From positions 1,513,596 through 1,577,595 of the forward strand of contig OY761144.1 in assembly GCA_963664365.1 (NCBI GenBank): a stretch of DNA of 64,000 nt, given 5' to 3'. Of this stretch, positions 1-64,000 are shown one piece after another. Both the position numbers and the translations under genes were made by a program. This DNA comes from Dehalococcoidia bacterium. GTDB taxonomy: Bacteria > Chloroflexota > Dehalococcoidia > Lucifugimonadales > UBA1123. Below the pieces are notes generated by a model. That model ran no database searches. It saw only the letters and a program-made list of their open reading frames with translations, and had not been told where the DNA came from. How positions within the stretch are numbered: the first letter of the stretch is position 1; the number at the start of each line of letters is the position of its first letter.

Positions 1-158
1 GACTTGTTGCCTGGCATGCCGCGAGGCTTCCCAAGCTTCGCGCTCCTCTCCAGTATTTCGATACGCCGATGTAACTGTGCATTGACAGCCTGCAATTCGG
101 CGATGACCGCCAACAGGGTCTCGCGGCTGGCGCTATTCAAGTCATGCTCAGGCTTCAT
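1..158 (-). CDS. partial ORF running off the left edge; coiled-coil N-terminus (MKPEHDLNSASRETLLAVIAELQAVNAQLHRRIEILERSAKLGKPRGMPGNK...)
   Basis: My own minus-strand translation from the ATG at 156-158. It is too short for the supplied track. The leucine-zipper-like N-terminus resembles the start of some transposase families, but no catalytic domain is visible. Confidence 0.3.
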   Translation of the reverse strand, partial: MKPEHDLNSASRETLLAVIAELQAVNAQLHRRIEILERSAKLGKPRGMPGNK

Positions 159-242
159 TACTCACTTATGACACAACTGCCCACAGAACCGCTAGCCATT
201 TTAAGTTCACCTCATCAACTCTGAACAGTTACCTCTGCTGGC

Positions 243-1694
243 TCACTGTCGATTGTACATGTCGTCGAAGCGTATTATATCGTCTTCCCCTAAGTAGCTT
301 CCGGACTGCACCTCGATGATCTCCAACGGACTGTCGCACGGATTCCCCAGCCTGTGCGTCTCGCCGACCTTCACGTATGTAGATTCATTCTCGTGCAGCA
401 GGAACTCCTTGTCGTCCTTGACCACCTTGGCGGTTCCTCTCACCACCACCCAGTGCTCAGACCTGTGGCGGTGCATCTGAAGAGAGAGAGCCTGTCCCGG
501 ATTCACGCTGATACGCTTTACCTGGAAGCGGTCGCCTGAGTCGATGGTCTCATACCATCCCCAGGGCCTGTGTACTCGCCTATGGTTCTCATGCTCCGGC
601 CTTGCCTGTTCCTTGAGTCGCTCCACCAGCGCCTTGACGTTCTCGGCGCTGTTCCGGTCGGCGGCGAGTACCGCGTCCGGCGTCTCCACCACGATCACGT
701 CTTCGAGCCCGACCGCCGCGACCAGCCGATGCCCTCCGAAAACCATCGAGTTTCGCATCTCATGAGTGTACACGTCGCCCCTGACCACGTTGCCCTCATC
801 GTCCTTGGGGATTATATCCATTATCGCGGCCCATGAGCCGACATCGGACCATCCGGCATCCATAGATGCTACCACTGCCTGTCGAGAAGAGACGCCGTTC
901 GCGCCTGTGATTCGCTCCATTACCGCGTAATCTATCGTGTCTTCAGGACACGCCGCGAAGAGGTCGGCGTCGGGCCGATAGAACAGGCCGTCATGTGACC
1001 CTCCGGCATGCGCCCGTCGGCAGGCCTCGGCGATGTCCGGCCTGAACCTCTCCAACTCTTCCAGCCAAGCCGAGACGCGCATCACGAACATACCGCTGTT
1101 CCACAGAAAATCTCCCGTGTCGATCATCTGCTCAGCCGTTGCCTCGTCCGGCTTCTCCACGAACTCCGCCAGTTCGTAAGCGCCGCCGGAGGTCGAGCCT
1201 GTGTACTCCGACCCTCGCCGGATGTAGCCATAGCCCGTCTTGGGAGAGTCGGGCGTTATTCCGAACGTTACGATGCAGTCCCCATCCGCCAGTTCCGCGG
1301 CGGTGGCGGCAGCGGCTTGGAAAGCGCCGACGTTGGCGACGACGTGGTCGGCGGGAAGCGCCATCATGATCGAGTCCCCTCCGTACTGGCCCGCGATAGT
1401 CAGCGCGGCCAAAGTGAGCGCCGGCGCCGTGTTGCGTCCCACAGGCTCAAGCAATACAGACTGCGGAACGCAGGCTACCTGGCGGGCATGTTCAGCAGCC
1501 AAGAAGCGATGCTCATCGTTGCAGACGATGATCGGCGCGGTGGCGTCTTTGATCCCCTCCAGCCTCAGGATAGTATCCTGAAGCAGCGATCGGTTGTTCA
1601 CGATCGTCAGGAACGGCTTCGGGTAGAACTCTCTCGAGAGTGGCCAGAGTCTGGAGCCGGAGCCTCCGGCGAGTATGACGGGGTGAAGGGTCAT
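243..1694 (-). CDS. manC: mannose-1-phosphate guanylyltransferase / mannose-6-phosphate isomerase (bifunctional, cupin C-terminus)
   Basis: 483 aa ORF. N-terminal ILAGGSGSRLWPLSREFYPKPF nucleotidyltransferase motif. C-terminal cupin region HRHRSEHWVVVRGTAKV...GETHRLGNP. Confidence 0.9.
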   Translation of the reverse strand: MTLHPVILAGGSGSRLWPLSREFYPKPFLTIVNNRSLLQDTILRLEGIKDATAPIIVCNDEHRFLAAEHARQVACVPQSVLLEPVGRNTAPALTLAALTIAGQYGGDSIMMALPADHVVANVGAFQAAAATAAELADGDCIVTFGITPDSPKTGYGYIRRGSEYTGSTSGGAYELAEFVEKPDEATAEQMIDTGDFLWNSGMFVMRVSAWLEELERFRPDIAEACRRAHAGGSHDGLFYRPDADLFAACPEDTIDYAVMERITGANGVSSRQAVVASMDAGWSDVGSWAAIMDIIPKDDEGNVVRGDVYTHEMRNSMVFGGHRLVAAVGLEDVIVVETPDAVLAADRNSAENVKALVERLKEQARPEHENHRRVHRPWGWYETIDSGDRFQVKRISVNPGQALSLQMHRHRSEHWVVVRGTAKVVKDDKEFLLHENESTYVKVGETHRLGNPCDSPLEIIEVQSGSYLGEDDIIRFDDMYNRQ

Positions 1695-1733
1695 CTGCTG
1701 CTCCGACGTGGCGGGTTGACCACAGCGCTGTCT

Positions 1734-1937
1734 CTAAGACAAGAGCCGGACGGTTACGACGGCCACGGTGTTGAGGAATCCAATACCCACCACGAGCGCC
1801 GTGAGGTTGTTCAACCTATCGTGGATGAGTTTGTTCGCGTTATCGAAGTCTTGCTTTGTGACGAGAATTGCATTCATCCGGTCGGCCCTCTGCTCTAGGC
1901 GGGCGACTCGGTCTTCGAGTGAACTCTGGTTGGTCAT
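1734..1937 (-). CDS. small hypothetical protein, coiled-coil plus C-terminal hydrophobic helix
   Basis: 67 aa ORF immediately upstream of manC on the same strand. LEDRVARLEQRADRM is followed by LTALVVGIGFLNTVAVVTV. Confidence 0.4.
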   Translation of the reverse strand: MTNQSSLEDRVARLEQRADRMNAILVTKQDFDNANKLIHDRLNNLTALVVGIGFLNTVAVVTVRLLS

Positions 1938-2044
1938 GCGATGCTATACTAACTCCGTGACTTCTCAGCAGGCGTCAATGCCTTGCTCTCGTACCAATAC
2001 TTTACCACGTCCTGGCCCCTAATGCGCCAGCCCGCCGAAATGCC

Positions 2045-2794
2045 TTATATCGCCGTGAGTCCCCCGTCGATGACGAGCTCGCTGCCCGTCATGTAGGAAG
2101 ACTCGTCCGACGCCAAGAACAGCGCCCCCTTGGCCACGTCTTCCATGGCGCCGAACATTCCCATAGGTATAAACGCTTCCCTCTGCGCGCGCAACTCCGA
2201 GTCCGGGTAGACCTCGTCGAGCATCACCGTTTCAATCGGCCCCGGGTGGATCGAGTTGCACCGGATGCCGTCCGCGGCATACTGGATAGCCGTGGACTTG
2301 GTGAGGAGTCGCACCGCGCCCTTGGACGTGTTGTACGAAGTGGCCTGAACGCTGCCGGTCAGCCCGGCGACGGACGATATGTTGACGATCGAACCGCCCC
2401 CCGCCTCCCGCATTGCCGGAATGACGGCCTTGGCGCCCAGGAAGACTCCCTTGGCGTTGATGCTCATGACCCGGTCCCAAGTTTCGATAGTCTGACTCTC
2501 CACGGTGGACCTGTCGAATATCCCCGCATTGTTGACCAGGATATCCAGATTGCCGAATCGCTGCGCCGCCGTTTCCACGGCCTGCCGCCAGTCCGATTCG
2601 ATGGTCACGTCCAGCTTGACGAAGACGGCCTCGCCTCCGGAAGCGACGATCTCTGCCTGAACCCGCTTACCCTGATCCTCCAGAACGTCCCCCAATACGA
2701 CTTTGGCTCCCTCAGACGCGAAGAGCCTAGCCTCCATCGCTCCCATGCTCCTGGCCCCGCCGCTAATGAGCGCTACCTTTCCTTTGAGCCGCAT
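2045..2794 (-). CDS. SDR-family oxidoreductase (classical short-chain dehydrogenase)
   Basis: 249 aa. GKVALISGGARSMG Rossmann motif, NNAG, and the S...YxxxK catalytic pattern (YNTSK). Confidence 0.9.
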   Translation of the reverse strand: MRLKGKVALISGGARSMGAMEARLFASEGAKVVLGDVLEDQGKRVQAEIVASGGEAVFVKLDVTIESDWRQAVETAAQRFGNLDILVNNAGIFDRSTVESQTIETWDRVMSINAKGVFLGAKAVIPAMREAGGGSIVNISSVAGLTGSVQATSYNTSKGAVRLLTKSTAIQYAADGIRCNSIHPGPIETVMLDEVYPDSELRAQREAFIPMGMFGAMEDVAKGALFLASDESSYMTGSELVIDGGLTAI

Positions 2795-2906
2795 GACTTC
2801 CCTCCGTCGCCCGAACTTAAAGAGATTGTACTACGCCCTGAATCCAATGGCTGACAAAAGACATCTTATATCGGTAAACTGTGAACTACAAATCGAGCGA
2901 GGCGCC

Positions 2907-3797
2907 ATGTTCAGACGCATTTCAGTATTCGGGCTTGCCGCCGGTATTGTGGGCCTGTCTGCCTGCGGGACCACTGACCCTGAGGCTCCGTCCCCAGAGC
3001 CTACGTCGCCGCCCGCGCTAGTCCAGGTTGTCCCGACAGCTACTCCGACCGTGCCGCCGCCTACGACACCGCCTGCCACGCCGACCAGCGCGCCCACACC
3101 CACGACACCACCTGCAACTGCTACCGGCGCACCCGCCCCGACAACACCGCCTGCAACTGCCACCGGCGCGCCCGCGCCCACGACACCGCCTGCCACTGCT
3201 ACCGGCGTACCTGCGCCCACGACACCGCCTGCCACGGCGACCGCAGTGCCCGCTCCGACGACACCACCGCCTACGGCGACCACAGCGCCCACTCCGACGA
3301 CGCCACCGCCCACGCCCACGACACCGCCTACGCCAACCGCTGTCGCCGTGAAAATCGGCAGCAATGTGGGCGAGCGTGTCCCTGACTTCGACATGGCCGT
3401 CACCGGCGGCGCGACTGTCACGGCGGTCAGCCTGATAGAGGTCGGTCGTCCGACGTTCCTGTTCTTCCACTCATCCACTTGACCGGTCTGTCGCTCTGAG
3501 TTGCAGAGCCTGAAGGGAATCTACCCCGAGTTCGCCGGCAGCGTCGACTTCTACGCCGTCAACGTCAACCCGATTGATGACCTCGACGACTTCACTGAAC
3601 ACGGCAAGCAGCGAGGATACCCTTGGCCGATGGCCCAGCCCGGCGAAGGGATGCTCAAGAGCTTCGATGTTACGTACCAATCTACAAAGGTGGCCTTCGG
3701 CGCGGACGGCGTAATTGTGTACCGGGCCGGGTTCAATGGAGGAAACGCCGAGGAGTGGCGGGAACTGTTCAGGCAGCTAGCGTCAGGGGCCAGCTAG
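2907..3797 (+). CDS. lipoprotein with Pro/Thr-rich linker and TlpA/ResA-like thioredoxin-fold domain; in-frame UGA (3480-3482) read as candidate selenocysteine (T-U-P-V-C)
   Basis: ATG at 2907 with GAGCGAGG upstream. Signal peptide plus lipobox VGLSAC. ORFs 2703..3482 and 3501..3797 share one frame. The junction FLFFHSST-U-PVCRSELQSLKGIYPEF matches the FWxTWCxPCrxE motif of thiol-disulfide oxidoreductases. Confidence 0.65.
3033..3340 (+). repeat. coding low-complexity tandem repeat (PTTPPATATGAPA-type Pro/Thr/Ala linker, units of about 33 nt)
   Basis: Near-identical units (ccgacaacaccgcctgcaactgccaccggcgc...) are visible in the sequence and the translation. Confidence 0.85.
3480..3510 (+). 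promoter_or_regulatory. UGA plus SECIS-like hairpin (stem 3493-3498/3504-3509, loop AGUUG)
   Basis: GCUCUG-AGUUG-CAGAGC begins 11 nt after the UGA. The apical loop starts 16 nt after the UGA and has G-U at loop positions 2-3. G3490-C3510 can pair across a 2-nt bulge. Confidence 0.5.
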
Positions 3798-5003
3798 TAG
3801 TGTGTCCACATAATTATGATGGGTAGATATGTTGGAGTTTAGTGCGAGCATCCTGGGTGGAGAACCGCCAGTCTATGACTGCGGCAGCATTGTTGCGCTC
3901 GCGTTCCAGCGCAGAGACCTCTCTTTTCAGTGCTGCTTCATCGCCGATCCGACAGCTCAGACACTGCCTGCTGAAGACGCTGAACTCGATCTCAGCCATG
4001 TTCAGCCAACTTCCATGATTCGGGGTGTAGTGAAACTCCAAGCGTTTGGCTATACGACGCGCTTCGGACGGCTCAAACGCTTCGTAGAGCGATCCGAGCT
4101 TGTGGGTGTTGAGATTGTCCAGCACCAGCCTGACCACCCCAGCGTGAGGGTATGCCTCATCAACCAGCCAGCGCATCTGATGAGCGAAGTCCACAGCAGT
4201 GCGACGCTCGGTCACTTCGACATGCCTCCACCCGCCCTTGGGTTCGCAGAACATGAACAGGTTGCGGGTGCCGTTTCGCTTATACTCGGTGTCATAGCGT
4301 TCCACTCGTCCGGGCCTCGCCTCAATTGCCGGTCTCACATCCTTGACCAACTGCTTGGATGTCTCATCGAAACAGACCACTGGATGGTCTGGGTCATAGT
4401 CTTCTTGGTAGAGGTCGAGCACGTCCTCCATCCGAGCCACGAACTCCCCACTCACTTTGGGAATGCACCACTCCTTCCTTTGCCACGGCTTGAGTTCGTT
4501 TTTTTCAGTATCCGGCGCACCGTCTCAGGCGAGATGCTCTCAGAGAACCCCATCTCCACCACCTTGCCCGCAAGCATCCGGAGAGACCATCGCGTGTGTC
4601 CTTCGGGCGCTGCGCTGCAGGTGATAGCTACAAGGTGCGCTTCCTGCTTACCGCTCAGCTTGCGCTTCTGTCCCGGTCGAGGTCGCTCATTGATTGCACT
4701 GTCGAGTCCCTCCTTCACAAACCGCGTGCGCACACGTCCCACCGTGGGTGCGCTTATCAATAGTCCGCTGGCGATATCACGGTCGGTCAGACCTTCATCT
4801 GCCTTCAGCAACACCAGCGCTCGCTTGACCTTACGCGCCGAAGTCTCGCCACGATTCGCTATCTCCTTGAGTTGTGTCCGCTCCGACTCGTTCAACTCCA
4901 CCTTGTACTTGAGAGCAGGCATGTCTTCGTATGTCCTCCTAATAGGATCATACACAATTCTAACCAATTTCTTATATTTGTAAAATACATGTGGACACGG
5001 TAC
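3797..5003 (-). mobile_element. IS630-family insertion sequence (1207 bp) flanked by TA
   Basis: Terminal inverted repeats GTAGTGTGTCCACAT (3797-3811) and the reverse complement of 4989-5003, GTACCGTGTCCACAT (13/15 identical). TA sits on both flanks (3795-3796 and 5004-5005). The element encodes an HTH plus DDE transposase. Confidence 0.8.
3814..4922 (-). CDS. IS630-family transposase, two overlapping frames joined by a -1 shift at an A7 run (4499-4505)
   Basis: The upstream frame (MPALKYKVELNESERTQL..., HTH domains) ends in ...RILKKTNSS. Shifting -1 on CUGAAAAAAAC gives ...RILKKNELKPWQRKEWCIPKVSGEF..., the conserved IS630 junction. The downstream frame carries DDE residues (FDETS, LDNLNTH, WLNMAEIEF). 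Confidence 0.8.
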
Positions 5004-5159
5004 TAGTCCTTCGATGGCGAAGTAGTTCAAAACCTCAGGATTCGGGCGGGGAGGGGACATGACCAAGGGGCGAGCGAGCCCGGTGAGTTTGAGGCGGTAT
5101 AGCGCTCCGTCTGCTAGGATATATCAGAAGTATTCCAACTCGAATGCTCGGAGACACTC

Positions 5160-5534
5160 GTGAACACTTATAGCGCCGTAGCCGAGGAGTTCGCCCGTAG
5201 GGTGGTAGCGAACCTGGGAGAGCAGGTCGAGTCCGTGATTCTGTACGGCTCGGTTGCCCGGGGCGATGCCGGCCCGGAGAGCGACATAGACATTCTGGTC
5301 GTCTGCCCTGGCGCCAAGTCTTGCTGGGACGCCGTCAGTGGCATTGCTGATGATATCGTTCACCAAAACGGGTACTCCTTGCTTGTCTCTGAGGTCTGCT
5401 ACAGTCGGGCAGATTTTCTGGAATTTAATCGCATCGGATCACCGTTCATCAAGAACGTACTGGATGAGGGCGTGCCGCTCCATGACAATGGAATCTTCTC
5501 AAGATCTCGCGACGAAATACTTGCAGTCGTCTGA
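5160..5534 (+). CDS. nucleotidyltransferase-domain protein (MNT-type antitoxin-like)
   Basis: 124 aa with a GTG start. ILYGSVARGDAGPESDIDILVV is a minimal nucleotidyltransferase motif. Confidence 0.8.
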   Translation: MNTYSAVAEEFARRVVANLGEQVESVILYGSVARGDAGPESDIDILVVCPGAKSCWDAVSGIADDIVHQNGYSLLVSEVCYSRADFLEFNRIGSPFIKNVLDEGVPLHDNGIFSRSRDEILAVV

Positions 5535-5880
5535 GCAAGCACTGAGCGACGCTGGCCTCCTTCTTCAGCATGACCGGCTCCAAGCCGCGGCGAATCGCGC
5601 CTACTACGCCATGTTCTATGCCGCGTTGGCGGCTCTGGCCCACATGGAAATTCAAAAACTCCCTCGAACCCATCGTGGCGCTCTCAGCCAGTTTGGGCAG
5701 CATTGCATCGTAAACGGGCCAATAGACCCCCGATTCGGGACATACTTGAGGCGAGCTCAAAACCTGCGACGGCAGAGCGATTACCAATTGAACGTGTCCT
5801 TTGCCGATGAGCAGGTTGCCGGTACAGTCCAAAACGCCCAGGCTTTCGTGGCGGAGATCAGGCGCGTAACTGGTCTATGA
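5482..5880 (+). CDS. HEPN-domain protein (toxin-like partner of the nucleotidyltransferase)
   Basis: AANRAYYAMFYAALAAL ... RRQSDYQ (the Rx4-6H region is degenerate). It overlaps the 3' end of the NT gene in another frame. The start was chosen at MTMESSQ and is uncertain. Confidence 0.7.
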   Translation: MTMESSQDLATKYLQSSEQALSDAGLLLQHDRLQAAANRAYYAMFYAALAALAHMEIQKLPRTHRGALSQFGQHCIVNGPIDPRFGTYLRRAQNLRRQSDYQLNVSFADEQVAGTVQNAQAFVAEIRRVTGL

Positions 5881-5895
5881 CCACGACTATTTAGC

Positions 5896-6693
5896 TCACC
5901 TCCGGCGGGTGCGGCCTTTTAGGGCCATCAGCGCGAGGGCGCCGCTGACGAGTCCGACGCCGGCTATGCAGACGAGGCCCCTCGCGAGAACCTCCGGCTC
6001 CCAGCCGACGCTGATCAGGGACCTGAGGGCTTCCAGCAGGTACGTTACCGGGTTGTAGGTCGCGACCGTCGATAGCCAGCCCGTCATGGCCTCCTTTGGG
6101 ACGAACACCGTGGTCATGAAGGCGAATGGGAAGAACAGCAGGAAGCTGGAGTTGACCGCCGCGGGGTTTCCGGTCTTGAGCGCGATCGCATAGGGAAATC
6201 CGGTGAACACGAGGCCCCACAGCCCGGACATCAGGATGAACACCAGCACGCCCAGCGGCCCCGACGCGAAGTTGACGCCCACGACGAATCCGAGTACTAC
6301 GACAGGAAGCGTCAGGGCAACGACAAGGGTAAAGTCCGCGACGGTCAGGCCGAGAAGCAGCGCTAGCCGATTGACGGGGGTCAGGGACAGCCGGTCAAAG
6401 TATCCTGTCTGGATGTCGGTCACGAGCGTCACGGCCCTGGAGATGCCGGTCACGGCGAATATGATCGCGACCGGAAGCTGGAACGCCTTGTAATCGACCC
6501 CCGGCATTCGCTCCGCCACGTCCTGCAGAGCGCCGACGTTTATGGCATAGAAGAAGACCGGGATCACCAGCGCCGGATAGACCGCTTCCGGATCTCGGGG
6601 GATACCGCGCAGCGCCCTTATAGCGACGGATATGACGTCGGTTATGAATCCGGCCTTTCGGGCTTTTATCTGTGCTGCCGCTATCTGAGTCAT
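5896..6693 (-). CDS. ABC-2 type transporter permease
   Basis: 265 aa with six predicted hydrophobic helices, directly downstream of an ABC ATPase. Confidence 0.8.
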   Translation of the reverse strand: MTQIAAAQIKARKAGFITDVISVAIRALRGIPRDPEAVYPALVIPVFFYAINVGALQDVAERMPGVDYKAFQLPVAIIFAVTGISRAVTLVTDIQTGYFDRLSLTPVNRLALLLGLTVADFTLVVALTLPVVVLGFVVGVNFASGPLGVLVFILMSGLWGLVFTGFPYAIALKTGNPAAVNSSFLLFFPFAFMTTVFVPKEAMTGWLSTVATYNPVTYLLEALRSLISVGWEPEVLARGLVCIAGVGLVSGALALMALKGRTRRR

Positions 6694-6738
6694 TGCTTCA
6701 CCGCCTCGTGAGATCTGAAGGGCCTCTCAGTTTCGATT

Positions 6739-7713
6739 TCAGGATTGGCCGGCTGTTGAGTCCTCGTCCTCTGCCTCTTCTTCCATGCGAGCGCCGGCGA
6801 CGCTGAGGAATACGTCGTCGAGCGTTGGGGTTCTGAGGGTTATCTCCCTGACGGCCACTCGACGCTCGTTGAGCGCCAGCGCGACGCTGCTTATGACAGC
6901 CGCGCCGTTGGACGCTTGGATTATCACGTCGCTGCCTGTGGCGTCGACGCCGAGCACTCCCTCCAGACCTTGTACGGCTTCCAGAGCCTCATCGGCGTGA
7001 TCGTCCACCTGCGCGATGATCACGTCGTTGCCGAGCGAGCGCTTCAACTCGGTCGGAGTGCCCTCGGCCATCAGCCGGCCCCGGTTGATGATTCCGACGC
7101 GGTCGGCCAACTCGTCCGCTTCCTCCAGGTACTGCGTGGTGAGGAAGATGGTAACGTCGAGGTCACGGTTGACCCGTCTGACCTCCTCCCAGACGCGGGC
7201 GCGGCTGATGGGGTCGAGTCCGGTGGTCGGCTCGTCGAGAAAGAGTATCTCAGGGTTGTGGATCAGCGAGGCGGCGAGGTCTAGGCGTCGCTTCATCCCG
7301 CCGGAGTAGGTGCCTATGAGCCGGTCGATGGCGTCGCCTATGTCTATGAGGTCCGCCAGATCGTTGAAGCGAGAGTCCACGTCTCGACGCGACAGGCCAT
7401 AAAACCGGCCCTGAAGCCTGAGCATCTCCCGGCCAGTCTGCTTCAGGTCGAGGGCGGCGTCTTGGAGCGCGGCGCCGATGCGGAGTCGGATGTCGTTCGC
7501 CTCGCGGACGATGTCGTACCCGGCGACGCTGGCGCTGCCGTCGCTTGGCATCAGCAGCGTAATGAGCATCCGAACCAGCGTGGTCTTCCCTGCACCGTTC
7601 GGACCGAGGAACCCGTAGATCTCTCCGCGCGGGATGCGCAGGTCTATCGAGTCCACGGCCTCGATGTCTCCGAATCTGCGGCTCAGCCCTTGGGTTGCTA
7701 CTGCGTGCTCCAT
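6739..7713 (-). CDS. ABC transporter ATP-binding protein (DrrA/ABC-2 subfamily)
   Basis: Walker A GPNGAGKTT, signature YSGGMKRRL, Walker B ILFLDEPTTGLD. Confidence 0.9.
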   Translation of the reverse strand: MEHAVATQGLSRRFGDIEAVDSIDLRIPRGEIYGFLGPNGAGKTTLVRMLITLLMPSDGSASVAGYDIVREANDIRLRIGAALQDAALDLKQTGREMLRLQGRFYGLSRRDVDSRFNDLADLIDIGDAIDRLIGTYSGGMKRRLDLAASLIHNPEILFLDEPTTGLDPISRARVWEEVRRVNRDLDVTIFLTTQYLEEADELADRVGIINRGRLMAEGTPTELKRSLGNDVIIAQVDDHADEALEAVQGLEGVLGVDATGSDVIIQASNGAAVISSVALALNERRVAVREITLRTPTLDDVFLSVAGARMEEEAEDEDSTAGQS

Positions 7714-7729
7714 GTGTGCGTCCTAGTCT

Positions 7730-8530
7730 TCAATTCAGTGTGGACTTTCGCGCTGCCCAAACCATCTCTTCGCTGTTCTCGTCAAAGTCGGAGTAGTCGA
7801 AGTCGCCGTATAGGGCTTCGACCTCCAACCCGTTAGACCTCAGCAGATGATACATCTCCCAGCGGTAAGAGTAGCGCAGTTGGTAGTCTCGGTACAGCTT
7901 ACGAGAGACCGCGCCGTCACCGTCAAGCTCTTCGATTATCATGCGGACGCTGATAATCTGGTTGTGGGTGTCATACGCGCTCTGATGGGATAGTACATAG
8001 GATGCGCCGGTTTCTGGATCGGTCACGTCGAAGAGATGCCGAGAGGTGTCGCCGGCTTCGACCACCATGCTAAGGTCCGGGACGAATATGTTGAACATCA
8101 GCTTGCCGTCCGGCAGCAGGTGCCGTCGGATGCTTTGGAGCGCGCGGACCTGGTCTTCGACCGTCAGCAGCGCAAGGAATCCCCTGAACGGGATAGTGAT
8201 AATCGGGAACCTGCGACGCTCTCCCGTGCAGTCCGTGAGGTCGAGGTCGCGCATGTCGGCGGTGACGAGCTCCACAGAGCAGGCGTCTGGGCCAAGTCGG
8301 TTGAGCTTACTCCGCGCGACGGCGAGCATGGCGTCGGAACTGTCTATGCCAACGACGTCTATTCCCATCCGCGCCGTTGGTATCGCCACGCGCCCGGTGC
8401 CCACGCCAAGTTCCAGAACGGGGCCGCCGGACTTTACGGCCTCTTGAGTGTAGAAAGGTATGTCGGCGCGGACATAGGAATAGACCGAGTCGTAGATTTC
8501 CGCCCAGGCATCGTAAGGGGACTGCTCCAT
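7730..8530 (-). CDS. class I SAM-dependent methyltransferase
   Basis: VLELGVGTGR motif. Start taken at MEQSPYDAW (ATG 8528-8530), just downstream of the ruvA stop codon (8532-8534). The longer track ORF overlaps ruvA. Confidence 0.8.
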   Translation of the reverse strand: MEQSPYDAWAEIYDSVYSYVRADIPFYTQEAVKSGGPVLELGVGTGRVAIPTARMGIDVVGIDSSDAMLAVARSKLNRLGPDACSVELVTADMRDLDLTDCTGERRRFPIITIPFRGFLALLTVEDQVRALQSIRRHLLPDGKLMFNIFVPDLSMVVEAGDTSRHLFDVTDPETGASYVLSHQSAYDTHNQIISVRMIIEELDGDGAVSRKLYRDYQLRYSYRWEMYHLLRSNGLEVEALYGDFDYSDFDENSEEMVWAARKSTLN

Positions 8531-8531
8531 A

Positions 8532-9113
8532 TCACTCCCCCGACAGGCGTTCGAGGGCGGCGCGGATTCGGTCTTCTTCGGACGCATCGGCGGCGGTTCG
8601 GGCGAGCGCCTCGCGGGCTTCGTTGTCGCCGTATCCGAGCGCGGTTAGCGCGTCCACGAGGTCGGAGTCCGGGCCGGCGACGCCTGCGTCGGCGAAATCG
8701 AGGTCGAGCTTGCCCTTCAACTCCAGTACGATGCGGCTGGCGGTGCGGCGTCCGATGCCGGGCACGGAGGACAGCGCCTTGGTGTCGCCGGACTCGACGG
8801 TTTGAGCCAGGGACTGCGGACTGAACCGGCCCAGCATGGCGAGGGCGAGGCGCGGGCCTATCCCGCTGACGTTGAGCAGGGTCTCGAAGGTCTGGCGTTC
8901 GTCGTCGGTCGGGAATCCGAACAGGGTCAGGCTGTCCTCCCGCACTTGGAGGGAGGTAAACAGGCGCACGGGCTCGCCGACGCGACCGACGCTGCCGACG
9001 GCGGTATCGGGCACGTGTACGCGCAGAGTGACGCCGCCCACGCCAACCTCAACCCAGTCGGCGCCCGTGCCTTCTAGGGTTCCGGCTACTGATGAGATCA
9101 ACGAGGAAACCAC
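8532..9113 (-). CDS. ruvA: Holliday junction branch migration complex subunit RuvA
   Basis: 193 aa. HhH motifs LLNVSGIGPRLALAML and LSSVPGIGRRTASRIVLEL. Adjacent to ruvC. Confidence 0.9.
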   Translation of the reverse strand: MVSSLISSVAGTLEGTGADWVEVGVGGVTLRVHVPDTAVGSVGRVGEPVRLFTSLQVREDSLTLFGFPTDDERQTFETLLNVSGIGPRLALAMLGRFSPQSLAQTVESGDTKALSSVPGIGRRTASRIVLELKGKLDLDFADAGVAGPDSDLVDALTALGYGDNEAREALARTAADASEEDRIRAALERLSGE

Positions 9114-9116
9114 TGG

Positions 9117-9641
9117 CTACTCCCACATCTCGATTTCGGCGCCGCGTGTGGACTGGATATGACATATCGCTACGGCCAGAGCGTCGGCCCTGTCGGGAGG
9201 GTCGAGTCGTTCGGACAGCCCGAGCATGGCTTGAACCATGTCCTGCACCTGCTCCTTGGAACTGCCTCCGTGATCGGTGACCGCCTTCTTGACCTCGCGG
9301 GGGGCGTAGGTGGCGACTGGCACTCCGTGAGAGGCGGCGGCGATCATGGCCACGGCCTGGGCCTGGCCGACGGCGACGGCGGCCTTGACGTTCCTGGCGA
9401 CGAACGGCGACTCGATGGCTACGACGTCGGGGCTGAGTTCGCCGACGATTGCGTTCAGACGGGCGTGAAGCCATGTCAGCCGCTCGGCGAGGTCGGCCTT
9501 GCGAGGCGCGGTGAGGGCGTCTGAGAGGGCGAGGGCGTATTCGTCGCCGTCAGTATCGACGGCGCCAATGCCCATGCGATAGGTTCCGGGGTCTATGCCG
9601 AGTATGAGCAGTTGAGGATGCTCCACGATGGTTTTGTCCAC
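9117..9641 (-). CDS. ruvC: crossover junction endodeoxyribonuclease RuvC
   Basis: ILGIDPGTYRMG N-terminal motif plus the ...DALAVAICH C-terminal motif. The true start may be the GTG at 9626, because the first codons overlap an intergenic repeat. Confidence 0.85.
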   Translation of the reverse strand: MDKTIVEHPQLLILGIDPGTYRMGIGAVDTDGDEYALALSDALTAPRKADLAERLTWLHARLNAIVGELSPDVVAIESPFVARNVKAAVAVGQAQAVAMIAAASHGVPVATYAPREVKKAVTDHGGSSKEQVQDMVQAMLGLSERLDPPDRADALAVAICHIQSTRGAEIEMWE

Positions 9642-9699
9642 GAAGGACGCGAAGGTCTCTAAGGGTATCGGGGAGATGGTAGCAGATAGGGGAGGTGTC

Positions 9700-9727
9700 T
9701 TGCCCTATTCGGCGTATTCCGTATAAT
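9700..9727 (+). promoter_or_regulatory. sigma70-like promoter (TTGCCC-16 nt-TATAAT) facing the 9781 operon
   Basis: Hexamers at 9700-9705 and 9722-9727. Confidence 0.45.
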
Positions 9728-9780
9728 GGGTGGTACCCAACCCGTGGGAAGGCGGTGCGTTTCATAGTGGTGAGAATTAA

Positions 9781-10299
9781 GTGCTTGACTTGAACCAGCT
9801 AGGAGATGGTCTCCCGGCCATAACGCCTAGCTTTGGTAAGGCGCTGGCGGAGGCAGCGGGAGTCTGCTTGGAGTCGCAAGGCCAAGCGCAGATGACTAGG
9901 CTCACCATCAGAGGTCACGTAAGCGTCGAGCGCCCTTTGGTGTGGCCGCAAGTCACTGAGCAAACCCGCAGGACTTGGAACGATACGGAAGAGGCCACCG
10001 AGTACGGCGCCACGGGTATCGCGGTCTTGATCGCTCGTCAAGAACTAGGATACTTCGCGGTAGAGCGTTCACCCAAGGGGACTGGCATTGACTACTGGTT
10101 GGGCGAAGAGTCCGATTCGATATCCTTGGAGCGCAAGGCAAGACTGGAGATTTCTGGCATTCGCAATGGCTCCAGCAACATGGTCAGGAACCGTGTGCGA
10201 GAGAAGCTTCGGCAAGCTACTCCGTCAGACGGCCCCCTACCGGCGTTTGTAATCGTAGTTGAATTCGGTACTCCACTCGCTGAGGTTCAGATGAAATGA
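9781..10299 (+). CDS. hypothetical protein, possible degenerate PD-(D/E)xK-like fold
   Basis: 172 aa with a GTG start. The pattern EEATEYG...GIDYWLG...ARLEISGI...VIVVEF resembles E / D / ExK-type nuclease core strands. No family recognised. Confidence 0.5.
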   Translation: MLDLNQLGDGLPAITPSFGKALAEAAGVCLESQGQAQMTRLTIRGHVSVERPLVWPQVTEQTRRTWNDTEEATEYGATGIAVLIARQELGYFAVERSPKGTGIDYWLGEESDSISLERKARLEISGIRNGSSNMVRNRVREKLRQATPSDGPLPAFVIVVEFGTPLAEVQMK

Positions 10300-10667
10300 G
10301 TACAGCCAAGGAACTGCACGATCAGGCCATGGATCTCGTGGAGACGGCGATCCTCGAACGGGTCAGAGGTAATACGAATCTAACTGTCAAACTCTATGCG
10401 GAAGCGCTGGAGCTAGAGCTTGCCGCTATCGCAGTACTGGACGAGTCTGGTCAGACAGCAGAGCCCACATGGTCAGTCCTCCACCGGGGCGCAGGTTGGA
10501 TGGCGTTCAATAGCAACCAATTTCGTCGGGCTGAAAAGCTCGCTTGCAAAGCTTTGGCTGCGGACCCTCACCCCGAAATCGCCAAAGAACTCCGCGACTT
10601 GCTCAGACAGGCCTACACTCGGTTGCGTCCACAAGTGGCGGAATCGACTCCGGCGGCGGATGACTAG
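10296..10667 (+). CDS. hypothetical all-helical (TPR-like) protein, translationally coupled to 9781..10299
   Basis: 123 aa. ATGA overlap with the upstream gene. Helical repeat-like sequence (LYAEALELELAAIAVL..., AEKLACKALAADP). Confidence 0.5.
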   Translation: MSTAKELHDQAMDLVETAILERVRGNTNLTVKLYAEALELELAAIAVLDESGQTAEPTWSVLHRGAGWMAFNSNQFRRAEKLACKALAADPHPEIAKELRDLLRQAYTRLRPQVAESTPAADD

Positions 10668-10888
10668 CTCGCGGTTGGCGTTGGCTGTGGACTGTCGTGC
10701 TTCGCGAGGAGTTCACTGACGGCGGGAACCAGATCCTTGGGAATCGCCATCATCGTGTACTCCGAACTCTCATAGGCTGCCTCGTCTTCTGCCACGGCTT
10801 CTTCTTCTGTCTGAGACTCGTAGTATTCGAGTACGCCGCGGACGCGCTCCGCGTCCCATCCGGGCGGGAAATGCGGCTCTCTCTTCAT
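10664..10888 (-). CDS. small acidic protein, antitoxin-like (no partner toxin visible)
   Basis: 74 aa. PPGWDAERVRGVLEYYESQTEEEAVAEDEAAYE...IPKDLVPAVSELL. Convergent with the 10296 gene, with a 4-nt overlap. Confidence 0.45.
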   Translation of the reverse strand: MKREPHFPPGWDAERVRGVLEYYESQTEEEAVAEDEAAYESSEYTMMAIPKDLVPAVSELLAKHDSPQPTPTAS

Positions 10889-11007
10889 CTTCGCCTCTTT
10901 CTCATAGATTTGTCCACGAAGGACACGAAGGTCTCTATGGGGCTGTAGCTTCTTGGTGAGATAGTGCCAGATAAGAGGAGCAAAGACTAACTCACCGAGA
11001 GGAGCTA

Positions 11008-12018
11008 TTATCGACCCTGCCTGCTCTCTTTTTCCTTAGCCCTAGTCAATTGGAAGAAATTATTGTCTTGGCGGTATCGATTGATGACCCAATCGATGAA
11101 GGCTTGGCTATACTGAACTGGTGAGCCTTGGATCTTGCCCTGGAAGAAGTACTCCCGGTTAGCCTTTACCTTGTAAACCCTATTGAGGCAGGTGACGTCA
11201 TATGCGTTTATTGCCTTATATCCTAACTCCCGGTTTACCTCCTCAATCAACTCTTTCTGCCTATACGGATGTGTTGTGGCGGGGTCCTTGGCAACCTCAA
11301 TAACTTGGGTCGGTTCACCATCTCCGGTTCCTGCTGAGAGTATGATGTCCCCATCATCGCGTCGTTTCGTAAGTACAAGTCGATACTCGATTCCGATTGC
11401 GAATTCCGTAGAGCGCTCAAGCTCGATGGACTCCCTCCTAAGGTCTGCACAGTATCGGCTGAGATACTCCGTAGTATCTCTTCCGAGTTGCATCCTCAAC
11501 TGAGCATCAGCCATATCAGACTGTTCTGGACTCAGATCATAGACTATGGTCATCATGCCGAGAGGATATTGGTCGGCAAGTGATTTACCAAACCAATTGT
11601 TCAATCGGTTGTGGTAGTTGATTGCTCCGGCTTGAAACAAGCCAATGACATCGCGGGGGATTCTGCTGATGACAAGGTGGACCGACTCATCTCTTAGGTC
11701 TTCAATGCGCTCTATGTTTCGCCGCATTGGGTCTCTCTTATTTGGCATGGCCTTCTTCAGACAGTCTCGCAAAGAGAGCGATCTAGCCTTATCTCCCGCC
11801 TTCCGCTTCTTGTAATATATTGATGCCTCTCGACCACTGTCATGGACAATTTTTGCTTTAAGCAGTAGTTCCCAAGCATTGCAGAACAAGTAACAAAATG
11901 ATTCCAAGCGATATTCAATAGTAAGTCGGTTAATAGTCTCCAATGAAAGTACATATGCTTCAATGCTCTTGTCTAGCAAGCGTTCTTTGAGATTGAAGTT
12001 ATTGAAGTCGTTCGCCAC
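11008..12018 (-). CDS. DUF3644-like protein (R-M-associated)
   Basis: 336 aa. The N-terminal SIEAYVLSLETINRLTIEYRLESFCYLFCNAWELLLKAKI matches my recollection of the DUF3644 signature (..AWElLLKA..). It lies directly downstream of hsdM-S and is visibly more AT-rich than its neighbours. Confidence 0.6.
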   Translation of the reverse strand: MANDFNNFNLKERLLDKSIEAYVLSLETINRLTIEYRLESFCYLFCNAWELLLKAKIVHDSGREASIYYKKRKAGDKARSLSLRDCLKKAMPNKRDPMRRNIERIEDLRDESVHLVISRIPRDVIGLFQAGAINYHNRLNNWFGKSLADQYPLGMMTIVYDLSPEQSDMADAQLRMQLGRDTTEYLSRYCADLRRESIELERSTEFAIGIEYRLVLTKRRDDGDIILSAGTGDGEPTQVIEVAKDPATTHPYRQKELIEEVNRELGYKAINAYDVTCLNRVYKVKANREYFFQGKIQGSPVQYSQAFIDWVINRYRQDNNFFQLTRAKEKESRQGR

Positions 12019-12027
12019 AGTTTTTAC

Positions 12028-14475
12028 TTAAGCTTCAGTACCCCACACCCGGTCAATCGCATCCTGAATCTTCTGCTCGAAGCGAGTGATTAGCTCGCGG
12101 TTGGCGTTAATGAGAGCTTGTTCGGCTTCGATCTCGGCGACGATGCCTTGTTGTATTTCAAGAGAAGGCAGAGGTACCTCATGATTCTCAACAACCGTCT
12201 TTCGCATCGACGGTGGATGTGCGTCACTAGCCCAGGTTGACAGATCAAATCCTGAAAGGTAAGAGTAGAGATATTGAGGCAGAAGTTTGTCTAGATTGGA
12301 CACTATACCCATCACGTTGTTATCGTATGTGGATTCTCGACTTAGAATGCGTTTCTTGTTTGTAGCTATTGCAGCGCCGATTTTCGGAAAAATGACCGTT
12401 CCTTTCGGGAATGACTTCGCTTTGAGTTCAGCAAGCGTATCGTGAGATATAGTATTGTTCCAAGACAGTATCTCTATTTCGTTTCCGTCCAAGTTCATGT
12501 CGCTGACCTTGAGAAATGGAATTGCTTGGCTGACGTCCCCCTGATACCTAGTTGGAAAGCCGAATCCACTCTGAACTGAAGATATTTGTTTCACAGGGAC
12601 CATCGGCCACCCTGGATCAATAGTAATCTGGGGGTGGTAGTTGTCGATCACGGTTCGCGCTCCGTCGATGATCTTCTGGTAGCCCTCAATCTCAGCCACG
12701 ATCTCTTTTTGCACTTCCAGCGGCGGCAGGGGAATCTGGATACCCCTGAGATTCCGTTGGTTGAGCTTAGGGACAGTGACACCGGTAACGTACGAAGCAA
12801 GGTCCATTTGATTCAGGACTTCAATCAGATATCGGTCAATCAGCCTGTCACGCATAGGACGGATAACGTGCGCGTGGTTGTTGACCCAAACTTTGCCGTC
12901 AACAGGGAATGAACTTCTCTCTCTTGGTCCCCACTTTGCTCCATCTTCCCCCACCAGCACCAACGGCTCATCGAAAATGTAGTCATCAACATAATCGAGA
13001 ACCCCCGTCGCGCCGTAGTAGGGAAATGGCCCTGACTTCCTGTCGCTCTTGGTTATGGGCCTTCGTTGTTTATCCAAAATCTCCACAAGAGTATCCAGTG
13101 ACTCAGAAGGAAACTGTGCCGTGCGAGCGCTAATTTCCCGATACCGCTCTCCACTCAGATTATACTCACCATCCTCAGCGATCTTCGCCTTCGTCACAAC
13201 AACCGTCACATCTTCGTGAACCTTCGTGTCCTTCGTGGATGAAACAGACCTCAGATACTCCCGCACCGCTAGCGCTGTCCGCGGCAGGTCGTTCTCTGAG
13301 ATGGGGCGGCGCTGGTCGCCGAGGTCGAATCCGTCGTTTTCGACCTTGAAGAAGGCGATGCTATCGGTCTTCCTGGCGAGCGCTCTGTCCAGTATGAGGA
13401 TCGAGGTCTTGACGCCGGAGTAAGGCTTGAACACTCCGGCGGGCAGCGAGACGATGGCGACGAGATAGTTCTCGACCAGCATCTTGCGTAGATGCCTGTG
13501 GGCGTTCTGGCTCTGGAAGATGATTCCCTCGGGCACGATGATTCCGGCGCGGCCCGCCGGGTTCAAATGCTCGGCCATGTAGTCCACGAACAGCGCCTCG
13601 CTGCGCCGGGACTGAACGGAGAAGCGGTTGTGCGGACGGATGCCGCCCTTCGGAGACATGAACGGCGGGTTGGCGAGTATCACGTCGGCGAAGTCGTTCC
13701 AGCGGTCTTCGCTGGTGAGGGTGTCGTACTCGAATATGTGCGGATCGACGAAACCGTGCAGGTACATGTTCACGAGGGAGAGCCGCACCATGTCGGGCGA
13801 AATGTCGTAGCCCTGGAAGTTGTCGGCCAGCCGAGTCATGTCGTCGGGAGTCAGGACGCTGTTTCCCTCCCCGTCCCTGTTGGCGGCGAGGATGTGCTTG
13901 TATGAGGAGATGAGGAACCCGGCGGTGCCGCAGGCTGGGTCGAGTATCACCTCGTCCTTCTTCGGGTCGATAATCGAGACGATGAAGTCGATGATGTGGC
14001 GCGGGGTGCGGAATTGCCCGGCGTCTCCCTGCGAGCCGAGTACCGAGAGCAGGTACTCGAAGGCGTCGCCCAGCCGCTCGGAGTGGTCGTAGGTGAACTC
14101 GTCGATTACCTTGAGGAACGCTCGCAGGGTCTCAGGGTCGCGGTACGGCAGGAAGGCGTTGTTGAAGATGTCTCGGAAGAGAGGAGGAATGCCGGGGTTC
14201 TCGGGCATCCGAGTGATGGCCTCGGCGTAGAGGTTCAGCATCTCGTGTCCGCCGATTCCAGGGCGCATCAGCCTGGCCCATCCGTAGCGGGCGAACTCGC
14301 CGGCGAAGAAGGTGCGCTCCCCGCCAAGCTCTTCGGCCTGCGCGTCGATGTCGTCCATGAACTTGTAGATCAGGGCGATGGTGATCTGCTCGACCTGTGA
14401 CTTTGGGTCGGGCACCTTGCCGACGAGGATGTCGCGGGCGGTGTCTATGCGGCGTTTCGTTTCGGTGTCGAGCAT
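12028..14475 (-). CDS. type I restriction-modification methyltransferase fused to the specificity subunit (HsdM-HsdS fusion)
   Basis: 815 aa. HsdM N-domain, the FRTPRH and DPACGTAGFL motifs, and the catalytic NPPF (LANPPFMSPKG). The HsdM C-terminal YNLSGERY is followed by two target-recognition domains, each ended by a conserved helix (LPPLEVQKEIVAEIEGYQKIIDG and LPSLEIQQGIVAEIEAEQALINANRELI). Confidence 0.85.
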   Translation of the reverse strand: MLDTETKRRIDTARDILVGKVPDPKSQVEQITIALIYKFMDDIDAQAEELGGERTFFAGEFARYGWARLMRPGIGGHEMLNLYAEAITRMPENPGIPPLFRDIFNNAFLPYRDPETLRAFLKVIDEFTYDHSERLGDAFEYLLSVLGSQGDAGQFRTPRHIIDFIVSIIDPKKDEVILDPACGTAGFLISSYKHILAANRDGEGNSVLTPDDMTRLADNFQGYDISPDMVRLSLVNMYLHGFVDPHIFEYDTLTSEDRWNDFADVILANPPFMSPKGGIRPHNRFSVQSRRSEALFVDYMAEHLNPAGRAGIIVPEGIIFQSQNAHRHLRKMLVENYLVAIVSLPAGVFKPYSGVKTSILILDRALARKTDSIAFFKVENDGFDLGDQRRPISENDLPRTALAVREYLRSVSSTKDTKVHEDVTVVVTKAKIAEDGEYNLSGERYREISARTAQFPSESLDTLVEILDKQRRPITKSDRKSGPFPYYGATGVLDYVDDYIFDEPLVLVGEDGAKWGPRERSSFPVDGKVWVNNHAHVIRPMRDRLIDRYLIEVLNQMDLASYVTGVTVPKLNQRNLRGIQIPLPPLEVQKEIVAEIEGYQKIIDGARTVIDNYHPQITIDPGWPMVPVKQISSVQSGFGFPTRYQGDVSQAIPFLKVSDMNLDGNEIEILSWNNTISHDTLAELKAKSFPKGTVIFPKIGAAIATNKKRILSRESTYDNNVMGIVSNLDKLLPQYLYSYLSGFDLSTWASDAHPPSMRKTVVENHEVPLPSLEIQQGIVAEIEAEQALINANRELITRFEQKIQDAIDRVWGTEA

Positions 14476-14490
14476 GTCTGAACTGTGATT
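14476..14490. repeat. inverted copy of the 15-nt motif AATCACAGTTCAGAC, abutting the hsdM-S start codon
   Basis: gtctgaactgtgatt at 14476-14490 is the exact reverse complement of 14600-14614 and 15046-15060. Confidence 0.9.
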
Positions 14491-14599
14491 CCTCTGATTT
14501 TGGGATTTTCATGATTACTTGGCTGAATTCAGGTAGTCTTCTAAAGCAGTCTCTGGCATGGAGTCTAGCACATAATCACCTCAATCATTGAGTCACACG

Positions 14600-15060
14600 A
14601 ATCACAGTTCAGACAGAGGGTCGAGTCGACTTCTCTGTCTGAACTTGTTGTTGGCCACTCTATTGAATTCGAGGCTCTTTGCGCCGAAGTTGATGAGCAA
14701 GCCGACTTCGAGGTCGAACGCCTCCAGGTAGTTGATAGCCTGCGCCAAGTGAAGGGCTTCAAGCTTGCTGATTGCCTTCAGTTCGACAGAAACGACTCCC
14801 TCAACCAGAAAGTCAACTCTGCGAGTACCGATTTGCTGTTCCTTGTAAAAGATGGGCATCTCATGTTCACGGCCGAAAGATATTCCTTGGTCTGCCAATT
14901 CAATTGCTAATGCGCGCTGATAGATTACTTCCTGAAAGCCGCTGCCCAAAGTGGAATGCACCGTCATGGCGCATCCGATAATCCTTCCCGTCAACTGGGA
15001 GTGCTTGTACTCTCTCCTAATCACAGTCCATCATTCCATCAGATAAATCACAGTTCAGAC
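14600..15060 (-). repeat. GxxExxY gene cassette bounded by perfect 15-bp direct repeats (14600-14614 and 15046-15060)
   Basis: AATCACAGTTCAGAC is exact at both ends, 446 bp apart. One copy follows the hsdR stop codon and the other contains the GxxExxY stop codon. Confidence 0.8.
14602..15024 (-). CDS. GxxExxY-family protein (PD-(D/E)xK-like)
   Basis: 140 aa with a GTG start. LGSGFQEVIYQRAL (the GxxExxY motif) ... RVDFLVEGVVSVELKA. Confidence 0.85.
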   Translation of the reverse strand: MIRREYKHSQLTGRIIGCAMTVHSTLGSGFQEVIYQRALAIELADQGISFGREHEMPIFYKEQQIGTRRVDFLVEGVVSVELKAISKLEALHLAQAINYLEAFDLEVGLLINFGAKSLEFNRVANNKFRQRSRLDPLSEL

Positions 15061-15062
15061 TA

Positions 15063-17603
15063 TCACGCGGCGAATTGGTTTAGGGAGACGTAGTCCATGA
15101 TGTACTCGCGGACGAGGCTACGGTACCGCTGGGGCACGGCGCGGTAGTCATTGATGGAGAATCCGGGGTTTGTCGCGAGGGAGGCAAACTGGCGGGTGTC
15201 TATGATTCTCCTGACTTCCTCACTGGTTACGTAGGCCTTGAAGTACGTCTTGACGGCAGTGACATCCCGGGGACTGGGCGGCGCGTGGTCGGTGACGAAC
15301 TTGGCGAACTCCTCTTCCAGAAGCTCGTCTTTGGACTTGAACCCGGTAATCAGCCCCAGCGCGCGCTCGACGAACTCGCGAATTGTCACGCGGCGATCGA
15401 CGGACGTCGCGCTCCGCAGCCTTTCCAGGTTGTAGAAATCCTCCGGCTTGTCGAATATCTCGCTCCTGACATGGTCGCTGACGATGCCCCATTGCCCGGC
15501 CTCGGCGGCCGCCTTGATAATCTCGTCGTCCCGTACTTGGTCTGCGAACCTGTCGAACAGCATCCGGTCAACCTTCATGCCGGACGCTCCAACCTGCTCC
15601 TCGCTGATTTCGGCGAGAACGTCCGGCCCCAGGTATTCGTAGCCATGGACGGTGACCGGGCCAAAATCGACGCCCCCGTTGCTCGGCTCTCGCCGCTTCC
15701 GCGGTGGCAGCTTCAGAACCTGGTCGTAGTCGAACTCTTCCTCGAAGTACTCGCAGTTGCCGAAGAAGTCGAACAGCTTGAAGGTCGTCTTCTCTGCTGC
15801 GTCCACGTCTATGTTGGCATCGCGTCCGCGGAACTGGTCGAGGAAGTTGTGCTTTCGGGTGCCGCGCCCCTTGATCTGAACGAAGTCGGTCGGCGAGAAG
15901 ATTGGGCAGAACAGGCCGAGGTTCAGAATGTCGGTGCAGTCGTAGCCGGTGGTCATCATGCCGACGGTCACGCAGACGCGGGCCTTGCTGGTGCGGTACT
16001 CAGGCGAGGCGTTGCCGGAGCCGAGCAGGTTGTTGTTGGCGAAGTTGACGGTGAAGCGCTGGGCGTCGGGGATATGCGACGTGACCTGCACGGCGAAGTC
16101 GGACTGGTACTTGCCGGGGAACTTGGCGTCCGCGATCTCGTTGAGAACCTGAGTCAGTTTGGCCGCGTGGTTCTGGCTGACGGCGAACACTATGGACTTT
16201 CCGATCTCCCCGCTTATCGGATCGCGCAGCGCGTTCTCAATGAACGTCCGGCAGAACAGCTTATTGGTAGCCTCTGAGAAGAAATCGCGCTCGAAGTCGC
16301 GCTTCTTAAACGCCTCCTCCTGGTACTCGCCCGCGTCGTCGGTGAACGACACGATGAAACCCTTGTCAGCAAGAAGCTGCGTTGTCACGTCAGTGCGTGC
16401 ATCGACGAGGGTTGGGCTGATGAGATACCCGTCTCGCACGCCATCGATGAGCGAGTACCGGTAGGTAGGTTCTCCGCTCTCGCACCCGAAGGTGCGGTAG
16501 GTATCGAGCATGAGCCTGCGCTCGATCTCTCGCGGGTCACGGACATTCGGGCCGAGCGTACCCGTGCCTCTTAGGTAGTCGCGGGGAGTCGCCGTCAAGC
16601 CGAGCTTGTAGCCGACGAAGTAGTCGAAGACGGAACGCGCGTTGCCGCTTATGGAACGGTGGGCCTCGTCGGAGATCACGAGATCGAAGTCCGTAGGCGA
16701 AAATAGGGACTGGTACTTGTTGTTGAACAGCAGAGACTGGACGGTGGTGACGACTATCTCTGCATGGCGCCAGTCGTCGCGCCTCTCCTTGTAGATGACG
16801 GTATCGAAATCGTTGGAGAGGTAGTCGTTGAAGGCGCGGTCCGCTTGGCCTTCCAGTTCCAGCCTATCCACGAGGAACAGCGCCCGGCTCGCGTTGCCGG
16901 TTCTAAGGAACAGCTTGATCACGGCGGCGGCTACCAGCGTCTTTCCGGCGCCGGTAGCCATCTCGAACAGGAACCTGTCTCCGCCGTCCTGCACGGCCCG
17001 TTGAAGACTGCGGACGGCGCGAATCTGATAGTCCCGCAGGAATCTGAGGCCGTTGGCCCGAATGAATACCGGACGCTCCGCATCGTTCTTCCAGGCGGCC
17101 TCAGAGGCGTAACCGGGCCTCTGTGTGAGCGCGATATAGTCGTCGCCAACTTGCTCGTTGATTAGCCGTAAAGGGTTGGGCTTGACCTTGTCGTACCCGG
17201 TGACCGAGTCGGGAGACGGAAAGACGCTGATAATGTGCGGGTTGCCGCGTTCGAGGTCCCAGAAGTAATGAAGGTTGCCATTGGACAGGATGACGAATCG
17301 GCAGTTCTGCGATCTGGCGTACCTTCTGGCCTGTTCCTTGCCGGTCAGCGGGTTGTGGTCCTCAGACTTGGCTTCGAGCACGACGAGGGGAAATCCCCTG
17401 GAGTCGAGCAGCAGAAAGTCGACGAATCCCCTACCTGTCTTCTCGAAGTCCTCTCCGAGGGCGTCGAGGTCGTTACTGCTTATCTCGACGTGCTGTTCGA
17501 GTCGGATGTTGGCGGGCCGATCTCCTTCCGGGAAGAAGCGCCAGCCGCTCTTTTCGAGCAGCCGGTTGATCTTGATGCGCGCCGTCGCCTCGTTCATGCG
17601 CAT
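15063..17603 (-). CDS. hsdR: type I restriction enzyme R subunit (HsdR) with EcoEI-R-like C-terminal domain
   Basis: 846 aa. N-terminal nuclease-like region (FVDFLLLD...VVLEAK), helicase motif I MATGAGKT, DEAH box VISDEAHRS, motif VI QIKGRGTR. Confidence 0.9.
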   Translation of the reverse strand: MRMNEATARIKINRLLEKSGWRFFPEGDRPANIRLEQHVEISSNDLDALGEDFEKTGRGFVDFLLLDSRGFPLVVLEAKSEDHNPLTGKEQARRYARSQNCRFVILSNGNLHYFWDLERGNPHIISVFPSPDSVTGYDKVKPNPLRLINEQVGDDYIALTQRPGYASEAAWKNDAERPVFIRANGLRFLRDYQIRAVRSLQRAVQDGGDRFLFEMATGAGKTLVAAAVIKLFLRTGNASRALFLVDRLELEGQADRAFNDYLSNDFDTVIYKERRDDWRHAEIVVTTVQSLLFNNKYQSLFSPTDFDLVISDEAHRSISGNARSVFDYFVGYKLGLTATPRDYLRGTGTLGPNVRDPREIERRLMLDTYRTFGCESGEPTYRYSLIDGVRDGYLISPTLVDARTDVTTQLLADKGFIVSFTDDAGEYQEEAFKKRDFERDFFSEATNKLFCRTFIENALRDPISGEIGKSIVFAVSQNHAAKLTQVLNEIADAKFPGKYQSDFAVQVTSHIPDAQRFTVNFANNNLLGSGNASPEYRTSKARVCVTVGMMTTGYDCTDILNLGLFCPIFSPTDFVQIKGRGTRKHNFLDQFRGRDANIDVDAAEKTTFKLFDFFGNCEYFEEEFDYDQVLKLPPRKRREPSNGGVDFGPVTVHGYEYLGPDVLAEISEEQVGASGMKVDRMLFDRFADQVRDDEIIKAAAEAGQWGIVSDHVRSEIFDKPEDFYNLERLRSATSVDRRVTIREFVERALGLITGFKSKDELLEEEFAKFVTDHAPPSPRDVTAVKTYFKAYVTSEEVRRIIDTRQFASLATNPGFSINDYRAVPQRYRSLVREYIMDYVSLNQFAA

Positions 17604-17607
17604 TCAG

Positions 17608-18363
17608 CTACCCGCCCTCATAATTCGCCAGCGCCTCGTCGGGGAAGTCGGCGTTGGAGTATATCTTCTGGACGTCGTCGAGCTCTTCTAGCTGGTCTAG
17701 CAGCCTGAGTATCTGCCCGGCGGCGCGGGTGTCGAGCGGCACGGTGTGGCTGGGTATCAGGGAGACCTCAGAGGAGCTTATGGAGGCGTCGTTCGACTCC
17801 AGCGCGCTGCGCACCTCTTCCAAGGTCTCGGGCGTCGAGAATAGCTGGAGCGTAGAATCGTAGGAGTCGAAGTCGTCGGCGCCGGCGTCGATAGCCACCA
17901 GCGCCAGGTCTTCAGCCTCGTCCTCCGACGCATCCACGGTGATGACGCCCTTCTTCTCGAACTGCCACGCCACCGCCCCGGACTCGGCGAGGTTGCCGCC
18001 CGCTCGGGTTAGCGTGGTGCGAACGTCGGAGACCGTGCGGTTGCGGTTGTCGGTGAGGGTTTCGAGCATTATGGCGACGCCGCCGGGTCCGTAGCCCTCG
18101 TAGATCGCCTCGATCATCTGGACGCCGTCGTCGGACTCGCCTGTGCCGCGCTTGATGGCGCGTTCGATGTTGTCGTTGGGCATGTTGGCGTCCTTGGCGC
18201 GCTGGACGGCCATCCTGAGCCTGAAGTTGGCGCCCGGGTCCCCGCCGCCCTGCCGCGCCGCCACGATGACCTCTCGCGCCAGCCTGGTGAACAGCTTGCC
18301 GCGCCGATGGTCGGTGACGGCCTTAGCGTGCTTGATCTGTGCCCACTTGGAATGTCCCGCCAT
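17608..18363 (-). CDS. yebC: YebC/PmpR-family DNA-binding transcriptional regulator
   Basis: 251 aa starting MAGHSKWAQIKHAKAVTDHRRGKLFTRL. Confidence 0.9.
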   Translation of the reverse strand: MAGHSKWAQIKHAKAVTDHRRGKLFTRLAREVIVAARQGGGDPGANFRLRMAVQRAKDANMPNDNIERAIKRGTGESDDGVQMIEAIYEGYGPGGVAIMLETLTDNRNRTVSDVRTTLTRAGGNLAESGAVAWQFEKKGVITVDASEDEAEDLALVAIDAGADDFDSYDSTLQLFSTPETLEEVRSALESNDASISSSEVSLIPSHTVPLDTRAAGQILRLLDQLEELDDVQKIYSNADFPDEALANYEGG

Positions 18364-18600
18364 GTCGAACCTCCGGGCGAGTCGCGCGCTGTGCTGGCGC
18401 AGATGGTAGTGGGGCAGATTCTAGCATGGGGTTAGAGGGCGGTCAAAAGCGCGGTTGGCTTTGTGCGTCAACAATGGTGGATAATGAACTTTCCGGCAAA
18501 AGGAAGGGAGACCCTAGATGACCACTCACAGGTTCGATGCCATATTGGAGCGCCCGGACATGAGAGGCGCAGGCTGAAGTCGTGAGCGGGGTCTCTTTCC

Positions 18601-19587
18601 ATGCCTCAGATCGTCGTTGAGAATCTGGTCAAACGCTTTAGGGTTGCGGAGCGCAGGCCCGGCATTTGGGGCGCGCTGCGCGGCGTGGCCCGCCGTCGCT
18701 ACCACACGGTCGATGCGCTGGACGGGGTCTCGTTCACGATAGAACCCGGCGAACTCGTGGGGTACATAGGCCCGAATGGAGCGGGTAAATCCACCACGGT
18801 CAAGATCATCTCCGGCATCCTAGTACCGGACTCGGGCAGGTGCGAGATACTGGGCCGCGTACCATGGAGAGAGCGGGAAGCGCACGTCGCCGACATCGGC
18901 GTGGTCTTTGGCCAGCGGACACAACTGTGGTGGGACCTGCCTGTCATCGAGTCGTTCGACCTCTTGCGGGACATCTACCGCGTTCCTCGAACGGAGTACG
19001 CATGCAACCGGGACGAACTAATCGACGCCCTAGACCTGCAATCGCTTCTGAACGTGCCCGTGCGCCAACTCAGCTTGGGTCAGCGCATGCGGTGCGATCT
19101 CGCGGCGGCGCTGCTGCACTCGCCCTCAATACTGTTCCTAGATGAGCCGACGATTGGGCTGGACGCGGTTTCCAAGTTGGCGTTCCGCGACTTCATCCGG
19201 CAGTTCAATGAGGAGCGAGGGGTCACGGTCATCCTGACGACGCACGATATGGACGACATCGAGGCGCTATGCGACAGGGTAATCGTAATAAGCAACGGCC
19301 GGATACTGTCGGACGGCACGCTGGAGGAACTCCGGGGCCGGATTGCGAGTGCGCGTAGGCTGATCGTAGATCTAGTGGACGCAAGCGCGGAGGTGGCGGA
19401 CCCGGATGCCGTAGTCACGTTCCGCGACGGCCCCCGTGTTCATCTGAGCTTCGACCCCGAGGAAGTATCGGCGGCAGATCTGATTGCGCGTGTGACCTCA
19501 GCCCACCCGGTGCGTGATCTATTCGTTGAGAATCCTCCGATCGAGGAGATAATCGCGCGGATCTACGAGATGGAGGAGCGGGAGTGA
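18601..19587 (+). CDS. ABC transporter ATP-binding protein
   Basis: GPNGAGKST, LSLGQRMRC, ILFLDEPTIGLD. Confidence 0.9.
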   Translation: MPQIVVENLVKRFRVAERRPGIWGALRGVARRRYHTVDALDGVSFTIEPGELVGYIGPNGAGKSTTVKIISGILVPDSGRCEILGRVPWREREAHVADIGVVFGQRTQLWWDLPVIESFDLLRDIYRVPRTEYACNRDELIDALDLQSLLNVPVRQLSLGQRMRCDLAAALLHSPSILFLDEPTIGLDAVSKLAFRDFIRQFNEERGVTVILTTHDMDDIEALCDRVIVISNGRILSDGTLEELRGRIASARRLIVDLVDASAEVADPDAVVTFRDGPRVHLSFDPEEVSAADLIARVTSAHPVRDLFVENPPIEEIIARIYEMEERE

Positions 19588-20375
19588 TCAGCTACTGGGC
19601 GGTTCTGAGCGCGCGGTTCAGGGCGCTGCTTCAGTATAGGGCAGCCGCGCTTGCGGGCCTCGGCACGCAGCTCTTCTGGGGCCTCATTCGGGTCATGATC
19701 TTCCAGGCGTTCTTTCGCTCAACGACCGCCGAGCAGCCGATGGCTCTCGACGACGTTCTCACCTACGTCTGGCTCGGGCAGGCGTTCCTCGCACTGCTGC
19801 CCTGGAATATCGACTCCGATTTGCGGACGCTGATCCGTACCGGTGGTGTGGGCTACGAGTTGCTGCGGCCCGTCGATCTGTATGGATTCTGGTATTTCCG
19901 CGCGCTGGCATGGCGCACCGCCCCGACGTTGATGCGTGGCGTGCCGCTGATCGCCTTCGCGGGCATATTCATGGGCATGGACGCTCCGGCGTCGTGGGCC
20001 GCGGCGGGAGCATTCGCGGTGGCGATGATCGGCGCCATCCTGCTCAGCAGCGCGATCACGACGCTGTTCAACATCACCATGATGTGGACTATATCTGGCG
20101 AAGGCGTATTCGCGCTTGTAGGCGGCGGTGTCAGTATCCTGTCTGGAATGATCATCCCGATTCCGCTGTTCCCGGAGTGGGCGCAGCCGGCGCTGAACAT
20201 CCTGCCATTCAGAGGCGTAGTCGATACGCCGTACCGCTTCTACCTCGGCCACGTCCCGGCCGCCGACCTTCCGCTGCACCTGGCGCACCAACTGGCGTGG
20301 GTCGTGGCGATCATACTGCTCGGACGCTGGCTGCTGTCGCGCGGGCTGCGGCGGCTGGTGGTCCAGGGGGGATGA
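19584..20375 (+). CDS. ABC-2 family transporter permease
   Basis: 263 aa multi-pass membrane protein with a 4-nt overlap with the ATPase gene. Confidence 0.75.
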   Translation: MISYWAVLSARFRALLQYRAAALAGLGTQLFWGLIRVMIFQAFFRSTTAEQPMALDDVLTYVWLGQAFLALLPWNIDSDLRTLIRTGGVGYELLRPVDLYGFWYFRALAWRTAPTLMRGVPLIAFAGIFMGMDAPASWAAAGAFAVAMIGAILLSSAITTLFNITMMWTISGEGVFALVGGGVSILSGMIIPIPLFPEWAQPALNILPFRGVVDTPYRFYLGHVPAADLPLHLAHQLAWVVAIILLGRWLLSRGLRRLVVQGG

Positions 20376-21184
20376 TAGCCATGCTCGACACGCTCTACTT
20401 GTACGGACGCTTTCTGTCGGTCTCGGTACGGAGCCAGATGCAGTACCGCGCGTCGTTCGCCATGCTCGCCGTGGGGCACACAATCACGACCGGGCTAGAG
20501 TTCGTGGCTATCCTCGTGCTGTTCGACAGGTTCGGAACTCTCGTCGGGTGGAGTCTGCGCGAGGTGGCGTTCATCTACGGAGTGGTCAACATCTCGTTCT
20601 CGTTTGCCGACGCCATGTCAAGGGGCTTCGACATGTTCGGCGCGATGGTCAAATCGGGCGACTTCGACCGTCTGCTCACGCGCCCACGATCAACTGCGCT
20701 CCAACTCGCCGGACAGGAGTTGACGCTGAGACGGGTCGGCAGGTTCGCGCAGGGTCTGGCGGCGCTGGTGTGGGCCTGTTTCGGGCTGGACATAGATTGG
20801 TCCGTGATCAAGGTCGGGCTGCTGCTCGGCGCGGTGGCGGGAGGGGCTTGCCTGTTCTCGGGCCTGATCGTGCTCCAGGCGACGCTGGCGTTCTGGACCA
20901 CCGAGACGCTGGAGATAATGAACACGGTGACCTACGGCGGCGTGGAGACGACCCAGTATCCAATGAACATCTATCGTCCGTGGTTCAGGGGGTTATTCAC
21001 CTTCGTCGTGCCGCTGGCGTGCGTGAGCTACTTCCCATCGCTTGCGATCATGGGTGTGGAGGATCCACTTGGGTCGCCCGTCTGGTTCCAGTACATAGCC
21101 CCGGCCATAGGCGTCGGCTTTCTGCTGGTCGCGCTACGGGTGTGGAACTTCGGAGTCCGCCACTATATGTCAACGGGGAGCTAG
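20372..21184 (+). CDS. ABC-2 family transporter permease (second subunit)
   Basis: Start at MIAMLDTLYLYGRF (ATGA overlap with the previous stop codon). The long track ORF from 19910 is an upstream extension inside the previous gene. Confidence 0.75.
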   Translation: MIAMLDTLYLYGRFLSVSVRSQMQYRASFAMLAVGHTITTGLEFVAILVLFDRFGTLVGWSLREVAFIYGVVNISFSFADAMSRGFDMFGAMVKSGDFDRLLTRPRSTALQLAGQELTLRRVGRFAQGLAALVWACFGLDIDWSVIKVGLLLGAVAGGACLFSGLIVLQATLAFWTTETLEIMNTVTYGGVETTQYPMNIYRPWFRGLFTFVVPLACVSYFPSLAIMGVEDPLGSPVWFQYIAPAIGVGFLLVALRVWNFGVRHYMSTGS

Positions 21185-21244
21185 GGGCGCTGTTTGGTTA
21201 TTCCACGTAATCGAAAACGGGTTACCGCCGGTTACACCATATGC

Positions 21245-21330
21245 TATAATGCAGATGTCCCGTTAGGGATACTTGAACTGCGCCCCCGTTGGGGGTAATT
21301 GACTCAGGGCCCCGTTGGGGCCCCTTTTTT
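21245..21330 (+). ncRNA. candidate small RNA or leader: extended -10 promoter followed by three CCC-GUU(A)-GGG hairpins, the last an intrinsic terminator
   Basis: TGcTATAAT at 21242-21250. Hairpins at 21257-21270, 21282-21296 and 21307-21323, followed by a T6 run. Confidence 0.35.
21307..21330 (+). terminator. rho-independent terminator (GGGCCCC-GTT-GGGGCCC + CTTTTTT)
   Basis: Perfect 7-bp GC stem followed by a T-run. Confidence 0.75.
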
Positions 21331-21352
21331 ATCAGCGAGGTGGTTGGTCGAG

Positions 21353-22030
21353 ATGTCTGGAGCGTATGCTGGATTTGTCGATGCAGCTTACTTGATCAGA
21401 GAAGGCGCAAGGTCTATCAGCAAGAGATCAAGGGACGTTCGCCCTGATGCTTCGGCTGTAAGCGGATGGTTCCAATGGCTACCCAGTTCACGCTGGGTTC
21501 TCCGGGATTTTCTTCGTATTTACTGGTACGACGGAGCATTCGACCCTTCGCACTCCATGTACGCGCGGCAAAGACTCTACTTCGACGCAATCGCCCATAT
21601 ACCAAGAATACAGCTTAGGCTCGGCCATGTGGTAGAGCACCGATCCAAACTGGAGGGACCAATTCGCAACGCCTTGAGAAGTACCGCGAACGGCCTTGGA
21701 ATCACGCCTGATGAATTGATCTCAGAGTTCGACAAGAACTGGAAGTTTTACCCCGACCGACAACAAAAGGGAGTCGACACTCTGATCACTCTCGATATGG
21801 TGCGTCTCGCAAGTCGCTCGGCGTTTGAGGTTGCAATTGTAATATCCGGCGACCGGGACCTTGCGGAGGTGATCCGAACTGTGCAGGACTACGGTATTCG
21901 AGTGTTGATTGCCACTCCGAACCGCGCGAGTGTTGCCAGTGAAGTCCTTCAGCTTGCTGACGATGTTATCGACATCACTGAAGACGACATCCGGAAGATG
22001 TTGCCCGACCGTCCAGAGCGGATCACATAA
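21353..22030 (+). CDS. NYN-domain (LabA/DUF88-like) protein
   Basis: KGVDTLITLDMVRLA...AIVISGDRDLAEVIRTVQDYGIRVLIAT. Start moved to the ATG at 21353 because the track start lies inside the upstream terminator. Confidence 0.7.
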   Translation: MSGAYAGFVDAAYLIREGARSISKRSRDVRPDASAVSGWFQWLPSSRWVLRDFLRIYWYDGAFDPSHSMYARQRLYFDAIAHIPRIQLRLGHVVEHRSKLEGPIRNALRSTANGLGITPDELISEFDKNWKFYPDRQQKGVDTLITLDMVRLASRSAFEVAIVISGDRDLAEVIRTVQDYGIRVLIATPNRASVASEVLQLADDVIDITEDDIRKMLPDRPERIT

Positions 22031-22063
22031 TCAGGGCCCTAGACCAAGTTCAGAACAAGCCCC

Positions 22064-23527
22064 CTACCCCCGCTTGTGGAAGAAGACTACGTCGTCGGCG
22101 AAGGGCTTGTCGTAGTCTTCCGACCCGGCGAGTCCTATCTGTCCCTTGCCGGTGACTTTGTTCTTCGTGCCGTCCATTCGGGGATCGACGTACCTGTCGT
22201 ACCATGTTTCCAGGTCGGCCCTTAGCGACGCGATGCGCTCCTCGTGATTGGGGTCGTCCACAAGGTTTCGGGTCTCGAATGGGTCGTTGGCTAGGTCGTA
22301 CAGTTCGTTGGGGCCGTTGGGGTAGCGGTGGACGTACTTCCAATTGTGGGTGCGGATCATGCGAGTGGGCCCGTATTCGTCGAGGACGAATACGGGCGTG
22401 TCGTCCGACATGGACTCGCCTCGCAGGACGGGGGAGAAGTCTCTGCCTGGGAGCGGTTGGTCGGAATTCGCCTCCAGGCCGACGTATCCGAGCAAGGTCG
22501 GCATGAAGTCGTACTGGCTGAGCAGCTTTTCGCAGACCAAGTCCTGGGGAACGTGGCCCGGCCTCGAGACCAGCATCGGAACCTTGACAGAGGTGTCGAA
22601 CATGTTGGGAGGGTAGGTGCCGTTGCCCTTGCCCCAGATTCCATGATGACCCATGTTCATGCCGTTGTCGGAGTTGAACACCACCAGCGTGTTCTCCCTG
22701 AGTCCGTTCTGCTCCAGCCAGTCCAGCATCCTGCCGATGTTGCGGTCCATCTCCTCGACGGCGGTGAAGTAGCCGCTCAGCGCCTCTCGGCGGTTCTCGG
22801 GGGTGTCGCCGAGCGATCCGGCGGACCCCTCCTTGGCCAACTGGTTGATGTGAATTTTCTCTTCAGATAGGGAGTGGAAAGCTGTGTTCGCGTAGTGGGC
22901 ATCGAATAAGTCTGCCGGGTGGTTTTCCCTGCTCCAGGGGGCGTGCGGCGCGGTGTAGTGGACATTTAGGGAGAACGGCGCGTCGGACTCAAGCTGCGTG
23001 TCCAGGAACTCAAGCGCGTGGTCCGTGATGATGTCGGTCACGTATCCGGCCGGCTCATAAGGCTGACCGTTCTCGAACATTAACGCTCGGTAGTAGAGTC
23101 CGCCGCCCCTGGCATGGACGTTCCAGTAGTCGAATCCGAGCTGGGGGAGGCCGGAGCTGCCCAGGTGCCACTTGCCGCTAAGTCCGCAGTCGTAGCCGTT
23201 CTCGGCGAGCGCGTGGACATAAGACCTGCGTCCGGCGAGATACTCGATCTCGAGGTCGTCCTCGGGCAGGAGCTTAGAATTGCCGGCTCGCAGAAAGTCT
23301 TGGACGCCGTGCTGGGACGGGATCTGGCCCGTGAGGATCGAGGCCCTGGCCGGAGAGCAAACGGGCGAGGCGCAGAAGAAGTTTTCAAAGCGGATGCCCG
23401 TTGCGGCGAGACGGTCGAGATTGGGTGTAGTTAGCTCGTCGTTGCCGGCGCAGCCCATGGCCCAGGCGCCCTGGTCGTCGCTGAGAATGAAGAGTATGTT
23501 GGGTGTTCGGGTGTCTCTGCTTGCCAT
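22064..23527 (-). CDS. sulfatase (Cys-type, formylglycine-dependent)
   Basis: 487 aa. NILFILSDDQG and the CSPARASILTG (CxPxR) motif. Confidence 0.9.
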   Translation of the reverse strand: MASRDTRTPNILFILSDDQGAWAMGCAGNDELTTPNLDRLAATGIRFENFFCASPVCSPARASILTGQIPSQHGVQDFLRAGNSKLLPEDDLEIEYLAGRRSYVHALAENGYDCGLSGKWHLGSSGLPQLGFDYWNVHARGGGLYYRALMFENGQPYEPAGYVTDIITDHALEFLDTQLESDAPFSLNVHYTAPHAPWSRENHPADLFDAHYANTAFHSLSEEKIHINQLAKEGSAGSLGDTPENRREALSGYFTAVEEMDRNIGRMLDWLEQNGLRENTLVVFNSDNGMNMGHHGIWGKGNGTYPPNMFDTSVKVPMLVSRPGHVPQDLVCEKLLSQYDFMPTLLGYVGLEANSDQPLPGRDFSPVLRGESMSDDTPVFVLDEYGPTRMIRTHNWKYVHRYPNGPNELYDLANDPFETRNLVDDPNHEERIASLRADLETWYDRYVDPRMDGTKNKVTGKGQIGLAGSEDYDKPFADDVVFFHKRG

Positions 23528-23549
23528 GATGCCTCCGTGTCAGTCGTCT

Positions 23550-23762
23550 CTACGCTTGGTTGAAATCCCGCCAGTCCAGTCCGAGATTTCGGATTGCGGA
23601 ACTAAGGGTGCCGATCTTCAGGTCTCTTCTTCCCCAATCTGGAAGCGGTGAACTCTGACTTGTATGCGGGTTGACCCACATCCTATGTGACCCTCGTCTT
23701 CGTTTTGTATCTTCGTAGCAGCCGAAACGGACCAGCCTTCGGGCGACCTCACGGTATCTCAA
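23550..23762 (-). CDS. hicA: HicA-family mRNA interferase toxin
   Basis: 70 aa. ...RRGSHRMWVNP... and a 4-nt overlap with the upstream HicB-like gene. Confidence 0.8.
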   Translation of the reverse strand: MRYREVARRLVRFGCYEDTKRRRGSHRMWVNPHTSQSSPLPDWGRRDLKIGTLSSAIRNLGLDWRDFNQA

Positions 23763-24016
23763 GAAACTGTAACTGCCGGTTCAAGGGATACGGCGGGCTC
23801 TTCGGCGAACAGACCGCGCGGCAGCGGACGCTCATCTTCCACGTAGTCCTCAATGAGCATTTCGAAGACCTCCTGGATGTTTCTCAGGACTTCCTCGATT
23901 GTATTCCCTTCAGTTACCATTTCAGGGAATAGCGGGGAGGTGACGGTGAATCCGCCCTCCGGCTGCTCGTCGATGAATACGGGCACTTTTGCCGTTAGAG
24001 GTATTCTAGCGATCAT
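23759..24016 (-). CDS. hicB: HicB-family antitoxin (N-terminal HicB fold only)
   Basis: 85 aa. GGFTVTSPLFPEMVTEGNTIEEVLRNIQEVFEMLIED. Confidence 0.75.
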   Translation of the reverse strand: MIARIPLTAKVPVFIDEQPEGGFTVTSPLFPEMVTEGNTIEEVLRNIQEVFEMLIEDYVEDERPLPRGLFAEEPAVSLEPAVTVS

Positions 24017-24052
24017 TTGTCAACTCCCTGTGGTTGGCTCTCCCGTTGAGCC

Positions 24053-25150
24053 TTAGTCCTTGGTCAACCAGTATACTACGGGCCTGACGTGGCCGCTACG
24101 GAATGGGACTTGGACCGTGATTCGACGCTTGAGATTCAGTCTTGGACAGGCGGACTCATAGGCTGACTCGAATGCGCGGCGACGGGTGGTTACCATTACC
24201 AGACTCCCGCCCGGACGGACTACCCTCGCCGCTTCCCCAAGAGTGCGGATGTATAGGTCCTGAAGGTCTTCTGAGCCGCCGACCAACATGCCATAGGGAA
24301 GGTCGGCGGCGATGACATCCATCGAGCCGTCCGGCAATGGCGCTCTTCGGGCATCTGCGGCCAGCAGGGTAGAGTAGGGCAGCGTTCCCGCCTGCCGCAG
24401 GTTCGCCTCGGCGCAGCGAAGGGCCTCGGCGCTTGAGTCGAGACCGACGATGTGCATCGCGGCGCCGGAATGCAGGCGCTCCACCATCAAGGTGCCCGAG
24501 CCGCAGCAGAGGTTGAGAAATCGATCACCGGCAGTTGTGCCTGGCATGTTGACCATCACGCTGGCTATGGTGGCGTTCAGGGCGCCGGGGTAGTTGCAGA
24601 CCCTCCAGTCTCGCGCTGAGAGTGGCCTGGGTGTGGTGCGGACGAGGACGCGCCACGGATGCTCTTCCTCGTTGGACCTTCTGACGGCTATCTGAAGATC
24701 GGCGGGGCCGTCTGTTTCCTCCAAGCCGGTCTCTTTGGAAATATGGTTCTTGATTCGGGTCATGACAGCTGAACCGCTTCCTGCTGCGCTGAGACGGAAG
24801 CTCTCGAAAGGGTTCTCTCGATTCGACGCGAGTACAAGCCGCACTGCCGACAGCAGCCGCGTCATGTTCTGGTGACCCAAGAGGGCGCGGGGGCGGGCGA
24901 CCTGGAATCTTTCGACAAGGTGGACAGCCACGACTGTCTTGAGTCCTTGCAGTTTGCGCGGGCCGACGGTCGTCTTCATAGAGACGCGGCCTGGAGAGAT
25001 TATGCGGCAGTCCGCGGCTGAATTGTCGAGAACCCCGCGAGCTTCGGCGAGGGCGAATTCTTCCAGCCCTTCGAGGACCTCGAACTCGTACTCCTTCTCA
25101 CTAAGGCCGGCTCGGGGGCGAGGTCGGGAGGGCTTTGGACGCGACTTCAT
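24053..25150 (-). CDS. THUMP-domain class I SAM-dependent RNA methyltransferase
   Basis: 365 aa. N-terminal THUMP-like region, LNLCCGSGTL SAM motif, and DLPYG catalytic motif. Confidence 0.75.
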   Translation of the reverse strand: MKSRPKPSRPRPRAGLSEKEYEFEVLEGLEEFALAEARGVLDNSAADCRIISPGRVSMKTTVGPRKLQGLKTVVAVHLVERFQVARPRALLGHQNMTRLLSAVRLVLASNRENPFESFRLSAAGSGSAVMTRIKNHISKETGLEETDGPADLQIAVRRSNEEEHPWRVLVRTTPRPLSARDWRVCNYPGALNATIASVMVNMPGTTAGDRFLNLCCGSGTLMVERLHSGAAMHIVGLDSSAEALRCAEANLRQAGTLPYSTLLAADARRAPLPDGSMDVIAADLPYGMLVGGSEDLQDLYIRTLGEAARVVRPGGSLVMVTTRRRAFESAYESACPRLNLKRRITVQVPFRSGHVRPVVYWLTKD

Positions 25151-25162
25151 GGGCCGGCAGGC

Positions 25163-26368
25163 TCACATCTCCACCCCGAGCGCGCCGGCGACGGTGTCCA
25201 TGTCCTTGTCGCCTCGGCCGCTGAGCCCCAGCAGGATGATCTGCTCTCTGTCCAAGCTGGGCGCTAACTGTGACACATGGTACACAGCATGGGACGGTTC
25301 CAGCGCCGGAATGATGCCCTCCGAGCGACAAAGAAGCTGGAAGCCTTCCAAGGCCTGGTCGTCGGTTACGCTGACGTACTCCGCCCTCCCGGAGTCCTTG
25401 AGCCAGCTATGCTCAGGGCCGACGCCGGGGTAGTCGAGTCCCGCCGATATGCTGTGGGCTTCGTGTACCTGCCCGTCGTCATCCTGAAGTAGGTAAGACA
25501 TGCTTCCGTGCAGAACACCGATCTCTCCGGCTGCGAGAGTCGAAGAGTGCTCTCCCGTCTCGATGCCGTGGCCTCCGGCCTCGACTCCGATCAGCTTTAC
25601 GTCCTCATCTCGGACGAATTCGTAGAATAGTCCCATCGCGTTCGAGCCGCCGCCGACGCAGGCGACAGCGTAGTCCGGGAGCCTGCCGACCGTGGATAGT
25701 AGCTGCTCGCGCGCCTCGCGCCCGATCACCGCTTGGAAGTCGCGTACCATCATCGGGTACGGGTGCGGACCGACGACGCTGCCGATCAGGTAGTGGGTGG
25801 TCTCGACGTTTGTCACCCAGTCGCGGATCGCCTCGTTGATGGCGTCCTTGAGCGTCCGGCTGCCGCTGGTTACGGGTCTGACCTCGGCCCCGAGCAGCCT
25901 CATTCTGAAGACGTTGAGCGCCTGGCGCCTGATGTCTTCCTCGCCCATGTACACGATGCACTCTTGACCCAGCATTGAGCATACGGTGGCGGTCGCGACG
26001 CCATGCTGTCCCGCTCCGGTTTCGGCGATGATCCTGTGCTTGCCCATGCGCTGCGCAAGCAGCCCCTGGCCGAGCGCGTTGTTGATTTTGTGAGCGCCGG
26101 TGTGGGCGAGGTCCTCGCGCTTGACGTAGATTCGCGCGCCGCCCAGCTCGCGGGTCAGGTTCTCGGCGTAGTAGAGCGTCGTGGGTCTGCCGACGTAGTC
26201 GCGGGACAGCAACTGAAGCTGAGACTGGAACTCCTCGTCGGCCTTGGCCGCCTCGTATTCGACCTGAAGTTCATGGACCGCGCCCATCAGCGTTTCGGGG
26301 ATGAACATCCCGCCGAACTGACCGAAGCGGCCTCTTTCGTCTGGCAGTGCTTGTGTGTGGCGCATCAT
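25163..26368 (-). CDS. trpB: tryptophan synthase beta chain
   Basis: 401 aa. [31 protein letters not shown]. No trpA is adjacent. Confidence 0.95.
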
Positions 26369-26437
26369 CTATTCCTGAGTTTGGGTATTATCATTGAGTG
26401 TACTACAAGACGGGAGACGGCGAGAGCGTCCGGCCGG

Positions 26438-26466
26438 TTGACCCTGCGCCGATCCGAACTTAGAAT
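26438..26466 (+). promoter_or_regulatory. sigma70-like promoter TTGACC-17 nt-TAGAAT
   Basis: Hexamers at 26438-26443 and 26461-26466, 32 nt upstream of the 26499 start codon. Confidence 0.5.
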
Positions 26467-26498
26467 GTGAACAGATTCGCCCGAAGAGGGAAGCAAGT

Positions 26499-26735
26499 AT
26501 GCCCATTTACGAATACGTCTGCGATACGTGCAGTCACAGGTTCGAGAGGCTGAGGCCGATCAGCCGCATGGATGACGAGGCGTCCTGCCCGATCTGCGAA
26601 GGAGACTCCAAGCGCGCCCTGTCCGTGTTCGCGGCGTTCACGTCAGATGACGCAGGGGCAATGAGTTCAGTCGCAGGCGCCGGCGGATGCGGCGGATGCG
26701 GACCCGGCGGATGCGCCTGCGCCATGGGGGCCTGA
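26499..26735 (+). CDS. FmdB-family zinc-ribbon protein
   Basis: MPIYEYVCDTCSHRFE...CPICEG followed by a Gly/Cys-rich tail. Confidence 0.85.
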   Translation: MPIYEYVCDTCSHRFERLRPISRMDDEASCPICEGDSKRALSVFAAFTSDDAGAMSSVAGAGGCGGCGPGGCACAMGA

Positions 26736-26738
26736 GCG

Positions 26739-27197
26739 ATGACCACTGTTCAGATTCTGCTGACCGTGCATATTCTGGCCTCGCTCGTCGCGGTGGGAGC
26801 GACGGTGTCTTACTTCTTCTGGCTCCGGCGCGCCGTTCTGGTTCCCGAGTCACGGTCGTTCACGCTCGAAACCATCAGGCTGTTGGAACAGCGACTGGTG
26901 ACGCCCGCATACATCATCGTCCTGCTAACTGGACTCGGCCTAATCGACCGCGCTTCTTGGGGATGGTCCACGCCCTGGCTGGAGATGTCGATCCTACTGT
27001 TCGTCGTACTCATGGGCCTCGTGGGTGTTCACGCGCGGGTCATAAAGCGGCAGATCGCGCTGTCGGAGGAAGGCGCGGGAGATTCCGCAGACTATGACCG
27101 ATCTCACGCGCGGGGGCGTATGCTGATGGCGGCCAAAGTCGTAGTGGTGATCGCGCTCGTCTATCTGATGGTGTTCAAGCCGCCACTCTGGGGATGA
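26739..27197 (+). CDS. integral membrane protein (DUF2269-like)
   Basis: 152 aa with four hydrophobic helices. The family call is from memory only. Confidence 0.5.
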   Translation: MTTVQILLTVHILASLVAVGATVSYFFWLRRAVLVPESRSFTLETIRLLEQRLVTPAYIIVLLTGLGLIDRASWGWSTPWLEMSILLFVVLMGLVGVHARVIKRQIALSEEGAGDSADYDRSHARGRMLMAAKVVVVIALVYLMVFKPPLWG

Positions 27198-27201
27198 AAC
27201 T

Positions 27202-28023
27202 TCATCCACGCACTGCCACAATGTCGAGCCAGTTGCGGGGGACGTGCGTTATCTTCATCTCCTCGAAGGTCTGGTGGACGCCCTTCTGAAGTGACGCGCT
27301 CGCCTCTTTGAGAGGTACGCCCGGCATCGTGCCGGTGATGAAGTCCTCGAATGTGCTGATGTCCAGCCAACCCTCGATGGGCACCTGGACCGTGTCCTCC
27401 ACCTGACGCACGATTCGGAAGTCGTGGCGTTCCAGCAACTCCCGGTACTCGTCCGCCGTCAGGTGTTTGCGGGATTCGACCTTCTCGGCCCTCTGAGGCG
27501 AGAGGCCGTAATCTCTGCGGAGCGTTCGCGCCGACTTGAACATCCACTTCCGGTAGAACTGGAGGGATTCGGGCACCTGGCCGCCCTCGTAGAACGACGT
27601 GTTGAACGCGAACTTGCCGCCCGGATTCAGCGCGCGAGAGATCTCGATGACCAATCCGTCCTTGTCTGGGATGTAGTGGATAGCGTTGCAGAAGATGATC
27701 GTGTCGGCCCGCTCTTTGAGCGATTCGGACACCTGCTCGACCTGGCTCTGCACAAACTGGACGGCGTTGTCCCTATGCGCCTTGAGGTCGTCCATCGCCT
27801 GCTTCAGCGCGCCCGCGGAGTGGTCCATCGCGATGATGACCGAGTCCCTAGCGCCGCGAAGTTGCTCCAGGATGAGTTTGGTGACTCCTCCGGTGCCGCA
27901 AGCGAGATCGACGATCCGCTGCCCGGATGTCGGCTCGGCCATCGCCACCAGCCTGGCATTGAGGTTTTCGTAGAACGGATTCTGGGAAAATGTGGCAAAC
28001 GAGAATTGGTCGGCTGTCGTCAT
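27202..28023 (-). CDS. class I SAM-dependent methyltransferase
   Basis: IVDLACGTGGVT motif; 273 aa. Confidence 0.8.
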   Translation of the reverse strand: MTTADQFSFATFSQNPFYENLNARLVAMAEPTSGQRIVDLACGTGGVTKLILEQLRGARDSVIIAMDHSAGALKQAMDDLKAHRDNAVQFVQSQVEQVSESLKERADTIIFCNAIHYIPDKDGLVIEISRALNPGGKFAFNTSFYEGGQVPESLQFYRKWMFKSARTLRRDYGLSPQRAEKVESRKHLTADEYRELLERHDFRIVRQVEDTVQVPIEGWLDISTFEDFITGTMPGVPLKEASASLQKGVHQTFEEMKITHVPRNWLDIVAVRG

Positions 28024-28293
28024 GACGTTACTCCTGCCATCAAGCGCTCTCTGCGGCTCTCAACACACTGTATCACAGGCCGGCGGGCGATGCTGGCTCA
28101 CCGGCAAAGCCATTATAGCGCTTGTGGGCAAGTAAACTAAACGACCCCAGATCCATGATATTCTCGACACACGCTGATATTAGATCAAACTCTCCCTGTG
28201 CGGCGCTTTCGACAGCGGCCCCACCAGCGAATGTCGTCCTGAGTCTCCCGCGCTACACCCTTCCCCAATCAACCTGCCTGCGTACAATCGCCC

Positions 28294-29082
28294 TCAGCCC
28301 AGCATCACCCTGACCGCGCTCACGAACTCCAGCGCCCGTTCAACAGCCGCCGCGACCTCGTCCTGCGAGAACGAAACGTACAGTTGGTAGTCGCTCTGTC
28401 GGCGCAGTTCGTAAGTCTCCTTCAACTTCTCCGCCAACGACGCATCGAACAATCCGGTAGTGACGTAGCGTAGCCCAAACTGGTTTGCGACGCCCCCGTG
28501 CGTTCTTGGTGGAGCGCTGTCCGTACGCGCAAGAGCAGCCGAAGCGGCATAGAACATTGCATAGTAAGCGCGGTTCACGGCAGCCCTGAGGAGTCCTTGA
28601 TCTAAGTTGACCTTGGCAGTTGCGAGCGCTTCATCAGCTAATTCCAGATGTCGGACCACATGTCTCTCTTTCATGACCTCGATCTCCGCGTCGGGCAGTT
28701 GAGCGCTTTCGGCGCGCGCCTTCGAAAAGATACCCGTGTCATAAAGGACCACCCCATCTTCCAGAATATTCATGACCAGAGGCGACCCCAGACTGTGGAA
28801 CTCCAGAAACTCGCTCCTGTCATAGGCGGTCGTCTCCACGAAGAACCGGAACCCGGTCTCGCGCGCCTGGTCATACTCGACTTTCGTGAGCGCCTTGCCG
28901 ATGCCGTCATCCCCCGACCCAACTACCAGCACATCTACATCACTATCTGGCCCGGCGTCGCCCCTAGCCACCGAGCCATACAGCACGATCGAATCGACCC
29001 GGTCACCAAGCGTAGCCCGAACCCGCCGAGCAAAATCCTCAGCAGCCGCCCTGAGTTCGGATTGGCGCGTTGTCGTAGTCAT
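28294..29082 (-). CDS. fused nucleotidyltransferase-HEPN protein
   Basis: 262 aa. LYGSVARGDAGPDSDVDVLVV at the N-terminus and AVNRAYYAMFYAASAAL...RRQSDYQ at the C-terminus. It is a paralogue of the split pair at 5160-5880. Confidence 0.8.
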   Translation of the reverse strand: MTTTTRQSELRAAAEDFARRVRATLGDRVDSIVLYGSVARGDAGPDSDVDVLVVGSGDDGIGKALTKVEYDQARETGFRFFVETTAYDRSEFLEFHSLGSPLVMNILEDGVVLYDTGIFSKARAESAQLPDAEIEVMKERHVVRHLELADEALATAKVNLDQGLLRAAVNRAYYAMFYAASAALARTDSAPPRTHGGVANQFGLRYVTTGLFDASLAEKLKETYELRRQSDYQLYVSFSQDEVAAAVERALEFVSAVRVMLG

Positions 29083-29238
29083 TGGTCGTTCACGAACGTC
29101 TCCGGCTGTCCGTCTATTTGGCCTGAGCGCAGTTATATCTTATCACGGAGAGGGGCGAAACCCTTGAGACGTAGCCATGGAAAAGGGCAGACCCCAATTG
29201 GCTCGCCTCTTAGTTGAAGGTTCTATGTAGGATCCCGC

Positions 29239-30237
29239 CTAAGTCGTAAACAGTATGCTATTCCGAGGCCTCGGCATGATCTCCGACTCCGACAGCTCGT
29301 ATGCCTCTTTCTTGTATATCTGGATTCGGTGCTGGCCGAAGTCGCAGATGAACAGGCGGAACTCCGAATCGACCCGGACCGCGCAAGGGGAGTGCAGGCG
29401 CTTGGTGGGTTCCAAGTCCGTCATCTCGCGCAGACGCAGGGTCGTGGGGTTGGCCAGTATGTACTGGCGGCCCGACCTCGACAGGTTCGCGTCGCCGAAG
29501 AACTGCTCGACGAACCGTCCTTCCGGGCTGAACATCTGGACGCGGTTGTTGAGCCAATCGGCGACGTAGATGTCGCCGTGCGCATCGACGGCGACGGCGG
29601 CGGGCCTGTTGAACTCGCCCTTCCGGTCGCCGGACGAGCCGAAGTCGAGCAGGTAGTCTCCGTCGGCGGTGTACTTCTGCACGCGGTCGTTGCGCCAGTC
29701 GGCGACGTAGATGTCCCCAAGCTCATCGACTGCGACGCCCCACGGCATATTCAACTCGCCGTCTCCGTCTCCGTGCCCGCGGTCTATCGTCTGAAGATGC
29801 TTGCCGTCGCGCGTGAACCTCTGAATTCGGTGGTTCAGCGTGTCCGACATCACGATATTGCCGTCCGGGTCGAAGTCCATGAACGACGGCCGGTTCACCT
29901 GGCCCTCGTCGGAGCCGGACTCCCCCCAGGTGTCCAGAGTCTCGCCGTCCTTGTCCATGATCGTGACGGTGTTCTTCGCTTCGTCCAGGACGTAGAGGTT
30001 CTCGTCCTCGTCAACCAGAAGCGACGTGGGCCAGGTGAAGTTCCCGACGCCGCGCAGTCCGAGGTTCTCGTCCTCCCAGTTGATGACCCGGATCTCATTG
30101 CCGATGCCGCCCCGGGTCAAGACGTAGATGTTCTCCTCTCCGAACCCGATGTCCACCGGATCGGACGTGACGCGGCGCTGTCCCAGCGTCATGTAGTACG
30201 GAAAACCGGACCTTAGCAGCGCGTGTGGACGTCCCAT
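29239..30237 (-). CDS. NHL-repeat beta-propeller protein
   Basis: Repeated motifs such as DIYVADWxNxRVQ and NRPxxVAVD. Confidence 0.8.
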   Translation of the reverse strand: MGRPHALLRSGFPYYMTLGQRRVTSDPVDIGFGEENIYVLTRGGIGNEIRVINWEDENLGLRGVGNFTWPTSLLVDEDENLYVLDEAKNTVTIMDKDGETLDTWGESGSDEGQVNRPSFMDFDPDGNIVMSDTLNHRIQRFTRDGKHLQTIDRGHGDGDGELNMPWGVAVDELGDIYVADWRNDRVQKYTADGDYLLDFGSSGDRKGEFNRPAAVAVDAHGDIYVADWLNNRVQMFSPEGRFVEQFFGDANLSRSGRQYILANPTTLRLREMTDLEPTKRLHSPCAVRVDSEFRLFICDFGQHRIQIYKKEAYELSESEIMPRPRNSILFTT

Positions 30238-30255
30238 CTGCTCACCTCTGCCTGA

Positions 30256-31404
30256 CTACGACTGCTTGAATGGGTGTATTTGCTCGTAGTTGCCGAGGAC
30301 TATCGGAGCGGCTTCGACTCCGAGCCACTGCTCGAGGACCGTGCCGTATATCCCGCGATAGTCGATGGTGTGCGGCAGGTCTTCGCCGCTGTTCACCCAG
30401 TCCTTGGGGTTCAGGGAGGGGTACTCGGCATAGAGTCCGCCCTCGACCGGCTTGCCGACGATGAACGCGCCGCCCCCTGACCCGTGGTCCGTGCCGGAGC
30501 CGTTGTCATAGACCCGACGCCCGAACTCGGTGAACACCAGCATCACCACGTTGTCGTCCGCGCCGTGCTCTTCGAGGTCGGCGAAGAAGTCCGAAATCGC
30601 CCCTGAGAGGTCTCCGACCAGCTTGGGATGCGTCGGAACCTCGTTCGCGTGAGTGTCGTATCCGCCGTGCGACGTGTAGAAGATGCGCGTACCGAGGTCG
30701 GCCGTATGAACGCGGGCCACGTCGCGCAGGCTCTGGGCGATGGGATTGCCGGCGTATTCGACCGTGGACTCGTACCGCTCCGGCGCGACATTGATCATGT
30801 CCGCGCCCGTCAGGACGTCCTGTCCGGTTCGGGACAGGTACTCCATGACCGGGCCGGTTCCGATGGCGGGGCCGTACATCTGCTTGAAGATGTCCAGGGC
30901 CTGTTCGCGCTGATCGTCGCCGTCTATTCCCGTCATCAGGCCGTAGCTGTCGAGGTTCGACACGCTGGTAACGGGAACGCCGGGCATGGCCATCGCGCGC
31001 GGCAGTCCGACGCCGAAGTTGACTCCGGTCAGCGGGTTTTCGCCCTCCGGATCTAGCTCCTTGAGCGTCCGGCCGACCCACCCGACCGTCGATACCTCGT
31101 GCGGCGTGCAGGTATGCCAGATGTCCATGCCTCGGAAGTGGGAGCGGTTGGAGTTGGGGTATCCGATACCCTGCACTATGCTCACCATGCCGCGGTCATA
31201 CAACTCCTTGAACGCGCCCATCTCCGGGTGGAACGCGAGCGTGTCGTCTATCGGCAGCGCCTGGCCCTGTGGGATGCCGACCAGGGGCCTGTTGTCGTAA
31301 TAGACCTCGCTGTTGTACGGGATGATCGTGTTCATGAAGTCGTTCCCGCCCGAGAGCTGAACGATAACGAAGACAGGGTCCTTTCCGTTTCCGTTGCCTG
31401 CCAT
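30256..31404 (-). CDS. DUF1501-domain protein (sulfatase-fold)
   Basis: 382 aa. ...SHGGYDTHANE..., FTEFGRR. Paired with an upstream DUF1800 gene, the usual arrangement for these two families. Confidence 0.8.
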   Translation of the reverse strand: MAGNGNGKDPVFVIVQLSGGNDFMNTIIPYNSEVYYDNRPLVGIPQGQALPIDDTLAFHPEMGAFKELYDRGMVSIVQGIGYPNSNRSHFRGMDIWHTCTPHEVSTVGWVGRTLKELDPEGENPLTGVNFGVGLPRAMAMPGVPVTSVSNLDSYGLMTGIDGDDQREQALDIFKQMYGPAIGTGPVMEYLSRTGQDVLTGADMINVAPERYESTVEYAGNPIAQSLRDVARVHTADLGTRIFYTSHGGYDTHANEVPTHPKLVGDLSGAISDFFADLEEHGADDNVVMLVFTEFGRRVYDNGSGTDHGSGGGAFIVGKPVEGGLYAEYPSLNPKDWVNSGEDLPHTIDYRGIYGTVLEQWLGVEAAPIVLGNYEQIHPFKQS

Positions 31405-31434
31405 GTCTTGTACTACCTCCCTCTTGGAGTGAAT

Positions 31435-32844
31435 CTAGGCGAACTGGTACTCGCGCGACGCTACGATAAGCTGAAGCATCCGCGCCACTTTGCCGGCGTT
31501 TTCTGTGCGGGACTCTTTGGCGCTCAGGTCCACGTCTCCCACGCTGTCGGCGTAGTTGGACAACGCGGCCTGGGTCCTCTCTCCGACCTCCATCGGGCCG
31601 ATAAGGTCCAGGCATCGGTCCACAAGCTGATCCGGCGAGAGCGTTCCGTCCTCCGACAGCCGCGATATGATGTCCTGCACGCCGGGAGCGGACGTGTCGT
31701 TGAACTGGTTGACGGCGAAGTTGACCCGCTCGTTCAGCGTCCCGCCGTCTATCCACTCGTGGCCCGTGTGCCAGCCCTCCACCGTAGGCGGATTCATCAA
31801 GGCCTGTCCCATAAGCCCCGCCGCTCCACTCAGCGCGCCCACGCTCTGGCCCGGCGCGGGCATCATTCCGTAGCTGCCCACCAGCTTGATCGTGCCCGCC
31901 ACGAGCTCCGCCGGGTTCTTGACCTTCTTGAACCGCGCCCGCTTGAACGACTCCGAGTTGAACAGCGTCCGCAGCACGGCCCTGATCCGGCCGTCGTTGT
32001 CCTTGAATGCCTGGACCAGAGCGTCGATCGCCTCGGGGTCGTTGGGAGGCTCGATGTCCCATGCCGGAACCTGGGGCTCGTCAGCCACGAAGAAGTTATA
32101 CAGGTGCCGCGAAATGAACCTGAACGTCGGCTCCTGTTGCACGACTATGTCTATGATGTCCTCGCCGTTGAAGTTTCCTGTGTGTCCCAGGAACGTCTTG
32201 GGAGTCTCGTCGTGGTCTTCCGGCAGGTACTGGAATTCAGAGGGGTTGTGCCCGTGCGGGTATAGAGGCCCCGGCTGCGTGAAAGTCCAGCCCGTGAAGG
32301 CGCGCGCCGCGTTCTTGATGTCGTCCTCGGTGTAGTTGCCGACGCCCATGCTGAACAGTTCGAGCAGTTCGCGCCCCCAGTTCTCGTTCGGCTGGTCTGC
32401 GTGGTTCTCGCAGTTGTCGAGCCAGTAGTTCATCGCCGGGTCGCGCGACAGGGCGAGAAGGATAGTTCGGAGGTCGGACATCCCGACCTCGCGGAACATC
32501 TCGATCTGCGTGATCATGCTCGGGCTGTGCTCGCTCTTGTACCACGCGGTGGCGAAGACGTGGTGCCAGAACAGAGCCATCTTCTCTTCCAGCGGTCGCT
32601 TCGAATTTATCATCCGCCACACCCACCGCCCGGCCCACACTCCATACGCGTCGTTGTACGACAACTCCCGGTTGTATCGCTTCAGCACGTCCTCTTCCAG
32701 GTCGTCCAGTCGTTCGGGATGGATCAGCCTCTCCACGACCTCCTCGTATGCCATCTCGGACAGTTCTTCAAGCTCTGACCTGGTGGCGCCGAATCCCGCC
32801 CGCCGCATCAGGTGAGACAGAGTGGCAAGGTCTTCTCTCGACAT
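31435..32844 (-). CDS. DUF1800-domain protein
   Basis: 469 aa. HLMRRAGFGATRSELE, WHHVFAT. Confidence 0.8.
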   Translation of the reverse strand: MSREDLATLSHLMRRAGFGATRSELEELSEMAYEEVVERLIHPERLDDLEEDVLKRYNRELSYNDAYGVWAGRWVWRMINSKRPLEEKMALFWHHVFATAWYKSEHSPSMITQIEMFREVGMSDLRTILLALSRDPAMNYWLDNCENHADQPNENWGRELLELFSMGVGNYTEDDIKNAARAFTGWTFTQPGPLYPHGHNPSEFQYLPEDHDETPKTFLGHTGNFNGEDIIDIVVQQEPTFRFISRHLYNFFVADEPQVPAWDIEPPNDPEAIDALVQAFKDNDGRIRAVLRTLFNSESFKRARFKKVKNPAELVAGTIKLVGSYGMMPAPGQSVGALSGAAGLMGQALMNPPTVEGWHTGHEWIDGGTLNERVNFAVNQFNDTSAPGVQDIISRLSEDGTLSPDQLVDRCLDLIGPMEVGERTQAALSNYADSVGDVDLSAKESRTENAGKVARMLQLIVASREYQFA

Positions 32845-33020
32845 TTCTCAACCCCCGTGTGTATCGGTTCCGCCTATACTATTCCCCGACCATTTGGCTC
32901 GGACGCGAACGAAGACCGACGGCCTCCAACCCGCCTCCGACTCGCCGCTATTGTACCCCAGCCAAGCCATCCGTTCAACGCTCCTGCACAATCCAGAGCC
33001 TGTGTCAGTTCTGTGGGTCC

Positions 33021-33214
33021 CCCTGGGAGCGCGGGCGTCCCGCCTGCATCCAACCCCCTCCCTCTGTCATCCCGACCGCCCCCTACTGTCATTTCGAGCG
33101 CAGCGAGAAATCTAAAATCCCCGAACATCCTCCAACCCAATCAGCGAAATCACCCCATCCCCAAACTCCCACTTCATACAACCCTTAGCGCCCCTTAGTG
33201 CCCCGTGGACAACC
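33021..33214 (+). repeat. composite structured intergenic repeat, copy 1 (GGGAGCGCGGGCGTCC ... TGTCATTTCGAGCGCAGCGAGAAATCTAAAATCC ... CCAACCCAATCAGCGAAATCACCCCA ... CCCTTAGCG..GTGGAC)
   Basis: Long blocks identical with 34474-34634. Confidence 0.8.
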
Positions 33215-33276
33215 TATATCCACCAACCAACCCCATCCTGAATATCCCCCAATCCCGTAAATCCTGCTTCTACCCC

Positions 33277-33322
33277 TTGACACCAGCCCAAAGACCATGT
33301 ATTCTAAACAGAACTGTCGTAC
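33277..33322 (+). promoter_or_regulatory. promoter TTGACA-17 nt-TATTCT followed by a LexA-like box GAACTGTCGTAC
   Basis: Hexamers at 33277-33282 and 33300-33305. The box at 33311-33322 has one mismatch to GAAC-N4-GTTC. Confidence 0.45.
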
Positions 33323-33358
33323 ACCCACTATCCACTAACCACTAACCACTATCCACCA

Positions 33359-34255
33359 ATGACCACCACAACACAACAGACACCATCTAACCCGGCCCTC
33401 GACTTCGCCAACGCCATCCGCGAGGAAACCGACAACGGTCTCGAACTCATCGAGATCCTACACGACATCGCCCAAGGCAACGACCCGAAGGCCACCGCCA
33501 ACGACCGCATCACTGCCGCCAACATCCTCGCCGACAGAGGATTCGGCAAATGCCCCAGGCAAATCGACCCCAATCCGGCCCCAACCCCCAAATCCGACGC
33601 CAACGACGTAGGGGCGATTCGCGAATCGCCCTCGGTGCCCGCCGCCAACCCCAGGCCCGTAACCCAAATCAAAGACTCCCTAGACCAGGCCCTCGGCCCG
33701 GCCCCAACTACCCACTCGCCACAATCTACTAACCACTATTCACAATCCACCATCCACTTCACCATCCAACAACACATCATCGAAATCACCAACAACGGAC
33801 AGACCATCCGAGACACCCTAAAAGAAATAGCCCGGGCCAAAGACGACCCGAAAGTCACGCCCTACCACCGCGCAAGAGCCGCGCGTATCCTGCTCGACCG
33901 TCTCCTCGGAACCGACAGTGCCCTCGAAAAGAGGACCAAACCCTACGTCCGCCCGGTCAGACACATCGACCCCGACGACCTGGCCGAATTCCGCGCCAAG
34001 CTCCAGCGAATGGAGGACGAGGGCACACTCACACCCTACCCGGACGGTCGCAGAGACAACATAACCGTGCCTGAGATACCCGAATGGTTCGACCCGACCC
34101 CCTACCTGGACGAAGCTTCCGAAAAGTTCGAGGCCGACATCAAGATGCGGCTCGAACGACAGAAGGCATGGCCCGCCATCGAAGAACGAAGGCGGAAGAA
34201 ACTCGCCAAAATCTACCCCTCTCACTCCGAAGACGGCAAACCGCCGGACCCATAA
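33359..34255 (+). CDS. hypothetical protein with an internally duplicated helical motif (...DR(I/A)xAAxILxDRxxG...)
   Basis: 298 aa. The repeats NGLELIEILHDIAQGNDPKATANDRITAANILADRGFGK and NGQTIRDTLKEIARAKDDPKVTPYHRARAARILLDRLLGT are separated by a Pro-rich linker. The motif is reminiscent of small phage DNA-binding or terminase-small-subunit-like proteins. Confidence 0.55.
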   Translation: MTTTTQQTPSNPALDFANAIREETDNGLELIEILHDIAQGNDPKATANDRITAANILADRGFGKCPRQIDPNPAPTPKSDANDVGAIRESPSVPAANPRPVTQIKDSLDQALGPAPTTHSPQSTNHYSQSTIHFTIQQHIIEITNNGQTIRDTLKEIARAKDDPKVTPYHRARAARILLDRLLGTDSALEKRTKPYVRPVRHIDPDDLAEFRAKLQRMEDEGTLTPYPDGRRDNITVPEIPEWFDPTPYLDEASEKFEADIKMRLERQKAWPAIEERRRKKLAKIYPSHSEDGKPPDP

Positions 34256-34257
34256 CC

Positions 34258-34467
34258 ATGACGACCTCCGAAAACATCCTATCCGAAATCATCGACGAGT
34301 TGAGGCCACTCCCGCACGCCCAGCGTGCGGCCCTTGCTCGCGTCTATCGCCGGACACTCGACGAAGATGATTGCCTCAGGCTCCTACACGCATGGGAACT
34401 CCACGCCCTAGTCCACGCCGTCACAGAGCTTATGATCCGCCGAATCCCCCTAAAAATCTGGGTCTAA
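34258..34467 (+). CDS. small hypothetical protein
   Basis: 69 aa (MTTSENILSEIIDELRPLPHAQRAAL...). The ATG lies 2 nt after the upstream stop codon. Confidence 0.4.
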   Translation: MTTSENILSEIIDELRPLPHAQRAALARVYRRTLDEDDCLRLLHAWELHALVHAVTELMIRRIPLKIWV

Positions 34468-34473
34468 CCACCC

Positions 34474-34634
34474 TTGGGAGCGCGGGCGTCCCACCGGCGC
34501 CCCCTGTCATTTCGAGCGCAGCGAGAAATCTAAAATCCCTGAACATCCTCCAACCCAATCAGCGAAATCACCCCAATCACAAAAATCACAGTCAGACAAC
34601 CCTTAGCGCTCCTTCGTGTCCTTCGTGGATAGCG
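34474..34634 (+). repeat. composite structured intergenic repeat, copy 2
   Basis: Same blocks as 33021-33214. It ends in CCTTCGTGTCCTTCGTGGAT. Confidence 0.8.
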
Positions 34635-34702
34635 CCTCTACGCTAAAAACCGAAAACTAGAAACTAAAAACCATCCACTAACCACTATCCACTGCCCACC
34701 CC

Positions 34703-34757
34703 TTGACAAGCGTTCTCTCAATGTGTGAACATGAGTTCACGCGAAGAACGAGAGTTC
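34703..34757 (+). promoter_or_regulatory. promoter -35 TTGACA plus two Gram-positive-type LexA boxes (GAACATGAGTTC and GAACGAGAGTTC)
   Basis: TTGACA at 34703-34708. Perfect GAAC-N4-GTTC palindromes at 34727-34738 and 34746-34757. The SD AGGAGA and the ATG at 34777 follow. Confidence 0.7.
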
Positions 34758-34776
34758 CCGAATTAGGAGAGACAAC

Positions 34777-36123
34777 ATGCTCATCAAGAAATCGCCCGAC
34801 GCCTACGACAAGCTAAGGATACTCGGAGGAATGGCCTCCGACGACATTCTATCGCCCCCCGAAAGGCCCGGCGACCGAGGCGGCCCATATCCCGCCGCCA
34901 AGAAGAATCCCAACTACGGCGTCTATCGAGCCTCCATGCCCAACGGCAAGTTCATAAACCTGATGCGCGTCATGTTCACCGACTTCTGCAAGATGGACTG
35001 CGCCTACTGCCCAAACAGCCACTGGGTCCCTAGAAAGCGATACGCCTTCAAGGTGGACGAACTCGCCCAGACCTTCATGGAACTTCACAGAAGGCAGACC
35101 GTCAGCGGACTGTTCCTCAGTTCGGGCATAGCGGGCGACGGCTCCAAGACCACCGAACGACTCGTCAAGGTCGTGGACGCCATCCGAAACAAGCACGGAT
35201 TCAAGGGATACATCCACATGAAGGTGATGCCCGGCGCGGAGTACCAGTACGTTGAAGCCGCGCACCGACTCGGCACGCGCCTATCGGTCAACATCGAGAC
35301 ACCGACCAAACTCCACATGGACAAGCTCAGCGCCATGAAGGACTTCCAGAAGGACATCCTCGACCCCATGGCGTGGATTCACAAGCTCACCGAGGAGAGC
35401 AGCGGCGGCGCCGTCGGACAGGCCACGCAGCTTGTCGTCGGCGCGGCTGACGAGACCGACCGCGACATCTTCGGACGCATGGACCAACTCTACTCCGAGT
35501 GGAAGCTCAAGCGGGTCTATTACGCGCCCTTCCGCCCCGTCCGGTACACGCCCCTCGAAGAGCATCCCGCGACCCCCATGACAAGGAGCCACAGGCTCTA
35601 CCAGATGGACTGGCTCAAGCGAGTGTACAGGTTCTCGAACGATGAACTCGATCTCGCTTTCGGCGCGGACGACCATCTACCCCTCGACCTCGACCCCAAG
35701 ACCTCCATCGCCGTCGAAAACCTCGACGCCTTCCCAATGGACATAAACGGCGTCTCCTACGAGACGCTGCTCAGAATCCCCGGCGTCGGCCCCAAGTCCG
35801 CGCAGCGAATCGTCCGAAACAGGCGCGCCCACGCCATAGACACCTGGAGAGACCTCCAGACCATGGGCGTCGTCCGAAAGCGAGCATGGCCCTTCATCGC
35901 CTTCCCCGGACACCGACCTCCCAGGGCCAAGCAGCTAAGGCTCGACCTCTTCGGCCAAGACGCCAGAGAGCGCCGACTCGCCCAAGCCCCCGAACCCGCC
36001 GCGCAGACGGCCCCATGCGGCGAAGAAAGATCCTGCGTCGGATGCCCGATGTTCGGTATGCCCGGCCATCCCGGCGACCCCAATGCCGGACTCGGCGCAA
36101 CCCCGTTGCCGCCCGCCGCGTGA
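34777..36123 (+). CDS. putative DNA modification/repair radical SAM protein (TIGR03916-like) with C-terminal helix-hairpin-helix
   Basis: 448 aa. CKMDCAYC (Cx3Cx2C), GLFLSSG, GYIHMKVMPGA, RLSVNIETP, and LLRIPGVGPKSAQRIV. Confidence 0.85.
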   Translation: MLIKKSPDAYDKLRILGGMASDDILSPPERPGDRGGPYPAAKKNPNYGVYRASMPNGKFINLMRVMFTDFCKMDCAYCPNSHWVPRKRYAFKVDELAQTFMELHRRQTVSGLFLSSGIAGDGSKTTERLVKVVDAIRNKHGFKGYIHMKVMPGAEYQYVEAAHRLGTRLSVNIETPTKLHMDKLSAMKDFQKDILDPMAWIHKLTEESSGGAVGQATQLVVGAADETDRDIFGRMDQLYSEWKLKRVYYAPFRPVRYTPLEEHPATPMTRSHRLYQMDWLKRVYRFSNDELDLAFGADDHLPLDLDPKTSIAVENLDAFPMDINGVSYETLLRIPGVGPKSAQRIVRNRRAHAIDTWRDLQTMGVVRKRAWPFIAFPGHRPPRAKQLRLDLFGQDARERRLAQAPEPAAQTAPCGEERSCVGCPMFGMPGHPGDPNAGLGATPLPPAA

Positions 36124-36340
36124 ACTCGACACGCCAACTACCGTCACTCCGGCGAAGAGCCTGCCCCGTACCCGATACGGGGCCGGAGTCCAGAAGGGCA
36201 GGGGGATGGAGGCTCGGCCGCCGCGTGAACTCGACACGCCAACTACCGTCACTCCGGCGAAGAGCCTGCCCCGTACCCGATACGGGGCCGGAGTCCAGAA
36301 GGGCAGGGGGATGGAGGCTCGGCCGCCGCGTGAACTCCGC
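36113..36340 (+). repeat. 105-bp tandem repeat, 2.2 copies, with nested hairpins
   Basis: CGCGTGAAC recurs at 36117, 36222 and 36327. The unit contains ACTCCGGC...GCCGGAGT enclosing CCCCGTA-CCCGA-TACGGGG. Confidence 0.9.
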
Positions 36341-36375
36341 GCCCCTGATGCTGTATCATTGACAAGGCAAAAGCC

Positions 36376-36411
36376 CCCTCTCCCTCAAGGGAGAGGGCTA
36401 GGGTGAGGGTG
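36376..36411 (+). repeat. hairpin CCCTCTCCCT/AGGGAGAGGG followed by CTAGGGTGAGGGTG (repeat family, copy 1)
   Basis: The same element occurs at 48708-48748 (+) and 46142-46180 (-). Confidence 0.8.
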
Positions 36412-36512
36412 AAAACTCGCCGTACCGATCTCTGACACTGGACGCCGGATCACAACCTTGGCGAATCCTTAGCGTCCTTCGTGGACACACAACCGACAAA
36501 GGACAAAACCCA

Positions 36513-36866
36513 ATGACAACCACAGCCGACACCCTCCAATTCCGAGGCGTCCTCGCCATCCCCGGCGAGAACGACCGCCGCGACGTCACCCTCACCCTCG
36601 CCGACGGCTCCCACTCAGCCACCCTTCACTTCGACGAGCCCGTCGCAGGCTCCGACGAGTGGCGAGGACAAAACGTCATAGTCTTGGACAGGCCCAAGTA
36701 CCAAGAGATCCAGTTCGCCACGTTCGACCTGCCCAAAGACACCGTCCAACTAACCTGGAAACTCAACAGGTCCAAGCTGGACAACACCATCGCCGGAGTA
36801 GTCGTCGCCCGCCCCAACGCCGTCAGAGTCAGAGGCGAAAAAGGCTTCATCCTGACCCAAGTCTAA
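36513..36866 (+). CDS. hypothetical protein
   Basis: 117 aa with a beta-rich composition. No motif recognised. Confidence 0.5.
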   Translation: MTTTADTLQFRGVLAIPGENDRRDVTLTLADGSHSATLHFDEPVAGSDEWRGQNVIVLDRPKYQEIQFATFDLPKDTVQLTWKLNRSKLDNTIAGVVVARPNAVRVRGEKGFILTQV

Positions 36867-36880
36867 AGACCCCGTCCCGC

Positions 36881-37351
36881 TCAGGACCGCTGTTGCTTCT
36901 CGAAGTTCTCCACGATCCTCCGCGCGACGCTGATGAAAACCTCCATGTCATCCTCGCTGATGCCCTCAGTCAGCTCTTCCTCGATCTCCGCCCTGATCTG
37001 CTCCAGCTTGGGCACCAGGTCCAATCCGTCTTCGGTCAGTGTCAACCGGACTATGCGCCGGTCGCTGGACAGCCGCTGCCTCTGGAGCAGGCCCTTCGTC
37101 ACCAGTTGGTCCACCTGCCGGCTCATAGAGGGCCCGCCGATCGGGATAATCTGCGCCAGGTCGGTCACCGTATCCGCCTCGCCGATGAAGCAACGGTGAA
37201 GGATTGCGAACTGGACCGGAGTGATCTCGTAGCCCGAAATCCTCTTGTTTAGATCGAACGTAGAGGCGTTGGCAAGATTGGTTCCCCAATGCCCTAGGGA
37301 GCGATCGACAGCCTCAGCAGATGGACGGAATCGAGTCTGGGGTTCTTCCAT
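36881..37351 (-). CDS. MarR-family transcriptional regulator
   Basis: Winged-helix region ITPVQFAILHRC...TDLAQIIPIGGPSMSRQVDQLVTKGLLQRQRLSSDRRIVRLTLTEDG. Start set at the ATG at 37349-37351, after GAGAGGGG. The 246-aa track ORF is an upstream extension. Confidence 0.8.
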   Translation of the reverse strand: MEEPQTRFRPSAEAVDRSLGHWGTNLANASTFDLNKRISGYEITPVQFAILHRCFIGEADTVTDLAQIIPIGGPSMSRQVDQLVTKGLLQRQRLSSDRRIVRLTLTEDGLDLVPKLEQIRAEIEEELTEGISEDDMEVFISVARRIVENFEKQQRS

Positions 37352-37447
37352 GATCATCACCCCTCTCTCTATATGAGAACTAAGGACAACAAGGACAAGC
37401 CGATGTGCTTCGCCATGAGAAAGCCCCCTTACGGTCAGGTCGCGTTT

Positions 37448-37561
37448 GCCAATCACGCATCCTTCCCTGCATAGGGCCGCTCGGGGGCGCAGAACGCGCC
37501 CCGAAACCCCGTCCCCAGCGCTCGCGCTGAGGCCGAGTCCCATGCAGAGGTGGTGATTGGC
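37448..37561. other. 114-nt nested stem structure closed by a 9-bp inverted repeat (GCCAATCAC / GTGATTGGC)
   Basis: Closing stem 37448-37456 / 37553-37561. Inner stem CTGCAT/ATGCAG. Hairpins GGGGCGC-AGAAC-GCGCCCC (37484-37502) and CAGCG-CTCG-CGCTG (37516-37529). Confidence 0.35.
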
Positions 37562-37795
37562 GAGACATACAAAACCATAATCGAAACTATTTGTCAACGG
37601 CATCAACCTCCCTAAATCCACCGCCTAATTGCCGGGCGCCCGCGCTCCCGGCTTTCACGCCCACCCAATCCTGAAAATCCTCCAATCCCATAAATCCTGC
37701 TTCTGACCTCTTGACATCCGCACAAACATTCCTTACACTAACTAACGTACATCCGTCTGCCAACCACTAAAAACCAAAAACTAAAAACTAACAAA

Positions 37796-37825
37796 TTGAC
37801 ACCCCCGAAAGCGGCGCCCTAGAAT
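37796..37825 (+). promoter_or_regulatory. promoter TTGACA-18 nt-TAGAAT with an A-rich UP-like tract, facing alaS
   Basis: Hexamers at 37796-37801 and 37820-37825, preceded by AAAAACCAAAAACTAAAAACTAACAAA. A second TTGACA-17 nt-TACACT lies at 37711-37739. Confidence 0.5.
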
Positions 37826-38048
37826 CTGGCTATGCGGATCGTCTTCCACACGAGCGTGGCGCGCTCTTCATCGCCACACAGTCTTTCCCAATGGGAGGAG
37901 CGCTTGCGGGCGGGTTCGTCTATGACGAACTCCCGCCTTGTGGCGGCGTGATCTCCCAGATATGCAGCCGGGCCGACGCCCGCTGTCCCCCGTTTACTCA
38001 CATCGTTCCCTTGGCGCATTGCGTCACCGATACCCATGAAACCGAGAG

Positions 38049-40724
38049 ATGGATTGCCCAATGACATCAGAAAACTGGACAAGCGAAAATTTACGAGAGA
38101 AGTTCCTGAGCTACTTCGAGTCGAAGGGTCACAGCCGCATGGCGAGCTCGTCGCTCATTCCGGTCGGAGACCCCACTCTGCTGCTGACGAGCGCGGGTAT
38201 GGTGCAGTTCAAGCCCTACTTCACCGGCGAGGCCGAGCCGCCGAACCGCAGGCTCACCACGTCGCAGAAGTGCTTCCGAACGCCGGACATCGAGGAGGTC
38301 GGCGACGCCACCCACAACACCCTCTTCGAGATGCTGGGCAACTTCAGCATCGGCGACTACTTCAAGCGCGAGGCCGTGGACTTCGCCGTCGAGCTTATGA
38401 CCGAGGGCTACGGAATCCCGCTGGAGAAGTTCGCCGCCGCCGTCCACGTCACCGACGACGAGACCCGCGCCCTCTGGGAGGCGAAGGGCATCCCCGCCGA
38501 CCGCGTGTACAGCTACGGCGACGACGAGAACTGGTGGGGCCCCGCCGGCGACGAGGGGCCGTGTGGCCCGTGCTCCGAACTCCACTACGACTTCGGCCCG
38601 GGACACGGCTGCCTGCGCGACGACTGCGCTCCGAACTGCAAGAACATCATGCCAATCGGCGACGTCTGCGACCGCTACGTCGAACTCTGGAACCTCGTCT
38701 TCATGCAGTTCTACCACCACCTGAACGGAACGCGGACCAACCTCCCCGCGCCGAGCGTGGACACGGGCATGGGCCTAGAACGGCTCGCGCGGATCATGCA
38801 GCGCGTGGACACCAGTTACGACACGGACCTGTTCACGTCCATCGTCGCCAGAGTCGAGGAGATCTGCGGCAAGACCTACGGCAAGGACGCCGAGGAGAGC
38901 TACGCCATACGGGTCGTCGCCGAGCACGGTCGGAGCGTGACGTTCCTCGTGGCCGACGGCGTCGTGCCCGGCAACGAGGGACGGGGCTACGTCCTCCGCA
39001 GAGTGATACGCCGCGCTATCCGGTACGCCCGGCGCATCGGCATCGAGGGAAACTTCCTGGGCCGCATCTCCGACGTGACGATAGAGAAGATGGGCGCGAT
39101 CTATCCTGAACTCGTGAACAACCGCGACTTCATCCTGACCGTGCTGAAGCTGGAGGAGGACCGCTTCCAGCAGGCGTTCCAGAACGGCTACGCCATCCTT
39201 ACGGACGCGCTTCAATCGGCGCAGGTTCTGCCCGGCGAAACGGTGTTCATGCTGTGGGACACGCACGGGTTCCCTGTTGAGATGACGCAGGAAATCGCCC
39301 GCGAGCAGGGCGTCGAGGTCGATATGGAAGGATTCGAGCGCGAGATGGCCGCCCAGAGGGAGCGGTCCCGCGCCGGCGCTCAGTTCGGAGAAGACAGGGC
39401 GAAGATCCGGGTCTATGAGAGCCTCGGTATCGGTGGCACGGCGTTCTTGGGATACGAGTCCATCAGGGCATCATCTGTCGTGGTCGGGCTGATTTCCGGC
39501 GACGAGGCGGTTGATGAGGTGAGCGAGGGCCAAGATGTTGAAGTCGCGCTCGTGCAGACCCCGTTCTACGCCGAAGGCGGCGGCCAAGTCGGCGACTCAG
39601 GAGAAATCTCCGGCGGAGGTGGACGTATCATCGTCACCGATACCCAGGAGGTGATGCCGGGCCTCATTATGCACTTCGGCAAGGTGGCGCAGGGTACGGT
39701 GAGCATGGGCGAGACGGTCGATGCGTTTGTGGACCCGATACGTCGGGAGGACACGGCGCGCAATCACACGGCCACGCACATGCTGCACGCCGCGCTGCGA
39801 CAGGTGCTCGGCCCGCACGTCCGACAGGCGGGATCGCTGGTGGCCCCGGACCGTCTGCGCTTCGACTTCACGCACGTCCAGCAGGTCACGGACGATGAGA
39901 TGTGGCAGGTGCAGCTTCTGGTCAACGAGAAGGTGCGGCAGAACGCGCGGGTTCTGAAGGACGAGGACACCTACCAAGAGGCGATCCGGCGCGGCGCGCT
40001 GGCATTCTTCGGCGACCGCTACGACGAGCGCGTCCGGCTGGTCGAGATAGCCAACGGCGACACGTTCAGCTTCGAGGTGTGCGGCGGCACGCACGTAGGC
40101 CGGACCGGCGAGGTCGGCGCCGTGTACGTGCTCGGCGAGTCGAGCATCGGTGCCGGGATGAGACGAATCGAGGCGATCAGCGGACGGGCGGCGGAGCGGC
40201 TGGTGTGGGAGAGATTCAACAGGGAAAAGCGAGTGGGTTCCAAGCTCGTGGCCCCGGTCGATGACATCGAGAACCGCGTGCAGCGTCTCCTTGACGAGCG
40301 AGACGGTCTTCAACGGGAGAACGAGACGCTCCAACGTCGTCTCTCGCTCCAGTCCGCCGACATGCTTCTGGACTCCGTACATGACGTTGAAGGCGTGACC
40401 TTACTATCGGCCCGCGTAGCCGTGTCGAACGCCGACTCCCTGCGCGAGATGGGTGACTACCTGCGCGACAAGCTCGGCAGCGGCGTTGTCGTGCTGGGTT
40501 CGGTCATCAACGACAGGCCAATGCTCGTCGCGATGGTCACCAGCGACCTTATCGAACAACACGGCCTGAACGCCGCCGACATCGCCCGAGGCGCCGCCAG
40601 AGCCGTCGGTGGAGGCGGAGGAGGCAGAGCAGAGGTCGCCCAGGCCGGAGGTCGTGACGCAAGCAAGCTGAACGACGCGCTGACCCTCGTGCAGAAACTG
40701 GTACAGGAGGCGATGTCCGGGTGA
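38049..40724 (+). CDS. alaS: alanine--tRNA ligase
   Basis: 891 aa. FLSYFESKGH, FTNAGM-like TSAGMVQFKP, editing-domain HTATHMLH, and C-terminal DHHA1-like GGGGG. The start could be the ATG at 38061. Confidence 0.95.
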   Translation: MDCPMTSENWTSENLREKFLSYFESKGHSRMASSSLIPVGDPTLLLTSAGMVQFKPYFTGEAEPPNRRLTTSQKCFRTPDIEEVGDATHNTLFEMLGNFSIGDYFKREAVDFAVELMTEGYGIPLEKFAAAVHVTDDETRALWEAKGIPADRVYSYGDDENWWGPAGDEGPCGPCSELHYDFGPGHGCLRDDCAPNCKNIMPIGDVCDRYVELWNLVFMQFYHHLNGTRTNLPAPSVDTGMGLERLARIMQRVDTSYDTDLFTSIVARVEEICGKTYGKDAEESYAIRVVAEHGRSVTFLVADGVVPGNEGRGYVLRRVIRRAIRYARRIGIEGNFLGRISDVTIEKMGAIYPELVNNRDFILTVLKLEEDRFQQAFQNGYAILTDALQSAQVLPGETVFMLWDTHGFPVEMTQEIAREQGVEVDMEGFEREMAAQRERSRAGAQFGEDRAKIRVYESLGIGGTAFLGYESIRASSVVVGLISGDEAVDEVSEGQDVEVALVQTPFYAEGGGQVGDSGEISGGGGRIIVTDTQEVMPGLIMHFGKVAQGTVSMGETVDAFVDPIRREDTARNHTATHMLHAALRQVLGPHVRQAGSLVAPDRLRFDFTHVQQVTDDEMWQVQLLVNEKVRQNARVLKDEDTYQEAIRRGALAFFGDRYDERVRLVEIANGDTFSFEVCGGTHVGRTGEVGAVYVLGESSIGAGMRRIEAISGRAAERLVWERFNREKRVGSKLVAPVDDIENRVQRLLDERDGLQRENETLQRRLSLQSADMLLDSVHDVEGVTLLSARVAVSNADSLREMGDYLRDKLGSGVVVLGSVINDRPMLVAMVTSDLIEQHGLNAADIARGAARAVGGGGGGRAEVAQAGGRDASKLNDALTLVQKLVQEAMSG

Positions 40725-41128
40725 CGCTACTCGCCCTCGACGTTGGAGACCGGCGCATCGGCCTCGCGCTAAGCGACCCCACCGGTCTCCTAGCGTCGCC
40801 GCTAGGCAGCGTAGAGCGCGGCCCGTCCGACGTCGAAGACGTCCTCCGCGTGGCCAAAGACAACGGCGCGACGGAAATAATCGTCGGCCTGCCGCTCACC
40901 CTATCAGGCGAGAGCGGAGCGCAGGCGGCCAAAGTACGCAGTTTCGTCCAAGACCTGCGATCCAAGACCGACCTCCCCGTCACGCTAGTCGATGAGCGGC
41001 TCTCGACAGTCCAAGCCCAACGGATGCTCCACGAATCAAGCCGCCGCCGCCGAAATAGAGACAGAGGCCGGCTCGACTCAGCCGCCGCCGCAGTCATTCT
41101 GCAGGCATACCTAGATTCGCGTGGCTAA
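40721..41128 (+). CDS. ruvX: Holliday junction resolvase-like protein RuvX/YqgF (pre-16S rRNA nuclease)
   Basis: 135 aa starting LLALDVGDRRIGLALSD. GTG start overlapping the alaS stop codon. Confidence 0.9.
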   Translation: MTLLALDVGDRRIGLALSDPTGLLASPLGSVERGPSDVEDVLRVAKDNGATEIIVGLPLTLSGESGAQAAKVRSFVQDLRSKTDLPVTLVDERLSTVQAQRMLHESSRRRRNRDRGRLDSAAAAVILQAYLDSRG

Positions 41129-41185
41129 AGTATCGTGGATTTGCTATACTAGTGTTCTGAGTTGAGAGACATAGGGAGAACCAGA

Positions 41186-41584
41186 GTGGGAAGATACATA
41201 GAAGACGCTTGGGCGCTGTACGGCCACGCTGTTGGTGAGTTGGAAGAGTGGCGCAGGACGGGCGACTCTGTACTCCTGAGAGACGCGGCTGAGAAGGCTT
41301 GGGGCGCGGTGACTCTGGCCGCGAACGAGCTTCTGGAGTCGCAGGGGCGAGTCGTGCCTGAGGGAACCAACGCCAGGCGAGACGGCCTCAGGGCGGTGGA
41401 AAAAAACAGCAGGCAAGTACGGAGTCTCAGACTGCAGGCGCGGTTCTTGGCTGCCAAGAACATCCTGCATCAAGACTGCTTCTATGACGGGCAGTGCCCT
41501 ACGGAGTTGGTCGCCGAAATGGTCACCGACGATGTGCGCGAGTATCTGGGCGACATCGTCAGCGTCACGAATGGTACGGGCTAA
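41186..41584 (+). CDS. PaREP1/HEPN-like helical protein
   Basis: AAEKAWGAVTLAANELL ... LHQDCFYDG pattern. GTG at 41186 after AGGGAGAA. The track start is the TTG at 41162. Confidence 0.5.
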   Translation: MGRYIEDAWALYGHAVGELEEWRRTGDSVLLRDAAEKAWGAVTLAANELLESQGRVVPEGTNARRDGLRAVEKNSRQVRSLRLQARFLAAKNILHQDCFYDGQCPTELVAEMVTDDVREYLGDIVSVTNGTG

Positions 41585-41720
41585 ACAGAGGCCGGTCAAC
41601 AGAAGTCAGCCGAGTCCGGCCTTACCCCATCTTCAGCCAACAGGCGGGTACAACAGCCTCCCCTGTCGTTCGGTGAAAGCCCTGAGCAGGTGACCTTGGC
41701 CGGTGGTGACGACGTCGCGG

Positions 41721-41855
41721 CTACCCCCCCGACCGCAGTCTCCGTACCTCCGCCTCCAGTTCGCGCACCCTCTCCTCCGCTGCCTGTCGAGCCTCGGCTT
41801 CAGCGTCACGTTGGGTCTTGGCCTCGGTGATGTCCGGCAGATACTCACCGGTCAA
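41721..41855 (-). pseudogene. C-terminal remnant of a Uma2/DUF820-type endonuclease gene
   Basis: My translation is LTGEYLPDITEAKTQRDAEAEARQAAEERVRELEAEVRRLRSGG*, preceded directly by a stop codon. It resembles only the coiled-coil tail of that family. Confidence 0.3.
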
Positions 41856-41883
41856 TCACCCCCGGGCTCCGCCGGGGCAGGCT

Positions 41884-42786
41884 CTACGATTCGCCGCCCC
41901 TGAGCCTGGGGTCGAGGAGGTCCCGCATGGCGTCGCCGAACATGTTTAGACAGTAAACGACAGTGGTCAGGCAAAGGCCGGGCCACAGAGCCAGGTGTGG
42001 GGCGACCTCCATGTACTGACGCCCTTCCCGGCTGAGCATAGCGCCCCAGCTAGGAACCTCGATGGGCAGTCCAAATCCGAGAAAGCTCAGGGAGGCCTCG
42101 GTGATGATCACTCCCCCGATGTTGATGGTGAATATGATGATGACCGGAGCCATGATATTGGGCAGGACATGTCGGACAAGTGTTGCGGCGCCTGTGCTCC
42201 CAATTGCCCGCGCCGCCAGGAAATAGTCGTTCTCTTTAATACCGATCACGGCGCCTCGGACGACTCTTGAGCCGCCGATGCCTCCTGCTATCCCCAGGAC
42301 CACGATGATCTGTAATAGACCCTGCCCCGCGATGGACATGATCGTCAGCAACAGGAGCAGACCCGGGAAAGCCATCCAGGCATCGACGAATCTCTGCACA
42401 CCCAGGTCCAGTTTACCGCCGATGAATCCTGAAGCGCCGCCCACCAGGACCGCGACGACAACATTGAGAGCAGTCGCGGCCAGACCGACCGTTAGCGAAA
42501 TTCGAGCCCCGACGATCAGGCGGCTCAGGAGGTCTCGCCCTATGTGGTCGGTACCCAGGAGATACCGGGCTGATGGGCCAGTCAGCCTGTCTGCCAGGTG
42601 TCGCTCACTATATCCATAGGGAGCTAAAACATCGGCAAAGATAGCGACAAAAATCAAGATCAATATGATTATCCCGCTGATAGTACCCAGCGGCTTCTCC
42701 CTGACCAGCCTGACAAAGAAATCAGCCAGCCGGCTACGCCTTTTAGGCTCACTTACTGCTGATGGTATCCCTATGGCATCACTCAT
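41884..42786 (-). CDS. ABC transporter permease (peptide/nickel family, DppC/OppC-like)
   Basis: 300 aa. EAARAIG-like LAARAIGSTG motif. Confidence 0.85.
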   Translation of the reverse strand: MSDAIGIPSAVSEPKRRSRLADFFVRLVREKPLGTISGIIILILIFVAIFADVLAPYGYSERHLADRLTGPSARYLLGTDHIGRDLLSRLIVGARISLTVGLAATALNVVVAVLVGGASGFIGGKLDLGVQRFVDAWMAFPGLLLLLTIMSIAGQGLLQIIVVLGIAGGIGGSRVVRGAVIGIKENDYFLAARAIGSTGAATLVRHVLPNIMAPVIIIFTINIGGVIITEASLSFLGFGLPIEVPSWGAMLSREGRQYMEVAPHLALWPGLCLTTVVYCLNMFGDAMRDLLDPRLRGGES

Positions 42787-42804
42787 ATTCCTGATTTCCC
42801 CCCT

Positions 42805-43767
42805 TTAGCTATATCGGACCCTGGGATCCAAGAACGGATAAATCAGGTCGATCATTAGATTAATCCCCACAACCGCCGTGGCGAAAACCAGGTTTACTCC
42901 GGAGACCACCGGGTAGTCTCTGTCATTGAGTGCATCTAGCAAGAGACGACCCAACCCCGGCAGGTTGAATATGTTCTCCATGATAACGGCGCCGCCCACC
43001 AGCAGCGGCAACTGCAGTCCGATCAGGGACACGACCGGGATGAGGGCATTCTTGACGGCGTGTCTCATAATAACTACCCTCTCATTGAGACCCTTGGACC
43101 AGGCGGTGCGGATGTAGTCCTGCCTGAGCGCCTCCAGCATCATGGTGCGGGTCATGCGCATGGTGGCTGCAGCCGAGGCCGTTCCCAGAATCAGGCTGGG
43201 GATGAGAAACATGCCAAGATTCCCCAGCGGGTCTTCGGTGAAAGGAATCAGCCGCATCGGTGGCGACCAGCCCCACCAGATGGCGGGGTAGATCATGACC
43301 ATAATTCCCAGCCAGAAGTTGGGCGTTGCCAGGCCGAGGATGGCGACTGAGCGCCCCAGGTAGTCGACGGCTGTATCCTGGCGAATTGCCGAGTAGATGC
43401 CGACCGGCAGGGCTATCAACAGCCCAATTACGATTGCCATGACACCAAGCTCAATGGTGACCGGCAATCTACCGAGAATCTTCTCCTCTACCGCCCAATC
43501 CCCCATCAGGGAGTTGCCAAGGGTGCCGTGCAGCAAGATATCCCCCAACCAGCGACCGTACTGCACATAGACCGGCTGGTCCAATCCCAGCATCTGCTCG
43601 AGCGCTGCACGGTCCACCTGCCCCAGGCCTGCCAACCGACCTTGCATGGCGTCGATGACATCGCCCGGGATGAAGCGCACCGAGAGAAAGACGAGGATGC
43701 TCAGGATAAACAGGGTGGGGAGTACCAGCAATAATCGTCTGATGAGATAGGCTCTCATGTGACACAC
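42805..43767 (-). CDS. ABC transporter permease (peptide/nickel family, DppB/OppB-like)
   Basis: 320 aa. N-terminal YLIRRLLLVLPTLFILSILVF and the motif YIRTAWSKGL. Confidence 0.85.
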   Translation of the reverse strand: MCHMRAYLIRRLLLVLPTLFILSILVFLSVRFIPGDVIDAMQGRLAGLGQVDRAALEQMLGLDQPVYVQYGRWLGDILLHGTLGNSLMGDWAVEEKILGRLPVTIELGVMAIVIGLLIALPVGIYSAIRQDTAVDYLGRSVAILGLATPNFWLGIMVMIYPAIWWGWSPPMRLIPFTEDPLGNLGMFLIPSLILGTASAAATMRMTRTMMLEALRQDYIRTAWSKGLNERVVIMRHAVKNALIPVVSLIGLQLPLLVGGAVIMENIFNLPGLGRLLLDALNDRDYPVVSGVNLVFATAVVGINLMIDLIYPFLDPRVRYS

Positions 43768-43927
43768 CTTGTCTTTCTACAAGCTGTCATTGGTAGGAGG
43801 GATAGGGGATAAGGTATAAGGATAGTGGAAGGGGTTCTCGCCCCCTTATGGGGTATCCGGGCAACTCAGAAGAGATGGGGTGAGACCCTCGCTTGAGACC
43901 GTCAACCGGTCCCTGAAACATACTAAG

Positions 43928-43967
43928 AGTCCCTCCTGCCCACCCAGTTGGGTGGGCAGGAGGGACT
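43928..43967. repeat. perfect 19-bp palindromic hairpin between the binding-protein and permease genes
   Basis: AGTCCCTCCTGCCCACCCA-GT-TGGGTGGGCAGGAGGGACT. Confidence 0.85.
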
Positions 43968-43989
43968 AAGACGGCCAGTTCTTGATCGC

Positions 43990-46116
43990 CTAATGACCCA
44001 TTTCTGCCTTTAACGCACTGTCAATCCAGAGGCGGTGTAAAACACCACGCTCCATAAATCCGAGCCAGTTTTCACCGTTAAAGCCGATGACCCACGGCTG
44101 GTGTGCCATGTACTTTCCAGCTTTAGGACCCCATATCCACCAGTGGTTCTCCATGGTGTACATATCCACCTCTTTAACCAGTTTCTGCCGTTCCTCTTCG
44201 GAAGTGGTGGCTTGGGCGGCGTCGAGAAGGGAGTCCAACTCAGGGTACCTGATTCCGTGTAAGTCTTCGTAGCTGCTCGAGTGTACCATCTGGCGTACAA
44301 AACCCAACGGCTCAGTATTGTTGCCCAGCGTGTGAAATATCAGACCTTCCCAAGTACGGTTGGTGCGAGTAGGGCCAGCGCCAGCTTCATCCAATACGTT
44401 GATCTCTACATCAACGCCAATATCAGCCCAGTAGCTGGCCGCTAATTCACTGAAACCCAATGGAAACCGATAGAGATGGTTCAACACGGTCTTGAATCGA
44501 GTGCCGTCCGCGCCGCGGGTAAGCCCAGCCTCATCCAGCAAAGCTTCCGCCCCTGCCGGATCGTACCGATAGCCTTTCTTGACCTCTTCGGGCCACTCGT
44601 CGAAGGGGGTGAAATACCCGCTGACTCCTTCCCCTATGATACCCTGAGGCTGCCAGGCTGAAGTGCCCTTGTAGACGCTGCGGTGAATGCCCTCGAGGTC
44701 GATGGCCATCTGCATGGCCCGGCGCACCCTGACGTCGTCAAAGGGCGGCTTGCTCGCGTCCAGAACATAGGAGTTTTCGGAACGGTCCCACCAGGGCTGC
44801 AGCACGATTTCGGGGTTGCTCTTCTGGAGGCTCTCGAGCACTTCGACCGAGTTGATGTCAGCCCAAGCGGCAGGGGCACCCATGAAATCAATCTTACCAG
44901 AACGCAGTCCCGCCAGACGGGTCTCTTCCTCTGCGATGAAAAGGCCCTGTATCTCGTCGATATAGGGCAGACGATTCCCCGGGTACTTCTCGTCGTCTTT
45001 CCAGTAGTCAGGATTCTTCTGCAAGGTAATGGAGCTGCCGTCGATCCAGTCAGAAAGGAAATAGGGCCCGGTACCGACCAGGTTCCTCCAGTCCTTCACG
45101 TCACCGTGCTGCTGGATAACCTCGGGCGCGTTCATATAGGTCAGTCCGATGCCGAGATACTGTCCAAGAGCTGCACTGCTAGGCTCCGCCAGCTTGATAA
45201 CAACCGTGTATCGGTCGGTGGCCGTTACCGACTCGCCAGGTGGCCGCTGATACGTAAAAGGGCTCGGTCCGGCGTCGGCAAAGTCGCCCAGGCCCAGCAT
45301 GCGGTGAAAGTTGAATACGACATCATCAGCAGTAAACTCTCTCCCGTTCATCGGTGCCTTGTTTTGCCATTTAACCCCTTTGCGGATGTTGAAGATGATC
45401 GTGAGTGGGTCGGGGGTGTCCCAGCTCTCAGCCAGATGTGGTCTATAGAGGGATAGTGGTATGTACGAGTTTCTGAACGAAAATATGTCCCTATCTATTG
45501 CCCAGTCCATGATTCCCAGTTTCTCTACAGTGTGGCCGGAGACAATCGCTACGACATGTACGAAATGAGTGTCGGCATGTGCTGGCTCGTTGTTTGTGGC
45601 AAAGGTCAATGTCCCGCCATACTCTGGCGCGCTCACCACCTTGCCGGTGGAGGGGTCGGTCACGTACTTCTTACCCGCTACCTCTTGCACGACCACTTTC
45701 TCCACCACCACGGTCTGGCCGGGCACCTCGACGGTCTTGACGACCTCTTTCTCCACCACCACGGTCTCGCCGGGCACCTGAACCTCTTTGACCACCTCTA
45801 CGGTGACGGTCTCACCGGGGACCTCGACGGTCTTGACGACCTCTTTCTCAACCACGACGGTCTCGCCGGGCACCTCGACGGTCTCAGTTACCACTTCCTT
45901 CACCACGACGGTCTCGCCGGGGACTTGTACCTCTTTGACGACCTCCTTGACGACGGTCTCACCAGGGACCTCGACGGTTCTGACGACCTCTTTCTCGACT
46001 ACTACGGTCTCACCGGGGACCTCTACGGTCTCTCCGGCGCAGGCCGCGGCGAACGCCAACAGCATTGCTACTCCTGCTACTACGACCAGCCAACGAAGTG
46101 GATTGGATGTACGCAT
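43990..46116 (-). CDS. ABC transporter substrate-binding lipoprotein (family 5, peptide/nickel) with repetitive N-terminal linker
   Basis: 708 aa. Lipobox AFAAAC. The family 5 SBP body starts around GTLTFATNNEP. Confidence 0.85.
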   Translation of the reverse strand: MRTSNPLRWLVVVAGVAMLLAFAAACAGETVEVPGETVVVEKEVVRTVEVPGETVVKEVVKEVQVPGETVVVKEVVTETVEVPGETVVVEKEVVKTVEVPGETVTVEVVKEVQVPGETVVVEKEVVKTVEVPGQTVVVEKVVVQEVAGKKYVTDPSTGKVVSAPEYGGTLTFATNNEPAHADTHFVHVVAIVSGHTVEKLGIMDWAIDRDIFSFRNSYIPLSLYRPHLAESWDTPDPLTIIFNIRKGVKWQNKAPMNGREFTADDVVFNFHRMLGLGDFADAGPSPFTYQRPPGESVTATDRYTVVIKLAEPSSAALGQYLGIGLTYMNAPEVIQQHGDVKDWRNLVGTGPYFLSDWIDGSSITLQKNPDYWKDDEKYPGNRLPYIDEIQGLFIAEEETRLAGLRSGKIDFMGAPAAWADINSVEVLESLQKSNPEIVLQPWWDRSENSYVLDASKPPFDDVRVRRAMQMAIDLEGIHRSVYKGTSAWQPQGIIGEGVSGYFTPFDEWPEEVKKGYRYDPAGAEALLDEAGLTRGADGTRFKTVLNHLYRFPLGFSELAASYWADIGVDVEINVLDEAGAGPTRTNRTWEGLIFHTLGNNTEPLGFVRQMVHSSSYEDLHGIRYPELDSLLDAAQATTSEEERQKLVKEVDMYTMENHWWIWGPKAGKYMAHQPWVIGFNGENWLGFMERGVLHRLWIDSALKAEMGH
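45666..46032 (-). repeat. coding tandem repeat, about seven units of VEVPGETVVVEKEVVKT
   Basis: Visible in the translation and as repeats of about 48 nt in the DNA. Confidence 0.85.
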
Positions 46117-46141
46117 GTCGATGCCTCCTTGTTTGGTGAGT

Positions 46142-46180
46142 CACCCTCACCCTAGCCCTATCCCATCAAGGGAGAGGGGA
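46142..46180 (-). repeat. hairpin + TAGGGTGAGGGTG repeat, copy in the 5' UTR of the binding-protein gene
   Basis: The reverse complement reads CCCCTCTCCCTTGATGGGATAGGG-CTAGGGTGAGGGTG, immediately before the SD AAGGAGG. Confidence 0.75.
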
Positions 46181-46227
46181 TCTGGTCCGCAATGGCGCGG
46201 AACCTGTCCCCATGACGGGATGTGAGA

Positions 46228-46255
46228 GTTATACCACTTTCTCCCCCCCCGTCAA
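46228..46255 (-). promoter_or_regulatory. promoter TTGACG-16 nt-TATAAC for the peptide ABC operon
   Basis: The reverse complement of 46250-46255 and 46228-46233 gives the two hexamers. Confidence 0.45.
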
Positions 46256-46484
46256 GCGTTGAGATATCGAGGGTGTAGGGGTGAGGAATAAGGGGTAAGG
46301 AATGAGGGGGTCTGAAGCAGGATTTTGGGGATTGTGGGGATGGGGGAGTTGGGCAAACTGAATTTTGCAGTTGCCTATGCGGGATTGACGGAGTATATGC
46401 GGCTTCCGGACAATCGAAAGGTCCTGCGGGCGTGCTTCAGACACGACCAGCCCGTCGATGGATTTATAAGCTAGGCATGTATAA

Positions 46485-47261
46485 TTGTGCCTGGCGGGAG
46501 GTTTGACGCTGCGCGCGCGATACACTTCAGACGACACGTTCGACCACGGCGACTACGCCGTCAGCATCAGGGGTTTGGCGAAGTCCTTTGGACGGACGCC
46601 GGCGCTTCGAGGCATCGACCTTGACGTGCCGGCCGGCCGGGCTCTCAGCCTGCTCGGACCGAACGGCTCCGGCAAGACCACGCTAATCAACATCCTCGCC
46701 ACTCTGACCAAACCCGACGCCGGACAGGTGCGGGTGGGAGGCATCGCCCTCGATAAGGAAGGCTCCCGCATCCGCCGAGAAATCGGCGTCGTCACCCACG
46801 ACCCGCTGCTGTACGACGACCTCACCGCGCGCGAGAACCTCAGATTCACCTGTCGTATGTTTAACCTCGACCGCATCGACGAGCGTGTCGAGCATGTCAC
46901 CGACCTCGTCGGCATGTCCAACAGGCTCGACCAGAGATGCGGTGCCATGTCTCACGGGATGAAGAAGCGGTTCAGCATCGCCCGCTCGCTGCTGCACGAT
47001 CCTTCCGTCCTGCTCATGGACGAGCCGGACAGCGGCCTCGACCAAGAAGCGCTGGGCCTGCTGGACGCCCTCATATCCGACCGCTCCAACGCTCGGCGCA
47101 CGGTCATCATGACAACCCACAACCTCGACAGGGCAATCGCGCTTGGGGACCGTGTCGCCATCCTCTCAAACGGCCGAGTGGTGTACCACGAGCCCGCTTC
47201 CGACGTGGACGAAAAGTCGGCGCGCGAGGCGTACTCGCGGCACACGGGCGGCGCGCGATGA
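46485..47261 (+). CDS. ccmA: ABC transporter ATP-binding protein, CcmA-like
   Basis: GPNGSGKTT, MSHGMKKRF, LLMDEPDSGLD. Followed by a CcmB-like gene. The exact start is uncertain. Confidence 0.7.
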   Translation: MCLAGGLTLRARYTSDDTFDHGDYAVSIRGLAKSFGRTPALRGIDLDVPAGRALSLLGPNGSGKTTLINILATLTKPDAGQVRVGGIALDKEGSRIRREIGVVTHDPLLYDDLTARENLRFTCRMFNLDRIDERVEHVTDLVGMSNRLDQRCGAMSHGMKKRFSIARSLLHDPSVLLMDEPDSGLDQEALGLLDALISDRSNARRTVIMTTHNLDRAIALGDRVAILSNGRVVYHEPASDVDEKSAREAYSRHTGGAR

Positions 47262-47932
47262 AAGCCTACCTCACACCCATACTCGCCATCCTGGCCAAAG
47301 ACCTGCTGCTCGAACGGCGGACCAAGGACATCCTCGTCTCCATGCTGGTATTCGGGCTGCTTGTCATCGTCGTCTTCAACTTCGCTATCGACCCCACGCC
47401 CGGAATGGTCGCCATGGTCGCGCCCGGAATACTTTGGGTGGCCATCACGTTCGGCGGCGTGCTCGGTCTGAACCGTTCCTTCGGCGTCGAAAAAGAGCGC
47501 GGCAACCTGCGCGGACTCATGCTCGCCCCCGTCGGCAGAGACGCCATATACTTCGGAAAGTTCCTCGCCAACTTCATCTTCATGCTGGCGGTCGAGGCGG
47601 TCATCTACCCCGTGTTCGCCGTCATGTTCAACTTTTCTCTGGCTATACCCGGCCTCATTCCGGTCGCTCTGCTGGCTACGGCGGCGATAGCCGCGGTGGG
47701 AACCGTCTTCAGCGCGATGGCGGTCAACACCCGCTCCCGCGAGGTGATGCTGCCGATACTCTTCCTTCCCGTGGTCGTACCGGTCATAATAGGCGCAGTC
47801 TCGGCGACGGGCGCGCTGATCGGATCGGGCGACCCCGAAGACCTGACTCGCTGGATACCGTTCATGGCGGCTTTCGACGCCGTCTTCCTGGTCGTCTGTC
47901 CTGTTGCGTTCAGCTTCATAATCGAGGAGTAG
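47257..47932 (+). CDS. ccmB: heme exporter protein B (CcmB family) permease
   Basis: MKAYLTPILAILAKDLLLERRTKDIL..., six transmembrane helices, and an ATGA overlap with the ATPase gene. Confidence 0.7.
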
Positions 47933-47940
47933 CGAGGCCC

Positions 47941-48429
47941 TTGAGAGCCATCAAGATTCCGGACGCCGTCTTGCGCGAGGTCTATCGACACGCCCGCGAG
48001 GAGTTCCCCAACGAGTGTTGCGGCTGGCTCGTGGGCCCCAAGGACAGCGACGAAGTGACCCGCGTCTGCCGCGCCGTCAACGCCTACGACGTCGGATCGC
48101 ATCCCACCGCATCCGACAGGACCGCCGAGACAGCCTACGTCATCGACGGCGACGACCTGCTGGAGCTCAACCGCACGCTCGACGGCCCCGAACCGCCGCG
48201 CGTGATCTACCACTCCCACCCTAACGGCAAGGCATACTTCTCCGAGACCGACCGCAGGGTCGCCGTCGATCCGTGGGAAGGTGGCCCCGTCTATCCGGTG
48301 CAGCAGCTTGTCGTCGGAATCGACGCCCGCGAGGTGGTCGAGGCGCGGCTGTTCGCTTGGGACGAAGAATCGGGCGACTTCGTGGAGGTAAAGGATTTTC
48401 CGGGCAGTGGCGGCGCGGAACAGGAGTGA
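47941..48429 (+). CDS. JAB/MPN (JAMM) domain metalloprotease
   Basis: NECCGWLVG (catalytic Glu region) and HSHPNGKAYFSETD (the HxHx7Sx2D motif). TTG start inferred. Confidence 0.7.
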   Translation: MRAIKIPDAVLREVYRHAREEFPNECCGWLVGPKDSDEVTRVCRAVNAYDVGSHPTASDRTAETAYVIDGDDLLELNRTLDGPEPPRVIYHSHPNGKAYFSETDRRVAVDPWEGGPVYPVQQLVVGIDAREVVEARLFAWDEESGDFVEVKDFPGSGGAEQE

Positions 48430-48454
48430 ACCGGTTCCGAACGCGGGCGGTTTG

Positions 48455-48531
48455 TGGCAGGAGCGGCAGGATTCGAACCCGCGACCCTCGGTTTTGGAGA
48501 CCGATGCTCTACCAGCCTGAGCTACGCTCCT
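48455..48531 (-). tRNA. trnW: tRNA-Trp (anticodon CCA), 3' CCA encoded
   Basis: Hand-folded cloverleaf. Acceptor AGGAGCG/CGCTCCT, D stem GCTC/GAGC, anticodon stem TCGGT/ACCGA with loop CTCCAAA, T arm GCGGG-TTCGAAT-CCTGC. Confidence 0.95.
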
Positions 48532-48627
48532 GCAATGCCGGACAGGCCTGAAGGGTAGTGGAAGTGTCCGACGACATTCCAATTGTACTATGGCGGGGCC
48601 TGCCATGTACAACTACGAGATTCGCTC

Positions 48628-48868
48628 GAACCTGTCCCAAGTTCGCAGGCGGCAGGAGACTGTCCTAAGTTGGTAGGCGTTGCTCACCCGTCATTACCAT
48701 GAAAATCCCCTCTCCCAAGTCTGGGAGAGGGTTAGGGTGAGGGTTGTGAATGAGATGCTGCCCAATTTTCATCCCTCTTATGTGGCCTGACAAGGCCATG
48801 GTGATTCCGGCGAAGGCCGGAATCCAGCGGTGGGGAGTAGAGGTCGCCTACTAATATGGGACAGGTTC
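48628..48868. mobile_element. MITE-like element bounded by 12-bp perfect inverted repeats (GAACCTGTCCCA / TGGGACAGGTTC), carrying two structured repeats
   Basis: Inverted repeats at 48628-48639 and 48857-48868. Inside are the 10-bp hairpin 48708-48731 + TTAGGGTGAGGGT and the 8-bp hairpin ATTCCGGC-GAAG-GCCGGAAT (48804-48823). Confidence 0.4.
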
Positions 48869-49025
48869 GTCAGCAGCGTTGCCCTTGTTGTACACAGTGA
48901 ACGCCAATACAATGTACACTGACGGAAAGACGCCGAGAGGTATAGAACAACCATGTACCGACTAACGGACAAGATATACGGCTGCCTCATGGGCGGGCTG
49001 ATCGGCGACGCGATGGGCGCTCCCA

Positions 49026-50636
49026 TTGGCAATTGAGTTGACGAAGAGAGTTTACATACTGCCGACCTTGATCGCGCTCGTCGCGGTCTGGGTTTCCTGC
49101 GGCGGCGGAACGTCTGAGCAGCCGACTCCGACGGCCACGCCGCAGGTGATCGTCCGAGTTCCCGCAACTCCGACGCCGATGTTGGCGCTGGCGCCGATCC
49201 AAACTATGCCTCCGATTGAGACTCCGACGCCTATCCCAACGCCTACCGAAGTGCCGACGCCGGAGCCGACGCCCACTCCGCGCCCCTACGACTCGGCGAC
49301 TGTGATGTACGACCTGACGCCTCCGTTCGCCGCGGGGTCGGCCCAACTGCTGAGCGTTCTCCAAGAGATCCGGGACAACGACGACAAGTCGCTCGTGCCC
49401 GTGCTGGTGGAGATACTGCGCTTCGTGCCGACGCGTGAGCTGCTGGAGGGCACAGGCGAAACTCTCCGCGCCCTGAGCGGGCAATCCATCGAAGATTTCG
49501 CCTGGGACAAGTGGATGGAGTGGCTGGGCCGGAACCTCGCCGACTACCAGCCGCCGTCGGAGTACCCGGCGTGGAAGGCGGAGATGTACGGCAAGCTGCA
49601 TCCTCGGTTCGAGGTCTTCTTGGAGCCGGCGAGCGAGTATTCGAGAATCGACCCGACTGAAATCGTATGGGGCGGCGTCCCGCCCGACGGAATCCCCGAC
49701 CTGGCCAATCCGCAATTCCTCGCGCCGGACGAGGCGGACTACATGCTGCCGGACGACAGGGTATTTGGCGTGGAGGTCAACGGCGACGTCAGGGCGTACC
49801 CGCTGCGCATAGTCAACGCGCACGAGATGGTCAACGACACGGTCGGCGGCGAGCCGATCAGCCTGATGTGGTGAACGCTCTGCGGGACCGGAATCGTGTA
49901 TTCCGCCAAGATAGACGGGGAACCGACCACATTCGGGACGTCCGGCTTCCTCTATCGCTCCAACAAGCTGATGTACGACCGCAAGACGAATTCGCTTTGG
50001 AGTTCGCTCGTCGGCAGGCCGGTGATAGGCGAGTTGGCGCAGCGGGACGACCTGGTCCTCGACTTCTTCCCGGTGTCTCTGACGACGTGGGCGGAGTGGC
50101 TGGCAGAGCATCCGGATACGAGCGTTCTCTCGGACCGGACTCAATACTACCCACCCCAGTTCTACGGGCCGGAGTCCAGCCCGCAGTCGATCTACTTCGC
50201 GTACCGAGAACACCCGGGAACGATGTTCCCGGTGTGGAACCAGGATGACCGCCTGGAGGTCAAGGACGAGGTTTTGGGTGTAATAGTGGACGGCGTAAAG
50301 AAGGCTTATCCCGTGAAGCTGTTCCAAGAAGAGCGGCTGATCAACGACGCGGTCGGCGGCGCCAACATCGTTCTGGTCGCCTCCGGCGCTCTGTCCGACG
50401 GCCGCGTGTTCGATCGCGGCGACGTGACTTTCGAGAGCGTCGATGTCGGCTCAGACGGCGTCATCCAATCGGTGATAGACGCGGACGGCAACTCTTGGCA
50501 AATCGAGGAGGCGGGCCTGACCAACGCCGACAACGACACCGTCCTGCCCAGAATCCCGACGCTGATCTACTTCTGGTTCGGATGGTACGCCTTCCACCCG
50601 GACACTCTGCTGTACGAGGGCGAAAGCGCTCCCTAG
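49026..50636 (+). CDS. DUF3179-family lipoprotein with Pro/Thr linker; in-frame UGA (49872-49874) read as candidate selenocysteine (W-U-T-L-C)
   Basis: ORFs 49026..49874 and 49896..50636 share one frame. The joined sequence is VRAYPLRIVNAHEMVNDTVGGEPISLMW-U-TLCGTGIVYSAKIDGEPTTFGTSGFLYRSNKLMYDRKTNSLWSS. This matches the DUF3179 core as I recall it (..TYCPLCGSG..FGvSGlLy.SN.vMyDr.T.SlWsQ), with UGA at the first Cys. Lipobox VWVSC. The start codon (TTG) is uncertain. Confidence 0.65.
49872..49907 (+). promoter_or_regulatory. UGA plus SECIS-like hairpin (stem 49889-49894/49900-49905, loop CGUGU)
   Basis: CGGAAU-CGUGU-AUUCCG. G49885/G49886 can pair with C49907/C49906 across a 2-nt bulge. The architecture matches the hairpin at 3490-3510, and the loop starts 20 nt after the UGA. 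Confidence 0.5.
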
Positions 50637-51706
50637 TCCGCCGGCGCCGCCACGCGCGAGTCGGCCTGGTCATAGGCCCATTGGAGCAGCGTTTCGGTCT
50701 CGTCCCAGCCTATGCAGGCGTCGGTAATCGAAACGCCGTACTCTAGGGCGGACTTGTCGCCGGTGAGCTTCTGAGAGCCCGGATTTAGGTTGGACTCCAA
50801 CATGCAGCCGATGATGTGGTCGTTGCCGCCGGCCCGCTGGCCGACCACGTCCTTGAACGCGACCTGCTGGCGGCGGTGGTCCTTGTTGGAGTTGCCGTGC
50901 GAGCAGTCCACCAGAAGCTCGGATCGCACCTCCGCCTCGTTGAGCAGCCTGTGGGCCTCCGCGATGGACTCGGCGCCGAAGTTCGGACCCGCGCGACCGC
51001 CTCGCAGCACCAGGTGGCCGTCCGGGTTGCCCTTCGTGTGAATCACGGCGGTCTGGCCATGACTGTCTATGCCGAGAAAGGCATGAGACGACTTGGCGGA
51101 GATCATCGCGTCCACCGCGATCTGCGCGCTGCCGTCGGTGCCGTTCTTGAATCCGACGGGCATAGACAGGCCGCTGGCCATCTGCCTGTGCGTCTGGCTC
51201 TCGGTGGTGCGCGCTCCGATGGTGGACCAGCAGACGAGGTCGGCGAGATACTGAGGCACTATCGGGTCTAGGAACTCGGTGCCGGTATAGACGCCGAGCT
51301 CGGCTATCGAGTGCATGAGCCTGCGCGCCGTCCGCAGCCCCTCGTCTATGTCGAACGTGTCGTCCAGGTTGGGGTCGTAGATGAGGCCCTTCCAACCTAC
51401 GGTCGTCCTCGGCTTCTCGAAGTACACCCGCATCACGATCAGCAGACGGTCCTCGAGGCGGTCGCGGATATCGAGTATCCTTCGCGCGTAGTCAACCGCC
51501 TGCTCCTCGTCATGTATCGAGCAGGGTCCGACGACCATCATCATACGGTCGTCCTCCCGTTGTAATACTCTGCGGATCTGCTCGCGGCCTTCGAGGACCG
51601 TGCGCTCGGCGGCCGGGCTGACCGGAATCTGTCGCGCCAACTCGGCGGGGCTGATAAGTAAGTCTGTGCTAATCACGTTCACGTCCATTGTTGGCGATTG
51701 CTGCAT
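50633..51706 (-). CDS. aroG: 3-deoxy-7-phosphoheptulonate (DAHP) synthase, class I
   Basis: VVGPCSIHDEEQAVDYA, KPRTTVGWKG, CSHGNS. Start set at MQQSPT (ATG 51704-51706), after GGAGAG. The isozyme identity (F/G/H) is not determinable. Confidence 0.9.
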   Translation of the reverse strand: MQQSPTMDVNVISTDLLISPAELARQIPVSPAAERTVLEGREQIRRVLQREDDRMMMVVGPCSIHDEEQAVDYARRILDIRDRLEDRLLIVMRVYFEKPRTTVGWKGLIYDPNLDDTFDIDEGLRTARRLMHSIAELGVYTGTEFLDPIVPQYLADLVCWSTIGARTTESQTHRQMASGLSMPVGFKNGTDGSAQIAVDAMISAKSSHAFLGIDSHGQTAVIHTKGNPDGHLVLRGGRAGPNFGAESIAEAHRLLNEAEVRSELLVDCSHGNSNKDHRRQQVAFKDVVGQRAGGNDHIIGCMLESNLNPGSQKLTGDKSALEYGVSITDACIGWDETETLLQWAYDQADSRVAAPAD

Positions 51707-51745
51707 CCGGCTTCTCTCCTGCGCTGGGTCTTCTGTGTGGGACAA

Positions 51746-51774
51746 TCAAAAACCCCAGTCTCTGCCGACTGGGG
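51746..51774 (-). terminator. intrinsic terminator/attenuator CCCCAGUC-GGCAGA-GACUGGGG-UUUUUGA in the DAHP synthase leader
   Basis: 8-bp GC-rich stem and a U5 tract on the minus strand. No upstream minus-strand gene exists for it to terminate other than the leader ORF. Confidence 0.7.
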
Positions 51775-51817
51775 TTCGCTTTCCTGTTTGCGCGCCTTGC
51801 GCTCCGGGCATAACCTC

Positions 51818-51883
51818 TCAGCCGACAGCTTTGCTATCGGTAAAGTAGAAATACCCGTAGGTGGCGGCGGTTAGGATGATCAT
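51818..51883 (-). CDS. candidate leader peptide MIILTAATYGYFYFTDSKAVG (aromatic-codon run)
   Basis: My own translation. The ATG at 51881-51883 lies a few nt downstream of a TTGACA-18 nt-TAACTT promoter (51894-51923, minus strand). Five of six consecutive codons encode Tyr or Phe. The stop codon is 44 nt before the terminator stem. Confidence 0.55.
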   Translation of the reverse strand: MIILTAATYGYFYFTDSKAVG

Positions 51884-51999
51884 TTCGGCAAATAAGTTAG
51901 CAGGATTGTCGTAGCGGTGTCAATAGCATCGCGGCAAAGTTTGACACACCCCGCTCGTTGTGTTACCAATCCCATATCCACTGAGCGGGGAGTACCGAC

Positions 52000-52974
52000 G
52001 TGCCAAACGCCTGCTGTGCGCCCTCAGGCGGCCATGGTCGCCGTCGCTCGGCCTTCCGGTCGAGCCGAGCGGATTCGCGCGTCCCCATAGTCGGCGCCAA
52101 GAGACGGGACAGCCCTCCCAAGGGAATGGCGCACATCCCCGGCGGCAAGTTCCTAATGGGAACCGAAGACCGCTCCGGTTTTCCGGCGGACGGCGAGGGG
52201 CCTACGCGAGAGGTAGAGGTGTCGCCGTTCTTCATCGACGAGACGGCGGTGACTAACGCTGAATTCGGCAGATTCGTCAGGTCTACCCGATACAGGACGG
52301 AGGCCGAACGCTATGGCTGGTCTTTCGTCTTCCACCTGTTCATCTCCAAGAAGAACAGGCGCGAGGTTACTCAGGCAGTCGCGGAAGCGCCGTGGTGGCG
52401 GAGGGTGGAAGGCGCAAGCTGGCGGCGGCCCAACGGTCCGGGGTCCGGTATCGGGCGGCTGATGGACCATCCCGTCGTTCACGTGTCTTGGAACGACGCG
52501 ATGGCCTACTGCCGCTGGGCGGGCAGGCGGCTTCCCACCGAGGCCGAATGGGAGATGGCGGCTCGCGGCGGACTGGTCGGCATGACCTACCCCTGGGGCA
52601 ACGAACTAACCCCCGACGGCAGGCACATGTGCAATATCTGGCAGGGGGATTTCCCGGACGTCAACACTATGGAAGACGGGTTCGTGGGCACGGCGCCGGC
52701 AAGGCGCTTCGATCCGAACGGCTTCGGACTCTACAACGTCGCCGGGAACGTCTGGGAGTGGCAGGCCGACTGGTTCAGCCCCACGTTCCACCGCGACGGC
52801 CCCCGCGTGAACCCGGTCGGGCCGCCGTCGGGCGCCAGCCGCGTCATCAGGGGCGGGTCGTACCTCTGCCACCATTCGTACTGCAACCGATACCGCGTCG
52901 CCGCTCGCAGCGCGAACACGCCGGACAGTTCGACGGGGAACATGGGGTTCCGGTGCGTTGCGGACTTTGCCTGA
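52000..52974 (+). CDS. formylglycine-generating enzyme (FGE/SUMF1 family)
   Basis: IPGGKFLMGT..., FFIDETAVTNAEF, HPVVHVSWNDAMAYCRWAG, RVIRGGSYLCHHSYCNRYRVAARS. The start could be the GTG at 52000 or the ATG at 52126. Confidence 0.9.
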   Translation: MPNACCAPSGGHGRRRSAFRSSRADSRVPIVGAKRRDSPPKGMAHIPGGKFLMGTEDRSGFPADGEGPTREVEVSPFFIDETAVTNAEFGRFVRSTRYRTEAERYGWSFVFHLFISKKNRREVTQAVAEAPWWRRVEGASWRRPNGPGSGIGRLMDHPVVHVSWNDAMAYCRWAGRRLPTEAEWEMAARGGLVGMTYPWGNELTPDGRHMCNIWQGDFPDVNTMEDGFVGTAPARRFDPNGFGLYNVAGNVWEWQADWFSPTFHRDGPRVNPVGPPSGASRVIRGGSYLCHHSYCNRYRVAARSANTPDSSTGNMGFRCVADFA

Positions 52975-53007
52975 TTATCGTTTCAACACCCTTTCTAGGA
53001 GGAGACC

Positions 53008-54504
53008 ATGCCCGAACGACCGAACGTAGTCGTCATCCTGAGCGACCAGCAGCGCTGGGACACGTTGGCCTGCTACGGCAACGACTGGATACAGACCCCG
53101 CGCCTGAACCGACTCGCCGAAGATAGCGCGGTCTTCGAGGCCGCCTACGTTACGCAGCCGGTGTGCGTTCCGGCGCGCGCCTCGATAATGACCGGACTCT
53201 ATCCCCACTCGGCGGGGCCCGTGGTCAACAAGATGAACCTCGACCCCAGCATCCCGGTCCTGCCTGAGATGATCTCGGACGACTACACCTGCGGATACCT
53301 CGGCAAGTGGCACCTGGGCGACGACGTGATACGTCAGCGCGGCTACCACGAGTGGGTCAGCGCGGAGGACGGACACCGCGCGCAGTACACGCGCCGGGAG
53401 CATCTGCGCGTGATGAGCGACTACTGGCATTATCTGCGGGAGCAGGGCTACGAGCCCAAGACGCAAGCGAGCGGAGCGATGATATTCGACTCTTGGGAAC
53501 GGGCGCTGATGCCCGAGGAGTGCCAGATGGCGTCGTTCCTGGGACGTCGGGCGGCGGACTTCATCCGGCGCAACGCGGACGGGCCGTTCGTTATGTACGT
53601 CAGTACCTTCGAGCCTCACCCTCCGTTCTACGGACCTCTCAACGACCTGTACGATCCGGCCCAAATCCCCACAGGCCCGGCCTTCCTCCGGCGGCCTGAA
53701 GGGCACTCGCTCGTCAACCGCGTCCGCTCCGACTACTACACCAACTGGCTGGGGAGCGACGTTCCTCCGCCGGAGGGGGAGTACGTGACCTCGTCCGGCG
53801 CGGCCGCGCTCGGCAATGACGTCACGACCGAGGACGGCTGGCGCACGCTGCGCGCCCGATACATGGCAAACATAACCCTCGTGGACAGTATGGTCGGGAT
53901 GATCGTGGACGCGCTCGACGAGGCCGGCGTCTCGGACAACACCGCCATCGTATTCTCCAGCGAGCATGGGGACATGGCCGGCGATCACGGGATGCTGGAA
54001 AAGCGGGCTTTCTACGAGGAGGCTTCCCGCGTGCCGTTGCTGATGCGCGTCCCGTGGATTTCGGGGAGCGCCCGCGCGGTCGAGGGCAGCGTCGGTCACA
54101 TCGACCTAATACCGACGCTGCTGGACCTCATGGGCGAGGATTCGCCTGGGCGCCTGCAAGGCAAGAGCCTCGTTCCCGTGCTGAAGGGTGACGCAGACCT
54201 CAGCGACAACGAAGTTTTCATCCAGTGGAACGGCATCAGCCCGGACATGGAAGACCGCGCTCTCGGCTGGCCGCAGATCAACCGGATGCTCAACAACGCT
54301 TGGCGGTCAGTGGTGGTCGATAGGTGGAAGTTGAACCTGTGCGCGGGCGACCAGTGCGAATTGTTCGACCTGCACTCAGACCCGCACGAGATGATCAACC
54401 TGTTCGACGATCCCAAGCAGCGAGACCGCGTCCGAGACATGGCCGCCCGAATACGCTCCTGGCAGGTCCGAACCGGAGACACGGCGCCGCTGCCCAGCGT
54501 ATGA
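53008..54504 (+). CDS. sulfatase (Cys-type)
   Basis: 498 aa. [13 protein letters not shown] and the [11 protein letters not shown] (CxPxR) motif. Confidence 0.9.
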
Positions 54505-57500
54505 CGCGACTTCTTGACATACGGATTCTGACGCGGGCCGCGCTCGGCGCGATACTGGCGCTGTGCCTGCTGTCGGCGGCTTGTGATGATTCCCCGGAGC
54601 CGTCGCCTACGGCCACGCCGGCAGCGGTGGTCGTGGCGGTCCCGACAGCTACGTCCGAGCCGACCAATACGCCTACGCCAACTCCGACTGCCACAGCGAC
54701 GCCTGCGCCGACTCGCACGCCAACTCCTACGCCGACCGTCACGCCAACTCCTACGCCGACTGTCACACCCACTCCTACGCCAACTGTTACGCCTACGTCC
54801 GCGCCGACCGACACACCCACGCCTACGCCGACCATCACGCCTATACCGACGCCGACCATCACGCCAACGTCTGCGCCGACTGTCACGCCTACGCCTGTGC
54901 CGACCGACACACCTACGCCAACGCCGACTATCACGCCTACGCCTGTGCCGACCGATACACCCACGCCGACGCCGACTGTCACGCCTACGCCTACTCCCAC
55001 TTACACCGCGACGCCTACCGCCACTTACACGCCGACGCCTACTCCCACATACACCCCGACGCCTACCCCTACTTACACCCCGACGCCTACTCCCACTCAC
55101 ACCCCGACGCCCGTGCCGCCCCAGCCGGGGGAGTCGCTGTGGAGTTCAGCTATAACCATGGGGTGGAGCAGCAACCCCGTAGTCCGAGACGGAGTGGTGT
55201 ATCTGAGCGATTGGTGGGATGGCATCCTCCGCGCAATCGACTCTGAAACCGGCGCGGACCGGTGGACGTACCAATCCGCCGACCGCATCATACCCGGCGC
55301 CGCCGTTACGGAGAGCATTGTCGTCATCAGTGACACAAGCGGCAGCGTGACTGCTCTCGACTCCTCAACTGGGAAAACGGCGTGGAGCTTAGAAGGTTAT
55401 TCGGCTATCCAAACAGGAGTCTCTACCGACGGACTGCGGGCGTTCTTCGGAACCAGCGGCGGTCAGGTTTATGGTCTTGACCTGAGCGACGGCAGCGTCG
55501 TGTGGGAGATGGAGGTTGGCAGTTCGCCCTGGGCACGCGGAGTCGCCGTTGGGGACGGCATCGTCTATTTCGCTCACTCCGATGAACTGATTCGCGCGCT
55601 TAATGTCGAGACCGGAGAATCGATCTGGGAGTCAGCCTTAGACAGCGTGCCGTCCGGCCCAATGACGGTTCAGCACGGGATGGTCTTTGCCGGCTCTGTG
55701 TCTGGGATGGCCTATGCTTTCGACGCAGCGACCGGCGAGACGGTCTGGAGTTATAAGACGGACGGTTTCATAATGGGGCCTCCCGTCGCCTGGAACGACA
55801 CGGCATTCTTCGGATCCGACGACGGCTTCGTTTACGCGGTCGGACTGGACGACGGCGAATTGAAATGGCGCTTTCGCTCGGGCGGACACGTCCGCTCCAT
55901 GCTCGCCGCCGACGCGGGCGTGGTGTACTTCGGCGCCACGGACGGATTCGCCTACGCCTTGGACGCCGAGACCGGTTCGCTCGCGTGGAAATTCGGCGCC
56001 GGACAAGAAGTGGGCGGCAGAGTCGTCGTGGACGGCGGCATAGTGTACTTCCTGTCCTATACCAGCTACATCCACGCCCTCGTCGCGGGACTTCCCGAGG
56101 ATTTCGATCCGGACGCCCCCACTGTCTGCCCAACCGCCTCCGCCGGTCAACTACTGCTGGTGCTGACCGACAACAACCGCAGGGCCTCGGACACACCGGA
56201 AGCCGGCTCTCTCATCTGGAGTTTGGAGGGGAATCAGAACCTGCGGGAATGGATTCTCTTCGACGGCGACACAACATATCTCTCCGCCGGAGACGGCTCT
56301 CTCTACGCGGTTCACAGCTCCACCGAGCGCACGAAGTGGAGCTACGGCACGAGCGGACCGATTAACGCGGAACCCGCCATTTCGGGCGATCTGCTGGTGT
56401 TCGCCGACGCCGGCGGGTGCGTACACGCGGTGAACAGGGAGTCGGGGGAAGCAGTCTGGCAGACGGCGCTTGGGTCGCCTCCCAAAGGGAATGTCTCCGC
56501 AGACGGGGAGAGGGTGTACATGGCGCTCTCAAACGGAGACGTGCAGGCGCTCTATTTGGAAGACGGTTCCGCCGCATGGAACTTCGCGCCGAAAGGGTGG
56601 CCGCAAGGCGGCGTCACGCTTGCGGATGAGTCGGTGTACTTCGCCACAGACAGCGCGCTCGTTTACGCTCTCGAAGCTCCCACCGGCGATGAGTTATGGC
56701 AGGCGGAGACGCTGTATGGTTCAAGCACTGCGCCAATCATAACCGATGGTCTTGTGATTGCGGGGTCGCCGGACGAGCGCGTTTACGCCTTCGACGCCGA
56801 GACGGGGGCGCTGGCGTGGAACTACTGGGCATTGCAGCCCGTCAGGGCCTCCGTGGTCGAATCGGACGGAGACGTCTTCTTCGCGTCGGACAAGGGCTAC
56901 GCGTACTCGGTTGACGTCTTGACGGGGCGTTTGAACTGGCGGGCGACGACTACCAAAATGGTGTCTTCCGCGTCCGGCGCTACAGGCGGCCAGGAAGAGG
57001 TCTCGCCGGCGGTCGATGGCGGCTTGGCGTACGCCGTGTCGGACCAGGATGAGATTGTGGCGCTGGACGCCGAGAACGGGGCGGAAGTATGGAGGTTCGA
57101 CGCGCGCGCAGCCGTGACCTCGCTCGAAGCTGGTAACGAAAACGTGTATGCCTCTCTGTCCGACGGACGAATAATCGCGCTTGCGGGCGGATTCAGCGAG
57201 GATTACGAGCCTCCCGATCCACCTCTGCCATCCGAAGAGCCTGAGTTCGTCCCGCTCACGCCCCTGGAGATACGGGACGCCATCGAATTCCTAACCGAGG
57301 CGGACGAGAGACAGGTGCGGGTGGAAGCGCAAGTGACCACTACGGAGGGGAAATACTGGACGATCGTTGACCACTCCGACCAAGTCATCGGCGTCTTCGG
57401 CGCCGCATACTACCTCCTGACCGGAAGGAGCTACCAGCAGGACGGCATAGAGGCGCGGTATCCGACAAGGGCGGAAAACCTTGCACGGTACGGCGACAGG

Positions 57501-58148
57501 GCGCCGCACTACGGCGGCTTCTGCTGCGAGCAGACTGAGACGGGGCTCGTCTTCGTAGTGCGCGGCGAGTTCCCGCTCAAGTGGGCAGTCCGCGCTTCGG
57601 CCCACGAGGTCGGCCATGCGCTTCAACGGCTGCTCAACCCGGCGCAGATGCGCGCTGCCGGGCCGCTTGCAGGCGCGTTGTGGGAAGCTCAGGCAGGCTC
57701 ATTCGAAGGGGCCGTATTCCGCACCATAGGTGAGTACGCCGACCTAGAATCGGCGGCATTCCCCAACGATCAGTGGGCGCGGCAAGAGATCGACGCCCTT
57801 CGGCAGCGTATGCAAAACGCGCTCTCCGACGAGCCGCAAGGCCCGCAGGACAGGAGCAGCATCATAATCTGGCACGCGATTCTGCACGACCCGGACCTGG
57901 CCCACCTCAAGGAGGAACTCGACCGCGAGGGACGGCTGTCGGGCGCTTCATATCTCGAGCTGTACTACAAACTCGCCATGATCCCGCCGTCGCAGGTGAC
58001 CCCTTACGTGGAGGCGATTACGCCGGACACGCGCGCTGAGATCTCGAACGATCTGAACTACATCACCTCGATACTCATCAAGCGAATTGGGCGCGGACCT
58101 CATCCTGGATTCATCGCTCTCGTGGAGACGACGCTCCTCCTGCCGTGA
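54501..58148 (+). CDS. large lipoprotein: Pro/Thr linker, many PQQ-like (BamB-type) beta-propeller repeats, and a C-terminal domain with an HEVGH zinc-peptidase-like motif
   Basis: ATG at 54501 overlaps the sulfatase stop codon (ATGA). Lipobox LLSAAC. Repeated motifs of the G.VYA.D..TG...W type. [12 protein letters not shown] lies near residue 1030 of the mature ORF. Confidence 0.75.
54664..55120 (+). repeat. coding Pro/Thr low-complexity repeat ([10 protein letters not shown] / [10 protein letters not shown] units)
   Basis: Visible in the DNA and the translation. It generates long Arg-rich and Gly/Val-rich shadow ORFs on other frames. Confidence 0.9.
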
Positions 58149-58208
58149 GGCTGAATCTTGGACCACCCGCGACTGCGGACGCGGCGGTCAGAGGTTGGGA
58201 GAGGCGCG

Positions 58209-58964
58209 CTAGGGCCTAATGCCGGTCACGCCGCCGTCTATGACCAATTCTGAGCCGGTGACGAATGAGGATTCGTCCGACGCCAGGTAGAGGGCGCCGT
58301 AGGCGATGTCTTCGGGCTGTCCGAGCCTCCCCAGAGGAACGCTGAAGACCCTCTTATTCGGGTCGCCCGCTCCGAGTTCCCGGATCATGTCGGTGTCGAT
58401 GGGGCCGGGATGTATGGAGTTGGCCCTGATCTTGTCGGCGGCTAACCTCCCGGCAGTGGACTTGGTGAACGCGCGCGCGGCGCCCTTGGACGCCGCGTAA
58501 ACTGGCGAGGCCTGAGTCCGTCCCACCATGCCGGCTATGGAGGATATGTTGACAATCGAGCCGCCTCCGGCGCGCCGCATGGCCGGAACCGCGTACTTCG
58601 TGCCCAGGAAGACGCCCTTGGCGTTCACGTCCATAGTCAGGTCCCATTCTTCGGGAGGCGCGTCCACATCTCTGTGCCTCAGTGAAATGCCCGCGTTGTT
58701 GACCAAGATGTCCAGGCTGCCGTACTTGCTCTCGGCGAGGTCCACTGCCCGCTGCCAGTCGGCCTCGCTCGTCACGTCGAGGTGGATATACTCGACCTTG
58801 CCGCCGAGTTCGGCAACCCTGGCCTCGACCTTCTTGCCTTCGTCATCGAGCAGGTCTCCGAAGACGACCGTTGCCCCCTCGCCGGCGAAGAGTTCGACTT
58901 CGGCCGCGCCCTGACCCTTTGCGCCGCCGGTAATGATCGCAACTTTGCCTTCAAGTCTTCTCAC
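58209..58964 (-). CDS. SDR-family oxidoreductase (paralogue of 2045..2794)
   Basis: GKVAIITGGAKGQG, NNAG, YAASK. Confidence 0.9.
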   Translation of the reverse strand: MRRLEGKVAIITGGAKGQGAAEVELFAGEGATVVFGDLLDDEGKKVEARVAELGGKVEYIHLDVTSEADWQRAVDLAESKYGSLDILVNNAGISLRHRDVDAPPEEWDLTMDVNAKGVFLGTKYAVPAMRRAGGGSIVNISSIAGMVGRTQASPVYAASKGAARAFTKSTAGRLAADKIRANSIHPGPIDTDMIRELGAGDPNKRVFSVPLGRLGQPEDIAYGALYLASDESSFVTGSELVIDGGVTGIRP

Positions 58965-58991
58965 GCGATTCTCCCGTCCGTCCGGCTAATA

Positions 58992-61238
58992 TCAGCTTTC
59001 TCTCAGCGCTTCGACCACTGCCTGCGGGTTCATCGGCAGGCTGCGGAGGCGGACGCCGGCGGCGTTGTGTATGGCGTTGGCGACGGCGGCCAGGGGCGCG
59101 GCGATGTTGGCTTCGCCGACGCCTCGGACTCCGAAGGGGTGCCCGGGGTTGTTGACCTCGACGATTACGGCGTCGATCATGGGCAAGTCCAGGCTGGTGG
59201 GCATACGGTAGTCCAGCAGGCTGGTGTTCATCATGGCGCCGTCTTCGCCCATGTAGTACTCTTCGTTGAGCGCCCATCCGATGCCCTGGGCCGCGCCTCC
59301 CTGTATCTGCCCCTCGACGTAGGAAGGGTGGATGGCGAATCCGGCATCCTGGAAGGCGGTGTAGCGGAGGATGTCAACCTTGCCGGTGTCGGCGTCGAGT
59401 TCGAGGTCAACTAGGTTGGCGGCGTATGAGCCTCCCTGACCTCCGGGGTTGAGGTTGGCGCGTCCGACTACTGGGCCTCCGGTCTCGCCGAGGCGAGCGG
59501 CTATCTCTTTGAATGTGAATCTGAGTTCGGAGTCGGACTTGTGCTGAAGGGCGCCGTCCACGTACTCGACGTTATCCGGGTCGGTGTCCCACAGGAGGGA
59601 TGCGCGGACGATGAGTTGCTGCATGACGTCCATGGCGGCCTCGTGCGCTGCCCAGCCGGACTTGAACGCGACGCCGCTGCCGCCGGTGACGGAGGTGTAG
59701 CCTATCATGTCGGTGTCTCCGATGGTGGGGTTGACGTCCTCGACGGGGATTCCGAGTACTTCGGCGAACTGCTGGGCGATGGCGGTGCGGGTTCCGCCGA
59801 TGTCAACCGAACCCTCGACGAGGCTGACCGAGCCGTCGTCTAGGACATTTGCCACAACGCAAGCGGGGCCCGCGTTGTTTCGGCAGAAGCCCATGCTCCA
59901 GCCGCGTCCGCGGAGCTTGCCGTCTATCTGCTCCAATGGAGCGGAGAAGTGCGGGTGCTCTCTCACCGTGTGCATGACTTCCTCTGCGCCGATGCGTCCG
60001 TTCATGACGCCGTCCGCGCGGCGGTCGCCCTGTCGCGCGACGTTCAGGAGGCGGAGTTCGACCGAGTCGATTCCGAGCGCCTCGGCTATCTCGTCGATGA
60101 GCGTCTCGGTGGCGTACATGACGATGGGCGCGCCCGGCGCGCGGTATGCCTGTGTACGCGGCTTGTTGGAGACGACGTCGTAGCCGTCGATCTGAACGTT
60201 TTCGATCAGATAAGGCGCGAAGACGGCGGACGAGGCGCCGGCGAGCGGGGCTCCGGGGAATGCGCCGGCTTCGAGGGCCATCCAGCAGTGGGCGGCAGTG
60301 ATTCGTCCTTCGTTGGTGACGCCGATCTTGATGCGGACGAGGCTGCCGGAGGTGGGCCCGGTGGCCTGGAGCACCTCGGTACGGTCCATGACCATCTTGA
60401 CGGGGTTCCCGCTCTTCTTGGACATGACCGCGGCGACGGGTTCGAGGTAGGGCGGAATCTTGCCGCCGAATCCGCCGCCGATCTCTAGCGGGACGACTTT
60501 GACGTCGGAGACTGGCAGGCCGAGGATACGGGCGGTATTGTCTCGCACTCCAAAGTGGCCTTGGCTTGAGCACCAGACGGTCAGGCGTCCGTCGGGCGCC
60601 CACCATGCGGTGGCGTTCTGAGGCTCGATGTAGCCTTGGTGTACGGTGCTGGTGCGGTATTCGCGCTCGAAGACCCGGTCGGCCTCCGCGAAACCGGCTT
60701 CGGGGTCGCCGAAACGGTGCTGTTCGAGCCCGGCGACGTTGACGCCGCCGGGCAGGTCGGGGTTGTTGGGCCAGGTGTCGTGAAGCGGCAGGGCGTCGTC
60801 GGCCATGGACTCCTCGACGTTGGTGTAGGCGGGCAGGACTTCGTACTCGACCTCGATGAGAGACAGAATCTCCTCGGCGGCGTGAGGGCTGACGGCCGCG
60901 ACCGCGGCGATGGCGTGACCTTTGTACAGCGCCTTGTCGCGGGCGAGAATGTTGTCGCTGGGCATCTGGCCGAGGACCGCGATTGGGCCGATGGGGGCCG
61001 AAGGGGGAAAGTCGGCGTAGGTAGCGACGGCCCTGGCGTCGGGATGGGCCTCGGCCCTGGACGTGTCGATGCTCAGGATGCGTGCGTGCGCGTGAGGGGA
61101 GCGTAGCGCCTTTCCGTAGAGCATACCGGGCAGATTCATGTCTGCGCCGTACACGGCGCGTCCGGTGACCTTGTCCGCTCCGTCGTGCCTGATGGGTCTC
61201 GTGCCGACTACTTTGTACTCTTTGGTGGCTGTGGTCAT
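58992..61238 (-). CDS. xanthine dehydrogenase/aldehyde oxidase/CO dehydrogenase-family molybdopterin-binding large subunit
   Basis: VVGTRPIRHDGADKVTGRAVYGAD N-terminus, GGGFGGK, and a length of about 748 aa from the ATG at 61238 (after an SD). No small or medium subunit gene is adjacent. Confidence 0.85.
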   Translation of the reverse strand: MTTATKEYKVVGTRPIRHDGADKVTGRAVYGADMNLPGMLYGKALRSPHAHARILSIDTSRAEAHPDARAVATYADFPPSAPIGPIAVLGQMPSDNILARDKALYKGHAIAAVAAVSPHAAEEILSLIEVEYEVLPAYTNVEESMADDALPLHDTWPNNPDLPGGVNVAGLEQHRFGDPEAGFAEADRVFEREYRTSTVHQGYIEPQNATAWWAPDGRLTVWCSSQGHFGVRDNTARILGLPVSDVKVVPLEIGGGFGGKIPPYLEPVAAVMSKKSGNPVKMVMDRTEVLQATGPTSGSLVRIKIGVTNEGRITAAHCWMALEAGAFPGAPLAGASSAVFAPYLIENVQIDGYDVVSNKPRTQAYRAPGAPIVMYATETLIDEIAEALGIDSVELRLLNVARQGDRRADGVMNGRIGAEEVMHTVREHPHFSAPLEQIDGKLRGRGWSMGFCRNNAGPACVVANVLDDGSVSLVEGSVDIGGTRTAIAQQFAEVLGIPVEDVNPTIGDTDMIGYTSVTGGSGVAFKSGWAAHEAAMDVMQQLIVRASLLWDTDPDNVEYVDGALQHKSDSELRFTFKEIAARLGETGGPVVGRANLNPGGQGGSYAANLVDLELDADTGKVDILRYTAFQDAGFAIHPSYVEGQIQGGAAQGIGWALNEEYYMGEDGAMMNTSLLDYRMPTSLDLPMIDAVIVEVNNPGHPFGVRGVGEANIAAPLAAVANAIHNAAGVRLRSLPMNPQAVVEALRES

Positions 61239-61444
61239 GTCGTAGGACCTCTCGATCACTTCACGTCGGGAACCGTTGCGGCGGTTCAATCTATTCTGGA
61301 TTGACATTATAATCCAAGAAGGGCTACAATCACACATACTTCTTCCCCGTCCGCTGGACATGGGCTTGGCCCAGAGTTCCCCGGCCGGGGTTTTGTATTT
61401 CCCACAGACTACCGGCCCCGGCGACGGAACGCTTGACCCTCTGC

Positions 61445-63505
61445 CTATGGCCGCTCCTCGAACCCCAAATCATAGCCCGCGCTATGGCGGGTGTCGGGGG
61501 TGACAGGGGATACGACGACGACTGCTCGGTCGGCTCCGGTCAGGATCATCTCCGCCTGGTTTCGGTCGTCAAGGTCGAGCCTGGAGATCTGGAAGTCGCC
61601 ATCGGAGGACATCTCTATGACCTGCGCGATGAAGCGCTGAGGCAGCGGACTCCCGGCAAGCCTGAATCCGTCGGAACTCCAAGCGTCATCTTGAGAGCTC
61701 AGATCAAGGTCCAACTCCGGGATGGAAAGATCGTCTATGAGGAGTCCGTCGAGATAAACGGCGTCGTCGGTGACGTACTCGAACCTGACAAGTACGGGGC
61801 CGCCGGCGAAAGGGGTGAGGTCGATCGACTCTCGGAGCCACTCACCGCTCGACCCCGTATATCCGGGGCCGTATGCGTTGCCGCTGGGGTTGTCTGTGGT
61901 GGTGTGTCGGCCTTCGAGGATGTTCCAGGTCCGGCCGCCGTCGTCGGAAGCCTCGACGTAGGCGTAGTCCCAGCCCTCCTCGATCTCGTGCCAGACCATG
62001 AACTCCAAGGTCGCTTCGTCCAGGCCGGTCAGGTCTAACTCGCGGATCAGGGCGGTGTCGATGCCGTCGCCTCGTCCGCTCCACCAGCAGAGCGCTTCTT
62101 CCACGCAGTCGGCGCCGACCTGCCGGACGCCGGTCTCGCCCTTGAAGGTGAGAACGCCGCCCGCAGAGCCTGCGTCGATCTTGTGGTAGCGCGCCGAGAA
62201 CTGGGGCTGAGTTCGGTCGATCGTTTGCCCCGGCGTGAGCGTGAGCGAAGGTCGGACGCTGACCTCATGACTTGGGTATCCGAACCGTTCATCGTCGGCG
62301 TCTAAGTAGTTTGCGATTACCCAGTCGCCGAACACTTCCAGAAAGCTCAGGCCGTGGCCGCTCAGATAGGAGTCGATGCCCTCGATGCCGTCCAGAGGCT
62401 CGGTTATCAGATCGGTCAGGTTCTGGTGGCCGCCGACCCTCTGGGCGAGATACCTCATGAACAGGGCGGATGCGCCGTAGTGAGGATAGCGGTCATGGGG
62501 TTCGTCGGCCCAGAAGTTGAGTTGGGTATCGGGGCGTCGGAGGAATGACCGGGGCGACTGCGACTCGTATCCGGCGACCTCGGACGCAAGCTCGGACAGC
62601 CCTTCATTCACCCAGGACTCTTCGCCATTATCGTGGTTGAAGTGGATGGCGTGCTGAAACTCGTGGGCGATGACCGACATGTACACGTCGTCGCCCGGAC
62701 TCAGCGCCTCGCTGTCCATGTAGATTATCTCTCGCTCGTTGCTGTGCGGATGGACGCTGGCAGGGAAGGCGTCGGCGGAGCCGAAGTAGCCGGCCGCGCC
62801 GTTGAGCTTGGCGTGGAGCACGAAGAGACGCGGGTCGCCGTCGATGCCCGGTTTTCTAATGTCTCCGAACGTCTCGACCACGGCGGGCCTGACACTGGTC
62901 TCGAAGATACGGGCGGCTTCCTCCAGGCCCTGCTCGTCGAAATCTACGTCGTTTTCTACGAACCAGTAGGCGTTGTCGCTGACGACTTGGAGAGTGGCGG
63001 TGATGCTGTAGGCGGAGATGTCGTCGAGGTTGAGTATCCAAAATGTCTCCTGCGCGCCCCGCGAGAGTGGGGCGGCCTCGACGGGAGATATATCTGACGG
63101 AGCTACGCCCCGGAGTCGGATGGCGAGTTCCTCGAGATCTCTGTCGGGTGGGCGAGATTCAACGATCTTCGGCAAATCGGGAAGCTCAGGACTTGGAACG
63201 GGTGTCGGCTGTCTCACAGGCGCTATGGTTGGCGTTGGGGCGGGTTTCGGAACAGGCGTGAAGGTGGGGGGTAGTTCGGGCGTATGCGGTGTTGCAGTCG
63301 GGAGAGCGACGGTTGGAGACGGGTCCGGTATTTGCGGCGTCGGAGTTGCGGGAGCGGCTGTTGGAGACGGTTCTGACGGTGTGGGTATGCGCTCGGATTT
63401 GGGAGCGGTGTCGGAGCCGCAGGCAAAGGACAGGCAGACGGCTATGGCCATGGCGACGCCGGCCGTCCATCTCAGGCTGAGTCTGCTTTGCTGTGTCGTT
63501 GTCAT
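61445..63505 (-). CDS. secreted lipoprotein zinc metallopeptidase (HEFQH...NEGLSE; M6/immune-inhibitor-A-like) with Pro/Thr linker
   Basis: Lipobox LSFAC, a PT-rich linker, VIAHEFQHAIHF...WVNEGLSELAS, and a beta-rich C-terminal half. Confidence 0.65.
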   Translation of the reverse strand: MTTTQQSRLSLRWTAGVAMAIAVCLSFACGSDTAPKSERIPTPSEPSPTAAPATPTPQIPDPSPTVALPTATPHTPELPPTFTPVPKPAPTPTIAPVRQPTPVPSPELPDLPKIVESRPPDRDLEELAIRLRGVAPSDISPVEAAPLSRGAQETFWILNLDDISAYSITATLQVVSDNAYWFVENDVDFDEQGLEEAARIFETSVRPAVVETFGDIRKPGIDGDPRLFVLHAKLNGAAGYFGSADAFPASVHPHSNEREIIYMDSEALSPGDDVYMSVIAHEFQHAIHFNHDNGEESWVNEGLSELASEVAGYESQSPRSFLRRPDTQLNFWADEPHDRYPHYGASALFMRYLAQRVGGHQNLTDLITEPLDGIEGIDSYLSGHGLSFLEVFGDWVIANYLDADDERFGYPSHEVSVRPSLTLTPGQTIDRTQPQFSARYHKIDAGSAGGVLTFKGETGVRQVGADCVEEALCWWSGRGDGIDTALIRELDLTGLDEATLEFMVWHEIEEGWDYAYVEASDDGGRTWNILEGRHTTTDNPSGNAYGPGYTGSSGEWLRESIDLTPFAGGPVLVRFEYVTDDAVYLDGLLIDDLSIPELDLDLSSQDDAWSSDGFRLAGSPLPQRFIAQVIEMSSDGDFQISRLDLDDRNQAEMILTGADRAVVVVSPVTPDTRHSAGYDLGFEERP

Positions 63506-63569
63506 GAGGATGCTCACAGGATATAACGTCACAGGGCGCGTATGGGTTCTCTTTGGAATGTAACCGCTC

Positions 63570-64000
63570 CTAAAGCGACAGCGTCGCTTGTCTTACCGCC
63601 GGTTCGGGTAAGGATTCCGTGCCGTCCGGCCAGACCTTTACGACGCCGTACTGTCCGTCGAAGCCGGGCCGCACGTAGATGTCGCCGGTACGGACTTTGC
63701 TTATGCCCTCCGCGAGTCGTTCGCCGTATCCTGGAAGGGCGGCGGCGATGTCCGAGGCTGCGGCGTCGAGCAGGACGGCAAGCTCAGTTCCGAACGACTC
63801 GACGAGGCCCATGTAGGCGGTCCGCACCCGCTTGGTGTTGACCCCGACTCCGATCACTTCTGCTAGTATCTGTTGCAGCGAGACCATCGACCTGAACGGC
63901 GGTCTGCCGTCGGGGTGCCTGACCATACCGTCGTCGTCGGGCCTCGCGTCTATCTCCCGTCGAGCCAACTCCTCTACTCGCTGCCCCACTCCCAGAGTCA
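63570..64000 (-). CDS. C-terminal part of an endonuclease Q / TIGR00375-like PHP-associated protein (runs off the right edge)
   Basis: ...KVRTGDIYVRPGFDGQYGVVKVW... tail motif. The frame stays open to the window edge. Confidence 0.45.
   Translation of the reverse strand, partial: TLGVGQRVEELARREIDARPDDDGMVRHPDGRPPFRSMVSLQQILAEVIGVGVNTKRVRTAYMGLVESFGTELAVLLDAAASDIAAALPGYGERLAEGISKVRTGDIYVRPGFDGQYGVVKVWPDGTESLPEPAVRQATLSL

Follow-up and report, generated by a model that had tools for sequence, protein, structure and literature searches.

A DUF3179 gene of a Dehalococcoidia bacterium, predicted to encode a lipoprotein, with an in-frame UGA, very probably read as selenocysteine, and a conserved coding-region SECIS-type hairpin

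Gene model and protein layout

The window analysed here is a stretch of 64,000 nucleotides from a Dehalococcoidia bacterium. On its plus strand, the open reading frames 49026..49874 (282 aa) and 49896..50636 (246 aa) lie in one frame that is interrupted by one TGA (49872-49874); an earlier sequence-only reading of this DNA had reported the same pair, and its coordinates and translation proved correct. The joined translation runs ...GGEPISLMW-U-TLCGTGIVYSAKIDGEPTTFGTSGFLYRSNKLMYD..., where U stands for the in-frame UGA. The peptide across this codon, …ISLMW-U-TLCGTGIVYSAK, begins with …ISLMW-U-TLCGTGIVYS…. The features of the locus are collected in Table 1.

Table 1. Features of the predicted selenoprotein gene and of the companion UGA site, in window coordinates
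Feature	Coordinates	Strand	Description and basis
Complete gene, very probably encoding a selenoprotein	49026..50636	+	TTG start, predicted Sec-UGA as codon 283, TAG stop; precursor of 536 aa; from the ORFs, the translation and one DUF3179 match across the UGA
Predicted signal peptide and lipobox (…LIALVAVWVS-C25)	49026..49100	+	Read from the translation; homologues have an equivalent …AVACG…
Pro/Thr-rich low-complexity linker, ~aa 26-88	49101..49289	+	Translation; variable and gapped in alignment A1
N-terminal helical domain, clade-conserved (…GDxSxVPV…LTGQ…WxxWxEWxG…)	49290..49685	+	Alignment A1; AF2 model of P0020
DUF3179 domain, aa 221-527, two homologous beta-rich repeats	49686..50606	+	Pfam PF11376; internal repeat by BLASTP; AF2 secondary structure
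In-frame UGA, predicted Sec (U283)	49872..49874	+	Aligned to the first Cys of C-T-L-C-G; TGA at 70/78 sites
U-T-L-C motif (U283…C286)	49872..49883	+	Family-wide conservation of both Cys
SECIS-type hairpin inside the coding sequence	49889..49905	+	Stem 49889-49894/49900-49905 (CGGAAU/AUUCCG), loop 49895-49899 (CGUGU)
Companion UGA 3480-3482 (T-U-P-V-C) and hairpin 3493-3509 (GCUCUG-AGUUG-CAGAGC)	3480..3509	+	Sequence

With U read as Cys, the 536-aa product matches the Pfam family DUF3179 (PF11376) over aa 221-527, from position 2 to 292 of the 292-position profile, with E=2.4e-74 and a score of 250.8 bits against a gathering cutoff of 27. Since this one continuous match spans the UGA, the codon sits inside a single domain, and the proposal that the joined frames reproduce the DUF3179 core is borne out. 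From its N-terminus, the read-through product comprises a predicted signal peptide closed by a lipobox, then the Pro/Thr-rich linker, ~125 aa of helical sequence that match no Pfam family (even at E<=10), and finally the complete DUF3179 domain. The N-terminus reads KR-hydrophobic-…VWVS-C25-GGG, and homologues carry AVAC-G at the same place in our alignment A1. We take VWVS-C25 to fit the lipobox pattern (of the PROSITE PS51257 type); judged by this pattern, the mature protein would begin with a lipidated Cys25. A His-Glu pair and the U-x-x-C motif are confined to the first of the two DUF3179 repeats. The window and the orthologous locus L001 have the synteny of DAHP synthase, FGE-sulfatase and sulfatase genes in common.

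The public databases present the gene differently. The relatives retrieved from the protein collection are of two kinds, full-length proteins of ~540 aa and many fragments of 243-246 aa; the fragments all begin with 'MYSAK…', at the GTG that was also chosen as an ORF start in the window. On the contigs that encode three of these fragment proteins the gene is divided in the identical way, by a TGA at the corresponding codon, and one contig carries a tandem pair of such genes. Taken at face value, the fragments suggest two genes, namely a 282-aa N-terminal lipoprotein that ends at the UGA and a separate 246-aa protein that starts at GTG 49896, 21 nt past the stop. The many short entries are, however, a product of public database calling, and the boundary would cut through one DUF3179 domain, where the AF2 model described below has two neighbouring strands of the same beta unit. 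The downstream piece would be left without a signal peptide, the Cys-containing homologues are always one ~540-aa protein, and the 21 nt between the two frames encode the conserved T-L-C-G-x-G-I in frame. We therefore give the two-gene reading hardly any weight; the continuity of the gene is demonstrated, and below it is treated as one.

Correspondence of the UGA to a conserved cysteine

In alignment A1, the UGA column is occupied by the opening Cys of C-T-L-C-G in every full-length homologue but one, P0113. Thus, the alignment that the sequence-only reading had named as able to overturn its proposal came out in its favour. P0113 has W in this column alongside the hairpin codons typical of the Sec forms. 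This W is probably an artefact of the translation table used by the gene caller.

Motif conservation was counted over diverse family representatives clustered at 50% identity, of which 144 cover the region. The first motif Cys is present in 138/144; the second position is Cys in 128/144, Ser in 8 and Thr in 6. The UGA had been assigned to the first Cys of a C-P-L-C pair: the assignment to the first Cys stands, but the commonest motif in the family is C-T-L-C (111/144), C-P-L-C being found in only 9/144. The His-Glu pair, located 16-17 residues upstream of the first Cys, is nearly invariant as well (H in 144/146 and E in 143/146 representatives). The window protein carries it as NAHEM, followed by U-T-L-C-G and by FGTSGFLYRSNKLMYD…W, which corresponds to the family block FGTSG…SNK…YD…W.

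A scan for orthologues with one genome per species yielded 80 loci, nearly all from Dehalococcoidia, SAR202 or Chloroflexota MAGs, several of the assemblies being chromosome-level. Among the homologous sites with the motif in these related Dehalococcoidia/SAR202 genomes, the window included, the codon is TGA at 70/78 and TGC at 8/78. The exact pattern of UGA plus hairpin was found on 90 more metagenome contigs, a few of whose records are titled 'marine metagenome'. Several genomes carry two or more Sec-DUF3179 genes (L003 and L004; L057 and L059).

These counts bear on the simplest objection, that the TGA is a true stop created by a sequencing or assembly error or terminating a dead gene. A lone in-frame stop in a MAG-like sequence does look like an error or a fresh pseudogene, and public gene callers split the gene accordingly. 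Yet the same TGA recurs across independent assemblies and on the additional metagenome contigs, which excludes sequencing error and recent pseudogenisation. Both halves also keep a high GC3 and full-length Pfam coverage, and the hairpin described in the next section is conserved only where the TGA is present. The sequence-only reading had judged error and pseudogenisation unlikely on the grounds of two similar cases in one window; conservation across many assemblies makes this explanation improbable in the extreme.

Elsewhere in the window UGA acts as a normal stop. TGA is the commonest true stop there and ends 19/38 Pfam-supported genes, so there is no genome-wide reassignment and decoding at 49872 must be local. 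All frames of the window were scanned with TGA as a sense codon, and apart from the gene under study and the companion gene described below no other credible UGA-interrupted gene was found. Other read-through candidates with high GC3 were rejected as they are antisense to Pfam-supported genes or represent adjacent genes in the same frame, an example being the ORF pair at ~25165, the upstream member of which looks like TrpB by its N-terminal sequence.

A conserved hairpin downstream of the UGA

The hairpin starts ~14-16 nt downstream of the UGA, and its loop lies 20 nt after this codon. It is present in 70/70 UGA sites and absent from the 8 Cys forms, so that the expectation of conservation in orthologues held, compensatory changes included. 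The UGA forms carry GGA AUC GUG UAU UCC, or a variant that preserves the pairs, from nt 19 after the U of UGA. In contrast, the codons differ in the eight Cys forms, where only 52% of cells are paired.

Over 66 distinct orthologous sequences the 6-bp stem is paired in 98.5% of cells, and RNAalifold recovers the same stem. Double changes occur at 3/6 stem pairs. In six sequences of one clade a G:C pair has become C:G, and in the same six an A:U pair has become G:C, with the peptide there shifting from G-I-V-Y-S to A-I-G-Y-R; coming from one clade, the covariation at these two pairs may be a single event. The closing C:G pair has changed to U:A nine times, to A:U once and to G:C once, in several lineages, and G:U intermediates are also present in the stem. 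The covariation score for the whole structure is 0.187 versus 0.093 in shuffles, and 0/500 shuffles reach 0.187. Sliding the 3' partner by 1-3 columns, which keeps the relatedness of the sequences, leaves 22-52% of cells paired versus 84% for the whole structure. Across the hairpin's five codons, entropy at the third position amounts to 0-0.34 bits, versus 1.2-1.8 bits at flanking four-fold sites. The loop reads C-G-U-G-U in 60/66 sequences and C-G-G-G-U in 6/66, its G25 being invariant. The general form N-G-U-N-N proposed for the loop consequently applies to 60/66, with one clade departing from it at the U.

The description of the hairpin in the sequence-only reading was accurate for this sequence as to location, 6-bp stem, loop CGUGU and the additional lower pairs: G49885-G49886 can pair with C49906-C49907 across a 2-nt bulge on the 5' side. 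However, only 40.9% of the orthologue cells pair in this lower bulge-plus-G-C element, which is therefore not a conserved feature.

The bacterial SECIS consensus, as summarised in a recent review (PMC13188914, section 5 and Fig. 2 legend), comprises an apical loop of 3-9 nt, an upper stem of 4-16 bp, a G within the first two loop positions that is usually followed by G or U, a spacing of 16-37 nt from the UGA to the apical loop, and a minimum free energy no higher than -7.5 kcal/mol. The hairpin agrees with this model in geometry: its loop measures 5 nt and has U/G after the G at position 2, its stem has 6 bp, and 20 nt separate the loop from the UGA. It falls short in energy: the 6-bp stem and its loop alone give -5.1 kcal/mol, and adding the two lower G-C pairs brings this to -6.3. 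A competing fold has -7.6 to -8.6 kcal/mol, the pair probability of the hairpin in context is ~0.29, and folding of the single sequence is no better than that of shuffles (z=+0.7 and -0.9). Given the weak energy, the competing fold and the unremarkable z-scores, the support for the hairpin is comparative, not thermodynamic.

The window holds a second in-frame UGA, at 3480, within the companion gene 2907..3797, which is predicted to encode an AhpC/TSA-redoxin-like lipoprotein (Pfam AhpC-TSA, E=2e-11). Its hairpin is more stable, with -8.8 kcal/mol and a pair probability of ~1.0. A 6-bp stem with a 5-nt N-G-[G/U]-N-N loop within 16-37 nt follows 25/1874 TGA triplets of the window (1.3%), and both in-frame UGAs are among them. 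Looser readings of the model match 18-19% (6 bp) or ~66% (4 bp) of the TGA triplets and would alone mean little, whereas the tight architecture is uncommon at 1.3%. The upper-stem and loop architecture that the two UGAs had been said to have in common is thus an infrequent one.

Decoding of the UGA

Pfam searches of 38 ORFs, ARAGORN and Rfam found no SelA, SelB, SelD or tRNA-Sec within the 64-kb window, and ARAGORN found no tRNA-Sec on 60 related loci. A gene with a PF03841:SelA match, located 9.5 kb upstream of the orthologue in L001, was rejected as part of the Sec machinery. It encodes a 377-aa enzyme of the DgaE-family/selA_rel type, for which TIGR01437 and NF047797 are the best models, TIGR00474 (selA) giving 38-55 bits versus a cutoff of 268; neither SelB nor tRNA-Sec was found near it. 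Related organisms lend indirect support to Sec decoding: one SelB (COG3276) was reported in each of three SAR202-related bins from sponge metagenomes (PMC5649159, Table S4), and tRNASec species have been reported from Chloroflexi (PMC5389517).

Some doubt about the Sec reading stems from the Sec machinery being unseen and from the weak hairpin energy. The UGA could be recoded in another way, by near-cognate Trp or Cys read-through stimulated by the hairpin or by a suppressor tRNA, in a genome without Sec machinery. Such a reading accommodates the search results for the window, the W in the Sec column of the database entry P0113 and a hairpin weaker than the published SECIS energy cutoff. Against it, the codon replaces a nearly invariant Cys of catalytic type, making a classic Cys/Sec pair, and the hairpin matches the bacterial SECIS geometry with a conserved loop G. 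Moreover, DUF3179 is already catalogued as a Sec-containing family, SelB and tRNASec are reported in the relatives cited above, and the W in P0113 is most simply accounted for by the gene caller's translation table. Recoding to an amino acid other than Sec appears very unlikely to us.

We conclude that 49026..50636 is very probably a real Sec-UGA gene with a conserved SECIS in its coding region and that it encodes a DUF3179 protein, a predicted lipoprotein. According to the mechanism we infer, this single plus-strand gene of a Dehalococcoidia (SAR202-type) bacterium would encode an extracytoplasmic, lipid-anchored DUF3179 protein. The UGA at 49872 would not serve as a stop; instead, the 17-nt hairpin would act as a bacterial SECIS and recruit the SelB-GTP-Sec-tRNA(Sec) complex to the ribosome. 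Selenocysteine would thereby be inserted as residue 283, in place of the nearly invariant first Cys of the CxxC motif, to give U-T-L-C.

Structure and possible function

An AF2 model was made of the Cys homologue P0020 (pLDDT 93.3, pTM 0.90). In this model a helical N-terminal domain, with helices at aa 10-113 and pLDDT above 90, precedes two similar beta-rich units. These units are homologous, as indicated by BLASTP with E=1e-10. The C-T-L-C motif is placed between two strands of one beta unit.

Searches for relatives of known structure or function returned little. By sequence there is no relative in the PDB, NCBIfam offers no model, and Foldseek gave no significant fold match. The only domain-level Foldseek matches were Rieske ferredoxins and NirD small subunits (2qpz, 3gce, 4aiv, 3c0d), with non-significant E=0.2-0.45, probability 0.72-0.80 and target-normalised TM 0.47-0.55. 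Repeat 1 has no Rieske Pfam match even at E<=10, and DUF3179 differs further from Rieske/NirD proteins in having no CxH…CxxH ligand set. In a reading of the linear sequence rather than a structural alignment, C/U-x-x-C comes after a beta strand, much like the first cluster-binding loop of Rieske proteins. The resemblance suggested by the model comparison is to be taken as a lead only.

Sec283 and Cys286 together with the adjacent His-Glu pair are probably the active site of the large DUF3179 family. A thiol/selenol redox or nucleophilic mechanism would fit the replacement of the first Cys by Sec, the tolerance of Ser or Thr at the second Cys and the apparent export as a lipoprotein. A redox role for the UxxC motif, as the sequence-only reading had proposed, seems reasonable. 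If the protein works like other UxxC selenoproteins, nucleophilic attack would come from Sec283 and resolution from Cys286, through a selenenylsulfide between them. The two residues would act beside the invariant His-Glu pair in repeat 1, in a reaction of the redox or thiol-dependent kind, at the outer face of the cytoplasmic membrane.

Relation to known selenoproteins

Zhang et al. list DUF3179 (PF11376, motif UxxC/T) among the prokaryotic selenoprotein families in two reviews (PMC9312934, 2022; PMC13188914, 2026). The search of the literature for Sec-containing members was thus positive, and the novelty of a Sec-DUF3179 that the earlier reading had implied does not hold. Both reviews cite the 2007 analysis by Zhang and Gladyshev of the metagenome of the Olavius symbionts (PMC1976440). 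The name DUF3179 is absent from that paper; we infer that the family is one of its 'OS_HP' families. In the searchable literature we found no description of the Dehalococcoidia/SAR202 Sec-DUF3179 forms, of their prevalence, of the architecture with a lipoprotein signal and a helical N-terminal domain, or of the SECIS consensus.

The window gene resembles the catalogued DUF3179 selenoproteins in its Pfam family, in Sec at the first position of U-x-x-C, in the abundance of Cys homologues and in the downstream stem-loop within the coding region, and it does not differ from them in anything fundamental. Its hairpin is also similar to the SECIS of the E. coli fdhF type, which likewise lies in the coding region just past the UGA and has a 6-bp upper stem, 20-nt spacing and a small loop in which U/G comes after the G at position 2. 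Compared with the bacterial SECIS model, the difference is in the energy (-6.3 vs -7.5 kcal/mol) and in a lower stem and bulge that are not conserved. The thioredoxin-fold UxxC selenoproteins (Prx-like and AhpC/TSA-like), to which the companion gene 2907..3797 belongs, also have U-x-x-C with Sec at the N-terminal nucleophile position and Ser/Thr variants of the second Cys in homologues; the product of 2907..3797 is, in addition, a predicted extracytoplasmic lipoprotein. The folds, however, differ: DUF3179 has a helical domain and two beta-rich repeats in the AF2 model and no Pfam match to a thioredoxin family.

Implications

Since selenoprotein catalogues already include the DUF3179 family with its UxxC motif, the finding leaves selenoprotein biology unchanged; the SAR202/Dehalococcoidia forms, their prevalence and the SECIS consensus are details within a known kind. 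What it provides is a corrected gene model, in which one 536-aa selenoprotein would replace the two fragments that public gene callers give for nearly all related genomes. It also provides a SECIS consensus with good support, usable for annotating SAR202-type Dehalococcoidia genomes. The Sec form of DUF3179 is the dominant one in this group.

A broader proposal may be put forward, although we consider it doubtful that all its parts hold together. DUF3179 proteins could be extracytoplasmic enzymes whose core is a beta module, distantly related to Rieske/NirD, that has been duplicated; the invariant His-Glu, the S-N-K…D block and the (Sec/Cys)-x-x-Cys loop would together form the active site, and the Sec form would be the default in marine and sponge-associated SAR202 Dehalococcoidia (~90% of sites, often several copies per genome). 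If this were true, the SECIS would dictate the G-I-V-Y-S of the following beta strand, or A-I-G-Y-R where the stem is changed, and part of the cell-surface redox chemistry of the abundant SAR202 clade would be selenium-dependent.

Other UGA-containing genes

The database protein P0113 (442 aa), a homologue of the DUF3179 product, carries Trp at the alignment position of the UGA (AY-W-TLCGSGIVYS) and also has G-I-V-Y-S, the peptide that is encoded by the hairpin codons and associated with UGA forms. Most likely, the gene caller rendered a UGA as Trp here, thereby masking a selenoprotein. Some Dehalococcoidia possess two UGA-containing DUF3179 genes per genome, arranged as a tandem pair or located at different loci (see table), each accompanied by its own copy of the hairpin.

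The second selenoprotein candidate in the window, an AhpC/TSA-redoxin-like lipoprotein, has a long, tandemly repeated Pro/Thr/Ala linker. Its hairpin is strong (6 bp, -8.8 kcal/mol, loop AGUUG), the distance from the UGA to the loop start being 16 nt. A DDE_3 transposase ORF adjoins the downstream side of this gene.

Features in the window and at related loci
Feature	Location	Strand	Remarks
Selenoprotein candidate, AhpC/TSA-redoxin-like lipoprotein	2907-3797		UGA 3480-3482, T-U-P-V-C; hairpin 3493-3509
DDE_3 transposase ORF	3814-4455	-	Pfam E=1.1e-27
Type I restriction-modification pair	12028-17603	-	Two proteins
Two sulfatases and FGE-sulfatase maturase	22064-23527; 52000-54504	-; +	
Short ORF MYRLTDKIYGCLMGGLIGDAMGAPIGN*	48953-49036	+	Immediately upstream of DUF3179 start, overlapping it
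1274-aa ORF, very long	54324-58148	+	Repeated PQQ_2/beta-propeller matches
Paired UGA-containing DUF3179 genes	L003:2137-5535; L004:~3000-6500; L057 and L059 (both on chromosome OZ253584.1)		
SelA-labelled gene	L001:1-546; L084:7684-8816		Near DUF3179 orthologues

Genomic neighbourhood

The FGE-sulfatase-sulfatase-DAHP synthase surroundings of the DUF3179 gene are syntenic with L001, a locus bearing an orthologue. The short ORF at the DUF3179 start, which we take to resemble the N-terminus of ADP-ribosylglycohydrolase, may be a gene remnant. Since the start of the 1274-aa ORF overlaps the 3′ end of the preceding sulfatase gene, its true start is probably further downstream.

The gene labelled SelA by Pfam was considered as a selenocysteine synthase and rejected: its product is a 377-aa DgaE-family/selA_rel PLP enzyme. 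Where JGI's automated annotation calls this SAR202 protein a 'seleniumtransferase', the name is probably wrong. Within the window, one protein of the type I pair is an 815-aa fusion of N6_Mtase and Methylase_S, and the other is the 846-aa restriction subunit (ResIII/HSDR_N).

Internal repeat and candidate active site

The DUF3179 domain is internally duplicated, its repeats 1 and 2 matching each other in BLASTP at E=1e-10. In the numbering of the Cys homologue P0020, H174-E175 and C191-x-x-C194 are nearly invariant across the family and restricted to repeat 1. This conservation pattern points to these residues of repeat 1 as a likely active site of the uncharacterised DUF3179 family.

Follow-up and report, generated by a model that had tools for sequence, protein, structure and literature searches.

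In an uncultivated Dehalococcoidia bacterium, the DNA between the DAHP synthase gene aroG and its upstream neighbor very probably holds a ribosome-mediated leader-peptide attenuator, through which DAHP synthase expression would follow how much tRNA-Tyr and tRNA-Phe is charged. This aromatic attenuator had been proposed in a first-pass annotation of the same DNA, and the proposal is supported by an antiterminator predicted from folding and by conservation of the layout. The features concerned are listed below; they lie in a window of 64 kb, by which we mean the whole stretch of DNA that was analyzed.

51918-51923, minus strand: -35 hexamer TTGACA of the leader promoter, read from the sequence.
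51894-51899, minus strand: -10 hexamer TAACTT, with an 18-nt spacer to the -35 and 10 nt to the leader ATG.
51818-51883, minus strand: leader open reading frame of 21 codons plus UGA, product MIILTAATYGYFYFTDSKAVG, read from the sequence.
51842-51859, minus strand: regulatory codon run UAC GGG UAU UUC UAC UUU (Tyr-Gly-Tyr-Phe-Tyr-Phe), where the ribosome is proposed to stall.
51805-51857, minus strand: hairpin 1:2 (anti-antiterminator or pause hairpin), from the MFE fold and the RNAalifold consensus.
51809-51828, minus strand: region 2, the antiterminator 5' strand CUGUCGGCUGAGAGGUUAUG, from constrained folds.
51762-51778, minus strand: region 3, the antiterminator 3' strand CGAACCCCAGUCGGCAG, which is the entire terminator 5' arm plus loop, from its duplex with region 2.
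51748-51777, minus strand: intrinsic terminator 3:4, stem GAACCCCAGUC/GACUGGGGUUU, loop GGCAGA, U5, from folding.
51715-51720, minus strand: Shine-Dalgarno sequence AGGAGA of the DAHP synthase gene, read from the sequence.
50633-51706, minus strand: class I AroF/G/H-type DAHP synthase gene (aroG), 357 aa, ATG at 51706 (Pfam PF00793, NCBIfam TIGR00034).
52000-52974, plus strand: FGE-sulfatase gene, the upstream neighbor, divergent from aroG.

The minus-strand promoter claimed at first pass (51894-51923) is present in the sequence as described, with a weak -10 hexamer. Because TAACTT agrees with TATAAT at only three of six positions, the promoter was not called in a consensus promoter scan, and its assignment is therefore based on the perfect -35 and the conservation of this hexamer. 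Of the 30 family members, 22 have TTGAC at 33-42 nt 5' of the leader's initiation codon, in keeping with the earlier suggestion of a near-leaderless leader mRNA, and TAnnnT hexamers are found in relatives at the position matching the -10. The implied leader 5' UTR is about 3-4 nt long and lacks a Shine-Dalgarno sequence, so that translation of the leader would require leaderless or near-leaderless initiation. The 21-codon leader is as first read, with Tyr or Phe at five of six successive codons (YGYFYF, codons 9-14).

The gene downstream is assigned to DAHP synthase by PF00793 (E = 6e-84) and TIGR00034 (477 bits). It is monocistronic: the next gene, a DUF3179 gene on the plus strand that ends at 50636, is convergent. 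The upstream neighbor is divergent and, therefore, the terminator has no minus-strand gene to end, a point already made in the first-pass annotation. The intergenic region that contains the element is approximately 290 nt.

The hairpin over the last leader codons was also found where it had been placed, with its core CCGAUAGC-AAA-GCUGUCGG at 51840-51822. In the MFE fold it extends to an imperfect helix of 20 bp (-23.5 kcal/mol), which has the last aromatic codons inside its 5' arm. The terminator stem (51777-51750) has 11 bp, is GC-rich, and has an energy of -19.5 kcal/mol, with U5 at 51752-51748. Thirteen terminator-like hairpins are seen on the two strands of the window, and this is the most stable of them. 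While the terminator and its U5 stood, the distance first given, about 35 nt before the Shine-Dalgarno sequence and ATG, did not; the end of the U-tract is 27 nt from the aroG Shine-Dalgarno sequence and 41 nt from the aroG ATG.

The mutually exclusive antiterminator, which had been missed by eye, was found by folding as a pairing of regions 2 and 3. In the predicted structure, the terminator 5' arm and loop (AACCCCAGUCGGCAG) are paired to CUGUCGGCUGAGAGGUU, a segment that runs across the leader stop codon. Region 2, whose segment can also be given as GUCGGCUG, includes the leader UGA (51820-51818) and shares sequence with the 3' arm of hairpin 1:2; the segment of region 3 is likewise given as CAGUCGGC. 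The 2:3 duplex has an energy of -24.7 kcal/mol and excludes the terminator, as it uses the entire 5' arm.

Support for the individual helices was sought in alignments of the family. For 11 homologues, RNAalifold gives hairpin 1:2 as the consensus structure. Fourteen of its pairs have changed on both sides, compared with 8.1 +/- 1.5 in shuffles, and none of 500 shuffles equaled this. In alignment A1, 97.5% of the terminator cells are paired and three pairs show compensatory changes, while about 90% of the cells are paired for the antiterminator core, GYCGGC:GYCGGC. Two explicit antiterminator models gave no covariation above shuffles or beyond column conservation in the 11-sequence alignment. 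The outer helix takes different registers in different subgroups, and conservation of the core leaves no room for variation. For the antiterminator 5' strand, complementarity to the terminator arm is greater than in shuffles, with a mean z of -1.95 over 30 loci and p <= 0.05 in 17 of them.

Folds with a masking ribosome were run on the full-length leader and on a transcript ending before region 4. Full-length equilibrium folds with region 1 masked always kept the terminator (-34.4 kcal/mol) and did not switch to the antiterminator. This would mean that the switch has to be kinetic and, thus, full-length equilibrium folding was rejected as a test of it and transcripts ending before region 4 were used instead. 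On the shortened transcript, a ribosome masking any of Tyr9-Phe14 gave the 2:3 antiterminator as the MFE structure (-30.4 kcal/mol), with 10 of the 10 counted terminator-arm nucleotides paired upstream. Placing the ribosome on the stop codon of the leader left none of the counted nucleotides paired upstream, and the antiterminator was lost; with no ribosome, hairpin 1:2 and the terminator were predicted together. The antiterminator was predicted in all 17 relatives analyzed, and its 5' strand falls between the aromatic run and a point 12 nt past the stop codon at each of the 17 loci, where it occupies the last part of the leader ORF or its stop codon. The MFE structure of the untranslated transcript is the antiterminator rather than hairpin 1:2 in 10 of these 17 relatives. 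For some members of the family, the three-hairpin scheme may thus come down to two states, as judged from these folding models.

In the Yanofsky model of trpL-trpE, pheL-pheA and pheM-pheST, the regulatory codons lie in segment 1 of a leader with alternative pairings 1:2, 2:3 and 3:4, segment 2 is blocked by a ribosome that has reached the leader stop codon, and the leader ends in an intrinsic terminator. The switch of the E. coli trp operon is kinetic. For aroG, the elements, their alternative pairings and geometry, their conservation and their association with the gene come from sequence and computation, while the transcription start, leader translation, kinetic competition and physiological response are what we infer. 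Transcription would start a few nucleotides 5' of the leader AUG, giving a leaderless or nearly leaderless transcript, and a ribosome would translate the 21-codon leader as RNA polymerase advances. When Tyr and Phe are plentiful, the ribosome would reach the UGA and occlude region 2 (51828-51809), region 3 would pair with region 4, and the resulting terminator (51777-51748) would stop transcription before aroG. When Tyr-tRNA or Phe-tRNA is scarce, the ribosome would stall in YGYFYF (51859-51842) and mask region 1, leaving region 2 to pair with region 3 once the latter is transcribed. The 2:3 pairing would sequester the full 5' arm of the terminator, and the polymerase would read through into aroG. 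If the leader is not translated, hairpin 1:2 and then the terminator should form. Judged from sequence and folding models, this classical trp/phe-type ribosome-mediated attenuation appears well supported.

The conservation check called for at first pass, on the mini-ORF plus terminator, gave a positive result. A strict search returned the layout from the window, 16 related Chloroflexota genomes and 14 metagenome contigs. Relaxing the terminator search brought in two further Chloroflexota loci (L010 and L055), a Desulfohalobiaceae MAG (L077) and a Polyangiaceae MAG (L078). Altogether, 19 of the 21 related Chloroflexota genomes examined carry an aromatic mini-ORF and a terminator upstream of the orthologous gene, three of these positives having depended on the relaxed search. 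About 45 loci from Planctomycetota, Verrucomicrobiota and Cyanobacteria, searched strictly, did not have the layout. At L006, the promoter and the gene are kept and the leader and terminator are cleanly gone as one module. In the metagenome scan the best relative was 69% and none was closer than the genome set; therefore, the alignment of close relatives was not deepened and the family was widened instead. A tRNA-Trp gene in the window (48455-48531) was considered for synteny with the element and rejected, as loci L001-L009 have no tRNA-Trp and the tRNA near L006 is tRNA-Ala.

One alternative explanation is that the unit is an independent sRNA or a gene for an aromatic-rich small peptide located beside aroG, with transcription of aroG itself depending on read-through or a different start. 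A gene of this kind would also show a promoter, a short transcript and a strong terminator, and one subgroup shows fair conservation in the C-terminal half of its peptide (FTG...AG.GLV). However, the codons conserved at the C-terminus fall on the RNA pairing segments and their CCGG core. The N-termini and lengths of the peptides are highly variable, and the aromatic run alone is common to all subgroups. Aromatic residues account for 221 of the 832 residues (27%) in 34 family leaders, with 121 Tyr, 81 Phe and 19 Trp. The unit invariably sits directly 5' of the DAHP synthase gene and in its orientation, while the other flanking genes vary from locus to locus among element carriers. Also, a search for promoter-like sites between the terminator and aroG found none, which addresses, if indirectly, the first-pass refuting condition of a transcription start past the terminator, and the terminator alternates with a structure precisely placed relative to the leader stop codon. 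We consider an independent gene very unlikely.

Another possible explanation is that a metabolite-binding riboswitch, a T-box reading uncharged tRNA or a TRAP-like RNA-binding protein sets a genuine switch, and that the ORF is incidental. Alternative structures are by themselves silent on what flips them, and T-box leaders are in use within this class, since Rfam finds them on other genes in sister loci L021 and L061, which served as a positive control. Against this, Rfam 15 gave no match to the element within 51400-52300 even at E <= 10, including Phe_leader, Trp_leader, His_leader, Leu_leader, Thr_leader and the leu/phe leader. At the gathering score, nothing was found at the element in the window and 39 related loci, and 20 loci that bear the element gave no match. 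The identities of T-box (RF00230), riboswitch and known leader were rejected on this basis. The leader RNA is poorly conserved except for the pairing segments, and a sensor other than the ribosome gives no reason for an in-frame Tyr/Phe/Trp run and a stop codon at the antiterminator strand, which are common to all subgroups. Such a sensor is highly improbable.

A third possible explanation is control through translation, such as an effect of the uORF on translation of aroG, or through mRNA stability or Rho, with the hairpin and U-tract having a structural or stabilizing role only. In the subgroup L025, L030, L036 and L043, upstream ORFs are aromatic-rich but no intrinsic terminator could be detected, which means that the wider family has other read-outs. 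This genome has few intrinsic terminators, which bears on their efficiency in the clade. Yet the hairpin is a canonical terminator in its length, GC content, U5 and compensatory changes. Sequestration of the aroG Shine-Dalgarno sequence was ruled out since it lies downstream of the hairpin and does not overlap it, and the 111 nt from the leader stop to the aroG ATG are too distant for translational coupling. We consider control of this kind very unlikely as well. Chance co-occurrence of the ORF, hairpins and U-tract in the intergenic region is next to impossible and appears effectively refuted already by the comparative data: short ORFs and hairpins are frequent in GC-rich intergenic DNA and the -10 is weak, but the combination occurs once in the window on either strand, the fold z-score of the region is -2.97, and 17 of 19 clade DAHP synthase upstream regions carry the layout, compared with one match at a threshold of >=3-of-7 aromatic and none at >=4 among 570 control windows of 430 nt from related genomes.

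Two systems described elsewhere resemble the proposed attenuator, which means that the first-pass annotation overrated its novelty. In Corynebacterium glutamicum, according to PMC11802643, PMC7356990 and PMC4046766, the aroR leader peptide (Phe-Tyr-Phe) attenuates aroF (Neshat et al. 2014) and stalling at the Phe/Tyr codons increases aroF transcription. Limitation for Phe affected transcription and limitation for Tyr did not (PMC11802643), and PMC4046766 cites Morbach 2000 for the translation of C. glutamicum attenuator leader peptides without a ribosome-binding site. Both aroR and the leader described here are short peptides with adjacent Phe/Tyr codons directly upstream of a DAHP synthase gene. 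They differ in phylum, Actinomycetota there and Chloroflexota here, and in the run, which here has more codons and a bias to Tyr (YGYFYF). We regard the likeness as one of functional analogy only and, given the phylogenetic distance, an independent origin from C. glutamicum aroR seems likely.

The second system is uORFC-13-1, upstream of aroF in Acholeplasma, with a predicted promoter, a Phe-codon uORF and an intrinsic terminator (Brewer et al. 2021; PMC8632094). It was read as ribosome-mediated attenuation from 24 representatives on computational grounds only (PMC8632094). It belongs to the Mollicutes and has a conventional RBS and a U run coding Phe only; no relation between it and the element described here is detectable. 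A literature search on attenuators and leader peptides in Chloroflexota, Dehalococcoidia and SAR202 found nothing relevant.

The enterobacterial attenuators share the four-segment logic, the placement of the stop codon and the intrinsic terminator with the element described here. They control terminal-branch operons, in contrast to the common-pathway entry enzyme encoded by aroG, and the codons here mix two or three amino acids on an SD-less, leaderless or near-leaderless leader mRNA. There is no sequence similarity, and Rfam Phe_leader and Trp_leader do not match. The TyrR and TrpR repressors control the three DAHP synthase genes of E. coli instead (PMC11802643).

The element is very probably a leader-peptide attenuator, a known mechanism that is new for this phylum and involves no new principle. 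A broader reading, which we favor somewhat less than its opposite, is that SD-less leaderless aromatic attenuation may be the main and ancient control of the shikimate entry enzyme in marine and sponge-associated Dehalococcoidia and may recur in Desulfobacterota and Myxococcota. One leader would then integrate the charging of Tyr, Phe and sometimes Trp, and a thrice-repeated palindromic CCGG core would serve the 1:2, 2:3 and 3:4-adjacent pairings. If this is true, the elements would form an uncurated multi-phylum RNA regulatory family and a natural system for the coupling of a 5'-terminal-AUG ribosome to RNA polymerase.

The attenuator offers a testable regulatory mechanism for aromatic biosynthesis in the large and mostly uncultivated group of Dehalococcoidia/SAR202-type Chloroflexota, where gene regulation is almost unknown. 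Yanofsky-type attenuation in this group would act on leader transcripts that are SD-less and near-leaderless. With a single actinobacterium studied before, control of DAHP synthase by a leader peptide would now reach at least three more phyla, and the element defines an RNA family that is missing from Rfam and could help the annotation of MAGs.

The leader of aroG, the class I DAHP synthase gene, is very probably a classical ribosome-mediated transcription attenuator that senses charged tRNA-Tyr and tRNA-Phe. The first-pass annotation had described a promoter, a 21-codon ORF, a hairpin and a terminator with no minus-strand gene upstream. All of these elements were found to be present, in the order listed here.

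Features of the aroG leader and its neighbours
51923-51918, minus strand: -35 hexamer TTGACA, read from the sequence
51899-51894, minus strand: -10 hexamer TAACTT, 18-nt spacer from the -35
between the -10 and the leader AUG, minus strand: ten nucleotides, AUUUGCCGAA
51883 (AUG) to 51820-51818 (UGA), minus strand: leader ORF, 21 codons, MIILTAATYGYFYFTDSKAVG
51777-51750, minus strand: terminator hairpin called by the terminator scan, perfect 11 bp, GAACCCCAGUC-GGCAGA-GACUGGGGUUU
51752-51748, minus strand: UUUUU tract at the 3' end of the terminator hairpin
51720-51715, minus strand: Shine-Dalgarno sequence AGGAGA, 27 nt past the U-tract
51706, minus strand: aroG AUG, 357-aa product
52000-52974, plus strand: FGE-sulfatase gene, upstream neighbour, divergent from aroG
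ends at 50636, plus strand: DUF3179 gene, downstream neighbour, convergent

TAACTT shares just three positions with TATAAT, and for that reason the promoter scan did not call the leader promoter. A 40-nt spacer separates the leader UGA from the terminator hairpin, and the 191-nt leader folds better than 200 of 200 dinucleotide shuffles (z = -2.97). The aroG product was identified as a class I DAHP synthase by PF00793 (E = 6e-84) and NCBIfam TIGR00034 aroFGH (477 bits). Since the upstream gene is divergent, there is no gene for the leader terminator to end, and since the downstream gene is convergent, aroG is monocistronic. The two strands of the 64-kb window together hold only 13 terminator-like hairpins, with that of the attenuator ranking first in stability (-19.5 kcal/mol); this genome seems to make sparing use of intrinsic terminators. 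The FGE gene forms a plus-strand cluster (52000-58148), divergent from aroG, with a sulfatase gene (53008-54504) and a third gene (54324-58148), whose 1274-aa product carries multiple PQQ/beta-propeller repeats. Some 2 kb past the 3' end of aroG is a gene for tRNA-Trp (CCA) (48455-48531, minus strand). Synteny of this tRNA with the element was rejected, as it is absent in L001-L009 (L-numbers denote related genome or metagenome loci with an orthologous DAHP synthase gene); the tRNA near the L006 gene is tRNA-Ala.

Folding of alternative structures, which the first-pass annotation had proposed as a check, revealed a mutually exclusive antiterminator that it had not spotted. Regions 1-4 are the pairing segments of the first hairpin (1:2), the antiterminator (2:3) and the terminator (3:4). 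Region 2, CUGUCGGCUG-A-G-A-GGUU (within 51828-51809), supplies the first hairpin's 3' arm, and the UGA of the leader lies inside it. This segment is the complement of region 3, AACCCCAGUCGGCAG (within 51778-51762), which takes in the terminator's whole 5' arm and most of its loop; the duplex has 15 base pairs and two single-A bulges. The predicted energies are -23.5 kcal/mol for 1:2, -24.7 kcal/mol for 2:3 and -19.5 kcal/mol for 3:4.

The switch itself was modelled on a nascent transcript that ends at the terminator loop, folded with ribosome positions masked. With no ribosome, hairpin 1:2 was present and region 2 did not engage region 3. With the A site at Tyr9, Tyr11, Phe12, Tyr13 or Phe14, the MFE structure was the 2:3 helix (-30.4 kcal/mol), and all nucleotides of the terminator 5' arm paired upstream. 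With the ribosome on UGA, region 2 was masked and the antiterminator was absent. If the leader is translated, a ribosome stalled on Tyr or Phe codons would thus allow the 2:3 antiterminator to form, and one at UGA would cover region 2 and prevent it; aroG expression would then respond to the charging of these tRNAs. For the full transcript at equilibrium, the terminator was favored in every case, so the decision must be kinetic. The decision of the E. coli trp attenuator is also kinetic, and trpL and pheL share the regulatory logic of the aroG leader.

In the comparison of relatives that the first-pass annotation had proposed, an aromatic mini-ORF plus terminator is kept before DAHP synthase orthologues. 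From each of 80 genomes, we took the 400 nt preceding the orthologue. By its DAHP synthase the window falls in the Dehalococcoidia (Chloroflexota), with OY762210.1 as the closest genome (83% amino-acid identity). Under the strict rule, the mini-ORF had to be 8-50 codons long and carry 3 or more aromatic residues in 7; the terminator had to be an ungapped hairpin at least as stable as -8 kcal/mol, ahead of a T-run and at most 120 nt beyond the stop codon. This rule was matched by the window and 16 Chloroflexota genomes (L001-L005, L007-L009, L011-L015, L017, L026, L045), and by none of about 45 loci from Planctomycetota, Verrucomicrobiota, Cyanobacteria and others. Relaxed terminator rules added L010, L055, L077 (a Desulfohalobiaceae MAG) and L078 (a Polyangiaceae MAG), and a metagenome scan added 14 contigs. 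The association is exclusive to DAHP synthase genes, and the neighbors of these genes vary: DUF3179 occurs only in L001 and L002, and FGE-sulfatase in four loci only (L026 and L055, where it precedes the DAHP synthase gene, and L097 and L113, where it is matched). Hence the element travels with the DAHP synthase gene and not with its neighborhood.

Among 34 leader peptides, the aromatic run was the sole common feature, with 221 of 832 residues aromatic (Tyr 121, Phe 81, Trp 19); examples are L002 MRELPANRYFGYYFYRTDCEVVG, L004 MKVTRGGCGYCYYFFTGCLPAGGGLVC, L017 MIQNYFTYYYYFKKRRANCRV and L131 MYYFWFYFYFTTRLPGVR. The aromatic leader of L077 (~390-690), MANRFSGTWSSYFSFFYFYGGTGLPGVR, has two terminator hairpins in succession behind it, then another short ORF and the DAHP synthase gene; the arrangement may be a tandem attenuator. 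In L014 (~2880-2960), the stretch from the attenuator terminator to the start codon of the DAHP synthase gene contains a 15-nt unit, CAGCGAACCCTTGAC, four times in tandem.

The first-pass annotation had called the leader mRNA nearly leaderless, and this proved to be a conserved property of the family. In 22 of 30 loci, TTGAC lies 33-42 nt ahead of the leader's start codon; in relatives, a TAnnnT hexamer lies 5-10 nt before that codon, and their leader ORFs have no Shine-Dalgarno sequence. This spacing implies that transcription would start to give a 5' UTR of 0-6 nt. A precedent for such a leader is the C. glutamicum ilvB attenuator, whose leader peptide, in a secondary account, is made without a ribosome-binding site (Morbach 2000, via PMC4046766); one third of C. 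glutamicum mRNAs are leaderless (PMC3890552).

In L006 (OZ242009.1, ~2880-3000), the promoter and 5' UTR end match those of L005 and L007, the leader ORF and terminator are missing, and the leader AUG is AAG. The missing stretch, about 190 nt as estimated by eye, was apparently deleted cleanly between direct repeats of TTACCYGGG, and L006 looks like a natural attenuator-less variant. The loss shows that leader and terminator together make up a discrete module that is dispensable.

The RNA architecture is also conserved. In all 17 loci examined by constrained folding, the terminator 5' arm paired with a segment 3' of the aromatic run, either within the leader ORF's 3' end or at its stop codon, and this pairing was lost with a ribosome at the stop codon. 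Segment-arm complementarity beat shuffled segments (mean z = -1.95 over 30 loci; 17 of 30 at p ≤ 0.05); as the loci share ancestry, this is not a formal probability. Eleven leaders (the window, L001-L005, L007-L009, L083 and L087) were aligned as one homologous family, alignment A1, and the unbiased RNAalifold consensus was hairpin 1:2 plus the terminator. In the terminator, 97.5% of cells were paired and three pairs were compensatory, and the 1:2 helix had two-sided changes at 14 pairs vs 8.1 ± 1.5 in shuffles (0 of 500 reached 14). The antiterminator core, G(C/U)CGGC : G(C/U)CGGC, had ~90% of cells paired; neither of two explicit models gave covariation above shuffles in A1, because the core is too conserved. 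A CCGG palindrome occurs three times, with one copy following the aromatic codons, another within region 2 and the last at the terminator arm's top (core copies at A1 columns 53-58, 68-73 and 140-145; window 51840-51836, 51825-51820 and 51768-51763, approximately). This repetition enables region 2 to pair with region 1 or region 3 in turn, as the core of both helices. The MFE of the untranslated transcript was the antiterminator, not 1:2, in 10 of 17 relatives, so part of the family may have two states only, ribosome at the stop codon vs ribosome stalled.

The rival explanations are jointly improbable, and specific results disfavor each. Under translational or Rho-dependent control, the terminator hairpin and U-tract would serve structure or stability only, but this terminator is canonical and conserved with compensatory pairs. 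An independent small gene would share the upstream ORF with an attenuator, but the stop codon within region 2 and the exclusive DAHP synthase association stand against it. A ribosome-independent riboswitch, T-box or protein sensor would also use the terminator, but no Rfam family matched the element in 21 sequences (the window and 20 element-bearing loci), and Rfam 15 at E ≤ 10 gave zero matches in the leader region other than a snoRNA match inside coding sequence, which is meaningless. At gathering score, the whole window gave one tRNA only. As a positive control, the search detected T-boxes in sister genomes, close to the DAHP synthase gene but on other genes (L021 1201-1432 and L061 564-784, both minus strand), as well as a TPP riboswitch (L007 4576-4687, plus strand). 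Chance is opposed by the background, where 570 other 430-nt windows, drawn on both strands from the Chloroflexota loci surveyed, gave one match at ≥3 aromatic residues and zero at ≥4, and by the combination being found once in the 64-kb window.

A Dehalococcoidia subgroup (L025, L030, L036, L043) has aromatic-rich upstream ORFs ending in ...YGRSYRS or ...YRK, and an intrinsic terminator was not detected in these upstream regions. Control there may be translational or Rho-dependent, or the ORFs may be something else.

The aromatic attenuator reading of the first-pass annotation is therefore supported, and completed by the antiterminator and broad conservation. Every defining feature of leader-peptide attenuators that a sequence can reveal was found, so the element is a predicted member of that functional class, and it appears to belong to no curated sequence family. 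An attenuator on a DAHP synthase gene is not new in itself, given C. glutamicum aroR-aroF and a uORF-plus-terminator motif predicted 5' of aroF in Acholeplasma (PMC8632094). The aroR likeness is one of function, a leader peptide before the DAHP synthase gene in both; in C. glutamicum, aroR encodes a Phe-Tyr-Phe leader peptide upstream of aroF, where stalling at those codons raises transcription under Phe limitation (PMC11802643; PMC7356990; PMC4046766). A 2005 comparative study of Actinobacteria reported zero Phe/Tyr attenuators (PMC1262725), and we found nothing relevant in the literature on attenuators or leader peptides in Chloroflexota, Dehalococcoidia or SAR202. What is new is the phylum, the uncurated family, the leaders without Shine-Dalgarno sequences and the predicted mixed Tyr/Phe/Trp sensing. 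The T-boxes in sister genomes suggest that Dehalococcoidia use T-box control alongside leader-peptide attenuation. Although its principle will not surprise a specialist, the element offers a clean, experimentally tractable case of regulation in a poorly understood, ecologically important clade.
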